DNA of 64,000 nt, taken from Leucoraja ocellata. Its lineage: Eukaryota. How positions within the stretch are numbered: the first letter of the stretch is position 1; every line of letters starts with the position of its first letter. A model generated the notes under the pieces. That model worked only from the letters and a program-made list of their open reading frames with translations, was not told the origin of the DNA and did not search any database. The position numbers and the translations under genes are program-made. Location of the stretch: positions 1 through 64,000 of the forward strand of contig JAWMAR010002088.1 in assembly GCA_036785375.1 (NCBI GenBank), read 5' to 3'. Shown piece by piece: positions 1-64,000 of the stretch.

Positions 1-59
1 GATGCCGATCATTGATCCCTTCACACTGGTGGCAAGTTCTACCACGTCCGCATTAACTC

Positions 60-267
60 CCGGCACACAGTGGAGGTTTTCACTGAATCCAAATAACCTG
101 CAAAGCCATAGGTCTTCGGGATGAGGGAAGAAACCGAAACAATTGGCGGAAACTCACAGGGAGACAAGGAGGACGTGCAAACGCAAAATGGATAGCACCC
201 AAGTGGGGATCGAACGCGGATTATTGGCGCTGTATGGCAGTGGCTCTACTTCTTGCGCTGCTGTGCC
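60..267 (-). mobile_element. Degenerate tRNA-derived SINE (HE1-like)
   Basis: Reverse complement begins ggcacagcagcgcaagaagtagag...gcgttcgatcccc (A/B-box-like head); similar to the other SINE copies in the window. Confidence 0.6.
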
Positions 268-451
268 GACATAGTGTACCACGTGTCTGCCTCACACATC
301 ACTACCCTCAATATGTTTCCAATGGGGAAAGTAATACAGATTCAGTAACACTCAAAGTATTCTTCACAATCTACTGTAATTAAATTTGAAATTTTCCATC
401 AAGTATGGGCGAAACATGAAACATGATCACATTGAACGGCGGTGCTGGCCA

Positions 452-2028
452 TTAAGAATCTTAAGAAAGAAATTAGAAAAGCTAAAAGAAGATATGAGGT
501 TGCTTTGGCAAGTAAGGTAAAAGTAAATCCGAAGGGTTTCTACCGCTATATTAATAGCAAAAGGATAACGAGGGATAAAATTGGTCCATTAGAGAGTCAG
601 AGTGGACAACTATCTGCAGAGCCAAAAGAGATGGGGGAGATATGGAACAGTTTCTTTTCTTCGGTATTCACCAAGGAGAAGGATATTGAATTATGTGAGG
701 TAAGCAAAACAAGTAGAGTAGCTATGGAAACTATGAGGATCAAAGAAGAGGAAGTACTGACACTTTTGAGAAATATAAAAGTGGATAAGTCTCCAGGTCC
801 GGACAGGATATTCCCTAGGACATTGAGGGAAGTTAGTGTAGAAATAGCAGGGGCTATGGCAGAAATATTTCAAATGTCATTAGAAACGGGAATAGTGCCT
901 GAGGATTGGCGTACTGCGCATGTTGTTCCATTGTTTAAAAAGGGGTCTAAGAATAAACCTAGCAATTATAGACCTGTTAGTTTGACGTCAGTGGTGGGCA
1001 AATTAATGGAAAGAATACTTAGAGATAATATATATAAGCATCTGGATAAACAGGGTCTGATTAGGAACAGTCAACATGGATTTGTGCCTGGAAGGTCATC
1101 TTTGACTAATCTTCTTGAATTTTTTGAAGATGTTACTCGGGAAATTGATGAGGGTAAAGCAGTGGATGTTGTGTATATGGACTTCAGTAAGGCCTTTGAC
1201 AAGGTTCCTCATGGAAGGTTGGTTACGAAGGTTCAATGGTTGGGTATTAATGGTGGAGTAGCAAGATGGATTCAACAGTGGCTGAATGGGAGATGCCAGA
1301 GAGTAATGGTGGATGGTTGTTTGTCAGGTTGGAGGCCAGTGACTAGTGGGGTGCCACAGGGATCTGTGTTGGGTCCACTGTTGTTTGTCATGTACATCAA
1401 TGATCTGGATATAGAATCTGAGTATAGAAGTTGGGATGTAATGTTAAAATTGTACAAGGCATTGGTGAGGCCAATTCTGGAGTATGGTGTACAATTTTGG
1501 TCGCCTAATTATAGGAAGGATGTCAACAAAATAGAGAGAGTACAGAGGAGATTTACTAGAATGTTGCCTGGGTTTCAGCAACTAAGTTACAGAGAAAGGT
1601 TGAACAAGTTAGGGCTTTATTCTTTGGAGCGCAAAAGGTTAAGGGGGGACTTGATAGAGGTTTTTAAAATGATGAGAGGGATAGACAGAGTTGATGTGGA
1701 AAAGCTTTTCCCACTGAGAGTAGGGAAGATTCAAACAAGGGGACATGACATGAGAATTAAGGGACTGAAGTTTAGGGGTAACATGAGGGGGAACTTCTTT
1801 ACTCAGAGTGGTAGCTGTGTGGAATGAGCTTCCAGTGAAGGTGGTGGAGGCAGGTTCGTTTTTATCATTTAAAAATAAATTGGATAGTTATATGGATGGG
1901 AAGGGAATGGAGGGTTATGGTCTGAGCGCAGGTATATGGGACTAGGGGAGATTATGTGTTCGGCACGGACTAGAAGGGTCGAGATGGCCTGTTTCCGTGC
2001 TGAAATTGTTATATGGTTATATGGTTAT
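452..2028 (+). mobile_element. 5'-truncated CR1 LINE (family A, (TATATGGT)n tail), defective RT
   Basis: ORF 442-1827 has KSPGPD, NYRPVSL, QHGF, DFSKAFD and [10 protein letters not shown]; an internal deletion at ~1410 removes YADD; frameshift at ~1805; ends in ttatatggttatatggtta. Confidence 0.95.
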
Positions 2029-2060
2029 TAGACTCCTGCACCTATTGTCTATTGTTTATT

Positions 2061-2235
2061 GTAATACTGATGAAGTAAATCTATGTGGCTGTAATCACTG
2101 TGGTAGTACTAATGGAGTCACAGACTGTGGGGATAGTACTGATGTAGTCACATACTGGGATAGTATTGATGGAATAACACACTGCGGGCTGGAATTGATG
2201 GAATGACGCACTGTGCGTCAGTACTAATGGAATAA
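2061..2235. repeat. Degenerate ~30-bp minisatellite (actgtggggatagtactgatggagtcac-like)
   Basis: About 5-6 diverged tandem units visible. Confidence 0.55.
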
Positions 2236-2574
2236 TGAACTAGGATAATCCACTGATGGAGGGACACAGTATGGGGTAGTACAGACAACACCACGGGGTG
2301 GCGTCCACTCCCTGCACACTCGGGGCAGAATGAACTAACCTGCAACCCCGCACATGATGTGAAACCCGAGACACAATCGGAAACCCCCCTCGCTCACAAG
2401 GGGAACGGGGGAATATCCACTCAAAATGCAGTCAAGGTCAGGATCGAACAGGTGTCTCTGCTCCTGTTTTGCAGTAACTGAACCAGTCGCGCCATTGTTC
2501 CACCCTTGTATACCATGTGTCTGCCTCATGTCTCCGACTCAGTATGTGTCTAAATCGGGAGAAGACGGATTCAG

Positions 2575-2761
2575 TGTCGCATCGAAATCTACGAAATCCT
2601 CGAGTGTAGTGCGATACCGCGCGCCACCGCATGCGATTCCCCGCTTCGCCATGCGCAATGCGTGCGTCACCCACACGCACCCCACGCGTCACGACGCATC
2701 GACCTATTTTACACGTGATGCGCTAATTAGGCGCAAATGACGTCCAAGTGGAACAGGCCCT
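2575..2761. mobile_element. One end of a PIF/Harbinger-like MITE
   Basis: CpG-rich tract ending in gtggaacaggccct followed by ta; a similar terminus, gtgggacaggtcct, at ~10269-10283. Confidence 0.4.
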
Positions 2762-3402
2762 TACCTTTTTCGCTAGAGACTGCACTGACATTTGAGCGAA
2801 TCACTAGATTGGCTAAGGGGGAAAAGCTGTTCGAAGCAAAAGAAGACACCAGTTGCGGGTTTTTAGATGAAGCTTTTAAGGCTTGAGAGGAAAATTAGGA
2901 CAAAATGGGACATACTATGATGGGATGGTCACTTGATACGGAGTTCGGGAGATGCAGCAACGACATCGCGTTCACACAACACTGAGATGTGTAGTTGGCT
3001 CTGGATCGGGAGAGAAGGTCAATGGGGAGGAGCGAATGGACTTGAACACAAGTCGTGGTCTGATCAACCACGGCTGGGTCGCCTGGGCGAGGATGTCTGA
3101 TGTTGAAATACCAGAAACACCCAATGACCCCTGGTTACATCGCTGATGACGTGTTCAGGGGCATCAATAGATGTATTTTTATCTATCAGTACATGAAGAG
3201 CCGTCAGCCGCAGGCCTACGAACCCAAGACAGGAAGGTGGATTCACATTTTGAATCATTTGTACAGGGTTAACCAAATGGTCTCCACCGGTGCTATTCCC
3301 TTTATTGATTCCAATATTCCTCCACTATCTCTCTCTCCAATGTAGAACGTCAGTGGCGCCATTGTCCCTGACATCTCCCACCATGTTTTATCCGCTCATC
3401 AT

Positions 3403-3914
3403 CATATAACCATATAACCATATAACAATTACAGCACAGAAACAGGCCATCTCGACCCTTCTAGTCCGTGCCGAACACATAATCTCCCCTAGTCCCATAT
3501 ACCTGCGCTCAGACCATAACCCTCCATTCCCTTCCCATCCATATAACTATCCAATTTAATTTTAAATGATAAAAACGAACCTGCCTCCACCACCTTCACT
3601 GGAAGCTCATTCCACACAGCCACCACTCTCTGAGTAAAGAAGTTCCCCCTCATGCTACCCCTAAACTTCAGTCCCTTAATTCTCAAGTCATGTCCCCTTG
3701 TTTGAATCTTCCCTACTCTCAGTGGGAAAAGCTTTTCCACGTCAACTCTGTCTATCCCTCTCATCATTTTAAAAACCTCTATCAAGTCCCCCCTTAACCT
3801 TCTGCGCTCCAAAGAATAAAGCCCTAACTTGTTCAACCTTTCTCTGTAACTTAGTTAATGAAACCCAGGCAACATTCTAGTAAATCTCCTCTGTACTCTC
3901 TCTATTTTGTTGAC
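3403..3914 (-). mobile_element. CR1 family A 3' fragment
   Basis: (accatata)n tail; ORF 3489-3836 [20 protein letters not shown]. Confidence 0.95.
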
Positions 3915-4039
3915 TACAGCCTGTGCCTGCAGCGGCGGCCGGTCCCCCACTCAGTAAATCCACTGCATCACTGACTGGCAGATTCATTAACAACCTGATA
4001 GGTCATCAGGTAAAGTGATACTTAGTTGCCTTGATATTT

Positions 4040-4290
4040 AAGAGGAAACTGCGGATGCTGGAGCAATGGAAGGAAGACAACAATGCTGGAGAAACACAAC
4101 GGGTGAGGCAGCATCTATGGAGCGAAGGAAATAGGCAACGTTTCGGGTCGAGACCCTTCTTTAGACTGATGTGAGTGTAGGGGTGGGGGGGAGGGGGGGG
4201 AGGGGAGGGAAGTGAAGCCAATGGGTTGACGAAGAGCTGAGAAGGGAAGGAGAAAATAGGGACCACCTGAAATTAGAGAAGTCAATGTTC
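4040..4290 (-). mobile_element. Penelope-like terminal repeat with hammerhead-like core
   Basis: Reverse complement of 4137-4164 is ctaaagaagggtctcgacccgaaacgtt; belongs to a family recurring through the window. Confidence 0.55.
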
Positions 4291-5049
4291 GTAGACTATT
4301 ATCTGTATGATGGCCGATTAGGAAAAGCGGAGATGCAACGAGACCTGGGTGTCATGGTACACCAGTCATTGAAAGTAGGCATGCAGGTGCAGCAGGCAGT
4401 GAAGAAAGCAAATGTTATGTTAGCATTCATAGCAAAAGGATTTGTGTATCGAAGCAGGGAGGTTCTACTGCAGTTGTACAGGGTCTTGTTGAGACCACGC
4501 CTGGAGTATTGCGTACAGTTTTGGTCTCCTAATATGAGGAAGGACATTGTTGCCATAGAGGGAGAACAGAGAAGGTTCACCAGACTGATTCCTGGGATGG
4601 CAGGACTTTCATATGAAGAAAGACTGGACAGACTCGGCTTGTACTCGCTAGAATTTAGAAGATTGAGGGGGGATCTTATAGAAACTTACAAAATTCTTAA
4701 GGGGTTCGACAGGCTAGATGCAGGAAGATTGTTCCCGATATTGGGGAACAAGGGGTCACAGTTTAAGGATAAAGGGGGAAATGTTTAGTACTGAGATGAG
4801 AAAAACATTTTTCACACAGAGAGTGGTGAATCTGTGGAATTCTCTGCCACATAATGTAGTTGAGGCCATTTAATTAGCTATATTTAAGAGGAAGTTAGAT
4901 GAGGCCCTTGTGGCTAAAGGGATCATGGGGTATGGAGAGAAGGCAGGTACAGGATACTGAGTTGAATGATCAGCCATGATCATATTTAATGGCGGTGCAG
5001 GCTCGAAGGGCTGAATGGCCTACTCCTGACCCAATTTCCTATGTTTCTC
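4290..5049 (+). mobile_element. CR1 family B 3' fragment ((TTTCTATG)n-tail family)
   Basis: ORF 4285-4788 encodes the C-terminal ORF2 ([31 protein letters not shown]) followed by the family B 3' UTR. Confidence 0.93.
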
Positions 5050-5623
5050 TGTTTACTCCATCTGAACCATTTAGAATCTCAGTAGACCCATCCAGGACCG
5101 TTACCTTTTGCCGTGTACAAATTAATCACCACTGGTTTAATGTGATTAACTCCCTGGGCTGCTGCTTTCTCTCGACAATTTCTTACTCTGTTGAAATCCG
5201 CGTTACGTCCAGTGGTGTCACCGTCTAGTACATGAAGCCTGAGATCCTTCCAGTCACACACTGAGTGCTTGGTCCGTCCAAGTCACTCATCCGAACATTG
5301 TCGGTGAGTGGATGGATCCGGACACTCGGTCAGTCACACGGTGAGCAGTCAATATCTGAAATTAATTGTAGTCAGAGGGAATTGACTGGTGTGAGTCTGT
5401 GAAACCTCCAGCGGACCAGCAGCGGAATAACTGGACTATCGCACCCAACCGGTTCCTCACTAGATTTGTTTTTAGATTTCCAGAATGCCCCACCAGGGCG
5501 TTTTCCGATTTCTTGATTTCCCAAAGCAGCGCATGTGTTGGAGATCCCAGATTTAAGCGGAATTCAAAGAGATGCCAGCTCCCACTGACGTGCTCAGCGG
5601 AATATCTGCTCCCCTACAGTCAG

Positions 5624-6200
5624 CGGGTCGGATAGGCGATTCTGTGCACGCAGTCAGGAGGCATGGATGTTAGTGTACCTCCCTGGTATGGGATGTATCT
5701 GAACGTGTCCAAGATATCCTGAATTGGGAGGGAGAGGAGCCTGGGCTCGTGGTACATATAGGTACCAATGACATAGGCAGAAAAAGAGAAGAGGTCCTGA
5801 AATGAGAATTTAGGGAGTTGGGAGGAGAGTTAAGGAGAAGAACAAAACAGTAGCAATCTCAGGATTACTGCCTGTGCCACGCGACAGTGAGAGTAGGAAT
5901 GAAATGAGGTGGAGGGTAAATGCGTGGATGAGGGACTGGTGCAGAGGGCAGGGATTCAAGTTTCGGGATCATTGGGACCTCTTTTGGGGAAGGTGGGACC
6001 TGTACAGAAAGGACGGGTTGCACCTGAACCCGAGGGGGACCAAAATCCCGGCGGGGAGATTTGCAAAGGCTACTGGGGAGACTTTAAACTGGAACGGTTG
6101 GGGGGAGGGACTCAAATAGAGAAAGTTAGTAGACAATGTGGGAGGCAGGAGGGAAGCACTCGGACCAAAAATGTAGAGGGGAAAGAAGAAAAAGAAAAAG
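5624..6200 (+). pseudogene. Degenerate partial CR1 ORF1 (esterase) copy directly upstream of the long CR1
   Basis: 5624-6200 parallels 6504-7095 (HIGTND, DGLHLN), with stops and frameshifts. Confidence 0.85.
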
Positions 6201-6204
6201 ATTG

Positions 6205-6981
6205 CTCAGGGAGAGCGAGGAGATCATAGAAAGGAGTTACAGGGAGGTGGTCACTCCAAGACCACGGGAGACAGAAAACTGGGTCACAGTTAGGAAGGGC
6301 AACGGGCAGAGGCAGGGACTGGTGAGTACCCCGGTGGCTGTACACCTTGAAAATAAGTACTCATGCTTGAGTAAGAGTGGGGGAGACAGCCTACCTGGGG
6401 GCAGCGACAGTGGCCGGGCCTCTGGCACAAAGACCGGTCCAGTTGCTCAGAAGGGTAAGGAAAAGAAGGGGAGGGCAATTGTAATAGGGGACTCTATAGT
6501 CAGGGGGTCGGATAGGCGATTCTGTGGACGCAGACAGGAGTCCCGGATGGTAGTTTGCCTCCCTGGTGCCAGGGTCAGGGATGTGTCTGAACGTGTCCAA
6601 GAAATCCTGAAATGGGAGGGAGAGGAGCCTGAGGTTGTGGTGCATATAGGTACCAATGACATAGGTAAAAAAAGAGAAGAGGTCCTGAAAGAAGAATTTA
6701 GGGAGTTAGGTAGAGAGTTAAGGAGAAGGACTGGAAAGGTAACAATCTCAGGATTACTGCCTGTGCCACGCGACAGTGAGAGTAGGAATGGAGCGAGGTG
6801 GAGGATAAATGCGTGGATGAGGGACTGGTGCAGTGGGTATGGATTCAAGTTTCTGGATCATTGGGACCTCTTTTGGGGAAGGTGGGACCTGTACAGAAAG
6901 GACGGGTTGCACTTGAACTCGAGGGGGACCAATATCCTGGCGGGGAGATTTGCAAAGGCTACTGGGGAGACTTTAAACTAG
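6205..6981 (+). CDS. CR1 ORF1p, SGNH/GDSL esterase-like domain (N-terminally truncated)
   Basis: VIGDSIVR, HIGTND and DGLHLN blocks in ORF 6136-6981. Confidence 0.85.
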   Translation, partial: LRESEEIIERSYREVVTPRPRETENWVTVRKGNGQRQGLVSTPVAVHLENKYSCLSKSGGDSLPGGSDSGRASGTKTGPVAQKGKEKKGRAIVIGDSIVRGSDRRFCGRRQESRMVVCLPGARVRDVSERVQEILKWEGEEPEVVVHIGTNDIGKKREEVLKEEFRELGRELRRRTGKVTISGLLPVPRDSESRNGARWRINAWMRDWCSGYGFKFLDHWDLFWGRWDLYRKDGLHLNSRGTNILAGRFAKATGETLN

Positions 6982-9900
6982 TATGGTTGTGGGGAGGGAC
7001 TCAAATTGGGAAAGCTAGCAGTCCGTGTGTGAAGCAGGGGGCAGAGAATGGTAGCACTCTGACCCAAAATGTAGAGGAGAGAGAAGAAAAAGAAAATAAT
7101 CAGAGAATAAGAGAGGGTGGGTTTCTTAAATGTGTATATTTTAATGCTAGGAGAATTGTAAGAAAAGTGGATGAACTTAGAGCCTGGATTGACACCTGGA
7201 AGTATGATGTTGTGGCGATCAGTGAAACATGGTTGCAGGAGGGCTGTGATTGGAAACTAAATATTCCAGCATTTCGTTGGTTCAGGTGTGCTAGAATTGG
7301 AGGGGCAAGAGATGGAGGTGTTGCATTGCTTATCAGGGAAGATATTACAGCAGTGCTTTGGCAGGATAGATTAGAGGGCTCATCTAGGGAGGCTATTTGG
7401 GTGGAACTGAGAAATGGGAAAGGGGTAGCAACACTTATAGGGGTGTATTATAGACCGCCAAATGGGGAACGAGAATTGGAAGAGCAAATATGTAAGGAGA
7501 TTGCAGATATTAGTAGTAAGCACAAGGTAGTGATTGTGGGAGATTTCAATTTTCCACACATAGACTGGGAAACACATTCTGTAAATGGGCTGGATGGGTT
7601 GGAGTTTGTAAAATGTGTGCAGGATAGTTTTTTGCAACAATACATAGAAGTACCTACTAGAGAAGGGGCGGTACTGGACCTCCTGTTACAAAATGAGATG
7701 TGTCAGGTGGAAGAGGTATGCGTTGGGGAACAGTTCGGGACCAGTGATCACAATACCATTAGTTTCAATATAATTATGGAGAGGGTCAGAACTGGACCTA
7801 GGGTTGAGATTTTTGATTGGAGAAAGGCTAACTTTGAGGAGATGCGAAAGGATTTAAAAGTAGTAAATTGGGACTTTGTTTTATGGGAAAGATGTGGAAG
7901 AGAAATGGAGTACATTTGAAGGTGAAATTTTAAGAGTACAGAATCTTTATGTCCCTGTTCGGTTGAAAGGAAATCGTAAAAATTGTAAAGAGCCATGGTT
8001 TTCAAGGGAAATTGGACACTTGGTTCGGAAAAAGAGGGAGATCTACAATAATTATAGGCAGCATGGAGTAAATGAGGTGCTTGAGGAGTATAAAGAATGT
8101 AAAAAGAATCTTAAGAAAGAAATTAGAAAAGCTAAAAGAAGATATGAGGTTGCTTTGGCAAGTAAGATAAAAGTAAATCCGAAGGGTTTCTACCGCTATA
8201 TTAATAGCAAAAGGATAACGAGGGATAAAATTGGTCCATTAGAGAGTCAGAGTGGACAACTATCTGCAGAGCCAAAAGAGATGGGGGAGATATTGAACAG
8301 TTTCTTTTCTTCGGTATTCACCAAGGAGAAGGATATTGAATTATGTGAGGTAAGGGAAACAAGTAGAGTAGCTATGGAAACTTTGAGGATCAAAGATGAG
8401 GAGGTACTGACACTTTTGAGAAATATAAAAGTGGATAAGTCTCCAGGTCCGGACAGGATATTCCCTAGGACATTGAGGAAGTTAGTGTAGAAATAGCAGG
8501 GGCTATGGCAGAAATATTTCAAATGTCATTAGAAACGGGAATAGTGCCGGAGGATTGGCGTACTGCGTGTGTTGTTCCATTGTTTAAAAAGGGGTCTAAG
8601 AGTAAATCTAGCAATTATAGACCTGTTAGTTTGACGTCAGTGGTGGGCAAATTAATGGAAAGAATACTTAGACATAATATATATAAGTATCTGGATAAAC
8701 AGGGTCTGATTAGGAACAGTCAACATGGATTTGTGCCTTGAAGGTCATGTTTAACAAATCTTCTTGAATTATTTGAAGATGTTACTCGGGAAATTGATTG
8801 GGGTAAAGCAGTGGATGTTGTAGTGGACTTCAGTAAGGCCTTTGACAAGGTTCCTCATGGAAGGTTGGTTAAGAAGGTTCAATGGTTGGGTATTAATGGT
8901 GGAGTAGCAAGATGGATTCAACAGTGGCTGAATGGGAGATGCCAGAGAGTAATGGTGGATGTTTTTTTTGTCAGATTGGAGGCCAGTGATGAGTGGGGTG
9001 CCACAGGGATCTGTGTTGGGTCCACTGTTGTTTGTCATGTACATCAATGATCTGGATGATGGTGTGGTAAATTGGATTAGTAAGTATGCAGATGATACTA
9101 AGATAGGTGGGGTTGCGGGTAATGAAGTAGGGTTTCAAAGTCTACAGATGCCAGTTGGAAGAGTGGGCTGAAAGATGGCAGATGGAGTTTAATGCTGATA
9201 AGTGTGAGGTGCTACATCTTGGCTGGACAAATCAAAATAGGACGTACATGGTAAATGGTAGGGAATTGAAGAATGTAGGTGAACAGAGTGATCTGGGAAT
9301 AACTGTGCACAGTTCCCTGAAAGTGGAATCTCATGTAGATAGGGTGGTAAAGAAAGCTTTTGGTGTGCTGGTCTTCATAAATCAGAGCATTAAGTATAGA
9401 AGTTGGGATGTAATGTTAAAATTGTACAAGGCATTGGTGAGGCCAATTCTGGAGTATGGTGTACAATTTTGGTCGCCTAATTATAGGAAGGATGTCAACA
9501 AAATAGAGAGAGTACAGAGGAGATTTACTAGAATGTTGCCTGGGTTTCAGCAACTAAGTTACAGAGAAAGGTTGAACAAGTTAGGGCTTTATTCTTTGGA
9601 GCGCAGAAGGTTAACGGGGGACTTGATAGAGGTTTTTAAAATGATGAGAGGGATAGACAGAGTTGACGTGGAAAAGCTTTTCCCACTGAGAGTAGGGAAG
9701 ATTCAAACAAGGGGACATGATTTGAGAATTAAGGGACTGAAGTTTAGGGGTAACATGAGGGGGAACTTCTTTACTCAGAGAGTGGTAGCTGTGTGGAATG
9801 AGCTTCCAGTGAAGGTGGTGGAGGCAGGTTCGTTTTTATCATTTAAAAATAAATTGGATAGTTATATGGATGGGAAGGGAATGGAGGGTTATGGTCTGAG

Positions 9901-9993
9901 CGCAGGTATATGGGACTAGGGGAGATTATGTGTTCGGCACGGACTAGAAGGGTCGAGATGGCCTGTTTCCGTGCTGTAATTGTTATATGGTTA
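6205..9993 (+). mobile_element. Long CR1 family A LINE: 5'-truncated ORF1 plus frameshifted ORF2
   Basis: ORF1, then APE endonuclease (YFNAR, ISETW, YYRPP, GDFN, SDH) and RT (YADD at ~9084) broken by several frameshifts and stops; ttatatggtt tail. Confidence 0.96.
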
Positions 9994-10149
9994 TTCATTT
10001 TATAAACTGTCTTCCTGCTAGAACTTTCTGTTGAAATAATGTAATGGTGAATTTTGTGATTGGGTTCGGGAACTGTCAATAGCTATAATCTAATCAAGAT
10101 TCAAGAGAGTTTATTGTCATGTGTCCCAGATAGGACAATGAAATTCCTG

Positions 10150-10284
10150 TTCGAACTTCTTTCGAGCAGGAAGGAGAGTTACATAGACCTGCTAGGACCA
10201 TGTGTCGACCATGCTGCGAGTTTGAGTCGAGTGCAAACTGTTCTAAACTCGCAAATTAGGTCCCCGCAGTGGGACAGGTCCTTT
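10150..10284. mobile_element. One end of a PIF/Harbinger-like MITE
   Basis: Ends cagtgggacaggtccttta, matching the terminus near 2750. Confidence 0.35.
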
Positions 10285-10329
10285 AGTTGATCCAGTGCTG
10301 GACTCGGTGTTTTATTGACCACCAATTGA

Positions 10330-10965
10330 GGCCCACCTGGCCCACCACCCACTCAAGTACACCGCCCGCACACCTCCCGCAGCTGGACTCCCTCTCTCAC
10401 TCCCCCCACCTCTCTCTCTCTCCCCCCCCACATCTCCCCCCCCCCCACATCTCTCTCCCCCCACCTCTCTCTCTCTCCCCCCACTTCTCTCTCTCTCCCC
10501 CCACCTCTCTCTCTCTCCCCCACCTCTCTCTCTCTCTCCCCCACCTCTCTCCCCCAACTCTCCCCNNNNNNNNNNNNNNNNNNNNNNNNNNNNNNNNNNN
10601 NNNNNNNNNNNNNNNNNNNNNNNNNNNNNNNNNNNNNNNNNNNNNNNNNNNNNNNNNNNNNNNNNNNNNNNNNNNNNNNNNNNNNNNNNNNNNNNNNNNN
10701 NNNNNNNNNNNNNNNNNNNNNNNNNNNNCCTCACTACCTACCCCCCTCCCTCTCTAGACGCGCTTGTGAGTTGGGGGCTATGCGTCAGTAGATGGGGCGA
10801 TTATGGGGTAATAGGAGCAAATTAATATTAATATATTGACAAGGGGGGTAGTTAGCGCGTGTGCGGGGGTAGTTAGTGTGTATGAGTGGTTAATGTGTAT
10901 GACGCCCCCCTCGCCCACAACCGCACATTGGGGGTACAGACCCAACGGGTCTGCACTTGGTCTAG
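10330..10965 (+). mobile_element. Non-autonomous Helitron 3' part (spans the assembly gap)
   Basis: Hairpin CAGACCC-AAC-GGGTCTG (10937-10953), 8 nt, then CTAG (10962-10965) followed by T; 10750-10965 resembles the reverse complement of 38319-38530; 5' boundary uncertain. Confidence 0.8.
10566..10728. other. Assembly gap (163 N) within a C/T-rich low-complexity tract
   Basis: Run of n. Confidence 1.
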
Positions 10966-10989
10966 TTCTCCTTAATTCTACCACAACCA

Positions 10990-11180
10990 AAGAAGAAGCT
11001 GCTAAAGCTATTGCCAACCTCTCAGATGCTGTACCTCATACAGAATCAATTTAAACTGGGTCCAACATACAAATATTGTGCCTTCTATAAGAATGGATGC
11101 TGGCGAAGATTTAACCCTAACTGGTTACGAGCATACCCCTGGCTTGTATATAGCGATCATGTGGATGGCGTCTTTTGCCT
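10990..11180 (+). pseudogene. hAT transposase N-terminal TTF-type zinc-finger fragment
   Basis: RRFNPNWLRAYPWLVYSDHVDGVFCL in ORF 11011-11253; cut by a CR1 tail at 11181. Confidence 0.6.
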
Positions 11181-12022
11181 ACATAGAAACATAGAAATTA
11201 AATGCAGGTGTAGGCCATTCGGCCCTTCGAGCCTGCACCGCCATTCAATATGATCATGGCTGATCATCCAACTCAGTATCCCGTACCTGCTTTCTCTCCA
11301 TACCCCCTGATCCCCTTAGCCACAAGGACCACATCTAACTCCCTCTTAAATATAGCCACTGAACTGGCCTCAACTACCCTCTGTGACAGAGTTCCAGAGA
11401 TTTACCACTCTCTGTGTGAAAAATGTTTTTCTCATCTCGATCCTGAAGGATTTCCCTTCTATCCTTAAGCTGTGACCCCTTTGTCCTGGACTTCCCCAAC
11501 ATCGGGAACAATCTCCCTGCATCTGGCCTGTCCAACCCCTTAAGAATTTTTTACGTTTCTATAAGATCCCCCCTCAATCTCTTAAATTCTAGCGAGTACA
11601 AACCGAGTCTATCCAGTTTTTTTTCATATGAAAGTCCTGACATCCCAGGAATCAGTCTGGTACTCCAGGTGTGGTCTCACCAAGACCCTGTACAACTGCA
11701 GTAGAACCTCCCTGCTCCTATACTCAAATCCTTTTACTATGAATGCTAACATACCATTCGCTTTCTTCACTCCCTGCTGCACCTGAATGCCTACTCTCAA
11801 TGACTGGTGTGCCATGACACCCAGGTCTCGTTGCATCTCCCCCTTTCCTAATCGGCCACCATTTAGATAATAGTCTGCTTTCCTTGTTTTTGCTACCAAA
11901 GTGGATAACCTCACATTTATCGACATTATACTGCATCTGCCATGCATTTGCCCACTCACCCAGCCTATCCAAATCACCTTGCAGCCTCCTAGCATCCTCC
12001 TCACAGCTAACACTGCCCCCCA
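11181..12022 (-). mobile_element. CR1 family B 3' fragment with internal deletion
   Basis: acatagaaacatagaa tail; ORF2 C-terminal peptides in ORFs 11624-12037 and 11724-12062. Confidence 0.93.
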
Positions 12023-13086
12023 GCAACAGGAAATCACTTGTCGTCAAGTCAAGGTAAGTCAAGTCTATTTGTCACATACACATCCAAGATGTGCAGTAAA
12101 ATGAAAGTGGCAATGTCTGCGGATTGTGCAAAACAATGGAACAGGTGCTCCTGAATGTATATTGCCACTGATCAGTACTTCTACTAATGCAAGGGCATTC
12201 ATTGGCCTTGCCCTGTAAACCAACTCTGGTTCAGCAAATCCTGTCATGCCACCCCCCTTTTTGAAAAGCTTCGTACGGGCCTGATCAATATCATCAGAAC
12301 CATAGCTGGTCCCTTCACGGAGATGCGATAACAACAAAGTGCATCAGTGCATTCACTTTATTAGAAGTCTGAGAATTTTCGACTTGTCCATGAGGATTCT
12401 TTTCAAACCGGGCAGATGCGCTGTTCAAAGTATTTCGACGGATTCGTTCTCGTGCAGATACGGTAACATCATAGTCCTTAGCCGCCAGAAAACATGAAAA
12501 GGGCGTTGAAAACACTGACAATCTATCAGAATGTAACCGTTTTCTTCCATCCAGTCCAAGGCGAATGCAAGATGGCTGCCGCCCAGACCATTCCCTTATC
12601 CCATTTTAACTTCTGGAACGTCCATATTTAAGGAAAGATTATTCTCCACTGCTATCAATTTCTTAAACCGATCACGAATTTCACACCACTTTCAGGGAGG
12701 GGGCACCAAATACATTTATTCTTAACACTCCATCATTCTGTCTCGTTACTGTTACTTAGTGATTTTTTTTGTTGCAATTCCTCAAGCTGAAATACAATTT
12801 TTTCATTGCTTTTTACCATTACCGTACGCTATTATGTATGTGAGCTACATGATGTCATTGCATCCAGGTTTCTTTGACAATAACGTAATGTGAACCTGAG
12901 GTATATCAAGAAATCTTCAAAGGCTTTCATATCCACATGGTAAAGCCATGATATTTTGTTCATGCTGATGATCTTCATTGGACTGACAAACCGCCTTGAT
13001 AATATGTTGCACGTAATATGCATACAATCCTTTAAAAACTGCAGTATATTTATGAAAAACTTTATATTTTGCAAGGAGCAGTAACC

Positions 13087-14739
13087 ATGAGGGCTTTCCC
13101 GCGGCATGGTGGCATTGTACCATCGTTTCGTGCCATCCGCGGCCCACATCATGCGGCCCCTGTATCAACTTCTGGCGGGTGGGCAGCAGAAGAGCGTTGA
13201 GTGGACCCACGAGGCGGAGGCAGCTTTCGACGGCGCGAAGGAGGCCCTTGCTCGGGCCGTACTGCTGGTGCACCTGCGGGAAGCTGCCCCGACTGCTCTC
13301 ACTGTGGATGCCTCGGAGTCGGCAGTTGGTGCTGTACTGGAGCAGCTGACGGGCGGAGTTTGGCGGCCTCTGGCCTTCTTCAGTCGGCACCTCAACCGCG
13401 CGCAAACCAAGTACAGCGCGTTCGATCGTGAGCTCCTGGCTCTGTACCTGGCTGTGCGCCATTTTCGTTACTTCCTGGAGGGCCGCCCGTTCACCGCCTA
13501 CACCGACCATAAGCCGCTCACTTTCGCCCTGCAGAAGGTTTCCAACCACGTCAGCAGCGACAATTGGCTTACATCTCCGAATACGCCACAGCCATCCGCT
13601 ACGTCAAGGGGAAAGAGAACCGGATGGCCGACGCATTGTCCCGCCCTGCTATAAACGCCGTGTTCGAGGTGGCGCCCGGAATGGACTATTCTGCTCTGGC
13701 GGCGGCACAGCTCACGGACGACGAGGTGCCCACCTACTGGACTGCCATCTCCGGCCTCCGCCTTGAGGATGTCCCTCTCGGTCCTGGGGGTGTGACAATC
13801 ATGTGCGATGTGTCGTCCGGTCAACCGCGCCCCATCGTCCCTGCCACCTGGCGCCGGAGAGTGTTCGAGGTGATCCACGGACTGGCTCACCCATCAATCC
13901 GGGCGACAACGGCACTGGTAGCAGCTCGCTTCATGTGGCACGGTCTGCGCAAGCAGGTTGCCCATTGGGCTCGCACCTGCATCCCGTGCCATCGGCGGAG
14001 CTGGTGTACGGGTCGCCACTCACAGTGCCCGGGGAGTTCGTGCCGTCGGCGCCGGAGCTGCAGGAAACGCCCTCCTCCACCCTTCAACGCCTTCGCGAGC
14101 GAGTTGGCAGGCTCGCACCCGTCATTGGCCCTCACGGACTGCCCATACGTCTTCCTGCGCCGTGATGCTCACCGGACGCCACTCCAGAGGCCGTACGAGG
14201 GCCCGTTCCGGGTGCTGGAACACGGGCAGTCGACTTTTGTCCTGGATATGGGGGGCCAGCCGGAGGCCGTGTCGATTGACCGTTTAAAGCCGGCGCACCT
14301 GGACATTGACCAGCTGGTTGCCCAACCTCGGCCCCGAGGGCGCCCCCCCCCATGACTCCCTCCACCTGTCACTCCACCTGTCCTCCCGCCAGTCCCTCGA
14401 CCTGTCCCTCCACCTACGCCCCCCCAAGCCCCGGGATCTGCTGACTTCCGCACGCGGGCCGGCCGGGTCTTGCGCCCGCCGGTGCGTTTTGTGCCTCTGG
14501 TTGTGGGGGGGGGGGGGGGGGGTCCTGTGGCGGCTCCTAAGGGTCGTGCCATTATACTGCCGAACCCCTCGGCACAGGAGTGGTGCAGTCCGGAGGCGGC
14601 CCTCAGCCGGATGGTTTAAAAGGCAGGGTTTGGGTGCCATCTTTTACTGGTTTCGTCTTCCCTTCAACCAGGAGGAATAAAATAAAGGTGCTTCTCAAAC
14701 ACTGGACTTCGTGCCTCATTTTGAGACCCACGCACCACA
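13087..14739 (+). mobile_element. Gypsy/Ty3 LTR retrotransposon 3' fragment (RNase H, integrase remnants, PPT, 3' LTR)
   Basis: VDASESAVGAVLEQ, YSAFDRELLA, YTDHKPL (RNase H); HGLAHP...CIPCH (integrase zinc finger); RPYEGPFRV (GPY/F module); integrase core deleted; poly-G PPT at ~14505-14522. Confidence 0.92.
14526..14739 (+). repeat. 3' LTR (214 bp)
   Basis: Starts TGTGG just after the PPT and ends CCACA; internal tttaaaa and AATAAA (~14677). Confidence 0.75.
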
Positions 14740-15745
14740 CTGTAGACTTTGAAACCCTACTTCAGTACCCACAACCCCACCTATCTTAGTATCATCTGCA
14801 TACTTACTAATCCAATTTACCACACCATCATCCAGATCATTGATGTACATGACAAACAACAGTGGACCCAACACAGAACCCTGTGGCACCCCACTCGTCA
14901 CTGGCCTCCAACCTGACAAACAACCATTCACCATTACTCTCTGGCATCTCCCATTCAGCCACTGTTGAATCCATCTTGCTACTCCACCATTAATACCCAA
15001 CCATTGAACCTTCTTAACCAACCTTCCATGAGGAACCTTGTCAAAGGCCTTACTGAAGTCCATATACACAACATCCACTGCTTTACCCTCATCAATTTCC
15101 CGAGTAACATCTTCAAAAAATTCAAGAAGATTAGTCAAACATGACCTTCCAGGCACGAATCCAGGTTGACTGTTCCTAATCAGACCCTGTTTATCCAGAT
15201 GCTTATATATATTATCTCTAAGTATTCTTTCCATTAATTTGCCCACCACGGACGTCAAACTAACAGGTCTATAATTGCTAGGTTTACTCTTAGACCCCTT
15301 TTTAAACAATGGAACAACATGCGCAGTACGCCAATCCCCCGGCACTATTCCCGTTTCTAATGACACTTGAAATATTTCTGCCATAGCCCCTGCTATTTCT
15401 ACACTAACTTCCCTCAATGTCCTACGGAATATCCTGTCCGGGCCTGGAGACTTGTCCACTTTTATATTTCTAAAAAGTGTCCGTACTTCCTCTTCTTTGA
15501 ATCTCATAGTTTCCATAGCTACTCTACTTGTTTCCCTTACCTCACATAATTTAATATCCTTCTCCTTGGTGAATACCGAAGAAAAGAAACTGTTCAATAT
15601 CTCCCCCATCTCTTTTGGCTCTGCAGATAGTTGTCCACTCTGACATTTATCAGCATTAAACTCCATCTGCCATCTTTCAGCCCATTCTTCCAAATGGCCT
15701 AAATCACTCTGCAGACTTTGGAAATCCTCTTCATTATCCCCAACA
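14740..15745 (-). mobile_element. Rearranged internal CR1 family A RT fragment
   Basis: ORF 14716-15693 contains RT motifs including YADD; the segment 15644-15745 is out of order. Confidence 0.9.
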
Positions 15746-15757
15746 TGTTAAGCATTT

Positions 15758-17141
15758 ATGTTAAGCATTTTAGAAAATATTCCATTCTACTTTGTGTTTG
15801 AACTTCGTGAAGTAATTAATGATGAACCAGGGTCCTGTTATATAAAACCAAGTTTCTACACATCACTGACCAGGATCACGTATTTATGGTTTAAAACACT
15901 CTTAACCCCATTTGCGCCATTTGTGTTGATCCTTCTTCTCAATACCTTGACCATAAAGCACATTATCATGGCCAACAGAGTCAGGAGCAAGCTCCAAGTG
16001 AGAAATAGACAGGCGTGTCAGACTGATCAAGAGACCGAGAACAGAAGGAAATCGATCATTTTACTCGTTGCAATATCTGGCAGTTTTATTTTCTTATGGA
16101 CGGTAAACCTTGTATGGCGGACTGCAGGAGTGGGGCGCCATTGTGTATGGCTGCTCCGCCTGCAGTCCGTCCTTTTACCCTTTATTTTAATTTTTATTTT
16201 TAGGCCTGTTACTTCAAAATGTTTGTTGGAGGTCTTCTTTTATGTGGTGGGTGGGGGGAGGGGAAGGGGGAAACTTCTCCTGGGACACCAACACGGAGTG
16301 GGTGATGCCTTACCGGGTCACCGTGCGGTAAGCTCCGGTGTACTTTGACCGCCGACCAACATCCGAGGAGCTGTGGCTGCGGAGCATCCAGTCACGGGCG
16401 GCGCTGGATTTAAACACCGCGGAAGCTGGGATTCGAAATCACCAGAGTCGGAGCTCCAACCAGCGTGGTCTGAAGACTTCGGGTGCCGCGCGCGGTCTCC
16501 GGGGAGGAAGCGGCCGCTCCAGACATTTCCAAGCCGCCGAGGAGTGTTCACCCGATGCCGGCATTCCAGCTTTCTGGCAAGAGGGCCTGAAAACATCGGA
16601 CTGGCTGCGGAGGCCACAAATAGGCCCCGACCTCGGGTGATCACAGAGGGAGAGGACTGAACTTTCTGATGCCTTTCCCCACAGTGGAAATTTTTTATTC
16701 TGTTGTGGGGGGACGTTTGTGTTGAATTATGCAATATGTTGTGTCATTTTTCTTAATTTTAATTTTTCTATGGATGTACAGAAGCTCAATTATTTTTTTC
16801 TATGTAAAGCACTTTGGTCTCAACGCGAGTTGATTTAAACGTGCTATATAAATACATTTTACTTACTTACTTACTTACTTGTATGCTTCATCTGTGTTCA
16901 GTTTACAGATACTCAATTTTTGGAAACAGATTACACCGAATCTTTCACCAATGCGCAAAAAAGTGGCTATATGCTGAGGTATTTGAGTACTTGCACAAAC
17001 ACTTTCATTTATGCAGTTTCTCAGAGACACTTCAGAGAGGAACTGAAGAATGTAATTTCTCATCCCTTTCTTGCCATTGCTAATATATTCAAACATTGGA
17101 ACACAAAGGGAACTTTATCAAAAAATGTAAATAAGCGATAA
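15758..17141 (+). pseudogene. GPR139/GPR142-like class A GPCR pseudogene (late TM4 to C-terminus), split by a SINE
   Basis: ENIPFYF...LTPFAPFVLILLLNTLTIKHII...ENRRKSIILLVAISGSFIFLW, continuing in frame after the 16117-16877 insertion as LVCFIC...LSTCTNTFIYAVSQRHFREELK; TM1-4 absent (TEs upstream). Confidence 0.85.
16117..16877 (+). mobile_element. 761-bp non-autonomous retroposon with L2-like 3' end and (TTAC)n tail
   Basis: 8-bp TSD CTTGTATG at 16109-16116 and 16878-16885; 3' end gtaaagcactttg...gtgctatataaat plus ttac repeats. Confidence 0.8.
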
Positions 17142-17483
17142 TTTGAGAGGCACGCGTATATATATACATATAACATGTAAGAGTATTTGTCGGGATATCC
17201 CATTCCACGATTTCTTGGGACTGTTTTCCCCCCATTTAGTCACCATGAACCAACAATAAACCAAAGTGATGTATTTGAACTATAATGTACGGTCATTGAA
17301 ATTGTATATATTTTTTCAATTTACTGATTCCATTTATGGCAACAACTTAGTTTGAGGTCCAATGTCTAAAGTGGGAATGGTGAATAACTTCAAATGCCTA
17401 GGCATGAACAACCTGTTGCATTTTAATCACTGGGGCAGAACTTTGAAAAGAATGGACGTTTAACAATCCAACTGCATCACTGA

Positions 17484-17905
17484 TTAGAAACATGGAAAGT
17501 AGGTGCAGGAGTAGTCTATTCGGACCCTTGAGCCATGGCTGATCATCCAGAATCAGTACCCTGTTCCTGCTTTCTCCCCATATCCCTTGATTCCGTTAGC
17601 CCTAATAGGTAACTCTCGCTTGAATACATCCAGTGAATTTGCCTCCACTGCCTTCTGTGGCAGAGAATTACACAGTTACAAAACTCTCTGGGTGAAAAAG
17701 ATTGTCCTCATCTCAGTAATAAATGGCCTGTCTCTTATTCTTAAACTGTGACCCGTGGTTCTGGACGCCCCCAACATCGGGAACATTTTTCATGCATCTA
17801 GCCAATCCTTAAGAATTTAATGTGATTCTATAAGATCCTTCTCATCCCAAATTCTAAATATAAGCCCAGTCGATCCACCCTTTCATCATATGTCATTCCC
17901 ACCAT
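17484..17905 (-). mobile_element. Older CR1 3' fragment (family B-like)
   Basis: Diverged copy of the family B 3' end. Confidence 0.8.
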
Positions 17906-18094
17906 ACCTGCCAATTAAATATTATACATTTTTATGATCAATATCCTTGATTTTAGTCCTTTAAAAAAATCCTGTGCCGGTCCCACCACAAAGATTTGAG
18001 CTGTTGAAGTTTTTGGCTCATTTGGCTCAATTGAAAGCTAGAGTTGTAAAGAAGCCACTTGTCAATAGTCAGGAAATCATGTGCTGCTTTATAG

Positions 18095-18720
18095 CACTTC
18101 AAAGATAGACATAAAATACTGGAGTAACTTTGCAGGACAGGCAGCATCTGTGGATAGAATAAATGGGTGACGTTTTGGGTTGAGTCCCTTCAGACTGAAG
18201 AGGAAAGGGAGACATGGAGATAAGGAAGTGTAAGGTATGAAACATAGAAACATAGAAAATATGTGCAGGAGTAGGCCATTCGGCCCTTCGAGCTTGCACT
18301 GCCATTCGATATGATCATCCAACTCAGTATCCCATCCCTGCCTTCTCTCCATACCCCCTGACCCCTTTAGCCACAAGGGCCACATCTAACTCCCTCTTAA
18401 ATATAGCCAATGAACTGGCCTCAACTACCTTCTGTGGCAGAGAATTCCACAGATTCACCACTCTCTGTGTAAAAAATTATTTTCTCATCTCGGTCCTAAA
18501 AGACTTCCCTCTTATCCTTAAACTGTGACCCCGAGTTCTGGACTTCCCCAACATCGGGAATAATCTTCCTGCATCTAGCCTGTCCAACCTTTGATGTCAT
18601 GAAAGAATGACATCAATGGAGATTTAGTAAAAAGGAAAATGTAGAATAGATCAGTGTTAGCTAGGAGAAGGTGGAACGAAGCATGCAGAGAATAAAATTA
18701 ATTAGGGGGACAGTCAGACT
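18095..18720. mobile_element. Penelope-like repeat interrupted by a CR1-B 3' fragment (18240-18590, minus)
   Basis: gatagacataaaatactggagtaact...gacgttttgggttgagtcccttcagac, then the CR1 tail; the repeat resumes at ~18598. Confidence 0.6.
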
Positions 18721-18739
18721 GCACGGAGAATTAAAACTT

Positions 18740-18934
18740 CAGATAGGCCACTTTTAGAATATTGTGTCCATTTCTGGTTGCCCCAAATGCAGGATGAATT
18801 TGGAAGCATGGAATTGGTGCAGAAGTAGTTTTCCAGAATGATGTATAGATTAGATATTAGCTTGAAGGAGAGGTTGGACAGACTTGGATTGTAATCGCTA
18901 GAATCCAAGAGGTTGATAAAAGTTTATACAATTA
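18740..18934 (+). mobile_element. Old CR1 fragment, left half (continues at 30887)
   Basis: ...ataaaagtttatacaatta joins tgagaggcatagatagg to read IKVYTI-MRGIDRIESQNLF. Confidence 0.85.
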
Positions 18935-19049
18935 CTAAACTAAGTGGGACCTGTTGGGTCCCAGCATCACACGGGAGGGCAGGTCACCCATTGCAATATT
19001 CCACCTCTCCACCAATTCCAATATTGCTTGCCAGTACGAGTTACTCATA

Positions 19050-19812
19050 CCTGAATAGTGGCCGATTAGGAAAAGGGGAGATGCAACGAGACCTGGGTGT
19101 CATGGTACACCAGTCATTGAAAGTAGGCATGCAGGTGCAGCAGGCAGTGAAGAAGGCGAATGGTATGTTAGCATTCATAGCAAAAGAATATTATAGGAGC
19201 AGGTAGGTTCTACTGCAGTCGTACAGGGTCTTGGTGAGACCACACCTGGAGTATTGCGTACAGTTTTGTTCTCCTAATCTGAGAAAATACATTCTTGCCA
19301 TAGAGGGCGTACAGAGAAGGTTCACCAGACTGATTCCTGGGATGTCAGGACTTTCATATGAAGAAAGACTGGATAGACTCGGCTTGTACTCACTAGAATT
19401 TAGAAGATTGAGGGGGGATCATATAGAAACTTACAAAATTCTCAAGGGGTTGGACAGGCTAGATGCAGGAAGATTGTTCCCGATGTTGGGGAAGTCCAGA
19501 ACAAGGGGGTCACAGTTTAAGGATACGGGGGAAATCTTTTAGGACCGAGATGAGAAAAACATTTTTCACACATAGAGTGGGGAATCTCTGGAATTCCCTG
19601 CCACAGAAGGTAGTTGAGGCCAGTTAATTGGCTATATTTAAGAGGGAGTTAGTTGTGGCCCTTGTGGCTAAAGGGATCAGGGGGTATGAAGAGAAGGCAG
19701 GTAAAGGATACTGAGTTGGATGATGAGCCATGATCATATTGAATGGCGGTGCAGGCTCGAAGGGCCGAATGGCCTACTCCTGCACCTAATTTCTATGTTT
19801 CTATGTTTCTAT
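19050..19812 (+). mobile_element. CR1 family B 3' fragment inside the Helitron composite
   Basis: ORF2 C-terminus (ORF 19231-19542) and tttctatgtttctatg tail. Confidence 0.93.
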
Positions 19813-20042
19813 GACCTCTGGGCTCACTTACTGCCTTAGGATTAACTCATGGCCTTTGGACTGACTGACTGACTCACGGCTTGTGGACTGACTAATGCCC
19901 GACTTCTGGAGTCATGACTGACTTTTGTAAACTGAAAACTGTAACATCTACATTGAGGAACAGCTTCTTCCTGACAGCCATCGGGCTATTAAACGTAATA
20001 AATAAGATCTGAACTACGAATATTATTTGTGCTATTTGTTGA

Positions 20043-20500
20043 TCACACATACACAGACACATTCACACACACACACACACAAACTCATTCACACACATGC
20101 AGATTCATTCACACACAGACTCATTGACATACACATACACACACACACACACACAGACTCATTCACACACACACATTCACACACACTCATTCATACACAC
20201 ATTCACACACACACAGACTCATTCACACACAGAGATTCATTCACACAGACACACAGACACATTCATACACACTCATTCACACACACATTCACATGCACAT
20301 TCACACGCACATTCACACACACACACACACTCATTCATACACACATTCACACACACACTCATTTACACACACACAGACAGACTCATTCACACACACAGAC
20401 TCATTCACACACATTCACACACACACACTCATTCACACAGACTCATTCACACACACACACACACATTCACACACACACAGACTCATTCACACACACATTC
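20043..20500. repeat. Complex (CA)n/CATT/CAGA microsatellite
   Basis: Direct observation. Confidence 0.95.
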
Positions 20501-20879
20501 ACCCCCCCCCCCCCAATACTAAAATGCCAAGTAACTTCAGAACGTGTTGAATATACAGTGTATAAAACAAATCTTTAAGCCTGCTGTGGAGGCTGCTGCT
20601 GAAGCAAAATCATGCTTTTAATAACGTCAAACAAACACACTCACCATAGAGAGAGCAGTAAACTCATGAATTATTTAACAGCGCCTGAACTTGCCGCCAC
20701 CTTGATGTCACCCTCTCATGATGGTCTCAGCGCCAGCATGCAGCTAACCGGAAATGACACCATCGGCGCCATCTTGCAACCAAGCGAAAGTCACAGAATG
20801 AGCACCAATTTTAAAATTAAACACAATTCTGATCTAATACAATGTTTATTCACTTTATCCATCCGAAAATTGTTGCAAG

Positions 20880-21545
20880 CAAGCCCTATAAAAAGCCAAG
20901 CAATTGGGGGAAAAAAACACTGAGCAAGCCGACAAAATACACATCAGTTCGCTGAAAAGCAATTTAAGAATCAGTTTGGGGAAAAGCAATTTTAAAAATG
21001 CCAAGCAATTGGGGGAAAAAAAACAGAGCAAGTAAGCAAGGCGGGAAAATACACATCAGTTCGGTGAAAAGCAATGAAAAAAAATGCCAAACAATTGCAG
21101 GTGAAAAACACTGAGCAAGCAAACAAGCTGAAAAAAAAACACATCCTTTCCCTGAAAACACCATCGAGGGGACTCACCGTGGAATAGACGTGCTTCACAG
21201 CTCAGAGAGCCATGACCCTCTCGCTTCCTGGGTCTGGCAGAGACTGAATGAGGCACGGCACTTCTGGGTTGTATAGTCCCTCCCCCACGGAAAAAAAAAC
21301 ACTGAGCAAGCAGGCAAGCCGACAAAAAACACATCCCTTCGCTGAAAAACAATTAAAAAAATGCCAAGCATTTGGGGAATAAAACCACCGAGCAAGCAAG
21401 CAAGCCGTCAAAAAACAAATCCGTTCGCTGAAAACCACATCGAGGGGACTCACCGTGTAGACATGCTTCGCAGCTCAGAGAGCCGTGACCCTCTCGCTTC
21501 CTGGGTCTGGCAGAGACTGAATGAGGCACGGCACTTCCCGGTTTT
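20880..21545. repeat. Internal tandem duplications of Helitron 5' subterminal sequence
   Basis: Repeated cactgagcaagc...acacatc units; two copies of catcgaggggactcaccgtg...gaggcacggcacttc; homologous to 40440-40635. Confidence 0.75.
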
Positions 21546-22530
21546 CTAGTCCCTCCCCCTGCCGCCAGAGGGGGCAGCAGAGAGAATGGGGAATTTTGTA
21601 TAAACATTAATATCTCTCTAAAATGTTTCATCAACGGGAAAATCCTCTGCTCCCAGAAGGCGGACGGGGGCTCTGAGCGAGGTGGCCAAAAATGACAGTC
21701 GTAGGTTGCGACGTTCTCTTGGAAATCGCAGCACAGTGGGCCAAAAGCGGTCAAGATCAGACTTTTAGTAATATACTAGACCAAGTGCAGACCCGTTGGG
21801 TCTGCTCCCCGAATGGTGTGATTCCCCCAACCCAATATTCCACCATGCAACCGTCTCCTCCAACGGAACTGAAGCCGTTCCCAAATGTAAGATTCCAGCA
21901 CTCCCCTGCCTCCCTCAGCAGTGGATTTTTAAAAAATTCCAATTGCACCTCCCTGCCTGCTGCAGCAGTGAAAAGTTCAGTGTTCCTGTCTTGCAACTTT
22001 GTTTTGAAGTGTGTTGGAAGCTGATAGGAAGGAGCAGCCGTCAACGAATCAAAAGGCAGAAAGGCACCCGGATGGATGGACGGCAGGCGGCAGCCACAGA
22101 CTTTTATATAATAACTAGACCAAGTGCAGACCCGTTGGGTCTGTTTCCCCAACAGCGTTTGCGGGGGGGGGGGGGGGGGGGGGGGGGAGTAGGGGCTGCG
22201 GCATCACACTCAAATTAACCACCCCCCAAACTCACAGGTGGGGGGAGGGGGGGGGTGGGTGAGAAGAGGGGAGGGAGGGGAGAGGAGGAGGAGGAAACAT
22301 GACAGATTTGGGAGGGAAAGGAGAGCGGGGTAGGGGGTGAGAGAGGGGGATGGGGAGAGAGATGTGGGGGAGGGTGGGATGGGGAGGGAGGGAAGGAGGG
22401 AGAGACGGGAAAGAGTGGGGAGTGAGAGGGAGGAGGAGAGGGGTAGGGGAAGGGGGCGGGGTAGAGAGGGAAGGGGGTGAGGGAGAGGGGTGAGGGAGAG
22501 GGGTGAGGAGAGGGAGAGGGGTGAGGAGAG

Positions 22531-23533
22531 GGAAACATAGAAATGAAGTGCAGTAGTAGGCCATTCGGCCCTTCGAGCCTGCACCGCCATTCAATATGAT
22601 CATGGCTGATCATCCAACTCAGTATCCCGTACCTGCCTTCTCTCCATACCCCCTGATCCCCTTAGCCACAAGGGCCACATCTAACTCCCTCTTAAATATA
22701 GCCAATGAACTGGCCTCAACTACCCTCTCTGGCAGAGAGTTCCAGAGATTCACCACTCTCTGTGTGAAAAAAGTTCTTCTCATCTCGGTTTTAAAGGATT
22801 TCCCCCTTATCCTTAAGCTGTGACCCCTTGTCCTGGACTTCCCTAACATCGGGAACAATCTTCCTGCATCTAGCCTGTCCAACCCCTTAAGAATTTTGTA
22901 AGTTTCTATAAGATCCCCTCTCAATCTTCTAAATTCTAGAGAGTATAAACCAAGTCTATCCAGTCTTTCTTCATAAGACAGTCCTGACATCCCAGGAATC
23001 AGTCTGTTGAACCGTCTCTGCACTCCCTCTATGGCAATAATGTCCTTCCTCAGATTTGGAGACCAAAACTGTACGCAATACTCCAGGTGTGGTCTCACCA
23101 AGACCCTGTACAACTGCAGTAGAATCTCCCTGCTCCTATACTCAAATCCTTTTGCAATTAAAGCTAACATACCATTGGCTTTCTTTACTGCCTGCTGCAC
23201 CTGCATGCCTACCTTCAATGACTGGTGTACCATGACCCCCAGGTCTCGCTGCATCTCCCCCTTTCCCAATCGGCCACCATTTAGATAATAGTCTGCTTTC
23301 CCGTTTTTGCCACGAAAATGGATAACCTCACATTTATCCACATTATACTGCATTTGCCCACTCACCCAGCCTATCCAAGTCACCTTGCAGTCTCCTAGCA
23401 TCCTCCTCACAGCCAACACTGCCCCCCAGCTTCGTGTCATCCGCAAACTTGGAGATATTGCCTTCAATTCCCTCATCCAGATCATTAATATATATTGTAA
23501 ATAGCTGGGGTCCCAGCACTGAGCCTTGCGGTA
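22531..23533 (-). mobile_element. CR1-B 3' segment embedded in a Helitron unit
   Basis: ORF 22619-23485; tail abuts the purine tract at gaggagagggaaacatagaaa. Confidence 0.92.
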
Positions 23534-23728
23534 TTTTGAATACTGAAATATTGGGAGGGGGGGGAGAAGGATTTGATTAAAAATGTCTACATAAATATGA
23601 CAAAATGTAATCAGGAGTTTCTATAAGATCCTCCCTCAATCTTCTAAAATCTAGCGAGTACAAGCCGAGTCTATCCAGTCTTTCTTCATATGAAAGTCCT
23701 GACATCCCAGGAATTAGTCTGGTGAACC

Positions 23729-24500
23729 TTAACCATATAACCATATAACAATTACAGCACGGAAACAGGCCATCTTGACACTTCTAGTCCGTGCCGAACA
23801 CGTATTCTCCCCTAGTCCCATATACCTGCACTCAGACCATAACCTTCCATTCCTTTCCCGTCCATATAACTATCCAATTTATTTTTAAATTATAAAAACG
23901 AACCTGCCTCCACCACCTTCACTGGAAGCTCATTCCACACAGCCACCACTCTCTGAGTAAAGATGTTCCCCCTCATGTTACACCTAAACTTATGTCCCTT
24001 AATTCTCATGTCATGTCCCCTTGTTTGAATCTTCCCTACTCACAGTGGGAAAAGCTTATCCACGTCAACTCTGTCTATCCCTCTCATCATTTTAAAATGA
24101 CTCTATCAAGTCCCCCCTTAACCTTCTGCGCTCCAAAGAATAAAGCCCCAACTTGTTCAACCTCTCTCTGTAACTTAGTTGCTGAAACCCAGGCAACATT
24201 CTAGTAAATCTCCTCTGTACTCTCTCCATTTTGTTGACATCCTTCCTATAATTAGGCGACCAAAATTGTACACCATACTCCAGAATTGGCCTCACCAATG
24301 CCTTGTACAATTTTAACATTACATCCCAACTTCTATACTCAATGCTCTGATTTATAAAGGCCAGCACACCAAAAGCTTTCTTTACCACCCTATCTACATG
24401 AGATTCCACTTTCAGGGAACTGTGCACAGTTATTCCCAGATCCCTCTGTTCACCTACATTCTTCAATTCCCTACCATTTACCATGTAATTCCCTACCATT
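23729..24500 (-). mobile_element. CR1 family A 3' fragment inserted into the array
   Basis: aaccatataaccatata tail; ORF 24092-24499. Confidence 0.92.
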
Positions 24501-26976
24501 TACCATGTAAGAGGAGAGAAGTGGGAGAGTGGGGAGGAAGGGGTAGAGAGACTGGTGGAAGAGGGACAGATTGGTAGGGGAAGGGGGTGGGGGAGAGAGG
24601 GATGGGTGGCAGAGGGAGAGAGAGAGGGACACATAGAAACATAGAAATTAAGTGCAGGAGTAGGCCATTCGGCCCTTCGAGCCTGCACCGCCATTCAATA
24701 TGATCACGGCTGATCATCCAACTCAGTATCCCGTACCTGCCTTCTCTCAATACCCCCTGATCCCTTTAGCCACAAGGGCCACATCTAACTCCCTCTTAAA
24801 TATAGCCAATGAACTGGCCTCCAGTACCTTCTGTGGCAGAGAGTTCCAGAGATTCACCACTCTCTGTGTGAAAAATGTTCTTCTCATCTCGGTCCTAAAG
24901 GATTTCCCCTTTATCCTTAAACTGTGTCCCGCAACATGTGGAACAATCTTCCTGCATCAGACAAATGCAATTCAGGACTTTTCACTTCACAAGCAAATCA
25001 GAAATGACAGTTAGTGAAGAATTTGAATAATCACTGAGCGTTCTCTATGGCAACAATGTATTTGAGCATTGGGCATTGTGACATCACACGATGGAATGTT
25101 CACCGGGGCTGTGGCTCCTGCAAAGGCATATGTAAATGACTCCAATCCGATTGGCCATCTGTGAGCATCGGGCATTGTGACATCACACGATGGAACGTTC
25201 ACAGGGAGCTGCTTGTGTGGGTGAGAATCCAGTTTCTTTTTGAAATATTGAGGTGGTGGGGGGGGGGGGGTGTAGGATTTGATTAAAAAAGCGTACTCAA
25301 ACACGATGAAATGTAACGAGGAGCGGATACTTAGAAAGAAAAGCGAAATCTCTACCGAAATGGAAAAGACGTCGGCGATTCCGCGTCCGGTTTCGGAGTT
25401 GCGGAGCGTCAAAGGAAGAAACGCGGCGGACGCCGTACGGCGGCAGGCGGACTGATTCGAGTTTTATATATATACTAGACCAAGTGCAGACCCGTTGGGT
25501 CTGTTTCCCCAACAGCGTTTGCGGGGGGGGGGGGAGGGGGGAGGGGGAGTAGGGGCTGCGGCATCACACTCAAATTAACCACCCCCCAAACTCACGTGGG
25601 GGGAGGGGGGGGGGGGGTGGGTGAGAAGAGGGGAGGGAGGGGAGAGGAGGAGGAGGAAACATGACAGATTTGGGAGGGAAAGGAGAGCGGGGTAGGGGGT
25701 GAGAGAGGGGGATGGGGAGAGAGATGTGGGGGAGGGGGGATGGGGAGGGAGGGGAAGAGGGGGAGAGGGGTGGAGGGAGAGACGGGAAAGAGTGGGGAGT
25801 GAGAGGGAGGAGGAGAGGGGTAGGGAGAAGGGGGCGGGTGGAGAGAGGGAAGGGGTTGGGGTAGAGAGGGAAGGGGGTGAGGGAGAGAGGGAGAGGGGTG
25901 AGAGAGAGGGGTGAGGAGAGAGAGAGGGGTGAGGAGAGGGAAACATAGAAATTAAGTGCAGTAGCAGGCCATTCGGTCCTTCGAGCCTGCACCACCATTC
26001 AATATGATCAAGGATGATCATCCAACTCAGTATCCTGTACCTGCCTTCTCTCCATACCCCCTGATCCCTTTAGCCACAAGGGCCACATCTAACTCCCTCT
26101 TAAATATAGCCAATGAACTGGCCTCAACTTCTGTGGCAGAGAATTCCAGAGATTCACCACTCTCTGTGTGAAAAATGTTTTTCTCATCTCGGTCATAAAG
26201 GATTTCCCCCTTATCCTTAAACTGTGACCCCCTGTTCTGGACTTCCCCAACATCTGGAACAATCTTCCTGCATCTAGCCTGTCCAACCCTTTAAGAATTT
26301 TGTAAGTTTCTATAAGATCCCCCCTCAATCTTCTAAAATCTAGCGAGTACAAGCCAAGTCTATCCAGTCTTTCTTCATTTGAAAGTCCTGACATCCCAGG
26401 AATCAGTCTGTTGAACCTTCTCTGTACTCCCTTTATGGTCTGTTTCCCCAACGGCGTTTGCGGGGGGGGGGGTTGAGAAGAGGGGAGGGAGGAGGAGGAA
26501 ACGGGATAGATTTGGGAGGGAAAGGAGAGCGGGGTAGGGGGTGAGGGATGGGGAGAGAGCTTTGGGGGAGGGGGGATGGGGAGGGAGGGGAGCAGGGTGG
26601 GATGGGGAGAGGGGTGGGGGGAAAGAGGGGAAAGAGTGGGGAGGGAGGAGGAGAGGGGTAGCGGGAGTGATGGAAGAGGGACAGAGGGATAGGGGAAGGG
26701 TGTGGGGGGAGAGAAGGTAGGGGGTGGGGTAGAAGAGGGAAGCGGGTGGGGGAGAGAGGGATGGGAGAGGGGTTAGGAGAGGGGGAGGAGAGAGTGGGAG
26801 AGAAGTGGAAGAGTGGGGAGGGAGGGAGGGGTAGAGGGGTAGCGGGAGTGGTAGAAGAGGGACAGAGGGGAGGGGGGAAGGGGGTGGTGGTAGAGAGGGA
26901 AGGGGGTGGTGGTAGAGAGGGAAGGGGGTGGGGGAGAGAGAGATGGGTGGCAGAGGGAGAGGGGTGAGGAGAGGGA

Positions 26977-28205
26977 CACATAGAAACATAGAAATTAAGT
27001 GCAGTAGTAGGCCATTCGGCCCTTCGAGCCTGCACCATTCTCCATTCAATATGATCACGGCTGATAGAAACATAGAAACATAGAAATTAGGTGCAGGAGT
27101 AGGCCATTCGGCCCTTCGAGCCTGCACCGCCATTCAATATGATCATGGCTGATCATCCAACTCAGTATCCCGTACCTGCCTTCTCTCCATACCCCCTGAT
27201 CCCCTTAGCCACAAGGGCCACATCTATCTCCCTCTTAAATATATCCAATGAACTGGCCTCAACTACCCTCTGTGGCAGAGAGTTCCAGAGATTCACCACT
27301 CTCTGTGTGAAAAAAGTTCTTCTCATCTCGGTCACAAAAGATTTCCCCCTTATCCTTAAGCTGTGACCCCTTCTCCTGGACTTCCCCAACATCGGGAACA
27401 ATCTTCCTACATCTAGCCTGTCCAACCCCTTAAGAATTTTGTAAGTTTCTATAAGATCCCCTCTCAGTCTCCTAAATTCTAGAGAGTATAAACCAAGTCT
27501 ATCCAGTCTTTCTTCATAAGACAGTCTTGACATCCCAGGAATCAGTCTGGTGAACCGTCTCTGCACTCCCTCTATGGCAATAATGTCCTTCCTCAGATTT
27601 GGAGACCAAAACTGTACGCAATACTCCAGGTGTGGTCTCACCAAGACCCTGTACAACTGCAGTAGAACCTCCCTGCTCCTATACTCAAATCTTTTTGCAA
27701 TGAAAGCTAACATACCATTCACTTTCTTCACTGCCTGCTGCACCTGCATGCCTACCTTCAATGACTGGTGTACCATGACACCCAGGTCTCGCTGCATCTC
27801 CCCCTTTCCCAATCGGCCACCATTTAGATAATAGTCTGCTTTCCCGTTTTTGCCACCAAAATGGATAACATCACATTTATCCACATTATGCTGCATCTGC
27901 CAAACATTTGCCCACTCACCCAGCCTATCCAAGTCACCTTGCAGTCTCCTAGCATCCTCCTCACAGCTCCCCCCCTCTCCATACCCCCTGATCCCTTTAG
28001 CCACAAGGGCCACATCTAACTCCCTCTTAAATATAGCCAATGAACTGGCCTCCACTACCTTCTGTGGCAGAGAGTTCCAGAGACTCACCACTATCTGTGT
28101 GAAAAATGTTTCCCTCATCTCAGTACTAAAGGATTTCACCTTTATCCTTAAACTGTGTCCCGCGTGTCCTGGACTTCCCCAACATCTGGAACAATCTTCC
28201 TGCAT
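26977..28205 (-). mobile_element. Nested CR1-B 3' fragments within a Helitron unit
   Basis: Second tail at ~27065 inside the first; ORF 27162-28205. Confidence 0.85.
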
Positions 28206-30886
28206 CAGACAAATGCAATTCAGGACTTTTCACTTCACAAGCAAATCAGAAATGACAGTTAGTGAAGAATTTGAATAATCGCTGAGCGTTCTCTATGGCA
28301 ACAATGTATTTGAACATTGGGCATTGTGACATCACACGATGGAACGTTCACCATGGGCTGGGATCCTGCAAAGGCATATGTAAATGAATCCATTCCGATT
28401 GGCCATCTGTGAGCATCGGGCATTGTGACATCACACGATGGAACGTTCACAGGGAGCTGCTTGTGTGGGTGAGAATCCAGTTTCTTTTTGAAATATTGAG
28501 GTGGGAGGGGGGGGGGGGGGTGTAGGATTTGATTAAAAAAGCGTACTTAAACACGACGAAATGTAACGAGGAGCGGATACTTAGAAAGAAAAGCGAAATC
28601 TCTACCGAAATGGAAAAGACGTCGGCGATTCTGCGTCCGGTTTCGGAGTTGCGGAGCGTCAAAGGAAGAAACGCGGGGCGGGGAGGAGGGAGGGATGGGG
28701 AGAGGTGTGGGGGGAAATAGTCGGGAGGGAGAGTGAGGGGAAGGGGGAGAGAAGTGGAAGAGTGGGGAGGGAGGTGGAGAGGGGTAGCGGGAGTGATGGA
28801 AGAGGGGCAGAGGGATAGGGGGAAGGGGGTGGGGGGAGAGAGGGAAGGGGGTGGGGTAGACAGGGAACGGGGGTGGGAGAGAGAAGGATGGGAGAGGGGT
28901 GAGGAGAGGGGGAGGAGACAGTGGGAGAGAAGTGAAAGAGTGGGAGAGAAGTGAAAGAGTGGGGAGGGAGGGAGGGGTAGCGGGAGTGGTAGAAGAGGGA
29001 CGGGGAGTGGTGGAAGAGGGACAGAGGGGAAGGGGATGGGGTGGGGGAGAGTGGGGAAGGGAGGGGAAGAGAGAGGGGTGGGGGTGGGAGAGGCATGGGG
29101 TAAGGGGATAGAAGTGGAAGAGTGGGGAGGGAGGGGTAGGGGGAGTGGTGAAAGAGGGACAGAGGGGTAGGGGGAAGGGGGTGGCGGTAGCGAGGGAAGG
29201 GGGGTGGGGGATAGAGAGATGGGTGGGAGAGTGAGAGGGGTGGGGAGAGGGAAACATAGAAATTAAGTGCAGGAGTAGGCCATTCGGACCTTTGAGCCCG
29301 CACCACCATTCAATATGATCATGGCTGATCATCCAACTCAGTATCCTGTACCTGCCTTCTCTCCATACCCCCTGATCCCTTTAGCCACACAGGCCACATC
29401 TAACTCCCTGTTAAATATAGCCAATGAACTGGCCTCAACTACCTTCCATGGCACAGAATTCCAGGGATTCACCATTCTCTGTGTGAAAAATGTTTTCCTC
29501 ATCTCGGTCCTAAAAGATTTCCCCCTTATCCTTAAACTGTGATCCCTTGTTCTGGACTTCCCCAACATCGGGAACAATCTTCCTGCATCTAGCCTGTACA
29601 ACCCTTAAGAATTTTCTATAAGATCCCCCCTCAATCTTCTAAATTCTAGCGTGTACAAGCCGAGTCTATCCAGTCTTTCTTCATATGAAAGTCCTGACAT
29701 CCCAGGAATCAGTCTGGAGAACCTTCTCTGTACTCCCGACATTTTTCCGATTTTCTCTAATTTAATAAAAATGTGCAAGTCTTATTCATATCGAGTTTCA
29801 GCGGTGATTTATATAAATATTTTTACACAATATGTGACAATTTCATGTAGTTTGGTGACTTGGGTCACGAAACTGCTGAATAAAGCTCCTCGGCCCACAG
29901 CCTATTCTCTGTACTCCCAATATGGCAACAATGTATTTGAACATTGGGCATTGTGACATCACACGATGGAATGTTCACCATGGGCTGTGGCTCCTGCAAA
30001 GGCATATGTAAATGAATCCATTCCGATTGGCCATCTGTGAGCATCGGGCATTGTGACATCACACGATGGAACGTTCACAGGGAGCTGCTTGTGTGGGTTA
30101 GAATCCAGTTTTGTTTTTGAAATATTGAGGTGGCGGGGGGGGGGGGGGGGTGTAGGATTTGATTAAAAAAGCGAACTTAAACACGACGAAATGTAACGAG
30201 GAGCGGATACTTAGAAAGAAAAGCGAAATCTCTACCGAAATGGAAAAGACGTCGGCAATCCTGCGTCCGGTTTCGGAGTTGCGGAGCGTCAAAGGAAGAA
30301 ACGCGCGGCGGACGCCGTACGGCGGCAGGCGGACTGATTTGAGTTTTATATATATACTAGACCAAGTGCAGACCCGTTGGGTCTGCTCCCCCAATGGTGT
30401 GATCCCCCAACCCAATATTCCACCATGCACCCGTCTCCTCCATTGGAACTGAGCCCGTTGCCAAATGTAAGTTTCCAGCACTCCCCTGCCTCCCTCAATT
30501 GCAGCCCTCCCCTGCCTGCTGCAGCAGTGAAAAGTTCAGTGTTCCTCTCTTGCAACTTTGTTTCGAAGTGTGTTGGAAGCTGATGTAAATGGAGAAGCCT
30601 GTTTATTTTTGAATTACTTGGGGGGGGGGGGGGGGGGGGGGGAGAAGGATTTGATTAAAAACATGTACTTCAGCACGACGAAATGAAATGAGGAGCGGAT
30701 ACTTAGAAAGAAAAGCGAAATCTCTACCGAAGGGGAAATATCTCGGAGATTGAGCGTCCGGTTTCGGAGTTGCGGAGCGTCAAAGGAAGAAACGCGCGGC
30801 GGACGCCGTACGGCGGCAGGCGGACTGATTTGAGTTTTATATATATATAGATAAAGAAGATAAGAAAGATAAGATAGATAGATAGA

Positions 30887-30995
30887 TGAGAGGCATAGAT
30901 AGGATAGAGAGTCAGAACCTTTTTACACAGGGTGTAAATATAAAGTAATGGAGGGCACAGCTTTCATGTGAGTGGGACATGGTGTAAAGGGCCAT
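30887..30995 (+). mobile_element. Old CR1 fragment, right half
   Basis: tgagaggcatagataggatagagagtcagaacc continues the fragment ending at 18934. Confidence 0.85.
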
Positions 30996-31199
30996 GTATT
31001 CACAGAAGGCTCAATGAGAGATTTATGCGTTGATGTTGAGACTGTGCTTCACTTATACACCTAGATACAATTTTAAACTGACATCATGTCTTTCCTCCCA
31101 GCTGAAAAAAAAGACGCATGGTACTACTTCAAATACGGGCTGGGAAATTCTCACACGTGCATTGACCAATTGTTATTTCTTAAGCAATACGTGTAAAGT

Positions 31200-31408
31200 G
31201 GATTTAAGACAGACACAAAAAGTTGTAGTAACTCAGCATGTCAGGCAGCTCTTCTGGGAAAAATGAAAAGTTGATGATTTGTGTCGAGACCCTTCCCGAA
31301 ATGTCACCTGTTCCTTTTCCGCAGAGATGCTGCCTGACCCGCTGTGTTACTCCAGCATTTTGCATCTGCCTACAGCAAAACATGCATCTGCAGTTCCTTC
31401 CTACACAG
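31200..31408. mobile_element. Palindromic (fold-back) Penelope-derived repeat
   Basis: Left arm agtaactcagcatgtcaggcagc and right arm gctgcctgacccgctgtgttact are inverted copies. Confidence 0.55.
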
Positions 31409-31519
31409 TAATTGAGTAAAGTAGACTATCTGTTTTATCTAAAACTGTTGTTTGTGGAAATGACTGCATTCTGATAGTAAAGTAGTTCTACTTTGAGAAA
31501 CATCTATTCAGCTGCAAGG

Positions 31520-31786
31520 TGTTATGCGAAAAGTGATTTTGTAATTGTTGCCCTAAATACACCAATATAATCCCTGCCATCAATCCTGATCCTTAAACTG
31601 TATTCACTGGTAATTAGTGACCAGTACAAGTGGTCTCATTCCCATTGGATCTGGTTATCAGGTTTGTGTACACATGGACCAATAATTAGCTTCACACCAG
31701 AGTTCTGTTAAAAACGTACAAGAGATTAAGTTACTGTTGCTACATTTACTCTGCTGGTTTAATACTGCTGTGGGCAGCTGTAAAAC
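31520..31786 (+). promoter_or_regulatory. Candidate promoter of the MHC class I-like gene
   Basis: Non-repetitive sequence upstream of the ATG; CCAAT at 31562 and 31679, ATTGG at 31644, IRF-like GAAAAGTGA at ~31528. Confidence 0.35.
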
Positions 31787-31838
31787 ATGCTTCTTTTTAC
31801 CTTACTCAACACTTACGGTGTGGCCACTGTCTCATCTG
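31787..31838 (+). CDS. MHC class I-like gene exon 1 (signal peptide MLLFTLLNTYGVATVSS)
   Basis: aaaacATG start, hydrophobic leader ending VSS, donor G|GTAAGC in phase 1 matching exon 2 (G+AT = Asp). Confidence 0.72.
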
Positions 31839-32116
31839 GTAAGCAATGCTCCTTCTACTTGCGAACTTTGAGAAAACAACAATACTGATTCTATTTGTTG
31901 TTGCACAGCACCTGTGTTTGGCTTGGGTTCATTGTCTTGGATGTATTCATTGAATTATTGAATTGAATGTACATTTGGGTAATGGTGATTCCTGAATTGT
32001 GAAGGCTGCTGTGAGAAGTTATATATACTATGGTTACCATGGCAATCCATTGAAGAGAAGAACTGAATACATGTAAATAATGAGCATAGTGCATGGGATA
32101 ATACAGCTTAGGAGCA

Positions 32117-32212
32117 GTCTGAAGAAGGGTCTTGACCCAAAACGTCACCTATTCATTTTCTCCAGAGAGGCTGCCTGACCCGCTGAGTTACTCCAGCACT
32201 TTGTGTCTACCT
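32117..32212 (+). mobile_element. Penelope-like repeat with hammerhead-like core
   Basis: ctgaagaagggtcttgacccaaaacgtc at 32119-32146. Confidence 0.55.
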
Positions 32213-32214
32213 TC

Positions 32215-32600
32215 GGCCCACAATGTCTGTGCTGAACAAAATCTAATCTCCTCTACCTGTATGTGATCCTTATCCGCCCATTCCATGCCTATCTATGTAC
32301 CTATCTAAAAGCCTCTGAAATGTAACTGTTATATCTCCCACCACCACCACCACCACTGGCAATGCATTACAGGTGTCCACCACCCTCCACATAAAACAAC
32401 GCCTCGCTCATCTCCTTTGAACATTGCTTCTCCTACCTTAAAGTGATGTTCTCTGGTCTTCAACATTTCCACCCTGGGAAAAAGGTTGTGACTGTCCATT
32501 ATGTCTGTGCCTCTCACCATGTTATGCACTTTCATCAGGTCTCCCTTCAACCTCCAGTATACAAGTGAAACAACCCATGTTTGTCCAATCTGTCCTTGCA
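32215..32600 (-). mobile_element. Old CR1 3' fragment
   Basis: ORF 32329-32601 WRLKGDLMKVHNMVRG... Confidence 0.75.
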
Positions 32601-33514
32601 CTAATATCTCAGACAGAATTCAGGTAAACCAGTGATGTGCACTTTCAATAAAGAAGCGTCTTCTGCAGCAGTAGGTGTCCCACCTCTCCAAGATTTCCTC
32701 AGCTGATGTTAGACACCCACATGATGGTAAAAATCAGCTTGCATTAAATGACCAATCTATGTTGTTTTAATGTTGTGTTATCTTGTTCTGTTTGCTGCAT
32801 GCATCACTCTCCTGCAGACCCTATCCATTATCCCACCACCACTTACCCAGAAGAGGATAACCACATTTAAGACGCTTGAGGATAGGCATGTGGATATGCA
32901 GGGAATTGAGGGATATGAATCGTGTACAAGCATGAAGAGTTGAGTTTAACTTGACATCATGTTCGGCACAGACAATGTGGCTGAACTCTAACCCATTACA
33001 CCCTTAATAAACAAAAATCTATCAATCTCAATCTGGAAATGTTCAAGAGGGCAACACATTCAACAGATTACAGAATCGAGAACCAGAGGACATAGGTTTA
33101 AATTGAGGGGGGAAAGATTTAATGGGAATCTGATGAGCAATTTCTTCCCACACAATGCTTCTTTTCTAACTATTCTGACAATCATCAAGGGTTGGAGATT
33201 ACAAACCTGTAATCGGTTGCTCGTCCTGAAAGTTTAATCCCATTGTTATCAGATGAAAATAAATATAATGGTGATTCCCTGTTAAAATAATAACATATAA
33301 AACAAAAATCCTTGGCTATGGAGTGTTTTGGGATTTTATCGTTACTGTATTCCACACTTAGTCTTCTTATGTTTCTTCTGGTAACAGTGAAACAGACACT
33401 TATAACTCTGCCCTGGGGGCCCCTTCTCACCTCAATTAAACACATGAACTTTGACACTGTCTGGTGTGTTGCCTGTAATCTTTATCACAGAACAAATACT
33501 GCTTATTCATGAGG

Positions 33515-34020
33515 AAACAAGAAACTGCAGATGCTGGTTAATTGGCATAAAAGGGGAGTAATTCAGCAGGTCAGTCAATATGTCTGGAGAACATGGATAG
33601 GTGATGTTTCAGTTGAGACAAGTGTAAGAAGGAACTGCAGAAGCTGATTTAAACCGAAGATGGACAATAAAGCTGGATTAACTCAGCGTCCCTAGAGAGA
33701 AGGAATGGGTGACGTTTTGGGTCGAGACCCTTCTTCTGACTGCTGATGCAGATGCTGGTTTACACCGAAGATAGATACAAAAGGCTGGAGTAACTCAGCA
33801 AGTCGGGCAGCATCACTGGAGAATAGGAATAGGTGGAGTTTCAGGTGAAGACACTGCATCAATCAGGGGTCCATATATTTCATTGTACTTTTTCATATAT
33901 CTCGGTTCCCTGTTCCCTGACTCTCAGTCTGATGAAGGGTCTCGACACCAAACGTCACCTTTTCCTTTTCTCCGGAGATGCTGCCTGACCCACTGAGTTA
34001 CTCCAGTATTTTGTGTCGAG
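33515..34020. mobile_element. Cluster of tandem and inverted Penelope-like terminal repeats
   Basis: Three gatgctgg...agtaactcagc copies followed by an inverted copy with ctgatgaagggtctcgacaccaaacgtc (33929-33956). Confidence 0.6.
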
Positions 34021-34037
34021 TTTCAGTTTAGGCCCTG

Positions 34038-34678
34038 TTAACCATATAACCATATAACAATTACAGCACGGGAACAGGCCATCTCGGCCCTACAAGTCCG
34101 TGCCGAACAACTTTTTTTCCCTTAGTCCCACCTGCCTGCACTCATACCATAACCCTCCATTCCCTTCTCATCCATATGCCTATCCAATTTATTTTTAAAT
34201 GATACCAATGAACCTGCCTCCACCACTTCCACTGGAAGCTCATTCCACACCGCTACCACTCTCTGAGTAAAGAAGTTCCCCCTCATATTACCCAAAACTT
34301 CTGTCCCTTAATTCTGAAGTCATGTCCTCTTGTTTGAATCTTCCCTATTCTCAAAGGGAAAAGCTTGTCCACATCAACTCTGTCTATCCCTCTCATCATT
34401 TTAAAGACCTCTATCAAGTCCCCCCTTAACCTTCTGCACTCCAGAGAATAAAGACCTAACTTATTCAACCTTTCTCTGTAACTTAGTTGTTGAAACCCAG
34501 GCAACATTCTAGTAAATCTCCTCTGTACGCTCTCTATTTTGTTGACATCCTTCCTATAATTGGGCGACCAAAATTGTACACCATACTCCAGATTTGGTCT
34601 CACCAATGCCTTGTACAATTTTAACATTACATCCCAGCTTCTATACTCAATGCTCTGATTTATAAAGGCTAGCATACC
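34038..34678 (-). mobile_element. CR1 family A 3' fragment
   Basis: Tail plus ORF 34283-34705. Confidence 0.93.
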
Positions 34679-37600
34679 ACACAGTTTATCACAGTCTCCT
34701 CCCACCCATCTCTATGAGCTGTGTTGCAGCTAATAGACATGCTGCCTATGAGGACCTGGACTCAGTTCTGATCTCTTACAACCTGGCATTTTTTTAAATT
34801 TTTCCTGCAAACGTGTGTTTTCTATGGTTATTCCAGTTTCCCCCAACGTCCCAAAAATGCCGGGCTGAAAGGTAAGTTGGCCAGTGTGAATTGATCATGC
34901 AGATGTATTAGAATTGCTGTAGGGGATGGGGGAAGTGTTAATGGCAGAGTGGAAAATATTAAATGGGTTAGCGTACCACAAGTATAAATAGGTGTTTGAT
35001 AGTTACCACGAACTTGGTGGGCTAAAGGGCCTTTTTATGGTCTGTACCCAGAGGCCACAAGTTTAAGATGAGGGGGGAATGATTTAATAGGAACCTGAGT
35101 CGTAGCTTTGTTACACAAAGGGTGGTGGGTGGAACTGAATTAACTGCCGGAGGAGGTAGTTCCGGCACGTACTATCGCAACATTTTAGAAACACTAGACC
35201 AAGTGCAGACCCATTGGGTCTGTTTCCCCAACGGCGTTTGCGGGGGGGGGGGGGGGGGGGGGGGGGGGGCGCATCACACTCACATTAACCACCCCCCCAA
35301 ACACACAGGTGGGGGGAGGGGGATGAGAAGAGGAGGGGGATTGGAGAGGAGGAGGAGGAAACAAAACAGATTAGGGAGGGAAAGGAGAACGGGTAGCGGG
35401 TGAGAGAGGGGGATGGGGAGAGAGATGTGGGGGAGGGAGTGATGAGGAGGGAGGGAGGGAGGGGAGAGGGGTGGGGAGAGAGAGGGGAAAGAGTGGGGAG
35501 GGAGAGTGGAGGGGGGAAGGGGGGAGAGAAGTGGAAGAGTGGAGAGGGAGGGGTAGGGGCAGTGGTAGAAGAGGGACAGAGGGGTAGGGGGCAGGGGGAG
35601 AGAGGGAAGGGTGGGGTAGAGAGGGAAGGGGGGTGGGGGAGCGAGGGATGGGGGAGGGAGTGAGGAGAGGGGGAGGAGATAAGGGGGAGAGAAGTGGAAG
35701 AGTGGAGAGGGAGGGAGGTGTAGAGGGGTAGCGGGAGTGGTGGAAGAGGGACGGGGAGTGGTGGAAGAGGGACAGAGGGGTAGGGGAAGGGGTGGGGGAG
35801 AGAGGGGTGTGGGAGGGAGAGGGGTGGCGTAAGGGCAGAGAAGTGGAAGAGTGGGGAGGGAGGGGTAGGGGAGTGGTGGAAGAGGGACAGAGGGGTAGGG
35901 CGAAGGGGGCAGGGGAGAGAGGGAAGGGGGGTGGGGAGAGCGGTGAGGAGAGAGAAACATAGAAATTGGGTGCAGGAGTAGGACATTCGGCCCTTCGAGC
36001 CTGCACCACCATTCAATATGATCATGGCTGATCATCCAACTCAGTATCCCGTACCTGCCTTCTCTCCATACCCCCTGATCCCTTTAGCCACAAGGGCCAC
36101 ATCTAACTCCCTCTTAAATATAGCCAATGAACTGGCCTCAACTACCTTCTGTGGCAGAGAATTCCAGAATTTCACTCTCGGTGTGAAAAATGTTTTTCTC
36201 ATCTCTTTCCTAAAGGATTTCCCCGTATCTTTAAACTGTGACCCCTTGTTCTGGACTTCTCCAACATCTGGAACAATCTTCCTGCATCTAGCCTGTCCAA
36301 CCCCTTAAGAATTTTGTAAGTTTCTATTAGATACCCCGTCAATCTTCTAAAATCTAGCGAGTACATGCCGAGTCTATCCAGTCTTTCTTCATATGAAAGT
36401 CCTGACATCCCAGGAATCAGTCTGGTGAACCTTCTCTGTACTCCCTCTATGGTAACAATGTATTTGAGCATTGGGCATTGTGACATCACACGATGGAACG
36501 TTCACCAGGGGCTGGGGCTGGGGCTGATTCTATGGGTGAGAAGCCAGTTTTTTTTTAAAATATTGGGGGGGGGGAGAAGGATTTGATTAAAAATGTGTAC
36601 ATAAACATGACGAAATGTAATCAGGAGCGGATACTTTGAAAGAAAAGTGAAATCTCTACCGAAATGGAAAATATCTCGGCGATTCTGCGTCTGGATTCGG
36701 CGTGGCAAGGAATCAAAGGAAGAAAGGCAGTCGACAGCCGTACATGTAAATGGATCTATTCCAATTGGACATCTGCGAGCATTGGGCATTGTGACATCAT
36801 ACGATGGAACAAATCAAAAGGCAGAAAGGCAGGCGGACGGACGGACGGACGGGGGCAGCCACAGAGTTTTAATCTATAACTAGACCAAGTGCAGACCCCT
36901 TGGGTCTGTTTCCCCAACGGCGTTTGCGGGGGGGGGGGGGGGGCTGCGGCATCACACTCACATTAACGACCCCCCAAACACACAGGTGGAGGGAGGGGGG
37001 TGAAAAGAGAGGAGGGAGGGGAGAGGAGGGGGATGGAACGGGACAGATTTGGGAGGAAAGGAGAGCGGGGTAGCGGTTGAGAGAGGGGATGAGGAGAGAG
37101 ATATGGGGGAGGGGAGGGAGGGGAGGAGGGAGGGAGGGGGAGAGGGGTGGGGGAAGAGAGGGGAAAGAGTGGGGAGGGAGACTGGAAGGGGAATAGGGAG
37201 AGAAGTGGGGGGAGTGAGGGGTAGGGGGAGTGGTGGAAGAGGGACAGAGGGGTAGGGGAAGGGGGCGGGGGGAGAGGGAAGGGGGTGCGGTAGAGAGTGA
37301 ATAGGGTGGGGGAGAGAGGGATGGGTGGGAGAGGGAGAGGGGTGAGGAGAGGGAAACAGAAACATAAGAAACTATAAGATCACCCCTCAATCTTCTAAAT
37401 TCTAGCGAGTACAAGCCGAGTCTATCCAATCTTTCTTCATACTCTCTGCCACAGAGGGTAGTTGAGGCCAGTTCATTGGCTATATTTAGGAGGGAGTTAG
37501 ATGTGGGCCTTGTGGCCAAGGGGATCAGAGGGTATGGAGAGAAGGCAGGTACGGGATACTGAGTTGGATGATCAGCCATGATCATATTAAATGGCGGTGC

Positions 37601-38771
37601 AGGCTCGAAGGGCCGAATGGCCTACTCCTGCACCTAATTTCTATGTTTCTATGTTTCTATATGAAAGTCCTGACATCCCAGGAATCAGTCTGGTGAACCT
37701 TCTCTGTACTCACTCTATGGCAAGAATGTCTTTGGGCATTTGGCTTTGTGACATCACACGATGTAACGTGGGGTGAGAGAGGGGAATGGGGAGAGAGATG
37801 TGTGGGAGGGGAGGGATTGGGAGGGAGGGGAGGAGCGAGGGAGGGGGAGAGGGGTGGGGGGAGATAGGGGAAAGAGTGGGGAGGGAGAGTGGAGGGGGAA
37901 GGGGGAGAGAAGTGGAAGAGTGAGGAGGGAGGGGTAGAGGAAGCGAGTGGGGGAGAGGGAAGGGGGGGGGGGTGGGGGAGAGAGACATGGGTGGGAGAGG
38001 GAGAGGGGTGAGGAGAGGGAAACATAGAAACATAAGATTCTATAAGTGTGAATATAAATTCTATATGAGTCAGTCTGGTTAACCTTCTCTGTACTCCCTC
38101 TATGGCAACAATGTCTTTGGGCATTGGGCATTGTGACATCACATGATGGAACGTTCACCAGGGGCTGGGGCTGGTACAAAGGCATATGTAAATGGATCCA
38201 TCCCGATTGGACATCTGCGAGCATTGGGCATTGTGACATCACACGATGGAAACGAATCAAAAGGCAGAAAGGCAGCCGGACAAACGGACGGCGGCAGCCA
38301 CAGAGTTTTAATATATAACTAGACCAAGTGCAGACCCATTGGGTCTGTTCCCCCCAGTTGTGGGGGGTGGGGGGGAGGTGGCATGCAGCATCACACACAC
38401 TAACAACCCCTCCCCCCCGCCCTCATGCTAATTACCCCCCTTGATATTATATTAATATTATTAATTTGCTCCTTTTATCCCATAACCACCCTATCTACTG
38501 ACGCATAGCCCCAACTTGCAGTCACATCTAGAGAGGGGGGGAGGGGGAGGGAGGGGTAGAGAGTGAGGGCAGAGAGAGAAGGGGCAGAGACACAGAGAGA
38601 GGGGCAAGAGGGAGAGGGGTGGCGAGGAGGAGAAGAGGGAGGGTGGGTGAGAGGGGAAAGGTGGGGGTGGAGGGGAGGAGAGAGAGAGGGTGAGAGTGAG
38701 GGGAAGAGAGGGGGGAGGAGAGGGGGGGAGGGGAGGGGGGGAGGAGAGGGGGGGAGGAGAGGGGGAGAGGA

Positions 38772-39985
38772 GAAACATAGAAACATAGAAAGTAGGAGCG
38801 AGAGTAGACCACCAGGCCGTCGAGCCCGCACCGCCATTCGCTCATGGCTGAACACTAAACAGACACACTTACCCACAAACAGTAGACACAAGACACAGAA
38901 CACAAGACACTACCCTCCCCTTTATACCGCTATCACCCCTCTCCACCCCAAGAACCTCGTGATCTCCTGGGGGAGGCAAAAATACGGATAAAAACCCAGG
39001 TCCAATTCGGGAAAAAAATCCGGGAAATTCCTCTCCGACCCCAATCCAGGCGATCGACACTTGTCCAGGAGATCACTCAGGTCTTACTATACTAACCATA
39101 CCTAGGTCCATATCCCTGCCCTCTCCCCGTAGCCCCTTATCCCCTTGGCAGCTAAAAAACCATCTATTTTAGTCTTAAATATATTTAAAGTTTCTGCTTC
39201 CACTGCTCCCTGGGGCAGTGAATTCCATAAATTAACCACCCTCTGGGTGAAGAAGTTCTTCCTCATCTCAGTTTTAAAAGAGCCCCCCTTATTCTGCAAC
39301 TATGTCCCCTAGTTCTAGTTTCCCCGATCATTGGGAACATCCTCGGTGCATCCACCCGATCAAGGCCCCTCACGATCTTATATGTTTCAATGAGATCGCC
39401 TCTCATTCTTCTAAACTCCAAAGAGTAGAGTTCCAGCCTACTTAACCTTTCCTCATATGTCAATCCCCTCATTGCAGGATTAATCTTGTAAACCTTCGCT
39501 GCACTGCCTCCAGGGCTAGTACATCCTTTCTTAAGTATGGACCCCAGAACTGTACACAGTATTCCAAATGTGGTCTCACTAATACTGTGTACAGCTGCAG
39601 CAAGACCTCCGTGTTTTTATACTCAATCCCCCTAGCAATAAAGGCCAAAACTCCATTGGCCTTCCTGATTGCTTGCTGCACCTGCATACTAACTTTCAGT
39701 GATTCATGTACTAATACCCCTAGATCCCTTTGCGTTGCATTACAACGCAGCTCCTCCTCATTTAGAAAATAACTTGCCCTATCATTTTTTTCCCAAAGTG
39801 AATGACTTCACATTTATTAGTATTAAATTTCATCTGCCAAGTTGTTGCCCACTCACCTAGCTTATCTATATCCTTTTGCAGACTCTTCCTATCCTCCTCA
39901 TCCCCTACTTTTCCTCCCATTTTTGTATCGTCCGCAAATTTTGATATATTACACTTGGTTCCCTCCTCCAAATCATTTATATAAA
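38772..39985 (-). mobile_element. CR1 family C fragment (distinct 3' UTR) inside a Helitron unit
   Basis: ORFs 39762-39971 (KFADDTK), 39469-39687, 39263-39472 and 39102-39299; gaaacata tail. Confidence 0.88.
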
Positions 39986-40067
39986 ATGGGGGGAGAGGAG
40001 AGGGGGGAGGAGAGGGGTAGAGGAGAGGAGGGGGGGAGGGGAGGGGGGGACGAGAGATGGGGACGAG

Positions 40068-40215
40068 AGGGATTGGATGAGAGGGGGGGACGAGAGGGGG
40101 GACGAGAGGGGGGGCGAGAGGGGGGGCGAGAGGGGGGCGAGAGGGGGGGCGAGAGGGGGGCGAGAGGGGGGGCGAGAGGGGGGGCGAGAGGGGGGGCGAG
40201 AGGGGGGCGAGAGGG
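40068..40215. repeat. (GAGAGGGGGGC)n ~11-bp tandem repeat
   Basis: Direct observation, about 12 units. Confidence 0.85.
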
Positions 40216-41028
40216 GGGAGAGGAGAGGGGGGAGAGGAGAGGGGGGGAGGTGGAGAGGGGGGGGAGGTGGAGAGAGGGGGGGAGAGGAGAGGGGGGGGGG
40301 GGGGGGGGAGAGGAGAGGGGGGGGAGAGAGAGAGTGCCTTTTTATTTCAACCCAAACCCCCAAACAACCATTTGGAGGCAGTGCTTTTTGACTTTAACCA
40401 TATTTTCATTTTCAAACCACATTAATGGTACTTACTCACAGTTGTGTGCACATTTGTTCAGTTTATTCACAGCTCAGAGAAACGTGACCCGCTGCCTTCC
40501 TCCAGCTTGCAGACTAATTGATGCACACCACTTCCCGGTTTTATACGGCCGTAGGTGGCGGTGTTCTCTCGGAAATCGCAACACAGATGGCCAAAACTGG
40601 TCAAGAACAGACTAACAGACTTTTAGTAATATAGACTAGACCAAGTGCAGACCCGTTGGGTCTGTTTCCCCAACGGCGTTTGCGGGAGGGGGGGGGCGGG
40701 TGGCTGTGGCATCACACTCACATTAACCACCCCCCAAACACACAGGTGGGGGAGGGTGGGTGGGAAGAGGGGAGGGAGGGGAGAGGAGGAGGAGGAAACA
40801 GAACAGATTTGGGAGGGAAAGGAGAGCAGTATAGGTGTTGAGAGAGGGGGATGGGGAGGGAGGGGGAGAGGGGTGGGGGAAAGAGGGGAAAGAGTGGGGA
40901 GGGAGAGTGGAGGGGGAAGGGGGGAGAGAAGTGGTACTGATGAAATACAGGCACTGTAGATGGGGCATGTTGGCCGGTGTGGCAGTTTGAGCCGTAGGCC
41001 CTGAGTCCATGCTGTATGACTCTACGAC

Positions 41029-41093
<65 letters not shown>

Positions 41094-41980
41094 AAAACTC
41101 TCATCTTGACCGCTTCCTGTCTGCATTGCAACTAAATTTGCGCAAAACGACCCCCCAGAGGGCAATGATTTTTTGCACCTTACTAATCATTCTCCAATGC
41201 TACAAGTCAAATAGGTTTTGTTTCGATTGGTGAAATAGTACAAAAGTTATGGTATTCAATGATCCCCCTCCCCCACAACCCCCCCCTCCACCACAGCCTC
41301 CCTTCTCGCACACGACCCCTCCCCAAACCCCCACCCCCATTTCTCCACATCACCCTTCCCCCACCCCCACCTACCTCCCCACATCTCCCTCCCCCCACAC
41401 ACCCCCTCCCTCACATCGCCTCGTTCACACACCCCCACACCCCGCCTCCCCCACCCCCTCCCCACACCTCCCTCCGCAACTGTCCCCCAATACTCCCCAA
41501 CCCCACCCCCTCCCCCACACAACCCCCAACTCCACCCTACCCCCGTCCCCCACACACCCCCTCCCCAAACTCCCCCACACCGCCCTCCCCCACACCCCAT
41601 CCCCTCACACCCCTCCTCCACTCCACCCTCCTTCCCCCTCCCCACACCCCCCTCTCACACACCCCCTCCCCCACACCACCCTCTCACAACGCCTCTCCCC
41701 CACACCCCTCCACTTCCGCACATCCTCTCCCCCACATCCCCTCCCCAACCCCTCCCTCAACTCCCTCCCCATCCCCATCCCATTAAACCCCCCCTCCCCC
41801 ACACCACCCTCTCACAATGCCCCTCCCCCACACCCCCTCCACTTCCCCACATCCTCTCCCCCACATCCCCTCCCCCAACCCCTCCCTCACCTCCCTTTCC
41901 CACCCCCAACCCCCTCCCCTACACCCCCCTCCACCCACCCCTGCCACAAACACCCTCTCTCTCACACCCCCACCTCTTAA
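41029..41980 (+). mobile_element. (TCTG)n followed by a Helitron 5' end on + and a C-rich tract
   Basis: TCTATAAAACTC...TCTTGACCGCTT at 41089, resembling the 5' ends at 21775 and 40635; no 3' CTAG seen. Confidence 0.6.
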
Positions 41981-42139
41981 TATAATTAAATATTCTTTGA
42001 ATTTTGGAATATTGTAACTATCGACATGATAGACAATAATAGATCTTTGAAGATGGGAAGCATCCAATCGGATAATTCAATACCTCGACCACACTTGGTG
42101 GAGTAGGTATCAGAGCCCATCTTGCCAACTCTTGAAGAT

Positions 42140-42418
42140 GGCTCAGTGGTGCAGCGGTAGACTTGCTCCCTTATCTCGATTACAGCACCGTAGACCCAGG
42201 TTGGATCGCGACTGTACGGAGTTTGTACATTCTCCACATGATTCTTCCCACATTCCAAAGACATAGAGGTTTGTAGGTTAATTGGATTGGTGTAGAATGT
42301 AAATTGTCCCTTGTGTGTGTAGGATGGTGTTAGAGTGTGGGGGTTGCTGGCCAGTGTGGACTCAGTGGGCCGAAGGGCATGTTTTCATGCTGCATCTCTA
42401 GCTGAAACCTAAACTAAA
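42140..42418 (+). mobile_element. HE1-like SINE
   Basis: ggctcagtggtgcagcggtaga head and gggccgaagggc...ctaaactaaa tail. Confidence 0.8.
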
Positions 42419-42610
42419 GGCTCCTGACCCAAATTGTTACCTGATCATTGATGCTGCCTGCCCCACTGAGCTCCTCCAGCACTTGGATCTGCAGATCCTT
42501 GTAACACCCTTATTCAAATTTCTTGTACTGTTATCAGTTTTAGCATTAATAGCTTTGAGTTCTTTACAGTGAATGATACAATCATACTCATTTTTGTTTA
42601 TGCATTGCAG

Positions 42611-42871
42611 ATTTTCACCAACTTGCATTTTACTACCTGTTGAACCATGGATTGAGTGAGCTGCCTGAGTACAGTATGGTAGCAATGTTGGATGACCTCC
42701 AGATAGCATATTTTGACAGCACATTAGAGCGGGCTGTTCCCAGACAGCGATGGATGGCCCAGTCTTTCCCGCAGGATCACTGGGATTCAATGGCCATCAC
42801 AGTTGCAGGTTTTCATGGGATTGTCAAAGGAAATGCTGAGATCGTTTACCAACAGCAACATGGTATATTGA
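42611..42871 (+). CDS. MHC class I-like exon 2 (alpha1 domain)
   Basis: ttgcAG acceptor, A|GTAAGT donor, 261 nt; (D)FHQLAFYY...LPEYSMVAMLDDLQIAYFDS...AVPRQRWM...DHWD. Confidence 0.92.
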
Positions 42872-42989
42872 GTAAGTGTCGTGACCGGACCTGGGGTGGA
42901 GACCCAGTGATGCCACAGATGGATTTTGTTTTAGTTTTGTTGCTGTCACATGTACTGGAGTAATCTGACACACTTGTTTTGCACGTTAG

Positions 42990-44200
42990 TCAATCACACC
43001 AAATAATATTATTCACAAATACAATCAAACCAAACTCAAGTACAATAGGTAGAGCAAAGAGTGCAGAATATAGTTCTCAGCATTGTAATGTGCCAGTGCC
43101 AGAGACAAAGTCCAGTGTCTACAACAAGGTTGAGGTGACCCCTAGCATAAGGGAGGACTGTTCAGAAACCTGATAACATTAGGGAGGAACCAGCTACTGA
43201 GTCTAGTGGGGCACGTTTTCAAGCTTGCGTACCTTCTGCTGGATGGAAATGTTAAAATTGTACAAAGCATTGGTGAGACCAAATCTGGAGTATCGTGTAC
43301 AATTTTGGTCGCCCAATTATAGGAAGGATGTCAACAAAATAGAGAGAGTACAGAGGAGATTTACTAGAATGTTGCCTGGGTTTCAACAACTAAGTTACAG
43401 AGATAGGTTGAATAAGTTAGGTCTTTATTCTCTGGAGCGCAGAAGGTTAAGGGGGGACTTGATAGAGGTCTTTTAAATGATGAGAGGGATAGACAGAGTT
43501 GATGTGGACAAGCTTTTCCCTTTTAGAATAGGGAAGATTCAAACAAGAGGTCATGACTTCAGAATTAAGGGACAGACGTTTAGGGTAATATGAGGGGGAA
43601 CTTCTTTACTCAGAGAGTGGTAGCTGTGTGGAATGAGCTTCCAGTGGAAGTGGTGGAGGCAGGTTCGTTGGTATCATTTAAAAATAAATTGGATAGGCAT
43701 ATGGATGAGAAGGGAATGGAGGGTTATGGCATGAGTGCAGGCAGGTGGGACTAAGGGAAAAAGGTTGTTCGGCACGGACTTGTAGGGCCGAGATGGCCTG
43801 TTTCCGTGCTGTAATTGTTATATGGTTATATGGTTATATGGAAGAAGAAGGAATGACCAGAGCGGGATGAATCTTTGATTATGTTGTCTGCTTTCCTGAG
43901 CCAGTTGAAATACAGATGGTCTCAATGGTGGGGAATTGTGTTTGTGTGATCGACTGTGCTACATCTCCACATCTCGGCAATTTCCAGCGGTCTTGGGCAG
44001 AACTCTTTCCAAACTAAGTTGTGATGAATCCTGCCAGTATGCTTCTATGGAACATTCGTAGAAGTTTGTAAGTGTCATTGGAGATGCCGCATTTCCGTAG
44101 TGTCCTGAGGCAGTAGGGGAACCAGAAGCTCTCAAACCTTTTCACTTCAGCACCATTGATGCTGTTTCGGGCATTTACTCCATCACATTTTGATAGAGAC
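42990..44200 (-). mobile_element. Degenerate Rex1/Babar-like LINE 3' region interrupted by CR1-A
   Basis: Minus strand ccatagaagcatactggcaggattcatcacaac resembles the IESILxGCITxW motif. Confidence 0.5.
43249..43840 (+). mobile_element. CR1 family A 3' fragment
   Basis: ORF 43225-43476; ttatatggttatatggttatatgg tail. Confidence 0.93.
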
Positions 44201-44378
44201 ACGGCCCATCTTTTATATTAAATGTGTCCTTACCGCTGAACACCCATTGATAACAGTTGGCTGGTGATAATATATTTATGGGTTATGCATTTGATATTCA
44301 ACACCAGTAATAAGTGGATGGAATGGATCATCTGTTTAATTGGGCTAGAATGAGGGAGAAAACATTAGTTTATTTATA

Positions 44379-44475
44379 TTCTGAAGAAGGGTTTTGACCT
44401 GAAACGTTGCCTATTTCCTTCGCTCCATAGATGCTGCTGCACCCGCTGAGTTTCTCCAGCACTTTTGTGTACCTT
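44379..44475 (+). mobile_element. Penelope-like repeat with intact hammerhead core motifs
   Basis: CTGAAGA-A-GGGT-TTTG-ACCT-GAAA-CGTT at 44381-44408. Confidence 0.55.
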
Positions 44476-44741
44476 AGTTTATTTATAGCCTGATCACCTA
44501 GAGATGGGACCTTGATTTAAGCTGGTTGATGGTGATTATGATGTATTCCTTCAGTAATAATATTCTGTTAATGCAGCATTCCCTCAATATTGGCAACAAT
44601 CCTCAGAGGGTGTAGCAATCCCACATGGTGCAACAGCCTTGATGTACTTCCCATCTGCATTGCCTTAACCTTCAGACTTACCTGTTGGCTCTGAAGCATT
44701 ACCCATCTGACAATGCACTTCTTCCTTTGTTCTTTATGTAT

Positions 44742-44833
44742 GAAATCTGAGTTCTATCCTTCTTACAGAGCAGAACACCTTTAGTGCAGAAATCTGAGTT
44801 CTATCCTTCTTACACAGCAGAACACCTTTAGTG
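44742..44833. repeat. Direct tandem duplication, 47-bp period
   Basis: gaaatctgagttctatccttcttaca(g/c)agcagaacacctttagtg twice. Confidence 0.9.
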
Positions 44834-45376
44834 TTACATCCACAACAGCAAAGCTTCTCCCCTCAACACTTGAGGTTAGTCTATGCCCTCAGTATATAGA
44901 CCATGGGTCATAGAGTCATTGTCACACATCATGGAAAACGGCCCTTCTGCTCACTGAATCCACACTGATCATCAATTGTGCTAAGATGGAGTCATAGCCA
45001 ACTGCAGATGCTGCCAATCTGAATTAAAAACAAACAGGAGGAACTCAACGAGTCAGTCAGCATTCTGTGGAAAAATGGACAGAAAACATATTAGACCAGG
45101 ACCATTTAGAGTGATGTAGGTTGGAGAAAGCTGGAAAGAAAGTAGTCTGTGTAGGATAGTGTTAATATGCGGGGACCACTGGTCGGTACGGACTCGGCGG
45201 GCTAAAGGGCCTCTTTCCGCGCTGTATCTCTAAACTAAACCTGCTCCTGTGCTGTACAGCTCTATGTTGTGTTCTGTTATGCCTGTTTGTACCATGCTGA
45301 GAACTGATTTGTAAATTGCCTCTCCCCTCCATCCCCACTCCCCAACCCAAATCCTCCACCCCTACCTCAGCCCCAG

Positions 45377-45652
45377 CTATTTTCTTTGTGCAGGGTTTCT
45401 GCGGCTGTGAAGTGGACAGTGACAATTCCACTGATGGGTTTGTCAGACTAGGTTATGACGGGGAGGATGCCTGTGCTTTCGACAAGGACAGAATGCGCTG
45501 GATTGCACTACGTCCAGATTTCCAGGTGCTAGCAGATCGGTGGAATATCAACACCTTCATGAACAAATATTTCAAAGATCTCCTGGAGAAGGACTGTGTG
45601 AAGTGGCTGCTGATATATGTGGAGTGTGGACAAGAAGCACTACAGAGGAGAG
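45377..45652 (+). CDS. MHC class I-like exon 3 (alpha2 domain)
   Basis: cccAG acceptor, G|GT donor, 276 nt; VQGFCGCE, GYDGED, DCVKWL carrying the C101/C164 pair. Confidence 0.94.
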
Positions 45653-45755
45653 GTACACGACCTAGGCACTCTGACTGGTGGGACCGGGGATATCCTCTAG
45701 ATAGATAAGGTGGGAAATATCATGCACTTCAGGCTGACACTTGAGCAATTATTTT

Positions 45756-46055
45756 GTTTAGTTCAGAGATGCAGTTAGGAAACAGGCCCTTTGGCCCACC
45801 GAGACCGCACCAGCCAGTGATGCCCACTCACTAACACTATCCTACACACACGAGGGACAATTTGCATTATACCAACCCAATTAACCTACAAATTTGTACG
45901 TCTTTCGAGTGTGAGGGGATACCGAAGATCTCGGATAAAACCCATGCAGTTCACAGGGAGAACGTACACACTCTGTGAAGACAAGCACCCGTAGAAAGTT
46001 TCAAACCCAGGTTTCTGGTGCTGTTAGGCAGTGGCTCAACCGCTTCGCCACCCTG
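45756..46055 (-). mobile_element. HE1-like SINE
   Basis: Reverse-complement SINE with gtttagtt tail. Confidence 0.8.
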
Positions 46056-46336
46056 TTCTTGGGCGAGGGTATCAGTAAATTGTCTGGCAACGTGTCTCTT
46101 AGATGGATCCAGTGGGTAGGAAGTGCAAGTGAAACATTAACATTGCACAAGTGTCCACTATTCACACATATAGATATTCAATAAATGGAGGGATATGTAT
46201 CTTGATCTTATGTTCAACACCGACCTTCTGGCCTGAAGGGTCTGTCGCTGAACTGATCAGAAACCCAAACAGATTCTCTATTTGCCTCTATTACTCCTTA
46301 GGTTGGTAACATTCAATTTCCAACAGTTCTCTGGTT

Positions 46337-48350
46337 AAACATAGAAACATAGAAAATAGGTGCAGGAGTAGGCCATTCGGCCCTTCGAGCCTGCACCGCC
46401 ATTCAATATGATCATGGCTGATCATCCAACTCAGTATCCTGTACCTGCCTTCTCTCCATACCCCCTGATCCCTTTAGCCACAAGGGCCACATCTAACTCC
46501 CTCTTAAATACAGCCAATGAACTGGCCTCAACTACCTTCTGTGGAAGAGAATTCCACAGATTCACCACTCTCTGTGTGAAAAATGTTTTTCTCATCTCGG
46601 TCCTAAAAGATTTCCCCCTTATCCTTAAACTGTGACCCCTTGTCCTGCATTTCCCCAACATCAGGAACAATCTTCCTACATCTAGCCTGTCCAACCCCTT
46701 AAGAATTTTGTAAGTTTCTATAAGATCCCCCCTCAATCTTCTAAATTCTAGCGAGTACAAGCCGAGTCTATCCAGTCTTTCTTCATATGACAGTCCTGAC
46801 ATCCCAGGAATCAGCCTGCTGAACCTTCTCTGTACTCCCTCTATGGCAAGAATGTCTTTCCTCAGATTAGGAGACCAAAACTGTACACAATACTCCAGAT
46901 GTGGTCTCACCAAGACCCTATACAACTGCAGTAGAACCTCCCTGCTCCAATAGTCAAATCCTTTTGCTATGAATGCTAACATGCCATTCGCTTTCTTCAC
47001 TGCCTGCTGCACCTGCATTCATACTTTCAATGACTGGTGTACCATGACACCCAGGTCTCGTTGCATCTCCCCTTTTCCTAATCGGCCACCATTCAGATAA
47101 TAGTCTACTTTCCTGTTTTTGGCACCAAAGTGGATAACATCACATTTATCCACATTATACTGCATCTGCCATGCATTTGCCCACTCACCCAGCCTATCCA
47201 AGTCATCTTGCAGCCTCCTAGCATCCTCCTCACAGCTAACACTGCCCCCCAGCTTTGTGTCATCCGCAAACTTGGAGATGTTGCATTCAATTCCCTCGTC
47301 CAAATCATTAATACATATTGTAAATAGCTGGGATCCCAGCACTGAGCCTTGCGGTACCCCACTAGTCACTACCTGCTATTGTGAAAAGGACCCGTTTACT
47401 CCTACTCTTTGCTTCCTGTCTGCCAGCCAGTTCTTTATCCACATCAATACTGAACCCCCAATACCGTGTGCTTTAAGTTTGTATACTAATCTCTTATGTG
47501 GGACCTTGTCGAAAGCCTTCTGAAGGTCCAGATATAACACATCCACTGGTTCTCCCTTATCCACTCTACTAGTTACATCCTCGAAAAATTCTGTAAGATT
47601 CGTCAGACATGATTTACCTTTCATAAATCCATGCTGACTTTGTCCAATGATTTCACCACTTTCCAAATGTGTTGCTATCCCATCTTTAATAACTGATTCT
47701 AGCAGTTTCCCCACTATCGATGTTACAGGTCTGTAATTCCCCGTTTTCTCTCTCTCTCCCTTTTTAAAATGTGGGGTTACATTAGCTACCCTCCAATCCT
47801 CAGGAGCTACTCCAGAATCTAAAGAGTTTTGAAAAATTATCACTAATGCATCCACTATTTCTGGAGCTACTTCCTTAAGTACTCTGGGATGCATCCTATC
47901 CGGCCCTGGGAATTTATCAGCCTTTACTCCATTCAATTTACCTAACACTACTTCCCAGCTAACCTGGATTTCACTCAGTTCCTCCATCTCATTTGACCCC
48001 CCGGTCCCCTGCTATTTCCGGCAGATGATTGATGTCTTCCTTATTGAAGACAGAACCAAAGTAGTTATTCAATTGGTCTGCCATGTCCTTGTTCCCCATG
48101 ATCAATTCACCTGTTTCCGACTGCAAGGGACCTACATTTTATTAAACTAATCTTTTTCTCTTCACATATATATAAAAACGTTTGCAGTCAGTTTTTATGT
48201 TCCCTGCCAGTTTTCTTTCATAATCTATTTTCCCTTTCCTAATTAAGCCCTTTGTCCTCCTCTGCTGGACTGAATTTCTCCCAGTCCTCTGGTAGGCTGC
48301 TTTTTCTGGCTAATTTGTATGCTTCATCTTTTGGTTTGATACTATCCCTG
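46337..48350 (-). mobile_element. CR1 family B 2-kb fragment (defective RT)
   Basis: ORFs 46431-47018, 47019-47369 (FADD) and 47376-47987. Confidence 0.95.
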
Positions 48351-48938
48351 TCTTTTTGTTACATTTTAGTTGCGATTTTTTAAAACTATAATTAATTAAT
48401 TATTAACTATGGTGATAGATGTGGCCCGCCATCCACTCACAGACATGGGTCCTGGCTCCTATGCTGCAGAACAAGGTTGTCGAGCCCGGTGTGAAATGTA
48501 TGTTTTTAGTGTTCTTTAGCTTGTTTTACGTGGGGTGGGGATGAGGGGGGGGGGGGGGATGGGGTTGGGGGGAAACGTTTTCTAATATCTTACCTCGATG
48601 GAGATGCGATATTTTTCTGTATCGTTTCTCGGTCCGCACTGCGGCCTAACATCCAGGAGTTGGCGACCTTTGTTGGAGACCGTCTTTTGTCAGTTCTACT
48701 GTGGGTGCTTGTGGACTTAACATCACGGAGCTCACGATCCCTTTGCCAGGAATCGACCTCGAGATCCAACCGTTGGTGCTTGCGGACTTAACATCACGGA
48801 GCTCGCAGTCTCTGGTCAGAGACCGACCTCGGGAGCTCCAAGCCGCAGGTGCTTCGACCACCCTGACATAGGTGCTTCAACTGCCCGCTGCGTGAGCTTC
48901 GATCACCCCGACGATGGTTCGACTGCCCCGACCATGGG
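48351..48938. repeat. Non-CR1 segment shared with 62891-63490
   Basis: Near-identical sequence attached to the same CR1 breakpoint in both copies. Confidence 0.85.
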
Positions 48939-49479
48939 AGCCCTTTGTCCTCCTCTGCTGGACTTCTTCCTCCCATTCCCTCTTGGAATATTTAGTGTTA
49001 TTATTCAGCAGAGATTTGTGACAAGCAGAAGCAATCACATCTACAGTATCAATCCCAATGGTGAGTTATACTCCTCCATTGGGCCCTGCATTCCCCTTCC
49101 GTCTGTGTTGTCAGTTAAAGTCTGGAGCAAAGATATAGAGCATGTCAGAGATATTAAAACTAAATGTTTTGTTGTTTTGTCAGAAATGCAAAATGAAAAG
49201 AGAAAAGGCTGAGAAACTTTGTGCAAAATAGAACTGCAGATGATGGTTTACACCGAAGATAGAAGATGTTCGAGTAACTCAGTGGGTCAGATAGCATCTC
49301 TGGGCATTCCTTCTCTCCAGAGATGCTGCCTGACCTGTTGGCTTATTCCAGCATTTTGGGTCGTGGCTGGAAACTTTGTTCAGCCAGAGAAGCCTGGGAA
49401 AGAGGTGAGGTGTAGTGATCTTCCAATTGACGACTTTTCTTCATGTCTTCACTGATTCTAACGCTTCTTCTACTTGCAG

Positions 49480-49752
49480 AAACCCCCGAGGTGTTTATTG
49501 GGATTAAACGTGATGGGTCGCAATCACTGAGCCTCTCCTGCCTTGTCACAGGCTTCTACCCACAGGCCATCGATGTAACGTGGCTGAGAGATGGTGAGGG
49601 GGTCACCGGGTTTGAATCCAGTGATCTGTTACCGAATTGGGATGGGACTTACCAGCTGAAGAATACAATTGAACTGATTAAAGAAGATGTGGCAAAATTC
49701 TCCTGTTACATCGAACATACAACTCTGCTGCGGGGAGTCAATGTTCCACAGG
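49480..49752 (+). CDS. MHC class I-like exon 4 (alpha3 Ig C1 domain)
   Basis: ttgcAG acceptor, G|GTAAGT donor, 273 nt; LSCLVTGFYPQAIDVTWLRDG, LPNWDGTYQL, FSCYIEH. Confidence 0.95.
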
Positions 49753-49844
49753 GTAAGTGGCAAGTGAATGAGTCTGATCACTTGAGACCATAAACCTCAT
49801 GGACTGAGATAACAGCCTCAACTCACACTCTTACCTCACCTGTG

Positions 49845-50160
49845 GATTTAGACTTTAGACTTTAGAGATAAAGTGCAGAAACAGGCCATTCAGCTCACTG
49901 AGTCGTTGCCGAACAGTGATCATCCCGTACATTTACATTATCCAGCACACTGGGGACAATTTACAATTTTACCTAAGCCAATTAACCCACAAGCCTGTAT
50001 TTGTTTGGAATGAGTGAGGAAACCGAAGCACCCGGAGAAAACCCACGCAGTCCCAGGGAGAACGTACAATGTCCTTTCAGACAGCTCTTGTAGTCAGGAT
50101 CGAACCCAGGTCTCTGGTGCAGTAAGGCAGCAGCTCTACCATTACGCCACTGTGCCACCC
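49845..50160 (-). mobile_element. HE1-like SINE
   Basis: Near full length; head (reverse complement) ggtggcacagtggcgtaatggtagagctgctg. Confidence 0.85.
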
Positions 50161-50213
50161 ATTATTAATTTGTGGGTTTCTAATTGCCCATAAATATTGA
50201 TAGTCAATGGAAT

Positions 50214-50490
50214 GTAGTTTTAGTTTAAGAGATACAGCGCATAAACAGGCCCTTCAGCCCACCAAGTCCGTGTCAACCAGCAATTCCTGCACATTTACAT
50301 TAACTTACATATTAGGGACAATTTACAATTATACCAAGTCAATTAACCTACAAACCTGTCCGTCTTTGGTCTTTGGGAGGAAATCGGAGATCCAGGGCAA
50401 AACCCACGCAGGTTCCGGGGAGAAGGTACAAACTCTGTGCAGACGGGACCCGCAGTCAGAATTGAACCCGGGTCTCTGGCGCTGTAAGGC
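50214..50490 (-). mobile_element. HE1-like SINE (5' truncated)
   Basis: Similar to the adjacent copy. Confidence 0.8.
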
Positions 50491-50494
50491 AAAA

Positions 50495-51318
50495 CATAGG
50501 CAGATGGAATACAGTGTAGCAAGTATCTGGTTGAGCATTTTGGTAGTGGGAATAAAGACATAGACTATTTTCTAATTGGGGTGAGAATTCAGAAATCTAA
50601 GGGACTTGGGAGTACTAGTGCAGGGTTCCCAAATAGTTAATTTGCAGATTGAGTCAGTGGTTCCCAAATAGTTAATTTGCAGATTGAGTCAGTGGTTCCC
50701 AAATAGTTAATTTGCAGATTGAGTCAGTGGTAAGTAAGGCAAATGCAATGCCAGCATTTATTTCGGGGGGACTAGAATATAAAAACAATGATATAATGCT
50801 GAGGCTTTATCGGTCACTGGTGAGGATATATTTGGAACATTGTGAGCAGTTTTGGGCCCCATATTAGAAAGGATGTGCTGGCTTTGGAGAGAGTCCAGAG
50901 GATGTATGTCCTGGGGATGGGCCTGTACACGTGGGGATTTAGAAGGATGAGGGGGAAAATCTCTGAGACCTACCAGATAATTAAAGCCCTAGTTAGTGGA
51001 TGTGGAAAGGATGTTTTCAGTAATGGGGGAGTCTAGCACAGCCTTGCAATAAAAATATGTACCTTCAAAATGGAGATGAGGAGGAATTTCTTAAGTCACA
51101 GTGTGTTGAATCTGTGGAATTCATTGGTACAGACAGCTGTGTGGGTCAAGTCATTGCATATCTAAAAGCAGAGAATGATAGGTTCTTGATTAGTATGGGT
51201 GCCAAAAGTTACAGCGAGAAGGCAGGTGAATCAGAGGTAAAAATAGATCTGCCATGATGAATGGTGGAGTAGACTCGATGGACTGAAAGGCATAATTCCA
51301 CTCCAATGTCTTATGGTC
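50495..51318 (+). mobile_element. Old degenerate CR1 3' fragment
   Basis: RKDVLALERVQR remnant and CR1 3' UTR. Confidence 0.75.
50624..50728. repeat. Perfect 3 x 35-bp tandem repeat
   Basis: ggttcccaaatagttaatttgcagattgagtcagt three times. Confidence 0.95.
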
Positions 51319-51873
51319 AAAATTATTCTTACATCACCTTTAACTCACCCATCCAAATGTAGGAACAGTGGAAGCAAGATAGGCTGATCCTGGCCAAGGT
51401 CTCTTATCTTCTCTCTTGGGCATCTAACTAATTTTCTGATTGTAGTTAGTTGCACAAAAGGCCAATAATGGTGCCATTATCAGTCTGAAGTAGCAGCACC
51501 TGTTCTGTAGCTGACTTATTTGTTCCAGACAAGACCTCGGCAAAGATCTTCACACCAGGGCCAAGCTGACATGGTTACAATTGCTGGTCAGTATCAATAG
51601 ACAGTAATGTGTGTGTGTTTGTGTGGGCTCATGTGTGTGAGACAGAGAGGGGGGAGAGAGGGGGGGGTGGGAGATGGGGGGGAGAGGGGGGGGGGGAGAA
51701 AGAGAGAGTGTGTGTATGAGAAAATTAAACTCTCAGATATAACATATAACAATTACAGCACGGAAGCAGGCCATCTCGACATATCATTGAATATTCAATA
51801 TATCATTGAAATATCAGCACAGTTTAAAACCTTTGAAGTGTTATCACAAAAAATGGGTAACTTTTATTTGCTA

Positions 51874-53218
51874 CTAGACCAAGTGCAGACCCGTTGGGTC
51901 TGTTTCCCCAACGGTGTTTGTGGGGGGAGGACGTGGGGGGGCTGCGGCATCACACTCACATTAACCACCCCCCAAACACACAGGTGGCGGGAGGGGGGGT
52001 GAGAAGAGGGGAGGGAGGGAGGGGAGAGGAGGAGGAGGAAATGGGACAGATTTGGGAGGGAAAGGAGAGCGGGGTAGGGGGTGAGAGAGGGGGATGGGGA
52101 GAGAGATGTGGGGGAGGGGAGGGGGAGAGGGGTGGGGGGAAAGAGGGGAAAGAGTGGGGAGGGAGAGTGGAGGGGGAAGGGGGGAGAGAAGTGGAAGAGC
52201 GGGGAGGGAGGGGTAGGGGAAGGGAGTGGGGGGAGAGGGAAGGGGGTGGGGTAGAGAATGAAGGGGGGTGGGGGAGAGAGGCATGGGTGGGAGAGGGAGA
52301 GGGGTGAGGAGAGAGAAACATAGAAACATAAGATTCTATAAGATCCCCCCTCAATCTTCTAAATTCTAGCGAGTACAAACCGAGTCTATCCAGTCTTTCT
52401 TCATATGAAAGTCCTGACATCCCAGGAATCAGTCTGGTTAACCTTCTCTGTACTCCCTCTATGGCAAGAATGTCTTTGGGCATTGGGCATTGTGACATCA
52501 CACGATGGAACGTTCACCAGGGGCTGGGGCTAATTCAATGCGTTAGAAGCCAGTTTATTTTTGAAACATTGGGGGGGGGGAGAAGGATTTGATTAAAAAC
52601 GTGTACTTAAACATGACAAAATGTAATCAGGAGCGGATACTTTGAAAGAAAAGTGAAATCTCTACCGAAATGGAAAATATCTCGGCGATTCTGCGTCTGG
52701 ATTCGGCATGGCAAGGAATCAAAGGAAGAAAGGCAGTCGACAGCCGTACATGTAAATGGATCCATTCCGATTGGACATCTGCGAGCATTGGGCATTGTGA
52801 CATCATACGATGGAACAAATCAAAAGGCAGAAAGGCAGGCGGACGGACGGACGGGGGCAGCCACAGAGTTTTAATCTATAACTAGACCAAGTGCAGACCC
52901 GTTGGGTCTGTTTCCCCAACGGCGTTTGCGGGGGAGGGGGGTGGCTGCGGCATCACACAAGTGAAATCTCTACCGAAATGGAAAAGATGTCGGCGATTCT
53001 GCGACTGGTTTCGGAGTTGCAGGGAATCAAAGGAAGAAATACAGCCGGCAGCCGTCCATGCAAATGGATCCATTCCGATTGGACATCTGCGAGCATTGTG
53101 CATTGTGATTGGACATCTGCGAGCATTGGGCATTGTGACATCACACGATGGAAACGAATCAAAAGGCAGAAAAGCAACTGGACGGCAGCCGGTCGGATGG
53201 GGCGAGAGTTTTATATAT

Positions 53219-53263
<45 letters not shown>
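51874..53263 (-). mobile_element. Two-unit Helitron array in MHC intron 4
   Basis: CTAG at 51874 and 52882; 5' end TCTATATATATAAAACTC preceded by TCTA repeats (53220-53263 = 11 TAGA on +); flanks gcta|taat (A|T). Confidence 0.87.
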
Positions 53264-53268
<5 letters not shown>

Positions 53269-53580
53269 ACAATCGTCAACATAACAAAACGGCATTGTTG
53301 ACCTCTAGACTGCAAATAGTAATCGATTTCTGACGTACTTGATTCTTTAAATTCTTAATTAAATGCTGCAGATAAAATCACAAAATCTCAATGCCAATAT
53401 GAACTTCAAAGATTTTTCATTGATCCATTTAAACTTCCATCCTCTGGACAATTACATCAATCTAAGACTTTATTACTTTGTAATTAGATGTGAACAGTGC
53501 TAGTTTAATGTAGATAATAAAATCATTACAACGTTGTTATTGATCAATAAATATTTAAAATGCTCTATATTTGCCTACAG

Positions 53581-53786
53581 AGAGGGCAGCGAAAGATGAT
53601 ATAAAAATTAGGATCGTGACTGGAGCTGCAATCGTTCCTCTCATTCTCCTGGGGATCATCCTTGGAATAGGTTGCTGGAAGAAGAGGAAAAGGAAAAAAA
53701 ATCACAATGAACAGGGACCAGCTGACAACAGCAGAGACCAGGAGATGACTGCAGTGACCATGAAGCACAATCAGCTTCCTTTGTGA
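53581..53786 (+). CDS. MHC class I-like exon 5 (connecting peptide, TM, cytoplasmic tail, stop)
   Basis: ctacAG acceptor in phase 1; IVTGAAIVPLILLGIILGIGCW followed by KKRKRKK stop-transfer; TGA at 53784-53786. Confidence 0.88.
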
Positions 53787-53829
53787 TGCAGAGGAGGTCT
53801 TTGGGAATGATGTCTGGATTAGTGGGGCA

Positions 53830-54265
53830 TTAGCCACAGGAAGAAGTTGGACAGACTTTGATTGTTTTGTCTGGAATGTCGGGGATTGAGGGGAGACCTG
53901 ACAGTAATATATCAAACTGGGAGGGGTGGACATAGGGTCGACCGTCAGACTTTTTACCCAGGAAGGAAATATCAAATAACAGAAGGTATAGCTTTACAAT
54001 GAGTGGCAAAGTTTGAAAAAGATGTGCAGGGCAAGCGTTTTACACCAAGGGTGGTGAGTGACTGGAATGTGCTGGTGGTGGTGGAAGCTGATATGATAGT
54101 GGCATTAAAGAAACTTTTAGATAGTCACATGAATATGCAGGGAATGGATGGATATGGATTATGTGCAAGCAGATAACAATTGGTCATGACATCATGTTCA
54201 GCACAAACATTGTGGATCAAAGGGAATGTTCTTGTGCTGTACTGTTCTATATTCTATGTTCTTTA
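53830..54265 (+). mobile_element. Old CR1 3' fragment in the probable 3' UTR
   Basis: ttgaggggagacctga...gtgctgtactgttctat. Confidence 0.7.
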
Positions 54266-54374
54266 TTCTATCAATGCTGACTGATGGCTTTACATTCAGC
54301 CATTAATTTTTTAAGTGCTGTCTTCACTGCAGTTACCCTGTGATTCCAAACTCATTCATTGCGCCACATTTTGG

Positions 54375-54380
54375 AATAAA
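54375..54380 (+). terminator. Candidate polyadenylation signal AATAAA
   Basis: First AATAAA seen ~590 nt downstream of the stop codon. Confidence 0.4.
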
Positions 54381-55079
54381 AGTTCGCCCATTTGATTGAT
54401 TGATACTTTATTACCATATATGACATGTCACAGTGAAATTCTTTGCTTTGCATAACATACTGGTGGGACTAAGGGAAAACAAAGTTGTTCGGCACAGACT
54501 TGTAGGGCTGAGATGGCCTGTTTCCGTGCTGTAATTGTTATATGGTTATATACACAAGGTATACAAAGAGTCACCATGTATAGGGTGTCGACACAGTTAC
54601 AACGTAATCATTACAGTCCCCAATGGTCCCTCTTTGTTCTCGGCAGCCTCTCCATGTTGGGTGCCTCTTTAAAATAGATACAAAGAAGATTTATTTTCCT
54701 GTAGGTGAATGATTTGCCTGAACTTTCTATTCCAGCTGTGGAGACAAGGTGCATGAGTATTTTCCAGGTTGTGATATATGGAGTTTTAGATCAGAAATTA
54801 ATAAAGGATTGCAGGAATTATGTAGTAAACTGATCAAAATCAGATTGGACATAATGTTATTGAATGATGCAGTCTGTTCAAGGGGGCTTACAGCTGATTG
54901 CTAATCCCATTTTATATAAACACAAAGAAGTACATACCAGGAAGAGGCCCTTTGGCCCACAATGTATGTGGTGAACATGATGAGATACGAAACTGATCCC
55001 ATCCAACTGCAACATGATCCATATCCCTCTATTTCCTGCAGATCAGATTGTCAATCTAAAAAACTATCAAATATCTTGC

Positions 55080-55262
55080 CAGAGATAGACTCAAAAAGCT
55101 GGAGAAACTCACCAGATCAGACAACATCTCTGCATATAAGGCATAGGTGACATTTCTCGTCAATACCCTTCTTCACATTCCAGAAATGCTGTTTGACCCG
55201 CTGATTTACTCCAGCTTTTCGAGCCTATCTTCGGTTTAAACCAGCATCTGCTGTTCCTTCCT
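55080..55262. mobile_element. Palindromic Penelope-derived repeat
   Basis: gatagactcaaaagctggagaaactca ... tttactccagcttttcgagcctatc inverted arms. Confidence 0.55.
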
Positions 55263-57550
55263 AGTTATTTTGCCACCTCTTTGTCACACACTGTAACCTG
55301 CATTCCTTGTTCACATACCTGATGATGTAGTGGAGAAGTAATTGGCTCTGCATTTAATGCTTCACTCAGTGCTTCAAGTATTTGATGGGTCAGTCAACAA
55401 GGATCTTTGTTTTCAATACAAACCACGCTCTACACCACAGCTTAGATAATATTGCTTAGTTTAGTTGAGTGATACAGCATGGATGTAGAACCTTCAGCTC
55501 ATCAAGTTGATACCAACCATCCTGCACACCAGTTCTATGTTATCCCTCTTTCACATCCGCTTTCGATACACTAGAGCAATTTTACAACTCACCTACAAAC
55601 TTGTACATCATTGAGATGTGCCAGGAAACCGGAGCACCTGGAGAAATCCCACATGGTCACTGAGAGAACATTCAAATTCCACATAGACAACAACCCAGTA
55701 CCATGTCATGTGAGTATTTATGGAACACAGTAACGTATGGGGACTGTGTTTTGTTGACCCGACAGATCACTGGTAACAATACTCATTATCAAAGCTGTGG
55801 TGTAATAGCTGTGGAAGTGTTTTATGTGCAACAGACCAAGAATGTCATTGTAGTTCCACCAGTGTCATGTCTGAATTATGAGCATTTAATAAATACTTTT
55901 GAATGAATTTTACCAAGACGTTAGCATGCTACATCTGAGCTATACATTTGTTTTGTCATTGTTAACACTGCAGACAGCTATTAACTCAGTCATAAGTTTA
56001 TGTTCATAAGTGATAGGAGCAGAATTAGGCCATTCAGCCCATCAATCATGGCTGATCTATCTTTTCCTCTTAACCCCATTCTCCTACCTTCTCCCCATAA
56101 CCCCTGACACCCGTACTAATCAAGAATCTATCTATCTCTGCCTTAAAAAAATATTAATTGACGGCTTCCACAGCCTTCCACAGAATTCCACAGATTCACC
56201 ACCCTCTGAATAAAGAAATTTGTCCTCATCTCCCTCCTAAAGGAGCGTACTTTAATTGTGAGGCTTTGCCCTCTGATGAGATGCTCCCATTAGTGGAAAC
56301 TTCCTCTCAACATCCACTCTATCCAGGCCTTTCACTATACGGTAAGTTTCAATGAGGTCTCCCTCATCCTTCTAAACTCCAGCGAGTAGAGGCCTAGTGC
56401 CGTCAAACGCTCTTCAGAAAACAATAACACCAACATTACTCTTCATATAACCAATTATGAAAACTCACACCTCCACATTCAGGGACAGTCTCTTCCCAAT
56501 TTGTTATCAGGCAACTGAAACCATCCTACCAACAACTAGGATGCTGTCTTGCAATATTGTCTCCTGCATTGGAGATCCTCGGACACTCTTTGATCGGACT
56601 TTACTGTCGTTATCTTGCACTAAACGTTATTCATGTTATTCCCTTTTTCATATATATGTACACTATGGATGGCTCAATTGCAATCATGTTTTGTCTTTCC
56701 ACTGACTGGTTAGCACATTTAGTTTATTTAGTTTAGAGATACGGGGTCTGCACCAATTCCTGCACACTAACACTATCCTACACACACTTGGAACAGTTTA
56801 CATTTATACCAATCCAATTAACCCACATATCCAGAGTCAAGATCAAACCCGGCTGTGTGGCACTTAATGCAGCAACTCCAGTGCTGCATCATGCTGTCCT
56901 TTTTGTTGTAGGATGTGCAGGTAATGGGGGTATATTATGTGCCGGCAGATACGTGTTGGTCTTGGCATCATGTTCAACACAGACATTGTGGGCCAAAGGG
57001 CCTGTTTCTGTGCTTTACTGATCTATTGTGGTGATTGTGGAAACACATAATATTTGCCTGATTGCTGATATCTTAAGTGTATTTACTAGGTACATTAACT
57101 ATTCAGACAAAACTAAATACCATTCCCGAGTCATCTAATTTCCACACTCCAGTCAGCGTGAATCATCAACTTTATTGATGTACTGATATATTTATTTTCT
57201 GTTAATATTTAACTGTGTGTTTAATGTTACACCAAATGGTTATTGGCTTGTTTCCATCACTGTGTGCTATCTGGGTGACCCTGAATTTATTGCCCAGGTG
57301 TGAGATTCCTCGCAAGGACCGAGATGAGGCAGAAACCTGACTGCTACAGACTTTTTGGAGGGGGTTGCAAGATTTTGACCCAACACCTCCTGTCTGAATG
57401 CAAGACAATATATTTACAAGCAGCCTCATCCACACCTCAGACAGTGGCATCAAGGCACTCATCACTGTCTGTGAAAAAACATGCTGTGGACATCTCCTTT
57501 AAACTCTCCTCTTAAAGATATGCCCTCTTGTATTCAATGTTTCCATCCAT

Positions 57551-57890
57551 GTTTAGTTTAGTTTATTTGAGTTTAGAGATACATTGCGGAAACAGGCCCT
57601 TTGGCCCACCGAGTCCGCACCGACTAGTGATCCCTGGGCATTAGCACTACCCTACACTAACCTACACACATTAGGGACGATTTACACATACACCAAAGCC
57701 AATTAATCTACATACCTGTACTCTTTGGTGTGTGGGAGGAAACCGAAGATCTCGGAGAAAACCCATGCTGTCACGGAGAGAACGTACAAACTCCATACAG
57801 ACAGCACCTGTGGTCGGGATCAAGGCTGAGTCTCCATCGCTGCAAGCGCTGTAAAGCAGCAACTCTACCACTGCGCCACCGTGACTGCCC
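57551..57890 (-). mobile_element. HE1-like SINE
   Basis: gtttagtttag tail; head (reverse complement) ggcagtcacggtggcgcagtggtagagttgctg. Confidence 0.85.
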
Positions 57891-57968
57891 CTGCTCTGAC
57901 TATCTATCCTATCTATACCTCTCATAGTTTTATGTACTTCTGTCAGGTGTCCCATCAAACTCCGGCAT

Positions 57969-59998
57969 TAACCATATAACCATATAACAATTACAGCACG
58001 GAAACAGGCCATCTCGGCCCTACAAGTCCATGCCGAACAAATTTTTTTTCCCCTTAGTCCCACCTGCCTGCACTCGTACCATAACCCTCCATTCCCTTCT
58101 CATCCATATGCCTATCCAATTTATTTTTAAATGATACCAATGAACCTGCCTCCACCACTTCCACTGGGAGCTCATTCCACACCGCCACCACTCTCTGCGT
58201 AAAGAAGTTCCCCCTCATATTACCCCTAAACTTCTGTCCCTTAATTCTGAAGTCATGTCCTCTTGTTTGAATCTTCCCTATTCTCAAAGGGAAAAGCTTG
58301 TCCACATCAACTCTGTCTATCCCTCTCATCATTTTAAAGACCTCTATCAGGTCCCCCCTTAACCTTCTGCGCTCCAAAGAATAAAGCCCTAACTTGTTCA
58401 ACCTTTCTCTGTAACTTAGTTGCTGAAACCCAGGCAACATTCTAGTAAATCTCCTCTGTACTCTCTCTATTTTGTTGACATCCTTCCTATAATTTGACGA
58501 CCAAAATTGTACACCATACTCCAGATTTGGCCTCACCAATGCCTTGTACAATTTTAACATTACATCCCAGCTTCTATACTCAATGCTCTGATTTATAAAG
58601 GCTAGCATACCAAAAGCTTTCTTTACCACCCTATCTATATGAGATTCCACCTTCAAGGAACTATGCACGGTTATACCCAGATCCCTCTGTTCAACTGTAT
58701 TCTTCAATTCCCTACCATTTACCATGTACGTCCTATTTTGATTTGTCCTGCCAAGGTGTAGCACCTCACATTTATCAGCATTAAACTCCATCTGCCATCT
58801 TTCAGCCCATTTTTCCAAATGGCCTAAATCACTCTGTAGACTTTGGAAATCCTCTTCATTATCCACAACACCCCCTATCTTGGTATCATCTGCATACTTA
58901 CTAATCCAATTTACCACACCTTCATCCAGATCATTGATGTACATGACAAACAACAAAGGACCCAACACAGATCCCTGAGGCACCCCACTAGTCACCTGCC
59001 TCCAACCCGATAAACAGCCATCCACCATTACCCTCTGGCTTCTCCCATTCAGCCACTGTTGAATCCATCTTGCTATTCCTGCATTTATACCCAACAGTTG
59101 AACCTTCTTAACCAACCTTCCATGAGGAACCTTGTCAAAGGCCTTACTAAAGTCCATATAGACAACATCCACTGCTTTACCCTCGTCAATTTCCCTAGTA
59201 ACCTCTTCAAAAAATTCAAGAAGATTAGTCAAACATGACCTTCCAGGCACAAATCCATGTTGACTGTTCCTAATCAGACCCTGTTTATCTAGATGCTTAT
59301 ATATATTGTCTCTAATTATCTTTTCCATTAATTTGCCCACCACTGAAGTCAAACTAACAGGTCTATAATTGCTAGGTTTACTCTTAGAACCCTTTTTAAA
59401 CAATGGAACAACATGCGCAGTACGCCAATCCTCGGGGACTATTCCCGTTTCTAATGACATTTGAAATATTTCTGTCATAGCCCCGGCTATTTCTACACTA
59501 ACTTCCCTCAATGTCCTAGGGAATATCCTGTCAGGACCTGGAGACTTATCCACTTTTATATTTTTCAAAAGTGTCAGTACTTCTTTTACTTTGAACCTCA
59601 TAGTATCCATAGCTACTCTGCTAGTTTCCCTTACCTCACATAATTCAATATCTTTCTCCTTGGTGAATACCGAAGAAAAAAAATTGTTCAATATCTCCCC
59701 CATCTCTTTTGGCTCTGCAGATAGCTGTCCACTCTGTCTCTCCAATGGACCAATTTTATCCCTCCTTATCCTTTTGCTATTAATATAGCTGTAGAAACCC
59801 TTTGGATTGACTTTCACCTTACTTGCCAAAGCAACCTCATATCTTCTTTTAGCTTTTCTAATTTCTTTCTTAAGATTCTTTTTACATTCCTTATACTCCT
59901 CAAGCACCTCATTTACTTAATGCTGCCTATAATTATTGTAGATCTCCCTCTTTTTCCGAACAAGATGTCCAATTTCCTTGAAAACCAGGGCTCTTTCC
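57969..59998 (-). mobile_element. Young 5'-truncated CR1 family A copy
   Basis: Tail at 57969; uninterrupted RT ORF. Confidence 0.96.
58054..59907 (-). CDS. CR1 ORF2 RT and C-terminal region (617 aa open, no endonuclease)
   Basis: All RT motifs including YADDTK with no stops. Confidence 0.8.
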   Translation of the reverse strand: MLEEYKECKKNLKKEIRKAKRRYEVALASKVKVNPKGFYSYINSKRIRRDKIGPLERQSGQLSAEPKEMGEILNNFFSSVFTKEKDIELCEVRETSRVAMDTMRFKVKEVLTLLKNIKVDKSPGPDRIFPRTLREVSVEIAGAMTEIFQMSLETGIVPEDWRTAHVVPLFKKGSKSKPSNYRPVSLTSVVGKLMEKIIRDNIYKHLDKQGLIRNSQHGFVPGRSCLTNLLEFFEEVTREIDEGKAVDVVYMDFSKAFDKVPHGRLVKKVQLLGINAGIARWIQQWLNGRSQRVMVDGCLSGWRQVTSGVPQGSVLGPLLFVMYINDLDEGVVNWISKYADDTKIGGVVDNEEDFQSLQSDLGHLEKWAERWQMEFNADKCEVLHLGRTNQNRTYMVNGRELKNTVEQRDLGITVHSSLKVESHIDRVVKKAFGMLAFINQSIEYRSWDVMLKLYKALVRPNLEYGVQFWSSNYRKDVNKIERVQRRFTRMLPGFQQLSYRERLNKLGLYSLERRRLRGDLIEVFKMMRGIDRVDVDKLFPLRIGKIQTRGHDFRIKGQKFRGNMRGNFFTQRVVAVWNELPVEVVEAGSLVSFKNKLDRHMDEKGMEGYGTSAGRWD

Positions 59999-59999
59999 A

Positions 60000-60458
60000 A
60001 GCTAGCCGAAGCAATCCATGTCTATCCATCTGTTTCATGTAGCCAACACACCTTAGTCGAGGCATCATTCTTGTAATCCTCTGCACCCTTTCTAATGCCT
60101 GTACATCCTTTATGTAACGGGTCAACAAAAAATGCACACATTACACCATATGTGGACTACCCAAAGCCCTATGAACTGTGTTATGACTTCCTGACTCATT
60201 TGCTCTAGTAACCCAATTTTCAACCCCAAAATCTCTCTGTAGATTAATACTGTTAATGGTCTTGCCAATATCTGTATACTTTTCCTTTACATTCGACCAC
60301 TCAAAGTGTAACACCTCATACTTGCTCAAAATAAACTCAATTTGCAATTTTTGTGCCCATGTCTGTAGCTGATGTATTTCCCATTGTACACTATGGCAGC
60401 CTTCTTCACTGTTCGTAACTCCATCAATTTTGGTGGCGCTTGCAAACTTACTAACCAA
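60000..60458 (-). mobile_element. Old CR1 fragment
   Basis: SKFASATKI and YEVLHF remnants. Confidence 0.65.
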
Positions 60459-60547
60459 CCCGACTACTGGGTGGCACCAGCAATGGCTGCCTCACCAACA
60501 GTCTGTCTGTCCCTTCCTTCTTTGTGTTTTAATAGTATGTGTTAAAT

Positions 60548-60945
60548 CAACGGTCGGCAACCTACGGCCCACGGGCGGATCCAGCCTGTAAGCCGCAATC
60601 ATCCAGCCCGCAGGCGTAACACAAAGCGCACACAATACTTTTCCCAGAATAATTCACACACACACACACAGCCAATTCCATATCACAACACCAGTCGACA
60701 CTCTCTCGCTCCGACCCTACCCTCCCACCCCCTCTTCCATGCTCCCGACAACCTGGAGTGAAAGCCCCCCCCCCCAACTCGATGCTGCTGCATGTGTGTG
60801 AAACTGCAGCGGGCTGAGAGCAGCTTTGACGAGGGTGTGCTGGCCGGTTTCCACGGGAGCCCAGCGGAGGTAAAGGAAGCATCAGCGGGGCCAGTGAGGA
60901 ATTCCGCTCTGGCAACAGTTGTAGATTGTCGCGGGTGTAATTAGA
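60548..60945 (+). mobile_element. Possible hAT (Charlie-like) non-autonomous element end
   Basis: caacggtcggcaacctacggccc resembles CAGGGGTCGGCAACC-type TIRs. Confidence 0.4.
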
Positions 60946-60946
60946 G

Positions 60947-62890
60947 ACATAGAAACATAGAAAATAGGTGCAGGAGTAGGACATTCGGCCCTTCGAGCCT
61001 GCACCGCCATTCAATATGATCATGGCTGATCATCCAACTCGGTATCATGTACCTGCCTTCTCTCCATACCCCCTGATTCCTTTAGCCACAAGGGCCACAT
61101 CTAAGTCCCTCTTAAATATAGCCAATGAACTGGCCTCAATTACCTTCTGTGGCAGAGAATTCCACAGATTCACCACTCACTGTGAGAAAAAAGTTTTTTG
61201 CATCTTGGTCCTAAAAGATTTCCCCCTTATCCTTAAACTGTGACCCTTTGTTCTGGACTTCCCCAACATCGGGAACAATCTTCCTGCATCTAGCCTGTCC
61301 AACCCCTTAAAATTTTTGTAAGTTTCCATAAGATCCCCCCTCAATCTTCTAAATTCTAGTGAGTACAAGCCGAGTCTATCCAGTCTTCCTTCATATGAAA
61401 GTCCTGACATCCCAGGAATCAGTCTGGTGAACCTTCTCGGTACTCCCTCTATGGCAAGAATGTGTATGCAATACTCCAGGTGTGGTCTCACCAAGACCCT
61501 GTACAACTGCAGTAGAATCTCCCTGCTCCTTTACTCAAATCCTTTTGCTATGAATGCTAACATATCATTCGCTTTCTTCACTCCCTGCTGCACCTGCATC
61601 CCTACTTTCAATGACGGGTGTACCATGACACCCAGGTCTCGTTGCATCCCCCCTTTTCCTAATCGGCTACCATTCAGATAATAGTCTACTTTCCTGTTTT
61701 TGCCACCAAAACTGCATCTGCCATGCATTTGCCCACTCACCCAGCCTATCCAAGTCACCTTGCAGCCTCCTAGCAACCTCCTCACAGCTAACACTGCCCC
61801 CCAGCTTCATGTTATCCGCAAACTTGGAGATGTTGCATTAAATTCCCTCATCCAAATCATAAATATATATCATAAATAGCTGGGGTTCCAGCACTGAGCC
61901 TTGCGGTACCCCACTAGTCACTGCCTGCCATTGTGAAAAGGACCTGTTTACTCATACTCTTTGCTTCCTGTTTTCCAGCCAGTTCTCTATCCACATCAAT
62001 ACTGAACTCCCAATACCGTGTGCTTTAAGTTTGTATACTAATCTCTTATGTGGGACCTTGTCGAAAGCCTTCTGGAAGTCCAGATATAACACATCCACTG
62101 GTTCTCCATTATCCACTCTACTAGTTACATCCTCGAAACATTCTATAAGATTCGTCAGACATGATTTACCTTTCATAAATCCATGCTGACTTTGTCCAAT
62201 GATTTCACCACTTTCCAAATGTGCTGCTATCCCATCTTTAATAACTGACTCTAGCAGTTTCCCCACTACTGATGTTAGACTAACTGGCCTGTAATTCCCT
62301 GTTTTCTCTCCCTTTTTAAAAGTGGGGTTACATTAGCTACCCTCCAATCCTCAGAAACTACCCAGAGTTTTGAAATATTATCACTAATGCATCCACTATT
62401 TCTGGGGCTACTACCTTAAGTACTCTGGGATGCAGCCTATCTGGCCCTGTGGATTTATCGGCCTTTAATCCATTCAATTTACCTAACACCCCTTCCCGGC
62501 TAACCTGGATTTCACTCAGTTCCTCCATCTCATTTGACCCCAGGTCCCCTGCTATTTCCGGCAGTTTATTTATATCTTCCTTTTGAAGGCAGAACCAAAG
62601 TAGTTATTCAGTTGGTCTGCCATGTCCTTGTTCCCCATGATCAATTCACCTATTTCTGACTGCAAGGGACCTACATTTGTTTTAACTAATCTTTTTCTCT
62701 TAACATATCTATAAAAACTTTTGCAGTCAGTTTTTATGTTCCCTGCCAGTTTTCTTTCATAATCTATTTTCCCTTTCCTAATTAAGCCCTTTGTCCTCCT
62801 CTGCTGGACTGAATTTATCCCAGTCCTCTGGTAGGCTGCTTTTTCTGGCTAATTTGTACGCTTCATCTTTTGGTTTGATACTATCCCTGT
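60947..62890 (-). mobile_element. CR1 family B 2-kb fragment, paralogous to 46337-48350
   Basis: Same 5' breakpoint (gatactatccctg); carries additional small deletions. Confidence 0.93.
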
Positions 62891-63714
62891 ATTTTTGTTA
62901 CATTTTAGTTGCGATTTTTTAAAAACTATAATTAATTAATTATTAAATATGGTGATAGATGTGGCCCGCCATCCACTCACAGACATGGGTCCTGGCTCCT
63001 ATGCAGAACAAGGTTGCCGAGCCCGGTGTGAAATGTATGTTTTTAGTGTTCTTTAGCTTGTTTTATGTGGGGTGGGGATGAGGGGGCGGGGGGGGGGGGG
63101 GGGGGGGGGGGGGGAGGATGGGGTTGGGGGAATCGTTTTCTAATATCTTACCTCGATGGAGATGCGATTTTTTTCTGTATCGTATCTCGGTCCGCACTGC
63201 GGCCTAACATCCAGGAGTTGGCAGCCTTTGGTGGAGACCGTCTTTTGTGAGTTCTACTGTGGGTGCTTGTGAACTTAACATCACGGAGCTCACGATCCCT
63301 TTGCCAGGAGTCGACCTCGAGATCCAACCGTTGGTGCTTGCGGACTTAACATCACGGAGCTCGCAGTCTCTGGTCAGAGACCGACCTCGGGAGCTCCAAG
63401 CCGCAGGTGCTTCGACCACCCCGACATAGGTGCTTCAACTGCCCGCTGCTTCGATCACCCCGACGATGGTTCGACTGCCCGACCACGGGAGAATAAAATG
63501 AAAGAAGATTGGACTTTTTTGCCTTCCATCACAGTGAGGAATGTGGAATCTGCTGTGGTGGATGTTTATGTTAACTTTTATGTCATTGTGTGTTTTGTTG
63601 CTCGTCTTGGGCCAGGGGTGAGATCCAGTACAGGCAACGCCAACAACTTTAATGACACGGATAACAAAAAAACAAAATAAGAATGCAAGGAAACAACAAA
63701 AGATCCAATCAGAA

Positions 63715-63960
63715 CATAGACATAAAATGCTGGGGTAACTTGTCGGGACAGGCAGCATCTCTGAAGTGAAGGAATGGGTGACGTTTTGGGTCGAGACCCT
63801 TCTTCGGACTGATGTCAGGGGAATGGGAGGTCGATAGATAAGGAAGTGTATAGATAAGGGTGTGTAAGATGTGAAAACAGGACAAAGGGAATGGAGATCA
63901 AGGAAAAGGTAGCAACAAAGCAAACAGAGATAAAGAAGGGAAACTCTGAAAAGTTTGACA
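63715..63960 (-). mobile_element. Penelope-like repeat
   Basis: Reverse complement of 63780-63807 is ccgaagaagggtctcgacccaaaacgtc. Confidence 0.55.
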
Positions 63961-64000
63961 AGGGGGGGATCTGCTACATAGTGAGTAGCTGAGGTAAATA

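Follow-up and report, generated by a model that had tools for sequence, protein, structure and literature searches.

Organisation of the locus and borders of the insert

Within the window, i.e., the whole stretch of 64,000 nucleotides under analysis, an insert of 11,952 bp splits an old CR1 element upstream of an MHC class I-like gene. This insert is best interpreted as five Helitron units, U1 to U5, arranged in a polar array; all are non-autonomous and they belong to two families (A and B). The features are as follows:

18745..18934, plus strand: old CR1, left half (RT region), with the A of the A|T target as its last base
18935..21775, minus strand: U1, family-B unit, apparently the oldest, with a hairpin and TTAG end, a CA tract and a beheaded 5' end
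19048..19810, plus strand: CR1 3' piece within U1, replacing about 300 bp of the family-B sequence of related copies
20044..20497, no strand assigned: CA-rich tract within U1, belonging to family B
21776..22114, minus strand: U2, 339-bp family-A unit, beheaded, 95-96% identical to solo-matching copies
22115..25474, minus strand: U3, 3.36-kb family-A unit, beheaded, the cargo combining GA tracts with a mosaic drawn from two CR1 families
25475..30356, minus strand: U4, 4.88-kb family-A unit, beheaded, the cargo being CR1 pieces and GA tracts
30357..30851, minus strand: U5, family-A unit of 495 bp whose TCTA head is intact, in the putatively youngest position, 97% identical to the copy at locus L187
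30852..30886, minus strand: eight TC-stubs, from outer to inner TCTA, TCTA, TCTA, TCTTA, TCTT, TCTTA, TCT and TCTTTA
30887..30990, plus strand: right half of the old CR1, opening with the T of the target
31787..31838, plus strand: probable leader exon belonging to the MHC class I-like gene, with an ATG, a 17-codon leader-like sequence and a GT donor

A preliminary description of the insert is partly supported. There, it was taken as one 12-kb element; it parses instead as five head-to-tail units, three of which (U3, U4 and U5) also exist in full length at other loci, beside different neighbours. The presence of two end families (family B for U1, family A for U2 to U5) and the accumulation at a single dinucleotide, i.e., one A|T of the old CR1, stand as described. 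So does the distance of 0.9 kb to the MHC gene, the ATG at 31787 standing 900 bp from the insert, and this ATG presumably represents the gene start; exons further downstream match Pfam MHC_I and C1-set, and the leader region is single-copy in the assembly.

Both CR1 flanks are real and contiguous at A|T, without duplication. Translated separately, the left flank ends with LIKVYTI and the right flank reads RGIDRIESQNLF. When the flanks were aligned one by one to four CR1 copies of the window, contiguity appeared in two of them: on the first copy, the left alignment ends at subject position 512 with two flank letters unaligned and the right one begins at 515; on the second, these positions are 1235 and 1238. 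Nothing could be read from the remaining two, where the left alignment fell 18-20 letters short. No border repeat longer than 1 nt occurs at the insert edges (k = 1-11 tested), the single letter common to both borders being the T that opens TC and also follows the 3' end. On the minus strand, the insert begins with TC at 30886 and its 3' ends are TTAG at 18935 and CTAG at 21776, 22115, 25475 and 30357, each with a hairpin of 7-8 bp lying 10-12 nt before the end (shuffle z of -1.7 to -3.0, modest alone). Genome-wide, exact CTAG ends are followed by T in 7,194 of 7,277 cases and by another base in just 83, in keeping with the A|T preference expected of such ends, and a flank check at 23 other loci gave four flush sites, one at -6 in a tandem host repeat and 18 uninformative cases.

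Helentrons (HLE2) are characterised by a T|T target and short subterminal inverted repeats, and this class was rejected, the target here being A|T with TC and CTAG ends. With a 5' TC, 3' hairpins followed by CTRR-type ends (four CTAG, one TTAG), an A|T site without target-site duplication and a cognate RepHel in the genome, the assignment to Helitrons (HLE1) originally made is upheld. As also proposed then, the insert is non-autonomous, since a tblastn search with a RepHel of 1,851 aa found no RepHel coding sequence in the window.

Respective to the assembly, two public runs (X1 and X18), either of which may be related to the source of the assembly, have contigs that span the left border and show no difference there, and a contig of organism B crosses it to reach 15 letters into U1, i.e., under the 31-letter rule; for organism F, no contig is listed over it. 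In the public runs, no short-read contig bridges the right border, near which contigs break, or spans the array. A contig of organism F whose alignment stops at 30886, 20 of its letters being left over, was discounted because it shows 10 differences in 76 letters and may stem from another CR1. No empty or partly filled allele, and no empty orthologue, was found in the same assembly or the public runs: a search for a second copy of the left flank in the assembly returned nothing beyond a common repeat, the allelic contig C563 ends at about 42,500 of the window, short of the locus, and the paralogue on C588 leaves the site uncovered. The lack of a spanning short-read contig, together with the internally mosaic nature of U3 and U4, would suit recombination among dispersed Helitron copies or misassembly of repeats. 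Against this stand the flush CR1 flanks, the two contigs crossing the left border, the occurrence of these mosaics as multicopy families and, for recombination, a beheading of units in a fixed register that it is not expected to produce (see below), so that such an origin is barely credible.

The five units and their sources

The units differ in their affinities. U1 matches a broken autonomous family-B copy on contig C21 at 72-87%, has similar copies at loci L233 and L234, and carries a TTAG end corresponding to a 181-copy variant, the other family-B ends being mostly CTAG; a long head is present in its two closest relatives. The CR1 piece at 19048..19810 was probably inserted locally, as suggested by the comparison with L233 and L234 and by 38 of the 39 other matches listed, which end at its junction. 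Intact copies of U2 begin with TCTA. The inner mosaic of U3 and the junctions of U4 each recur at no fewer than 39 other places among the best 40 candidates scored, with 91-98% and 95-99% identity, respectively, and full-length copies are found at locus L206 for U3 and at locus L174 for U4 (95.5% over 4,920 columns). This recurrence rules out the LINE pieces of U3 and U4 as local insertions; thus, of the LINE and microsatellite pieces earlier thought to have gathered here, most are cargo already carried by the families, and the CR1 piece of U1 is the one that looks local. The head of U5 shows TC at 30851, whereas the inner units lack TC and their intact copies have it.

Possible sources of mobility exist elsewhere in the genome, where PF14214 has 120 matches. 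As the preliminary description suggested searching for, open RepHel frames lie between such termini, i.e., two frames, 1,764 and 1,851 aa long, that are flanked by family-A ends, with HUH and Y2 motifs as well as PIF1 and Helitron_like_N domains, and the genome RepHel matches Helraiser (PDB 7lcc, E 6e-193, residues 433-1477). The family-B autonomous copy on C21 is in pieces and about 72% identical. Together, the autonomous parents match 9,184 of the 11,952 bases of the insert.

Judged from sequence divergence, U1 appears older than the other units, its best genome match being 89% (head) vs 96% for U2 and 97% for U3 to U5. Summed depth in public runs over the young family-A head (bin 30823-30863) amounts to 132,316 in organism E, 65,334 in organism A, 74 in organism B and 126 in organism F, with 105,000-253,000 over the neighbouring CR1 bin in all four; as such, the head of U3 to U5 is nearly absent from organism B, where the end of U1 appears present. 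Both observations count against a composite Helitron that was built elsewhere and reached this site in a single move or in two, copying having begun at the outer TC, passed over the inner terminators and stopped at the last hairpin. A single event would nonetheless suit the clean outer borders, read-through of 3' ends is reported for Helraiser (PMC4778049, in the text accessible), certain pairs of unit types recur, and locus L152 has three units with a single mutated head. The whole insert was not found as a unit at another locus among the best 40 candidates, its units being seen with other neighbours, and none of 14 U3-type and 14 U4-type loci has the window order on both sides, flanks being limited to 1.5 kb. 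Moreover, when one mismatch is allowed, the genome contains no second copy of the stub stack, and the inner junctions would still require insertion into a tip. Transfer as a composite is thus rather unlikely. Respective to the recurrent pairs, a U2-type unit precedes a family-B head at 19 score-selected loci and a U3-type unit precedes a U2-type head in one of six visible cases, so some junctions may be inherited.

Target motif, beheaded junctions and stub stack

The preliminary description overlooked a likely mechanism, visible in that each of the four inner 5' ends has lost its head in the same register and the outer border carries a pile of TC-stubs. Its basis is the motif of the landing site. 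From 77 host flanks, obtained by a BLAST split of flanks into 116 Helitron and 112 host with leftover heads removed by motif and near-duplicates merged, host landing sites conform to A|T-N7/8-AAA, with T1 at 0.95, A10 at 0.82 and A11 at 0.77; T1 with A10A11 occurs in 49 of the 77 vs 8.9% of 3,904 background A|T sites. The left CR1 flank read on the minus strand is a top-scoring target, at the 99.5th percentile of background A|T sites, this site being among the 77 that build the matrix. The Helitron 5' tip itself, TCTA|T-N7-TAAAA, is a top-scoring target site, and of 27 distinct heads that are intact, 23 have their best-scoring cut just after TCTA.

Inner junctions agree with this register. Among those sampled, 93 of 116 lie in the predicted register and 6 keep TC, and none of the four in this insert keeps it. 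Since the sampled loci are enriched for junctions, the genome-wide share was taken from the whole-genome count alone: 2,547 of 9,666 family-A 3' ends are followed by T-N7-TAAAA[CG]T[CG], i.e., a beheaded tip, a share of about 26% which also includes inherited junctions. A 2-nt TA duplication at inner junctions was rejected for family A, as remainders starting with TTA show none. Intact family-B heads are mostly two bases shorter (about 85 of 100 rows by count); a cut after the TCTA of these shorter heads scores high in the matrix, yet a junction is seen there in none of the 100 rows. The families are also polar, with 235 junctions of an A end before a B head and only three of a B end before a young A head, although 12,165 B ends are available.

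It is on these grounds that the five units are probably best explained by stepwise growth at one A|T, each newcomer entering the 5' tip of the resident unit about four bases from its end, likely because this tip matches the preferred landing site. U1 would have come first, at the A|T of the old CR1, followed by U2, U3, U4 and U5, with mobilisation in trans presumably by the family-A and family-B RepHel; two adjacent units may have come together. Each insertion would leave a TC-stub on the outer side, and as the stub stays outside, the array remains flush at the original A|T and resembles one element.

The stubs, the boundaries of which within the stack were parsed by the authors, are likely severed tips of earlier units. 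In other arrays, the number of stubs tends to rise with that of units (rho 0.65, n = 33 of 40 loci), with at least as many stubs as units in 32 of 33 arrays. There are here eight stubs vs four beheaded units, and single-unit loci have 1-3 stubs, one having 16; the stub total therefore gives no one-to-one count of insertions. The surplus likely arose through donors whose copying ran from an outer TC as far as the first hairpin, through slippage or through the loss of units. By length, long units have TCT(T) heads in 13 of 14 cases and short units TCTA in 22 of 23, and in the stack TCTA stubs lie on the outer side and TCT(T) stubs on the inner side, matching the proposed unit order, an agreement that is post hoc and drawn from one array; L187 carries TCT tokens without a long unit, and for TCT(T) heads either cuts at T|T or a longer run of TA would be required.

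Another origin would be a rolling-circle concatemer whose ends were joined imprecisely, the TCTA run being an ordinary slippage microsatellite. Rolling-circle replication has been credited for tandem Helitron arrays and about half of Helraiser circles have aberrant junctions (PMC5876387, in the passages concerned), and TCTA runs of more than 20 exist, suggesting slippage. From such a process, identical monomers joined as CTAG|TC are expected, but the five units are unlike in length and family and therefore not copies of one circle, the loss at junctions occurs in one register that fits the host target motif, and the families are polar. With heterologous junctions in fixed register contradicting it, a concatemer is largely excluded at this locus and appears very improbable.

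Relation to known Helitrons and significance

Like the canonical Helitrons (HLE1; Helraiser/Helibat1), the units have a 5' TC, a hairpin with a CTRR-type end and an A|T target without duplication. Helraiser prefers AT-rich DNA 3' of the target, its circle junctions are given as precise CTAG|TC, and the main text, as far as accessible, holds neither "nested" nor "tandem" (PMC4778049). Unlike for Helraiser, the 3'-side preference here is spaced (A at +9 to +12) and agrees in position with the tip of the element itself, though the Helraiser logo (Fig. 5a) may already show spacing. Self-insertion was proposed as the origin of multiple 5' or 3' termini in Fusarium FoHeli and maize helA, and extra 5' ends were suggested to be carried along when copying starts at the outer 5' end and stops at the first 3' end (PMC5148889, PMC3288121, in the sections accessible). 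There, the examples are few or vary in position, and the duplicated 5' pieces reach 200 bp; here, the cut keeps a constant register about 4 nt inside the tip, concerns roughly one quarter of 9,666 ends and produces stubs of 3-6 nt. Tandem Helitron arrays of plant centromeres, bats and Xenopus (Heli2Xen) are also head-to-tail and, in the accessible text, read as one repeated monomer (PMC5876387, PMC12001565), whereas the present array mixes lengths, families and ages, with the youngest unit apparently 5'. Self-insertion of Helitrons is thus already known; a fixed register with stub stacks was not found in the literature searched.

Taken by itself, this locus is a modest result, i.e., 12 kb of stacked repeats 0.9 kb from the likely start of an MHC class I gene. 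Helitron target choice is usually left at "AT dinucleotide", and the origin of tandem or multi-terminus elements at "rolling circle"; here, thousands of junctions yield a spaced target motif and a simple testable rule. It is put forward, with little more than even confidence, that these vertebrate Helitrons recognise the landing site by their own 5'-end motif, so that every copy would dock the next; the fixed register would generate polar, datable arrays (youngest 5') as well as (TCTA)n microsatellites from severed tips, heads two bases shorter would largely escape, and the family, with its open RepHel frames, may be recently active. If this rule is true, each array would be a record of insertion order, and the TCTA repeats at Helitron 5' ends would be given an origin.

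Borders, units and cargo of the insert

The 11,952-bp insert (18935-30886) lies within an old CR1, as the preliminary description had it: aligned separately, the CR1 flanks (translated, left ...LIKVYTI and right RGIDRIESQNLF) are contiguous on two of the four CR1 copies of the window, the other two being uninformative. The only border repeat is a single T, as the TC...CTAG|T rule implies, and none longer was found at the insert edges, in agreement with the reported absence of target-site duplication. The five hairpin ends described, one terminal and four inner, were all recovered and delimit five head-to-tail non-autonomous units (U1-U5) of, as proposed, two end families:

18935-21775, minus strand: U1, family B, hairpin 3' end at 18935
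21776-22114, minus strand: U2, family A, hairpin 3' end at 21776
22115-25474, minus strand: U3, family A, hairpin 3' end at 22115
25475-30356, minus strand: U4, family A, hairpin 3' end at 25475
30357-30851, minus strand: U5, family A, hairpin 3' end at 30357
35 bp beyond U5, minus strand: stack of TC-stubs, i.e., TC-starting pieces of 3-6 nt

The A|T preference expected of the CTAG end holds genome-wide (3.44 Gb, presumably a cartilaginous fish from the look of its repeats), the next base differing from T in only 83 of 7,277 exact copies; the TTAG variant has 181 copies. An empty site was recovered neither from the assembly nor from four public sequencing runs, and contig C563, which is 99.6-99.9% identical to window 42529-55130 (G000:C563:1173001-1185577; L276, L278) and likely a second haplotype of the locus, stops before the array.

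Of the composite Helitron initially proposed, the Helitron array stands, but the LINE pieces of U3 and U4 were not gathered here, the same mosaics occurring, among the best 40 candidates scored for each, at 39 other genome places (91-98% identity for U3, 95-99% for U4). Full-length copies of U4 (95.5%), U3 (85.8%, with gaps) and U5 (97%) exist elsewhere, each with other neighbours. At 14 U3-type loci, the head is visible in eight, preceded by a long-unit end (as in the insert) in two, a short-unit end in three and a stub stack in three; at 14 U4-type loci, it is visible in 12, with a short-unit predecessor, as in the insert, in one. The sole cargo piece that looks locally inserted, judging from sequence comparison, is the CR1 piece in U1, since 38 of 39 other matches break off at its junction and related copies hold about 300 bp of family-B sequence instead.

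Autonomous parents and gene context

The insert is non-autonomous, as described, the 64-kb window containing no coding sequence for the RepHel transposase. A genome search with profile PF14214 gave 120 matches among 150 candidates, and the suggested search for RepHel between such termini succeeded: in two of eight regions retrieved, family-A ends enclose open frames (1,764 and 1,851 aa) with HUH and Y2 motifs, Helitron_like_N and PIF1 domains, matching Helraiser (E 6e-193).

G000:C2974, C2153, C168 (L053-L058): open RepHel frames, 1,764, 1,851 and 1,520 aa

The 95% identity between the two longest frames is suggestive of recent activity. A broken copy on contig C21 (protein about 72% identical) shares its head and internal sequence with U1, i.e., family B. 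Matches to three parent copies account for 9,184 of the 11,952 bp, a share in which the CR1 3' piece and the GA tract close to the 3' end of family A are counted.

The 5' end of the array faces a leader-like exon across 900 bp, consistent with the 0.9 kb first estimated to the putative MHC gene start:

31787: start of leader-like exon, probably of the MHC class I-like gene
about 42.6, 45.4 and 49.5 kb: exons matching MHC_I and C1-set
35194-40700 and 51874-53263, minus strand, and 10965, plus strand: seven further family-A 3' ends

Six of these seven ends, all minus-strand, lie inside introns of the MHC-like gene; the array at 51874-53263 (minus) contains two ends and is headed by about 12 TCTA, and at 40636 the joint to a family-B head is a precise CTAG|TC. 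About 80 kb further on the same contig, a second MHC class I-like exon (C2088:125960-126229) is 38% identical and on the opposite strand; a family-B element similar to U1 but lacking the CR1 piece (L233, G000:C2088:119877-123115) lies beside this second MHC-like gene. An alpha-2 exon paralogue (86%; L272, G000:C588:9007-12288) carries a TGA stop, then a CR1 insertion. Elsewhere in the window, broken frames presumably derive from an LTR retrotransposon, in its RNase H and integrase part (12917-14355), and from what we assume to be a G-protein-coupled receptor gene (15752-17141).

Target motif and tip register

After removal of Helitron heads and near-duplicates, 77 of 112 flanks were kept as host sequence, with frequencies of 0.95 for T at +1, 0.65 for T at +8, and 0.62, 0.82, 0.77 and 0.64 for A at +9 to +12; T1 with A10A11 occurs in 49 of 77, vs 8.9% of 3,904 background A|T sites. 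Published sequence logos may already show this spaced motif, and the Helraiser study reports a preference for AT-rich DNA 3' of the target (PMC4778049). Intact heads read TCTA-T-N7-TAAAA, and the A|T after TCTA scores best in 23 of 27 distinct ones. At 116 inner junctions sampled, the predicted remainder directly follows the 3' end in 93, and TC is kept in six. Genome-wide, T-N7-TAAAA[CG]T[CG] follows 2,547 of 9,666 family-A ends (26%), a count that includes junctions inherited by copying and, like other genome-wide counts, may be inflated by near-identical locus pairs. By hand count, about 25 of 100 listed young A heads (some 15% being chance matches according to a control) lie directly behind an A end, none with a precise CTAG|TC predecessor. 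Many loci (L071/L072, L075/L076, L080/L081, L117/L118 and others) form near-identical same-contig pairs, often inverted, suggesting duplications or retained haplotypes.

Among 100 family-B heads listed and hand-counted, about 85 are intact and two bases shorter, about six long and intact, and 4-5 beheaded, i.e., without 5' tip; both nearest relatives of U1 have the long head. A cut after TCTA of the short heads scores high on the target matrix, and no such junction occurs among the 100. Either spacing protects the short heads (just two of the 77 host sites have TAAA beginning at +7), or cleavage at C|T is allowed; these rarely beheaded heads perhaps represent an escape from self-insertion.

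Stubs and probable order of arrival

A new unit inserting after TCTA would have to leave that tip outside as a TC-stub. Across 33 of 40 loci, with outermost head and countable array (two dropped without an end in range, five as internal heads), stub count correlates with unit count (rho 0.65), units being counted by hand and open arrays giving lower bounds. Single-unit loci have 1-3 stubs, one exception having 16. The insert shows a surplus, eight stubs vs four beheaded units; surplus stubs as host sequence are ruled out by locus L157, where flush flanks enclose two stubs and one body. Heads are TCT(T) in 13 of 14 long units and TCTA in 22 of 23 short ones; the stack of the insert, found nowhere else in the genome, runs from TCTA on the outside to TCT(T) types on the inside, a post hoc match to the order expected if U1 and U2 arrived before U3 and U4.

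An A end precedes a B head in 235 cases genome-wide and a B end a young A head in three, the genome holding 12,165 B ends. Identity to the best genome match is 89% in U1 (best 40 scored among 4,562 candidates), 96% in U2 and 97% in U3-U5. Relative to a neighbouring CR1 bin, organisms B and F show roughly a thousand times less of the young A head than A and E do (together the sources of the four public runs), measured as summed contig depth rather than copy number; an organism-B contig crosses the left border 15 letters into U1, below the bridging threshold of the method. Together, polarity, identities, depths and this contig favour U1 as the earliest arrival, with U3-U5 following once organisms B and F had split off. 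Since pairs of unit types recur at other loci, one or two junctions may have arrived ready-made.

The initial observation is upheld and its interpretation in part: the insert is a genuine array of Helitrons and, with good confidence, most likely owes its growth to successive insertions into its own 5' tip. Self-insertion has been proposed for multiple Helitron termini, with extra 5' ends carried along, in Fusarium (PMC5148889) and maize (PMC3288121). A fixed tip register, stub stacks and such families in rays or sharks were not found in the literature searched (also including portions of PMC5876387, PMC13286980, PMC12001565 and PMC11417382), figures, supplements and subscription papers being outside its scope. 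The weight of the finding rests on the genome-wide rule, not on this locus.

Follow-up and report, generated by a model that had tools for sequence, protein, structure and literature searches.

The tandem Helitron arrays of this skate genome are in our judgement probably best explained by insertion 7–8 bases upstream of TAAA(A), a motif that also stands in the 5′ end of the elements themselves, by nesting of copies at this end, and by displaced stubs that seed (TCTA)n runs which then grow by slippage. The TAAA motif of its own 5′ end would lead a new copy to enter a few bases inside the 5′ end of a resident copy, the displaced first bases of the resident would be left on the outer side as a stub, and stacks of such stubs would likely seed (TCTA)n runs that are lengthened later. 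The transposase may thereby read TAAA as a ruler, stub length would equal head length minus 7–8 (12-nt heads giving TCTA, TCTT or TCATA, 11-nt heads TCT and 14-nt heads TCTATA), and arrays would be ordered youngest-first. The usual reading of tandem Helitron arrays is that they are rolling-circle concatemers. The joints analysed here display a measurable rule for target choice beyond the AT dinucleotide, a cut 7–8 nt before TAAA, which holds for genomic targets and for the element's own end; this spacing rule gives the arrays an origin other than concatemers and connects a transposon with the origin of a widespread microsatellite whose unit can be predicted. A practical caution is that numerous GATA markers of this genome have a repeat on one flank.

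The window, i.e., the whole stretch of 64,000 nt of DNA that was analysed, contains the focal array on its minus strand. Its outermost head, TCTATATATATATAAAACTC, begins at 30851 (minus) directly after a stack of stubs, and CTAG|TATATATATAAAACTC stands at the two joints 30357 and 25475, each of which is short of exactly TCTA; stack, head and joints are present as an earlier note on this DNA had described them. The same applies to two runs that the note had placed next to heads, (TAGA)11 at 53220–53263 and (TCTG)n before a plus-strand 5′ end: read on the minus strand, (TCTA)11 at 53263–53220 adjoins TATATATAAAACTC (TRF call, 53215–53265), and on the plus strand (TCTG)n at 41029–41091 leads into TCTATAAAACTC. 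The 13-mer ATATATAAAACTC occurs four times in the window, compared to 0.09 expected occurrences. The focal array consists of six units with visible joints at 30357, 25475, 22115 and 21776, the latter two from other subfamilies, and one fused joint near 28896/28681; it ends at 18935. The features of the window are as follows:

30852..30886, minus: stack of eight TC-initiated stubs, reading TCTA TCTA TCTA TCTTA TCTT TCTTA TCT TCTTTA from 30886 to 30852
30357..30851, minus: unit 1, 495-bp non-autonomous Helitron with intact 5′ TC and with CTAG, its 5′ part 88% like the autonomous element
within 30357..30851, minus: hairpin of unit 1, 8-bp stem, ending 11 nt before the 3′ end
28896..30356, minus: unit 2, deletion derivative of the autonomous element, head without TCTA, 97% alike over 632 nt at the 5′ end, 3′ end lost
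25475..28681, minus: unit 3, head lost (fused joint with unit 2), hairpin-CTAG end at 25475
22115..25474, minus: unit 4, head without TCTA, subfamily A like units 1–3
21776..22114, minus: unit 5, subfamily B, head remainder TTATTATA-TAAAAG
18935..21775, minus: unit 6, subfamily G, head remainder TATATTAC-TAAAAG, decayed 3′ end of related type
beyond 18935, minus: genomic flank after unit 6, TAAA 8 nt after the cut
53220..53263, minus: (TCTA)11 run bordering the second array (two units) at its outer 5′ end
51874..53219, minus: second array, joint at 52882, last 3′ end at 51874, flank TAGCAAA-TAAAAG
35194..40664, minus: third cluster, joints at 40636 (which does read CTAG|TC), 38319 and 36880, last 3′ end at 35194
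41029..41100, plus: (TCTG)15 run ending TCTA-TAAAACTC, head of the related subfamily F

Units 1–4 are deletion derivatives of the autonomous element: compared to an autonomous copy, their 5′ parts are 88–97% and their 3′ parts 80–84% alike, and the comparison of ends gave 84–97% at both ends. The 3′ region of the autonomous element (copy positions 9560–10690) contains LINE-like and pyrimidine-rich captured pieces which recur in the non-autonomous units (window 25471–30363). Unit 6 (18935..21775) is likely the oldest unit of the focal array. An outer 5′ end of the third cluster (35194..40664) was not located, and the subfamily F head (41029..41100, plus) has no matching 3′ end in the window. 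Two near-identical units (window 36300–36900 and 52300–52900, minus), which belong to separate arrays 16 kb apart, share the junction remainder TTATAGATT. A paralog of the focal flank was searched in the assembly and none was found except repeat matches. Contigs from four runs do not span the stack, and indels at 30856–30871 were not used as alleles of the focal site as they derive from other copies.

As judged from its sequence, we class the family as canonical Helitron (Helitron1) with RepHel partners, because it combines TC and CTAG ends, an A|T target and RepHel frames between the same termini. The 5′ TC terminus is found at 30851 and at the outer ends of the fetched loci, and the 3′ end is CTAG (CTRR) with a subterminal hairpin (8-bp stem, −8.9 kcal/mol, ending 11 nt before the end); hairpin and CTAG together recur as 9,800 exact copies across the assembly of 3.44 Gb. 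At the A|T insertion site, T follows in 76/76 flanks and A precedes in 108/126 parsed outer ends, and seven zero-gap empty-like copies reveal no target duplication. A Pfam search returned 120 Helitron Rep matches among 150 scored candidates. Ten fetched loci contain open frames of up to 1,851 aa between or near the termini of the family, and the one frame scanned, of 1,851 aa, matches both PF14214 (Rep, HUH; E 8e-54) and PF05970 (Pif1-type helicase; E 2e-68). Helitron2/Helentron elements (DINE-1-like, with TT or T-rich sites and without TC...CTRR ends) were considered and rejected, the ends here being TC and CTAG and the target A|T. Autonomous-looking Helitrons with uninterrupted frames of 1,520–1,851 aa were seen at L165–L166 (G000:C2153), L163–L164 (C2974) and L167–L168 (C168); they themselves sit inside nested arrays, and some of these contigs contain intact CTAG|TC joints. 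Within-subfamily similarity, used as a proxy of age, amounts to 62/150 in F and 120/150 in G versus 135–144/150 in A, B and D, and thus sets only F and G apart from the rest. Reads of run X5, which carries another organism label, cover the subfamily-A head at a depth of 66 compared to 50,000–204,000 in the other three runs, a weak hint, given no weight here, that subfamily A is young.

The joints disclose how the units are connected. The pattern CTAG|T-N4-14-TAAAA[CG]TC matches 2,898 joints in the assembly, heads longer than 15 nt falling outside both joint patterns used. Among the first 100 of the 2,898 listed joints the distance from cut to TAAAA is 8 nt in 78, 7 nt in 15 and 9–14 nt in 7 cases, and the same spacing of 7–8 nt is present in 153/166 joints of the fetched loci. 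Ordinary genomic targets follow the same rule: T-N5-8-TAAA is found in 50/76 distinct non-junction flanks (and missing from 26/76) compared to 2,024/57,664 A|T sites, a background of 3.5%. The intact head consists of TCTA, 8 nt and TAAAA, and it therefore offers a target at its fourth base. This fixed-distance target, common to ordinary genomic targets and element heads, is an insertion-site cause that was absent from the earlier note. Independent insertions were also observed at or next to one position of one host repeat (L235, L264 and L076; L253 and L031; L002, L010 and L039), and such repeated hot spots are consistent with a target motif.

The nesting step itself is captured by one pair of paralogous loci. 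L247 and L249 agree in the upstream flank that borders the stack, in the stack, in the inner unit (98% over 600 nt) and in the downstream DNA (97% over 1,874 nt); L249 contains in addition a 3.17-kb unit at TCTATA|TTATATATATAAAAC together with one additional stub, TCTATA, while L247 has an uncut head at the nesting site. A collapse by recombination would hardly recreate this uncut head, and we infer the direction of the change from the exact uncut head of L247 alone. The pair is the only one with and without a unit among 169 outer ends compared, its neighbouring units belong to different subfamilies, and it bears out the earlier proposal that new copies nest in a resident 5′ end. Units of subfamily A, which have the same head as the intact-frame elements, stand upstream of a unit from another subfamily in 44 cases and downstream of one in 3, in a sample that is enriched for subfamily A and contains more downstream than upstream DNA, with only 23 pairs in the unbiased subset. 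The pattern is genome-wide, and, taken as a reading of these sequences, self-targeted nesting with a simple sequence basis is well supported.

The stubs are related to the arrays, although not as a tally. Because automatic labelling of the junctions was not free of errors, singles and arrays were counted by hand from 126 parsed outer ends. This count leaves out the 20 zero-junction rows that were open, duplicates, internal heads, and mutated joints that had been mistaken for outer ends; L020, L271 and L289 were moved to the arrays, and the stub counts of L045, L080 and L008 were lowered. Following this curation, stubs are present on 47/50 arrays versus 22/42 singles, so that the outcome which would have counted against the earlier note, stubs on single copies as often as on arrays, is not what is observed. 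The median is four stubs in arrays and one in singles, and six or more stubs occur in 20 arrays versus none of the singles (Fisher P 5e-6). In 82 closed loci, uncurated, stub load rises with joint number (rho 0.47), which sustains the correlation anticipated earlier. The further idea that stubs record insertions one to one fails: half of the singles are stubbed, the same 82 uncurated loci contain 354 stubs versus 43 joints, the focal array has 8 stubs versus 5 joints, and a nested-order pairing of stubs with joints fails for five inner stubs at 30851. Fewer stubs than joints are found in 5/53 arrays (uncurated). The displaced piece is also not always TCTA as had been supposed, since TCTATA, for instance, occurs as well; the stub types comprise TCTA (522), TC (27), TCT (22), TCTG (21), TCTATA (13) and others. 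They would fit head length minus 7–8, and TCT and TC stubs could instead be small deletions inside a TCTA run. A stack thus records that an end was attacked and not the number of attacks, because single copies probably gain stubs by further routes.

Three such routes can be envisaged. Arrays may collapse by recombination between units, as in the paralogs L381 and L401, which have an identical outer end with two more units in L401, joint number thereby changing without a change in stubs. Stubs may also ride along from an upstream TC: in one body variant 3/3 copies at unrelated sites begin with a TCTATA stub while few others do (small numbers), and a composite Helitron of ~1 kb, which combines an internal second 5′ end with captured host DNA (77 exact copies, 76 of them fetched; L258, L261, L262, L284 and L344–L411), has spread a (TCTA)n run as cargo. 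The third route would be local re-attack of the same end, for which joints between two composites are the example. Extended to the donor site, this last route becomes an explanation of its own, in which stubs would arise mostly at the donor and need no complete new copy: after a nick by the transposase in its own 5′ end and resynthesis of a few bases, the peeled end would be joined back, or inserted in cis into the regenerated end. We regard it as unlikely to be the main source of stubs, and as a contributor it is a realistic possibility that falls short of probable. Stubs on 22/42 singles speak for it, as does the finding that at 10 of ~39 joints behind a composite the next unit is again a composite, whereas no more than 77/1,588 would be expected (P about 1e-5), an excess which can be inflated by unequal crossing-over, and heads starting with TCATA adjoin TCA-type stubs in 5/6 stubbed cases. 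On the other hand, TCTT-type heads adjoin TCTA-type stubs in 9/13 stubbed cases, so that the stub is usually not the prefix of its own head; neighbouring units differ in subfamily in 74/166 adjacent pairs, L247/L249 being among such cases; and like neighbours can be multiplied by unequal crossing-over as well (L381/L401).

Insertion upstream of TAAA with nesting has also to be weighed against a mere preference for AT-rich DNA by which heads are struck passively. The related Helraiser inserts at A|T with an AT-rich bias that is strongest 3′ of the site, according to the text available (PMC4778049), and a weight matrix derived from the genomic flanks ranks heads high (median ratio 397); in an arithmetic estimate with neutral background it places 2–24% of insertions in heads for an assumed 10,000–100,000 heads, the upper value being reached with 100,000. 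With the measured background, however, the same matrix predicts 0.3–3% for the same range, compared to 30/90 3′ ends in the fetched loci that are joints, and the TAAA peak is positional, its start lying 7 or 8 nt past the cut in 39/60 genomic flanks. We therefore consider passive targeting very improbable, and the observed third of 3′ ends in heads likely needs more than the motif, such as local re-insertion and later unequal crossing-over.

That arrays are rolling-circle concatemers with trimmed joints, and the stubs unrelated slippage, is scarcely credible. Neighbouring units are of one subfamily in 92/166 pairs, and among the first 100 listed of the 118 joints that read CTAG|TC, 38 keep a head of 10–15 nt, several of them on contigs with autonomous copies. 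These 118 are set against 2,898 joints in total, of which 96% do not begin with TC, and this upholds the earlier statement that the arrays are not pure concatemers. Moreover, the spacing of the cut equals that of genomic targets, the stub load rises with the joints in the closed loci, the L247/L249 pair documents a nested unit, and mixed-subfamily arrays largely refute concatenation; with 74/166 neighbours of different subfamily the joints are likewise not all copies of one ancestral joint, which had been named as a possible refutation of nesting.

Nesting at a TAAA-spaced target is further compatible with the empty sites. A search for 39 sites gave an adjacent match for 13, of which seven, the focal site included, have zero gap and no TCTA run; the remaining adjacent matches are low-complexity or offset and were not taken as clean empties, and the match to L045 reveals its apparent stub as flank. 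The progenitor site of the composite's internal head (L378, L390) is repeat-free as well, with TAAA 8 nt on, so that, contrary to a further objection foreseen in the earlier note, these sites did not already hold (TAGA)n. A targeting of pre-existing (GATA)n microsatellites, for which one might name the roughly 15% of perfect runs that adjoin a head and the microsatellite-disrupting Helitron-like elements reportedly described by Coates in 2010, has a negligible probability, as no (TCTA)n continues 3′ in 85 listed non-junction flanks and the repeat-free empty sites refute it for the sites tested.

Once seeded, the runs change in length without new joints. The internal stack inherited by the composite ranges from 2 to 50 units, sometimes of TCTG or TCCA and mostly without an added joint, and at L269 (G000:C8:11103648-11113293) four tandem 1.7-kb copies of flank, stack and head contain 12, 14 and 20 stubs in the duplicates. 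Slippage likely drives run length, in agreement with what had been proposed from the window. The whole assembly contains 10,850 perfect runs with at least six TCTA. On one strand, 852 matches with TAAAA within 14 nt were counted among 5,377 runs (a few runs being counted more than once) versus 156 in a reversed-pattern control, and 14/15 displayed run loci with nearby TAAAA are element heads; because of these numbers we estimate that about 15%, or one in seven, of the perfect (TCTA)6+ runs adjoin a Helitron head, which provides the fraction of (GATA)n loci next to heads that the earlier note had suggested measuring. In a phase-biased sample 13/25 run loci abut a head. At L183, L193, L195 and L203, (TCTA)n runs follow ACAATAAA and a few bases without a Helitron head; these are apparently retroposon tails and thus a second GATA source.

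More tentatively, the transposase might measure its cut from the very TAAA by which its own 5′ end is marked, and might favour renewed attack on its own end or that of a neighbour, including the freshly regenerated donor. Such a ratchet would write a microsatellite with a unit set by the first bases (TCTA, TCATA), would make at least 15% of the GATA runs of the genome, and could be general in canonical Helitrons with AT-rich, TAAA-bearing heads.

Microsatellite-carrying rolling-circle elements were reportedly described by Wilder and Hollocher in 2001 (DINE-1/mini-me) and by Coates in 2010 and 2011 (lepidopteran Helitron-like elements). As far as the available accounts go, the repeat is internal cargo or target there, whereas in the skate family the first bases of the element would give rise to a repeat outside its 5′ end; the likeness lies in rolling-circle elements being a source of microsatellite loci, and DINE-1-like elements are stated to carry microsatellites in the available text (PMC4067079). 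Helibat and Helraiser, in the portions at hand, share with the skate family the 5′ TC, the 3′ hairpin-CTAG, A|T insertion without duplication, a RepHel partner and the 3′ AT-rich bias, but their circles have precise CTAG|TC joints, and the text reports an AT-rich bias rather than a fixed-distance TAAA motif, self-targeting or stubs (PMC4778049, PMC5876387). FoHeli of Fusarium resembles the skate family by self-insertion near the 5′ end, and mobilisation from the outer terminus is described to yield elements with several 5′ ends and one 3′ end; in contrast, it is Helitron2-like, and the sections available describe few cases with repeated pieces of 31–85 bp at varied offsets and neither motif nor microsatellite (PMC5148889). 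A preference for insertion near or inside other Helitrons and tandem clusters are likewise known from nested or multiple-termini Helitrons of maize and adjacent Helitrons of bat and maize, but the available text explains them by nesting or bypassed termination without a base-precise position or target motif (PMC3288121, PMC4067079). Helitron self-insertion and Helitron-borne microsatellites are thus already known; in the accessible parts of the literature searched, neither a fixed-distance TAAA motif common to target and element end nor microsatellites arising from displaced first bases were found, and the fixed-distance motif and stub seeding are apparently new (PMC4778049, PMC5876387, PMC13286980, PMC10288648, PMC5148889, PMC12001565, PMC3288121, PMC4067079, PMC4224331).

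Besides the Helitron arrays, the window contains exons of an MHC class I-like gene at 42577–49793 on the plus strand, with MHC_I matches at 42577–42960 (below the cut-off) and 45301–45705 and a C1-set match at 49431–49790.

Follow-up and report, generated by a model that had tools for sequence, protein, structure and literature searches.

The window examined (the whole 64,000-nucleotide stretch of Leucoraja ocellata DNA) harbors an intact class I gene, whose five coding exons give an open 355-aa protein and which probably represents an undescribed third CD1-like lineage of sharks and rays (working label UX). On balance, we favor the view that UX is an MHC-linked, non-classical class I lineage, which would have split from UGA before the shark-ray divergence and whose groove would bear a lipid.

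The earlier note on this DNA had proposed a five-exon, phase-1 model, and its coordinates, borders, and frame were confirmed (Table 1); all four introns have GT-AG borders and lie in phase 1. The gene is a real, intact MHC class I heavy-chain gene, with a leader, alpha1, alpha2, a C1-set alpha3, a transmembrane helix, and a tail, phase-1 exons, and the C101-C164 pair. Pfam assigned both the alpha1 exon (at E 2e-5, under the curated cut-off) and the alpha2 exon to MHC_I, and alpha3 to C1-set. Exon 1 lies 10.8 kb upstream of exon 2, and the leader is backed by independent gene models, those of the sevengill shark and sawshark orthologues (P0013 and P0008) starting with a closely similar one. The product of exon 2 is identical to L. 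erinacea XP_055486430 (100% across 86 aa). The alpha1/alpha2 junction is ambiguous, as all four combinations of donors 42862/42871 and acceptors 45371/45377 are in frame (352-357 aa); the little-skate RefSeq model uses the equivalents of donor 42871 and acceptor 45371. Four of eight sequencing runs listed yielded genomic contigs and repeats, and no spliced junction appeared among the matches listed, a result with no bearing on expression.

Table 1. Exons of the skate class I gene and upstream context in the window.
Feature	Position	Strand	Remarks
Exon 1, signal peptide	31787..31838	+	52 nt coding; ATG, GT donor, phase 1
Exon 2, alpha1 domain	42611..42871	+	261 nt; second in-frame donor 42862
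Exon 3, alpha2 domain	45377..45652	+	276 nt; C101-C164, invariant extra Cys99, N-x-S/T sequon; second in-frame acceptor 45371
Exon 4, alpha3 C1-set Ig domain	49480..49752	+	273 nt
Exon 5, single exon for connecting peptide, TM helix, and cytoplasmic tail	53581..53786	+	206 nt; neither a YxxPhi nor a dileucine motif
Upstream context, fragments of a broken GPR139-like 7TM gene	15761..17069	+	Pfam 7tm_1; tblastn 59%, two pieces

The GPR139-like pieces upstream mark synteny with the MHC-Ib cluster, since on sawfish chr34 a GPR139-like cluster adjoins the MHC-Ib genes. Moreover, the skate UGA gene adjoins the UX gene in convergent orientation, with the last exons about 53 kb apart, and a UAA-like exon lies at C563:965517. 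In sawfish and manta, the UX and UGA records come from contigs of equal length. These data, together with the arrangement in other species, suggest that the skate gene is linked to the MHC; no direct MHC marker (bromodomain, fibrillar-collagen, or proteasome gene) was found on C563 or C2088, the contigs carrying the gene, among the matches listed.

Orthologues were retrieved from 15 shark and ray species, with an ectodomain identity of 61-80% in sharks and rays, and the lineage is mostly single-copy. None from outside sharks and rays appeared among the 150 top-ranking of 4035 representatives or among the chimaera matches, which is weak evidence of absence. In the trees, which included 38 and 31 of the 62-63 aligned rows (near-duplicates, partial models, and unlabelled bony-vertebrate rows being left out) and contained no CD1 sequence, UX forms a 100/100 clade embedding both sharks and rays, and UGA a separate 100/100 clade. 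The clade of UX, UGA, and UFA is supported at 96/94 with one UFA row and at 99/97 with two; the sister relation of UX and UGA alone is weak (94/77, 85/68, and 85/54). An origin of UX from UGA by duplication confined to rays was rejected by the AU test (p=6e-61), and the presence of both genes in sawfish, manta, little skate, and sawshark points to a split between UX and UGA that predates that between sharks and rays. The supplement of PMC10751288 gives reference rows for UAA, UBA, UCA, UDA, UFA, UGA, and UHA, none of which the skate gene matches. This, together with the shark-plus-ray clade of its own, supports the idea of a divergent or undescribed lineage member put forward in the earlier note.

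The residues were then compared using HLA-A2 numbering, taken by eye from a published alignment and applied to all rows. The anchor replacements previously called (Y7F, Y59H, 84Q, Y123A, T143L, K146R, and Y159L, with W147 and Y171 kept) are all correct in the alignment. Two of the nine peptide-terminus anchors are thus kept in the skate protein, whereas both UAA rows keep eight or nine of the fish-type set, and at the other seven positions the replacement is identical in every UX row covering them. According to these data, the anchors stay lost under a proper alignment; since the gene does not cluster with classical UAA and a clade with UAA/UBA is rejected (AU test, p=1.3e-10), its non-classical status holds. 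The five beta2m-contact residues (W60, Q96, D119, G120, and D122) are likewise all present, from which we infer pairing with beta2-microglobulin, position 119 varying as N, G, or K in 6 of 14 orthologues. The sequon at N86, present in 7/7 UGA rows, is absent from all 15 UX rows, as had been noted for the skate protein; the glycan, however, has probably been relocated rather than lost, as 15/15 UX rows carry a sequon near position 107. The groove-floor residues Gly97, Cys99, and Ala123 are fixed in 15/15 UX rows, with Phe at position 99 in 7/7 UGA rows. Position 134, the tapasin site, was dropped as a distinctive feature because shark UAA likewise has I or V there. As for the tail, a YxxPhi motif occurs in none of the 15 UX tails scored (16 rows, one lacking a called transmembrane helix); YxxI is missing from two of nine UGA rows, both from sawshark.

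The hydrophobicity of the groove was scored as the mean Kyte-Doolittle value over 34 positions, which we take to be those of the HLA-A2 pocket definitions, in these class I lineages and MR1, CD1 sequences being outside the comparison. All 15 UX rows score from 1.19 to 1.55, compared to 0.20-0.76 for UGA (seven rows), 0.60 for UFA (one full row), 0.25 for UBA, -0.06 for MR1, -0.15 for UEA/UCA-like, -0.29 and -0.34 for UAA, and -0.60 to -0.92 for UDA (five rows). By this score, the UX groove is the most apolar among the lineages compared, with charged residues at only 2 of the 34 positions; such a groove, combined with lost peptide anchors, is a CD1-like feature. The bulky F7, F70, M152, Y155, F156, L159, and W167 could occupy the groove instead of lining it, and a common apolar composition could draw UX, UGA, and UFA together in trees. 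Between rays and sharks (28 pairs), identity is higher in alpha1 and alpha2 (66 and 73%) than in alpha3 (58%), and the conservation of groove positions only slightly exceeds that of randomly drawn alpha1-alpha2 sets (88% vs 83%; 97 of 2000 sets equally high). The lineage appears near-monomorphic in the few copies compared: the two in one assembly differ by one amino acid over four exons, and 11 sevengill records show two single changes in alpha1-alpha2.

The very apolar groove suggests the display of lipids instead of peptides. In this scenario, the heavy chain, paired with beta2-microglobulin, would not hold peptide ends, the anchors being lost, and would accommodate a lipid or a different amphipathic ligand within its conserved apolar groove, the floor of which would be opened by the small residues at positions 97, 99, and 123; on the cell surface, the complex would then be seen by innate-like T cells or by some other conserved receptor. 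Since the tyrosine sorting motif is absent, whereas ray UGA has YxxI, loading might occur as for CD1a, along the secretory pathway, on the cell surface, or inside early endosomes; CD1a is described as lacking sorting motifs (PMC8175153). Both the groove score and the relationship to UGA and UFA strengthen the earlier note's guess of a lipid or other non-peptide ligand, and we still infer such a ligand from sequence. The idea of lipid-binding class I molecules in sharks is also less new than the note implied, as UFA and UGA have already been reported, as a personal communication, to bind CD1d-like lipids (PMC12562908, section 2.1). That sharks and rays possess in UX a third, unnamed CD1-like lineage within the MHC, with a ligand class of its own (most apolar groove, fixed free cysteine on its floor) and, unlike ray UGA, a route free of the tyrosine motif, is an idea we advance only tentatively.

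Different readings must be weighed against this one. The gene might represent the same biology without being new, if those who studied UFA and UGA have already given it a name or treat it as another locus of UGA; we consider this possible, though not the reading to be preferred. It adjoins UGA and shares helix signatures with it, UFA and UGA are called "single- or low-copy" (PMC12562908), the supplement of PMC10751288 already marks what is probably the sawfish orthologue as generic MHC-Ib, and the release of 9CH4 in March 2026 implies that a primary paper may exist. However, no class I reference row in that supplement matches the gene, and its identity to UGA (36-41% per domain) only moderately exceeds that to other lineages, with 40% to manta UAA in alpha2 and 42% to a UEA/UCA-like row in alpha3. 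No name for the lineage was found in the literature; the primary UFA/UGA work, outside that search, may already include it as a further UGA gene.

A ligand of another kind, either a lipopeptide or a small hydrophobic metabolite, perhaps trapped through the free Cys99 of the groove floor as in MR1 (covalently, at Lys43) or chicken YF1 (acylated peptides), seems unlikely to us. The exchange of the Phe of UGA for an invariant Cys99 would fit it, as would the retained W147, Y171, and basic residue 146, the top PDB match of alpha2 (MR1), and the presence of YF1 structures with N-acyl glycine among the tied fold matches; the lysine and Arg9 of MR1 are nevertheless missing, MR1 is far off in the trees, and the Cys may merely be a small apolar residue. 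We also regard as improbable a groove packed shut, or holding structural lipid only, in a molecule acting through its outer surface as FcRn, HFE, or ZAG do: the small floor residues are fixed, the closest relatives are reported with lipids (PMC12562908), and the gene is MHC-linked, even if bulky apolar residues are many, variation is low, non-groove alpha1-alpha2 positions are conserved almost as much as groove ones (69% vs 75%), and CD1 does not outscore FcRn, ZAG, and HFE in the fold comparison. The presentation of a narrow set of hydrophobic peptides, as by HLA-E or H2-M3, would agree with W147, Y171, and the C101-C164 bond, but it is very improbable given the seven uniformly replaced anchors and the scarcity of charged groove residues.

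If the lipid reading with a separate route is true, a division of labor of the CD1a-versus-CD1b/d type would have existed among elasmobranch lipid presenters since before the shark-ray split. For now, two questions, the relative age of lipid and peptide presentation and the origin of CD1, depend on UFA and UGA; a further lineage of their clade, the third, conserved in both sharks and rays, would provide an independent test, its ligands being comparable with two solved structures, and would help root the trees linking UFA/UGA-type genes to CD1. The annotation is also corrected, as databases label UX proteins "MR1-like", which neither residues nor trees support.

Among known structures, nurse-shark UGA (PDB 9CH4, which by its title we take to be shark UGA) is the best sequence and fold match of the skate gene in the PDB. 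The predicted model of the little-skate orthologue folds as class I (pLDDT 67, and 57.5 for the alpha1-alpha2 model), with 12 additional residues separating alpha2 from alpha3, which displace alpha3 (rmsd about 7). As its fold match, MR1 (Z 22.9) ties with 9CH4 (Z 23.7, rmsd 7.2 over 258 aligned residues), and chicken CD1, FcRn, ZAG, and HFE are close (Z 20.7-21.8); the comparison of predicted folds does not discriminate among class I relatives. UX shares with UGA the alpha1- and alpha2-helix signatures, three motif patterns of which match these two only among the proteins compared, as well as G97, L116, A123, M152, Y155, F156, L159, and D163. It differs in F7, H59, C99, L143, R146, and W167 (Y7, Y59, F99, F143, K146, and L/Y167 in UGA), in lacking the N86 sequon and the YxxI that ray UGA carries in its tail, and in its more apolar groove. 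The skate gene is not UGA itself, which is the neighboring gene in a separate clade; 9CH4 matches sawshark UGA at 466 bits and the epaulette-shark orthologue of the skate gene at 227.

UFA (PDB 8GM8) has in common with UX the supported clade (99/97), an apolar groove, and a place in the MHC-Ib cluster, but basking-shark UFA is only 18-36% identical per domain, and the skate gene is not of the 8GM8 type, since it falls in a separate clade and skate UFA is another gene on C392. UDA is excluded as well, as skate UDA lies on C392 with 28-37% identity and UDA mostly keeps the anchors. The single UCA/UEA representative (P0078, labelled by eye) falls outside in the ectodomain and alpha1-alpha2 trees; only the alpha3 tree weakly places UX with it (88/90) and not with UGA. 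Classical UAA shares the domain layout, C101-C164, and the beta2m contacts and is set apart by its anchors and by the rejected common clade. In MR1, Lys43 and Arg9 are the ligand residues; UX has A, T, I, or C and Tyr at those columns, and MR1 is distant in the trees. These data do not support an MR1 identity, the database name being a best-hit annotation.

Finally, UX is unlike CD1 in being MHC-linked, in keeping W147 and Y171, and in having helices of classical-type length, and the YxxPhi endosomal sorting of CD1b/c/d does not apply to its tails (0/15). Like CD1a, which is described without a tyrosine motif (PMC8175153), it lacks such a motif. The two families have in common an apparently non-polymorphic character, the apolar groove, and the beta2m contacts, and Gly at HLA position 97 is found both in UX and in the human CD1 row (supplement, by eye).

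The window gene is real and intact. Its five exons, with the sizes, GT-AG ends and phase-1 introns originally described, encode an open class I heavy chain of 355 residues harboring MHC_I and C1-set domains (Pfam); moreover, similar leaders in gene models of the sevengill shark and sawshark support the remote leader exon. The alpha1/alpha2 junction, which allows four in-frame versions (352-357 aa), lies within a loop without contact to the groove. The introns are repeat-filled, as the earlier note stated. Compared with the Leucoraja erinacea model, both copies in the skate assembly have a stop codon (window 53784-53810) that comes 8 codons sooner.

The identity to the L. erinacea RefSeq model is 100% for alpha1, 96% for alpha2 and 99% for alpha3, which suggests a closely related rajid skate as the source. 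Probing the skate assembly with alpha2 retrieved seven matches among 79 candidates. Across 9,032 bp, the copy on contig C563 shares 99.5% identity with the window gene; four exons contain a single coding change, and both genes lie 80.6 kb from the next class I gene. The copy is read as the other haplotype. L. erinacea has a gene model, XP_055486496, for the same relic as the truncated duplicate on C588 (table). Orthologue searches (7/37 and 24/745 candidates matched) retrieved sequences from 15 shark and ray species, cluster members included, with 61-80% identity to the sawfish ectodomain. Most searches gave one or two records for each species. In the sevengill shark (Heptranchias perlo), 11 nearly identical records spread over at least seven scaffolds (P0013 cluster) represent either a recent expansion of the lineage or assembly redundancy.

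The window gene very probably belongs to a distinct, elasmobranch-wide MHC-Ib lineage inside the UFA/UGA clade. Among solved structures, the top match by sequence is 9CH4, whose title names UGA, a non-classical class I molecule of shark; UFA is represented by 8GM8. In the part of the PMC10751288 supplement consulted, the little-skate UGA row matches the neighbour gene on C563/C2088 and not the window gene. Identity between the window gene and skate UGA is 41/36/39% per domain; nurse shark UGA scores 466 bits against sawshark UGA and 227 bits against the window-gene orthologue of the epaulette shark. In ML trees (midpoint root, no CD1 rows, database rows labelled by eye from the same supplement part), this lineage and UGA each form a 100/100 clade with sharks and rays inside, and join UFA in one clade (99/97). 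The sister link to UGA alone is weakly supported (85/54 to 94/77), and the alpha3-only tree gives a weak link to a UEA/UCA-like row (88/90). AU tests rejected trees that place the lineage with UAA/UBA and trees in which it arose by duplication within rays alone. Furthermore, the gene corresponds to none of the reference domains for UAA, UBA, UCA, UDA, UFA, UGA and UHA in that supplement part, which, together with its own clade, supports the divergent lineage that had been proposed.

Two Callorhinchus proteins (P0020, P0079) were retrieved, the former matching by eye the chimaera UGA row of the supplement part; the chimaera gene so labelled falls outside shark and ray UGA in the trees, and may be a further lineage. 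Two divergent lungfish proteins (Protopterus annectens P0127, P0183), one with a UGA-like alpha1 start, are long-branched and unplaced.

Lineage records lie on contigs of equal size to those of UDA/UBA (Mustelus), UDA (Hypanus), UGA/UAA (Mobula) and UGA (Pristis); this points to the MHC chromosome. According to the consulted part of the PMC10751288 supplement, the sawfish MHC chromosome carries exactly one gene with the RefSeq name of the orthologue, LOC127585976 (21.8 kb), adjoining a GPR139-like cluster and flagged just "MHC-Ib"; since name, size and neighbours agree, we infer that it is the sawfish orthologue. Broken GPR139-like pieces also lie upstream of the window gene, and skate UGA faces it, the last exons being about 53 kb apart. 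The C2088 UGA copy has a 1-nt alpha1 deletion relative to the intact C563 copy, either a null allele or an assembly error. On C392, a bromodomain gene sits close to skate UDA and UFA.

Features on the window and on contigs of the skate assembly (G000)
Feature	Location	Strand	Locus	Remark
LINE-type reverse transcriptase ORF (620 aa) and LTR-retrotransposon integrase pieces	window 58057-59916, 13513-14352	-, +		many further places
Broken GPR139-like 7TM gene	window 15761-17069	+		two pieces interrupted by repeats; matches GPR139-like cluster of sawfish MHC
Skate UGA	C2088 about 116,700-150,550	-	L006/L021	
Skate UGA	C563 1,079,100-1,121,200	+	L003-L005, L020	
UAA-like alpha1 exon, then alpha2 match of just 33 residues	C563 965,500-966,400		L009, L022	possibly a UAA-derived pseudogene beside UGA
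Truncated window-gene duplicate	C588 10,500-13,000		L016	only alpha2 and alpha3 observed, with a small deletion and an in-frame stop

With HLA-A2 numbering set by eye from a published alignment, all calls of lost peptide anchors and retained beta2m contacts proved correct, as did the absence of the N86 sequon. Seven of nine anchors are replaced, in the same way in every lineage row covering them; this aspect, together with the AU rejection of UAA/UBA, upholds the non-classical status first suggested. At groove positions based on HLA-A2 pocket definitions, the Kyte-Doolittle score is 1.19-1.55 for this lineage, the most apolar of those compared, versus 0.20-0.76 for UGA and about -0.3 for UAA; the extra conservation of these positions is marginal (p about 0.05). 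The small floor residues G97, C99 and A123 are fixed, alpha1-alpha2 are more conserved than alpha3, and a new sequon near 107 occurs in 15/15 rows. The predicted fold is that of class I, a comparison that does not tell CD1-like from MR1-, FcRn- or classical-like grooves.

CD1-like non-classical class I is already known in sharks and rays. Literature searches, whose reach did not extend to the primary UFA/UGA, UDA and UEA papers, found no name for this lineage; it is rather unlikely that those papers, their supplements or a 2021 thesis already include the gene. A lipid-type ligand, as the earlier note suggested, is our best guess and a fairly probable one: the chain would pair with beta2m, might load lipid outside late endosomes and could display it to innate-like T cells. 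UFA and UGA bind CD1d-like lipids, according to a personal communication in the consulted part of PMC12562908. CD1a, in the portion of PMC8175153 consulted, is described as devoid of sorting motifs and as cycling by way of early endosomes. UGA carries a juxtamembrane YxxI in 6/9 records, all from rays, whereas YxxPhi is absent from all 15 scored tails of this lineage.
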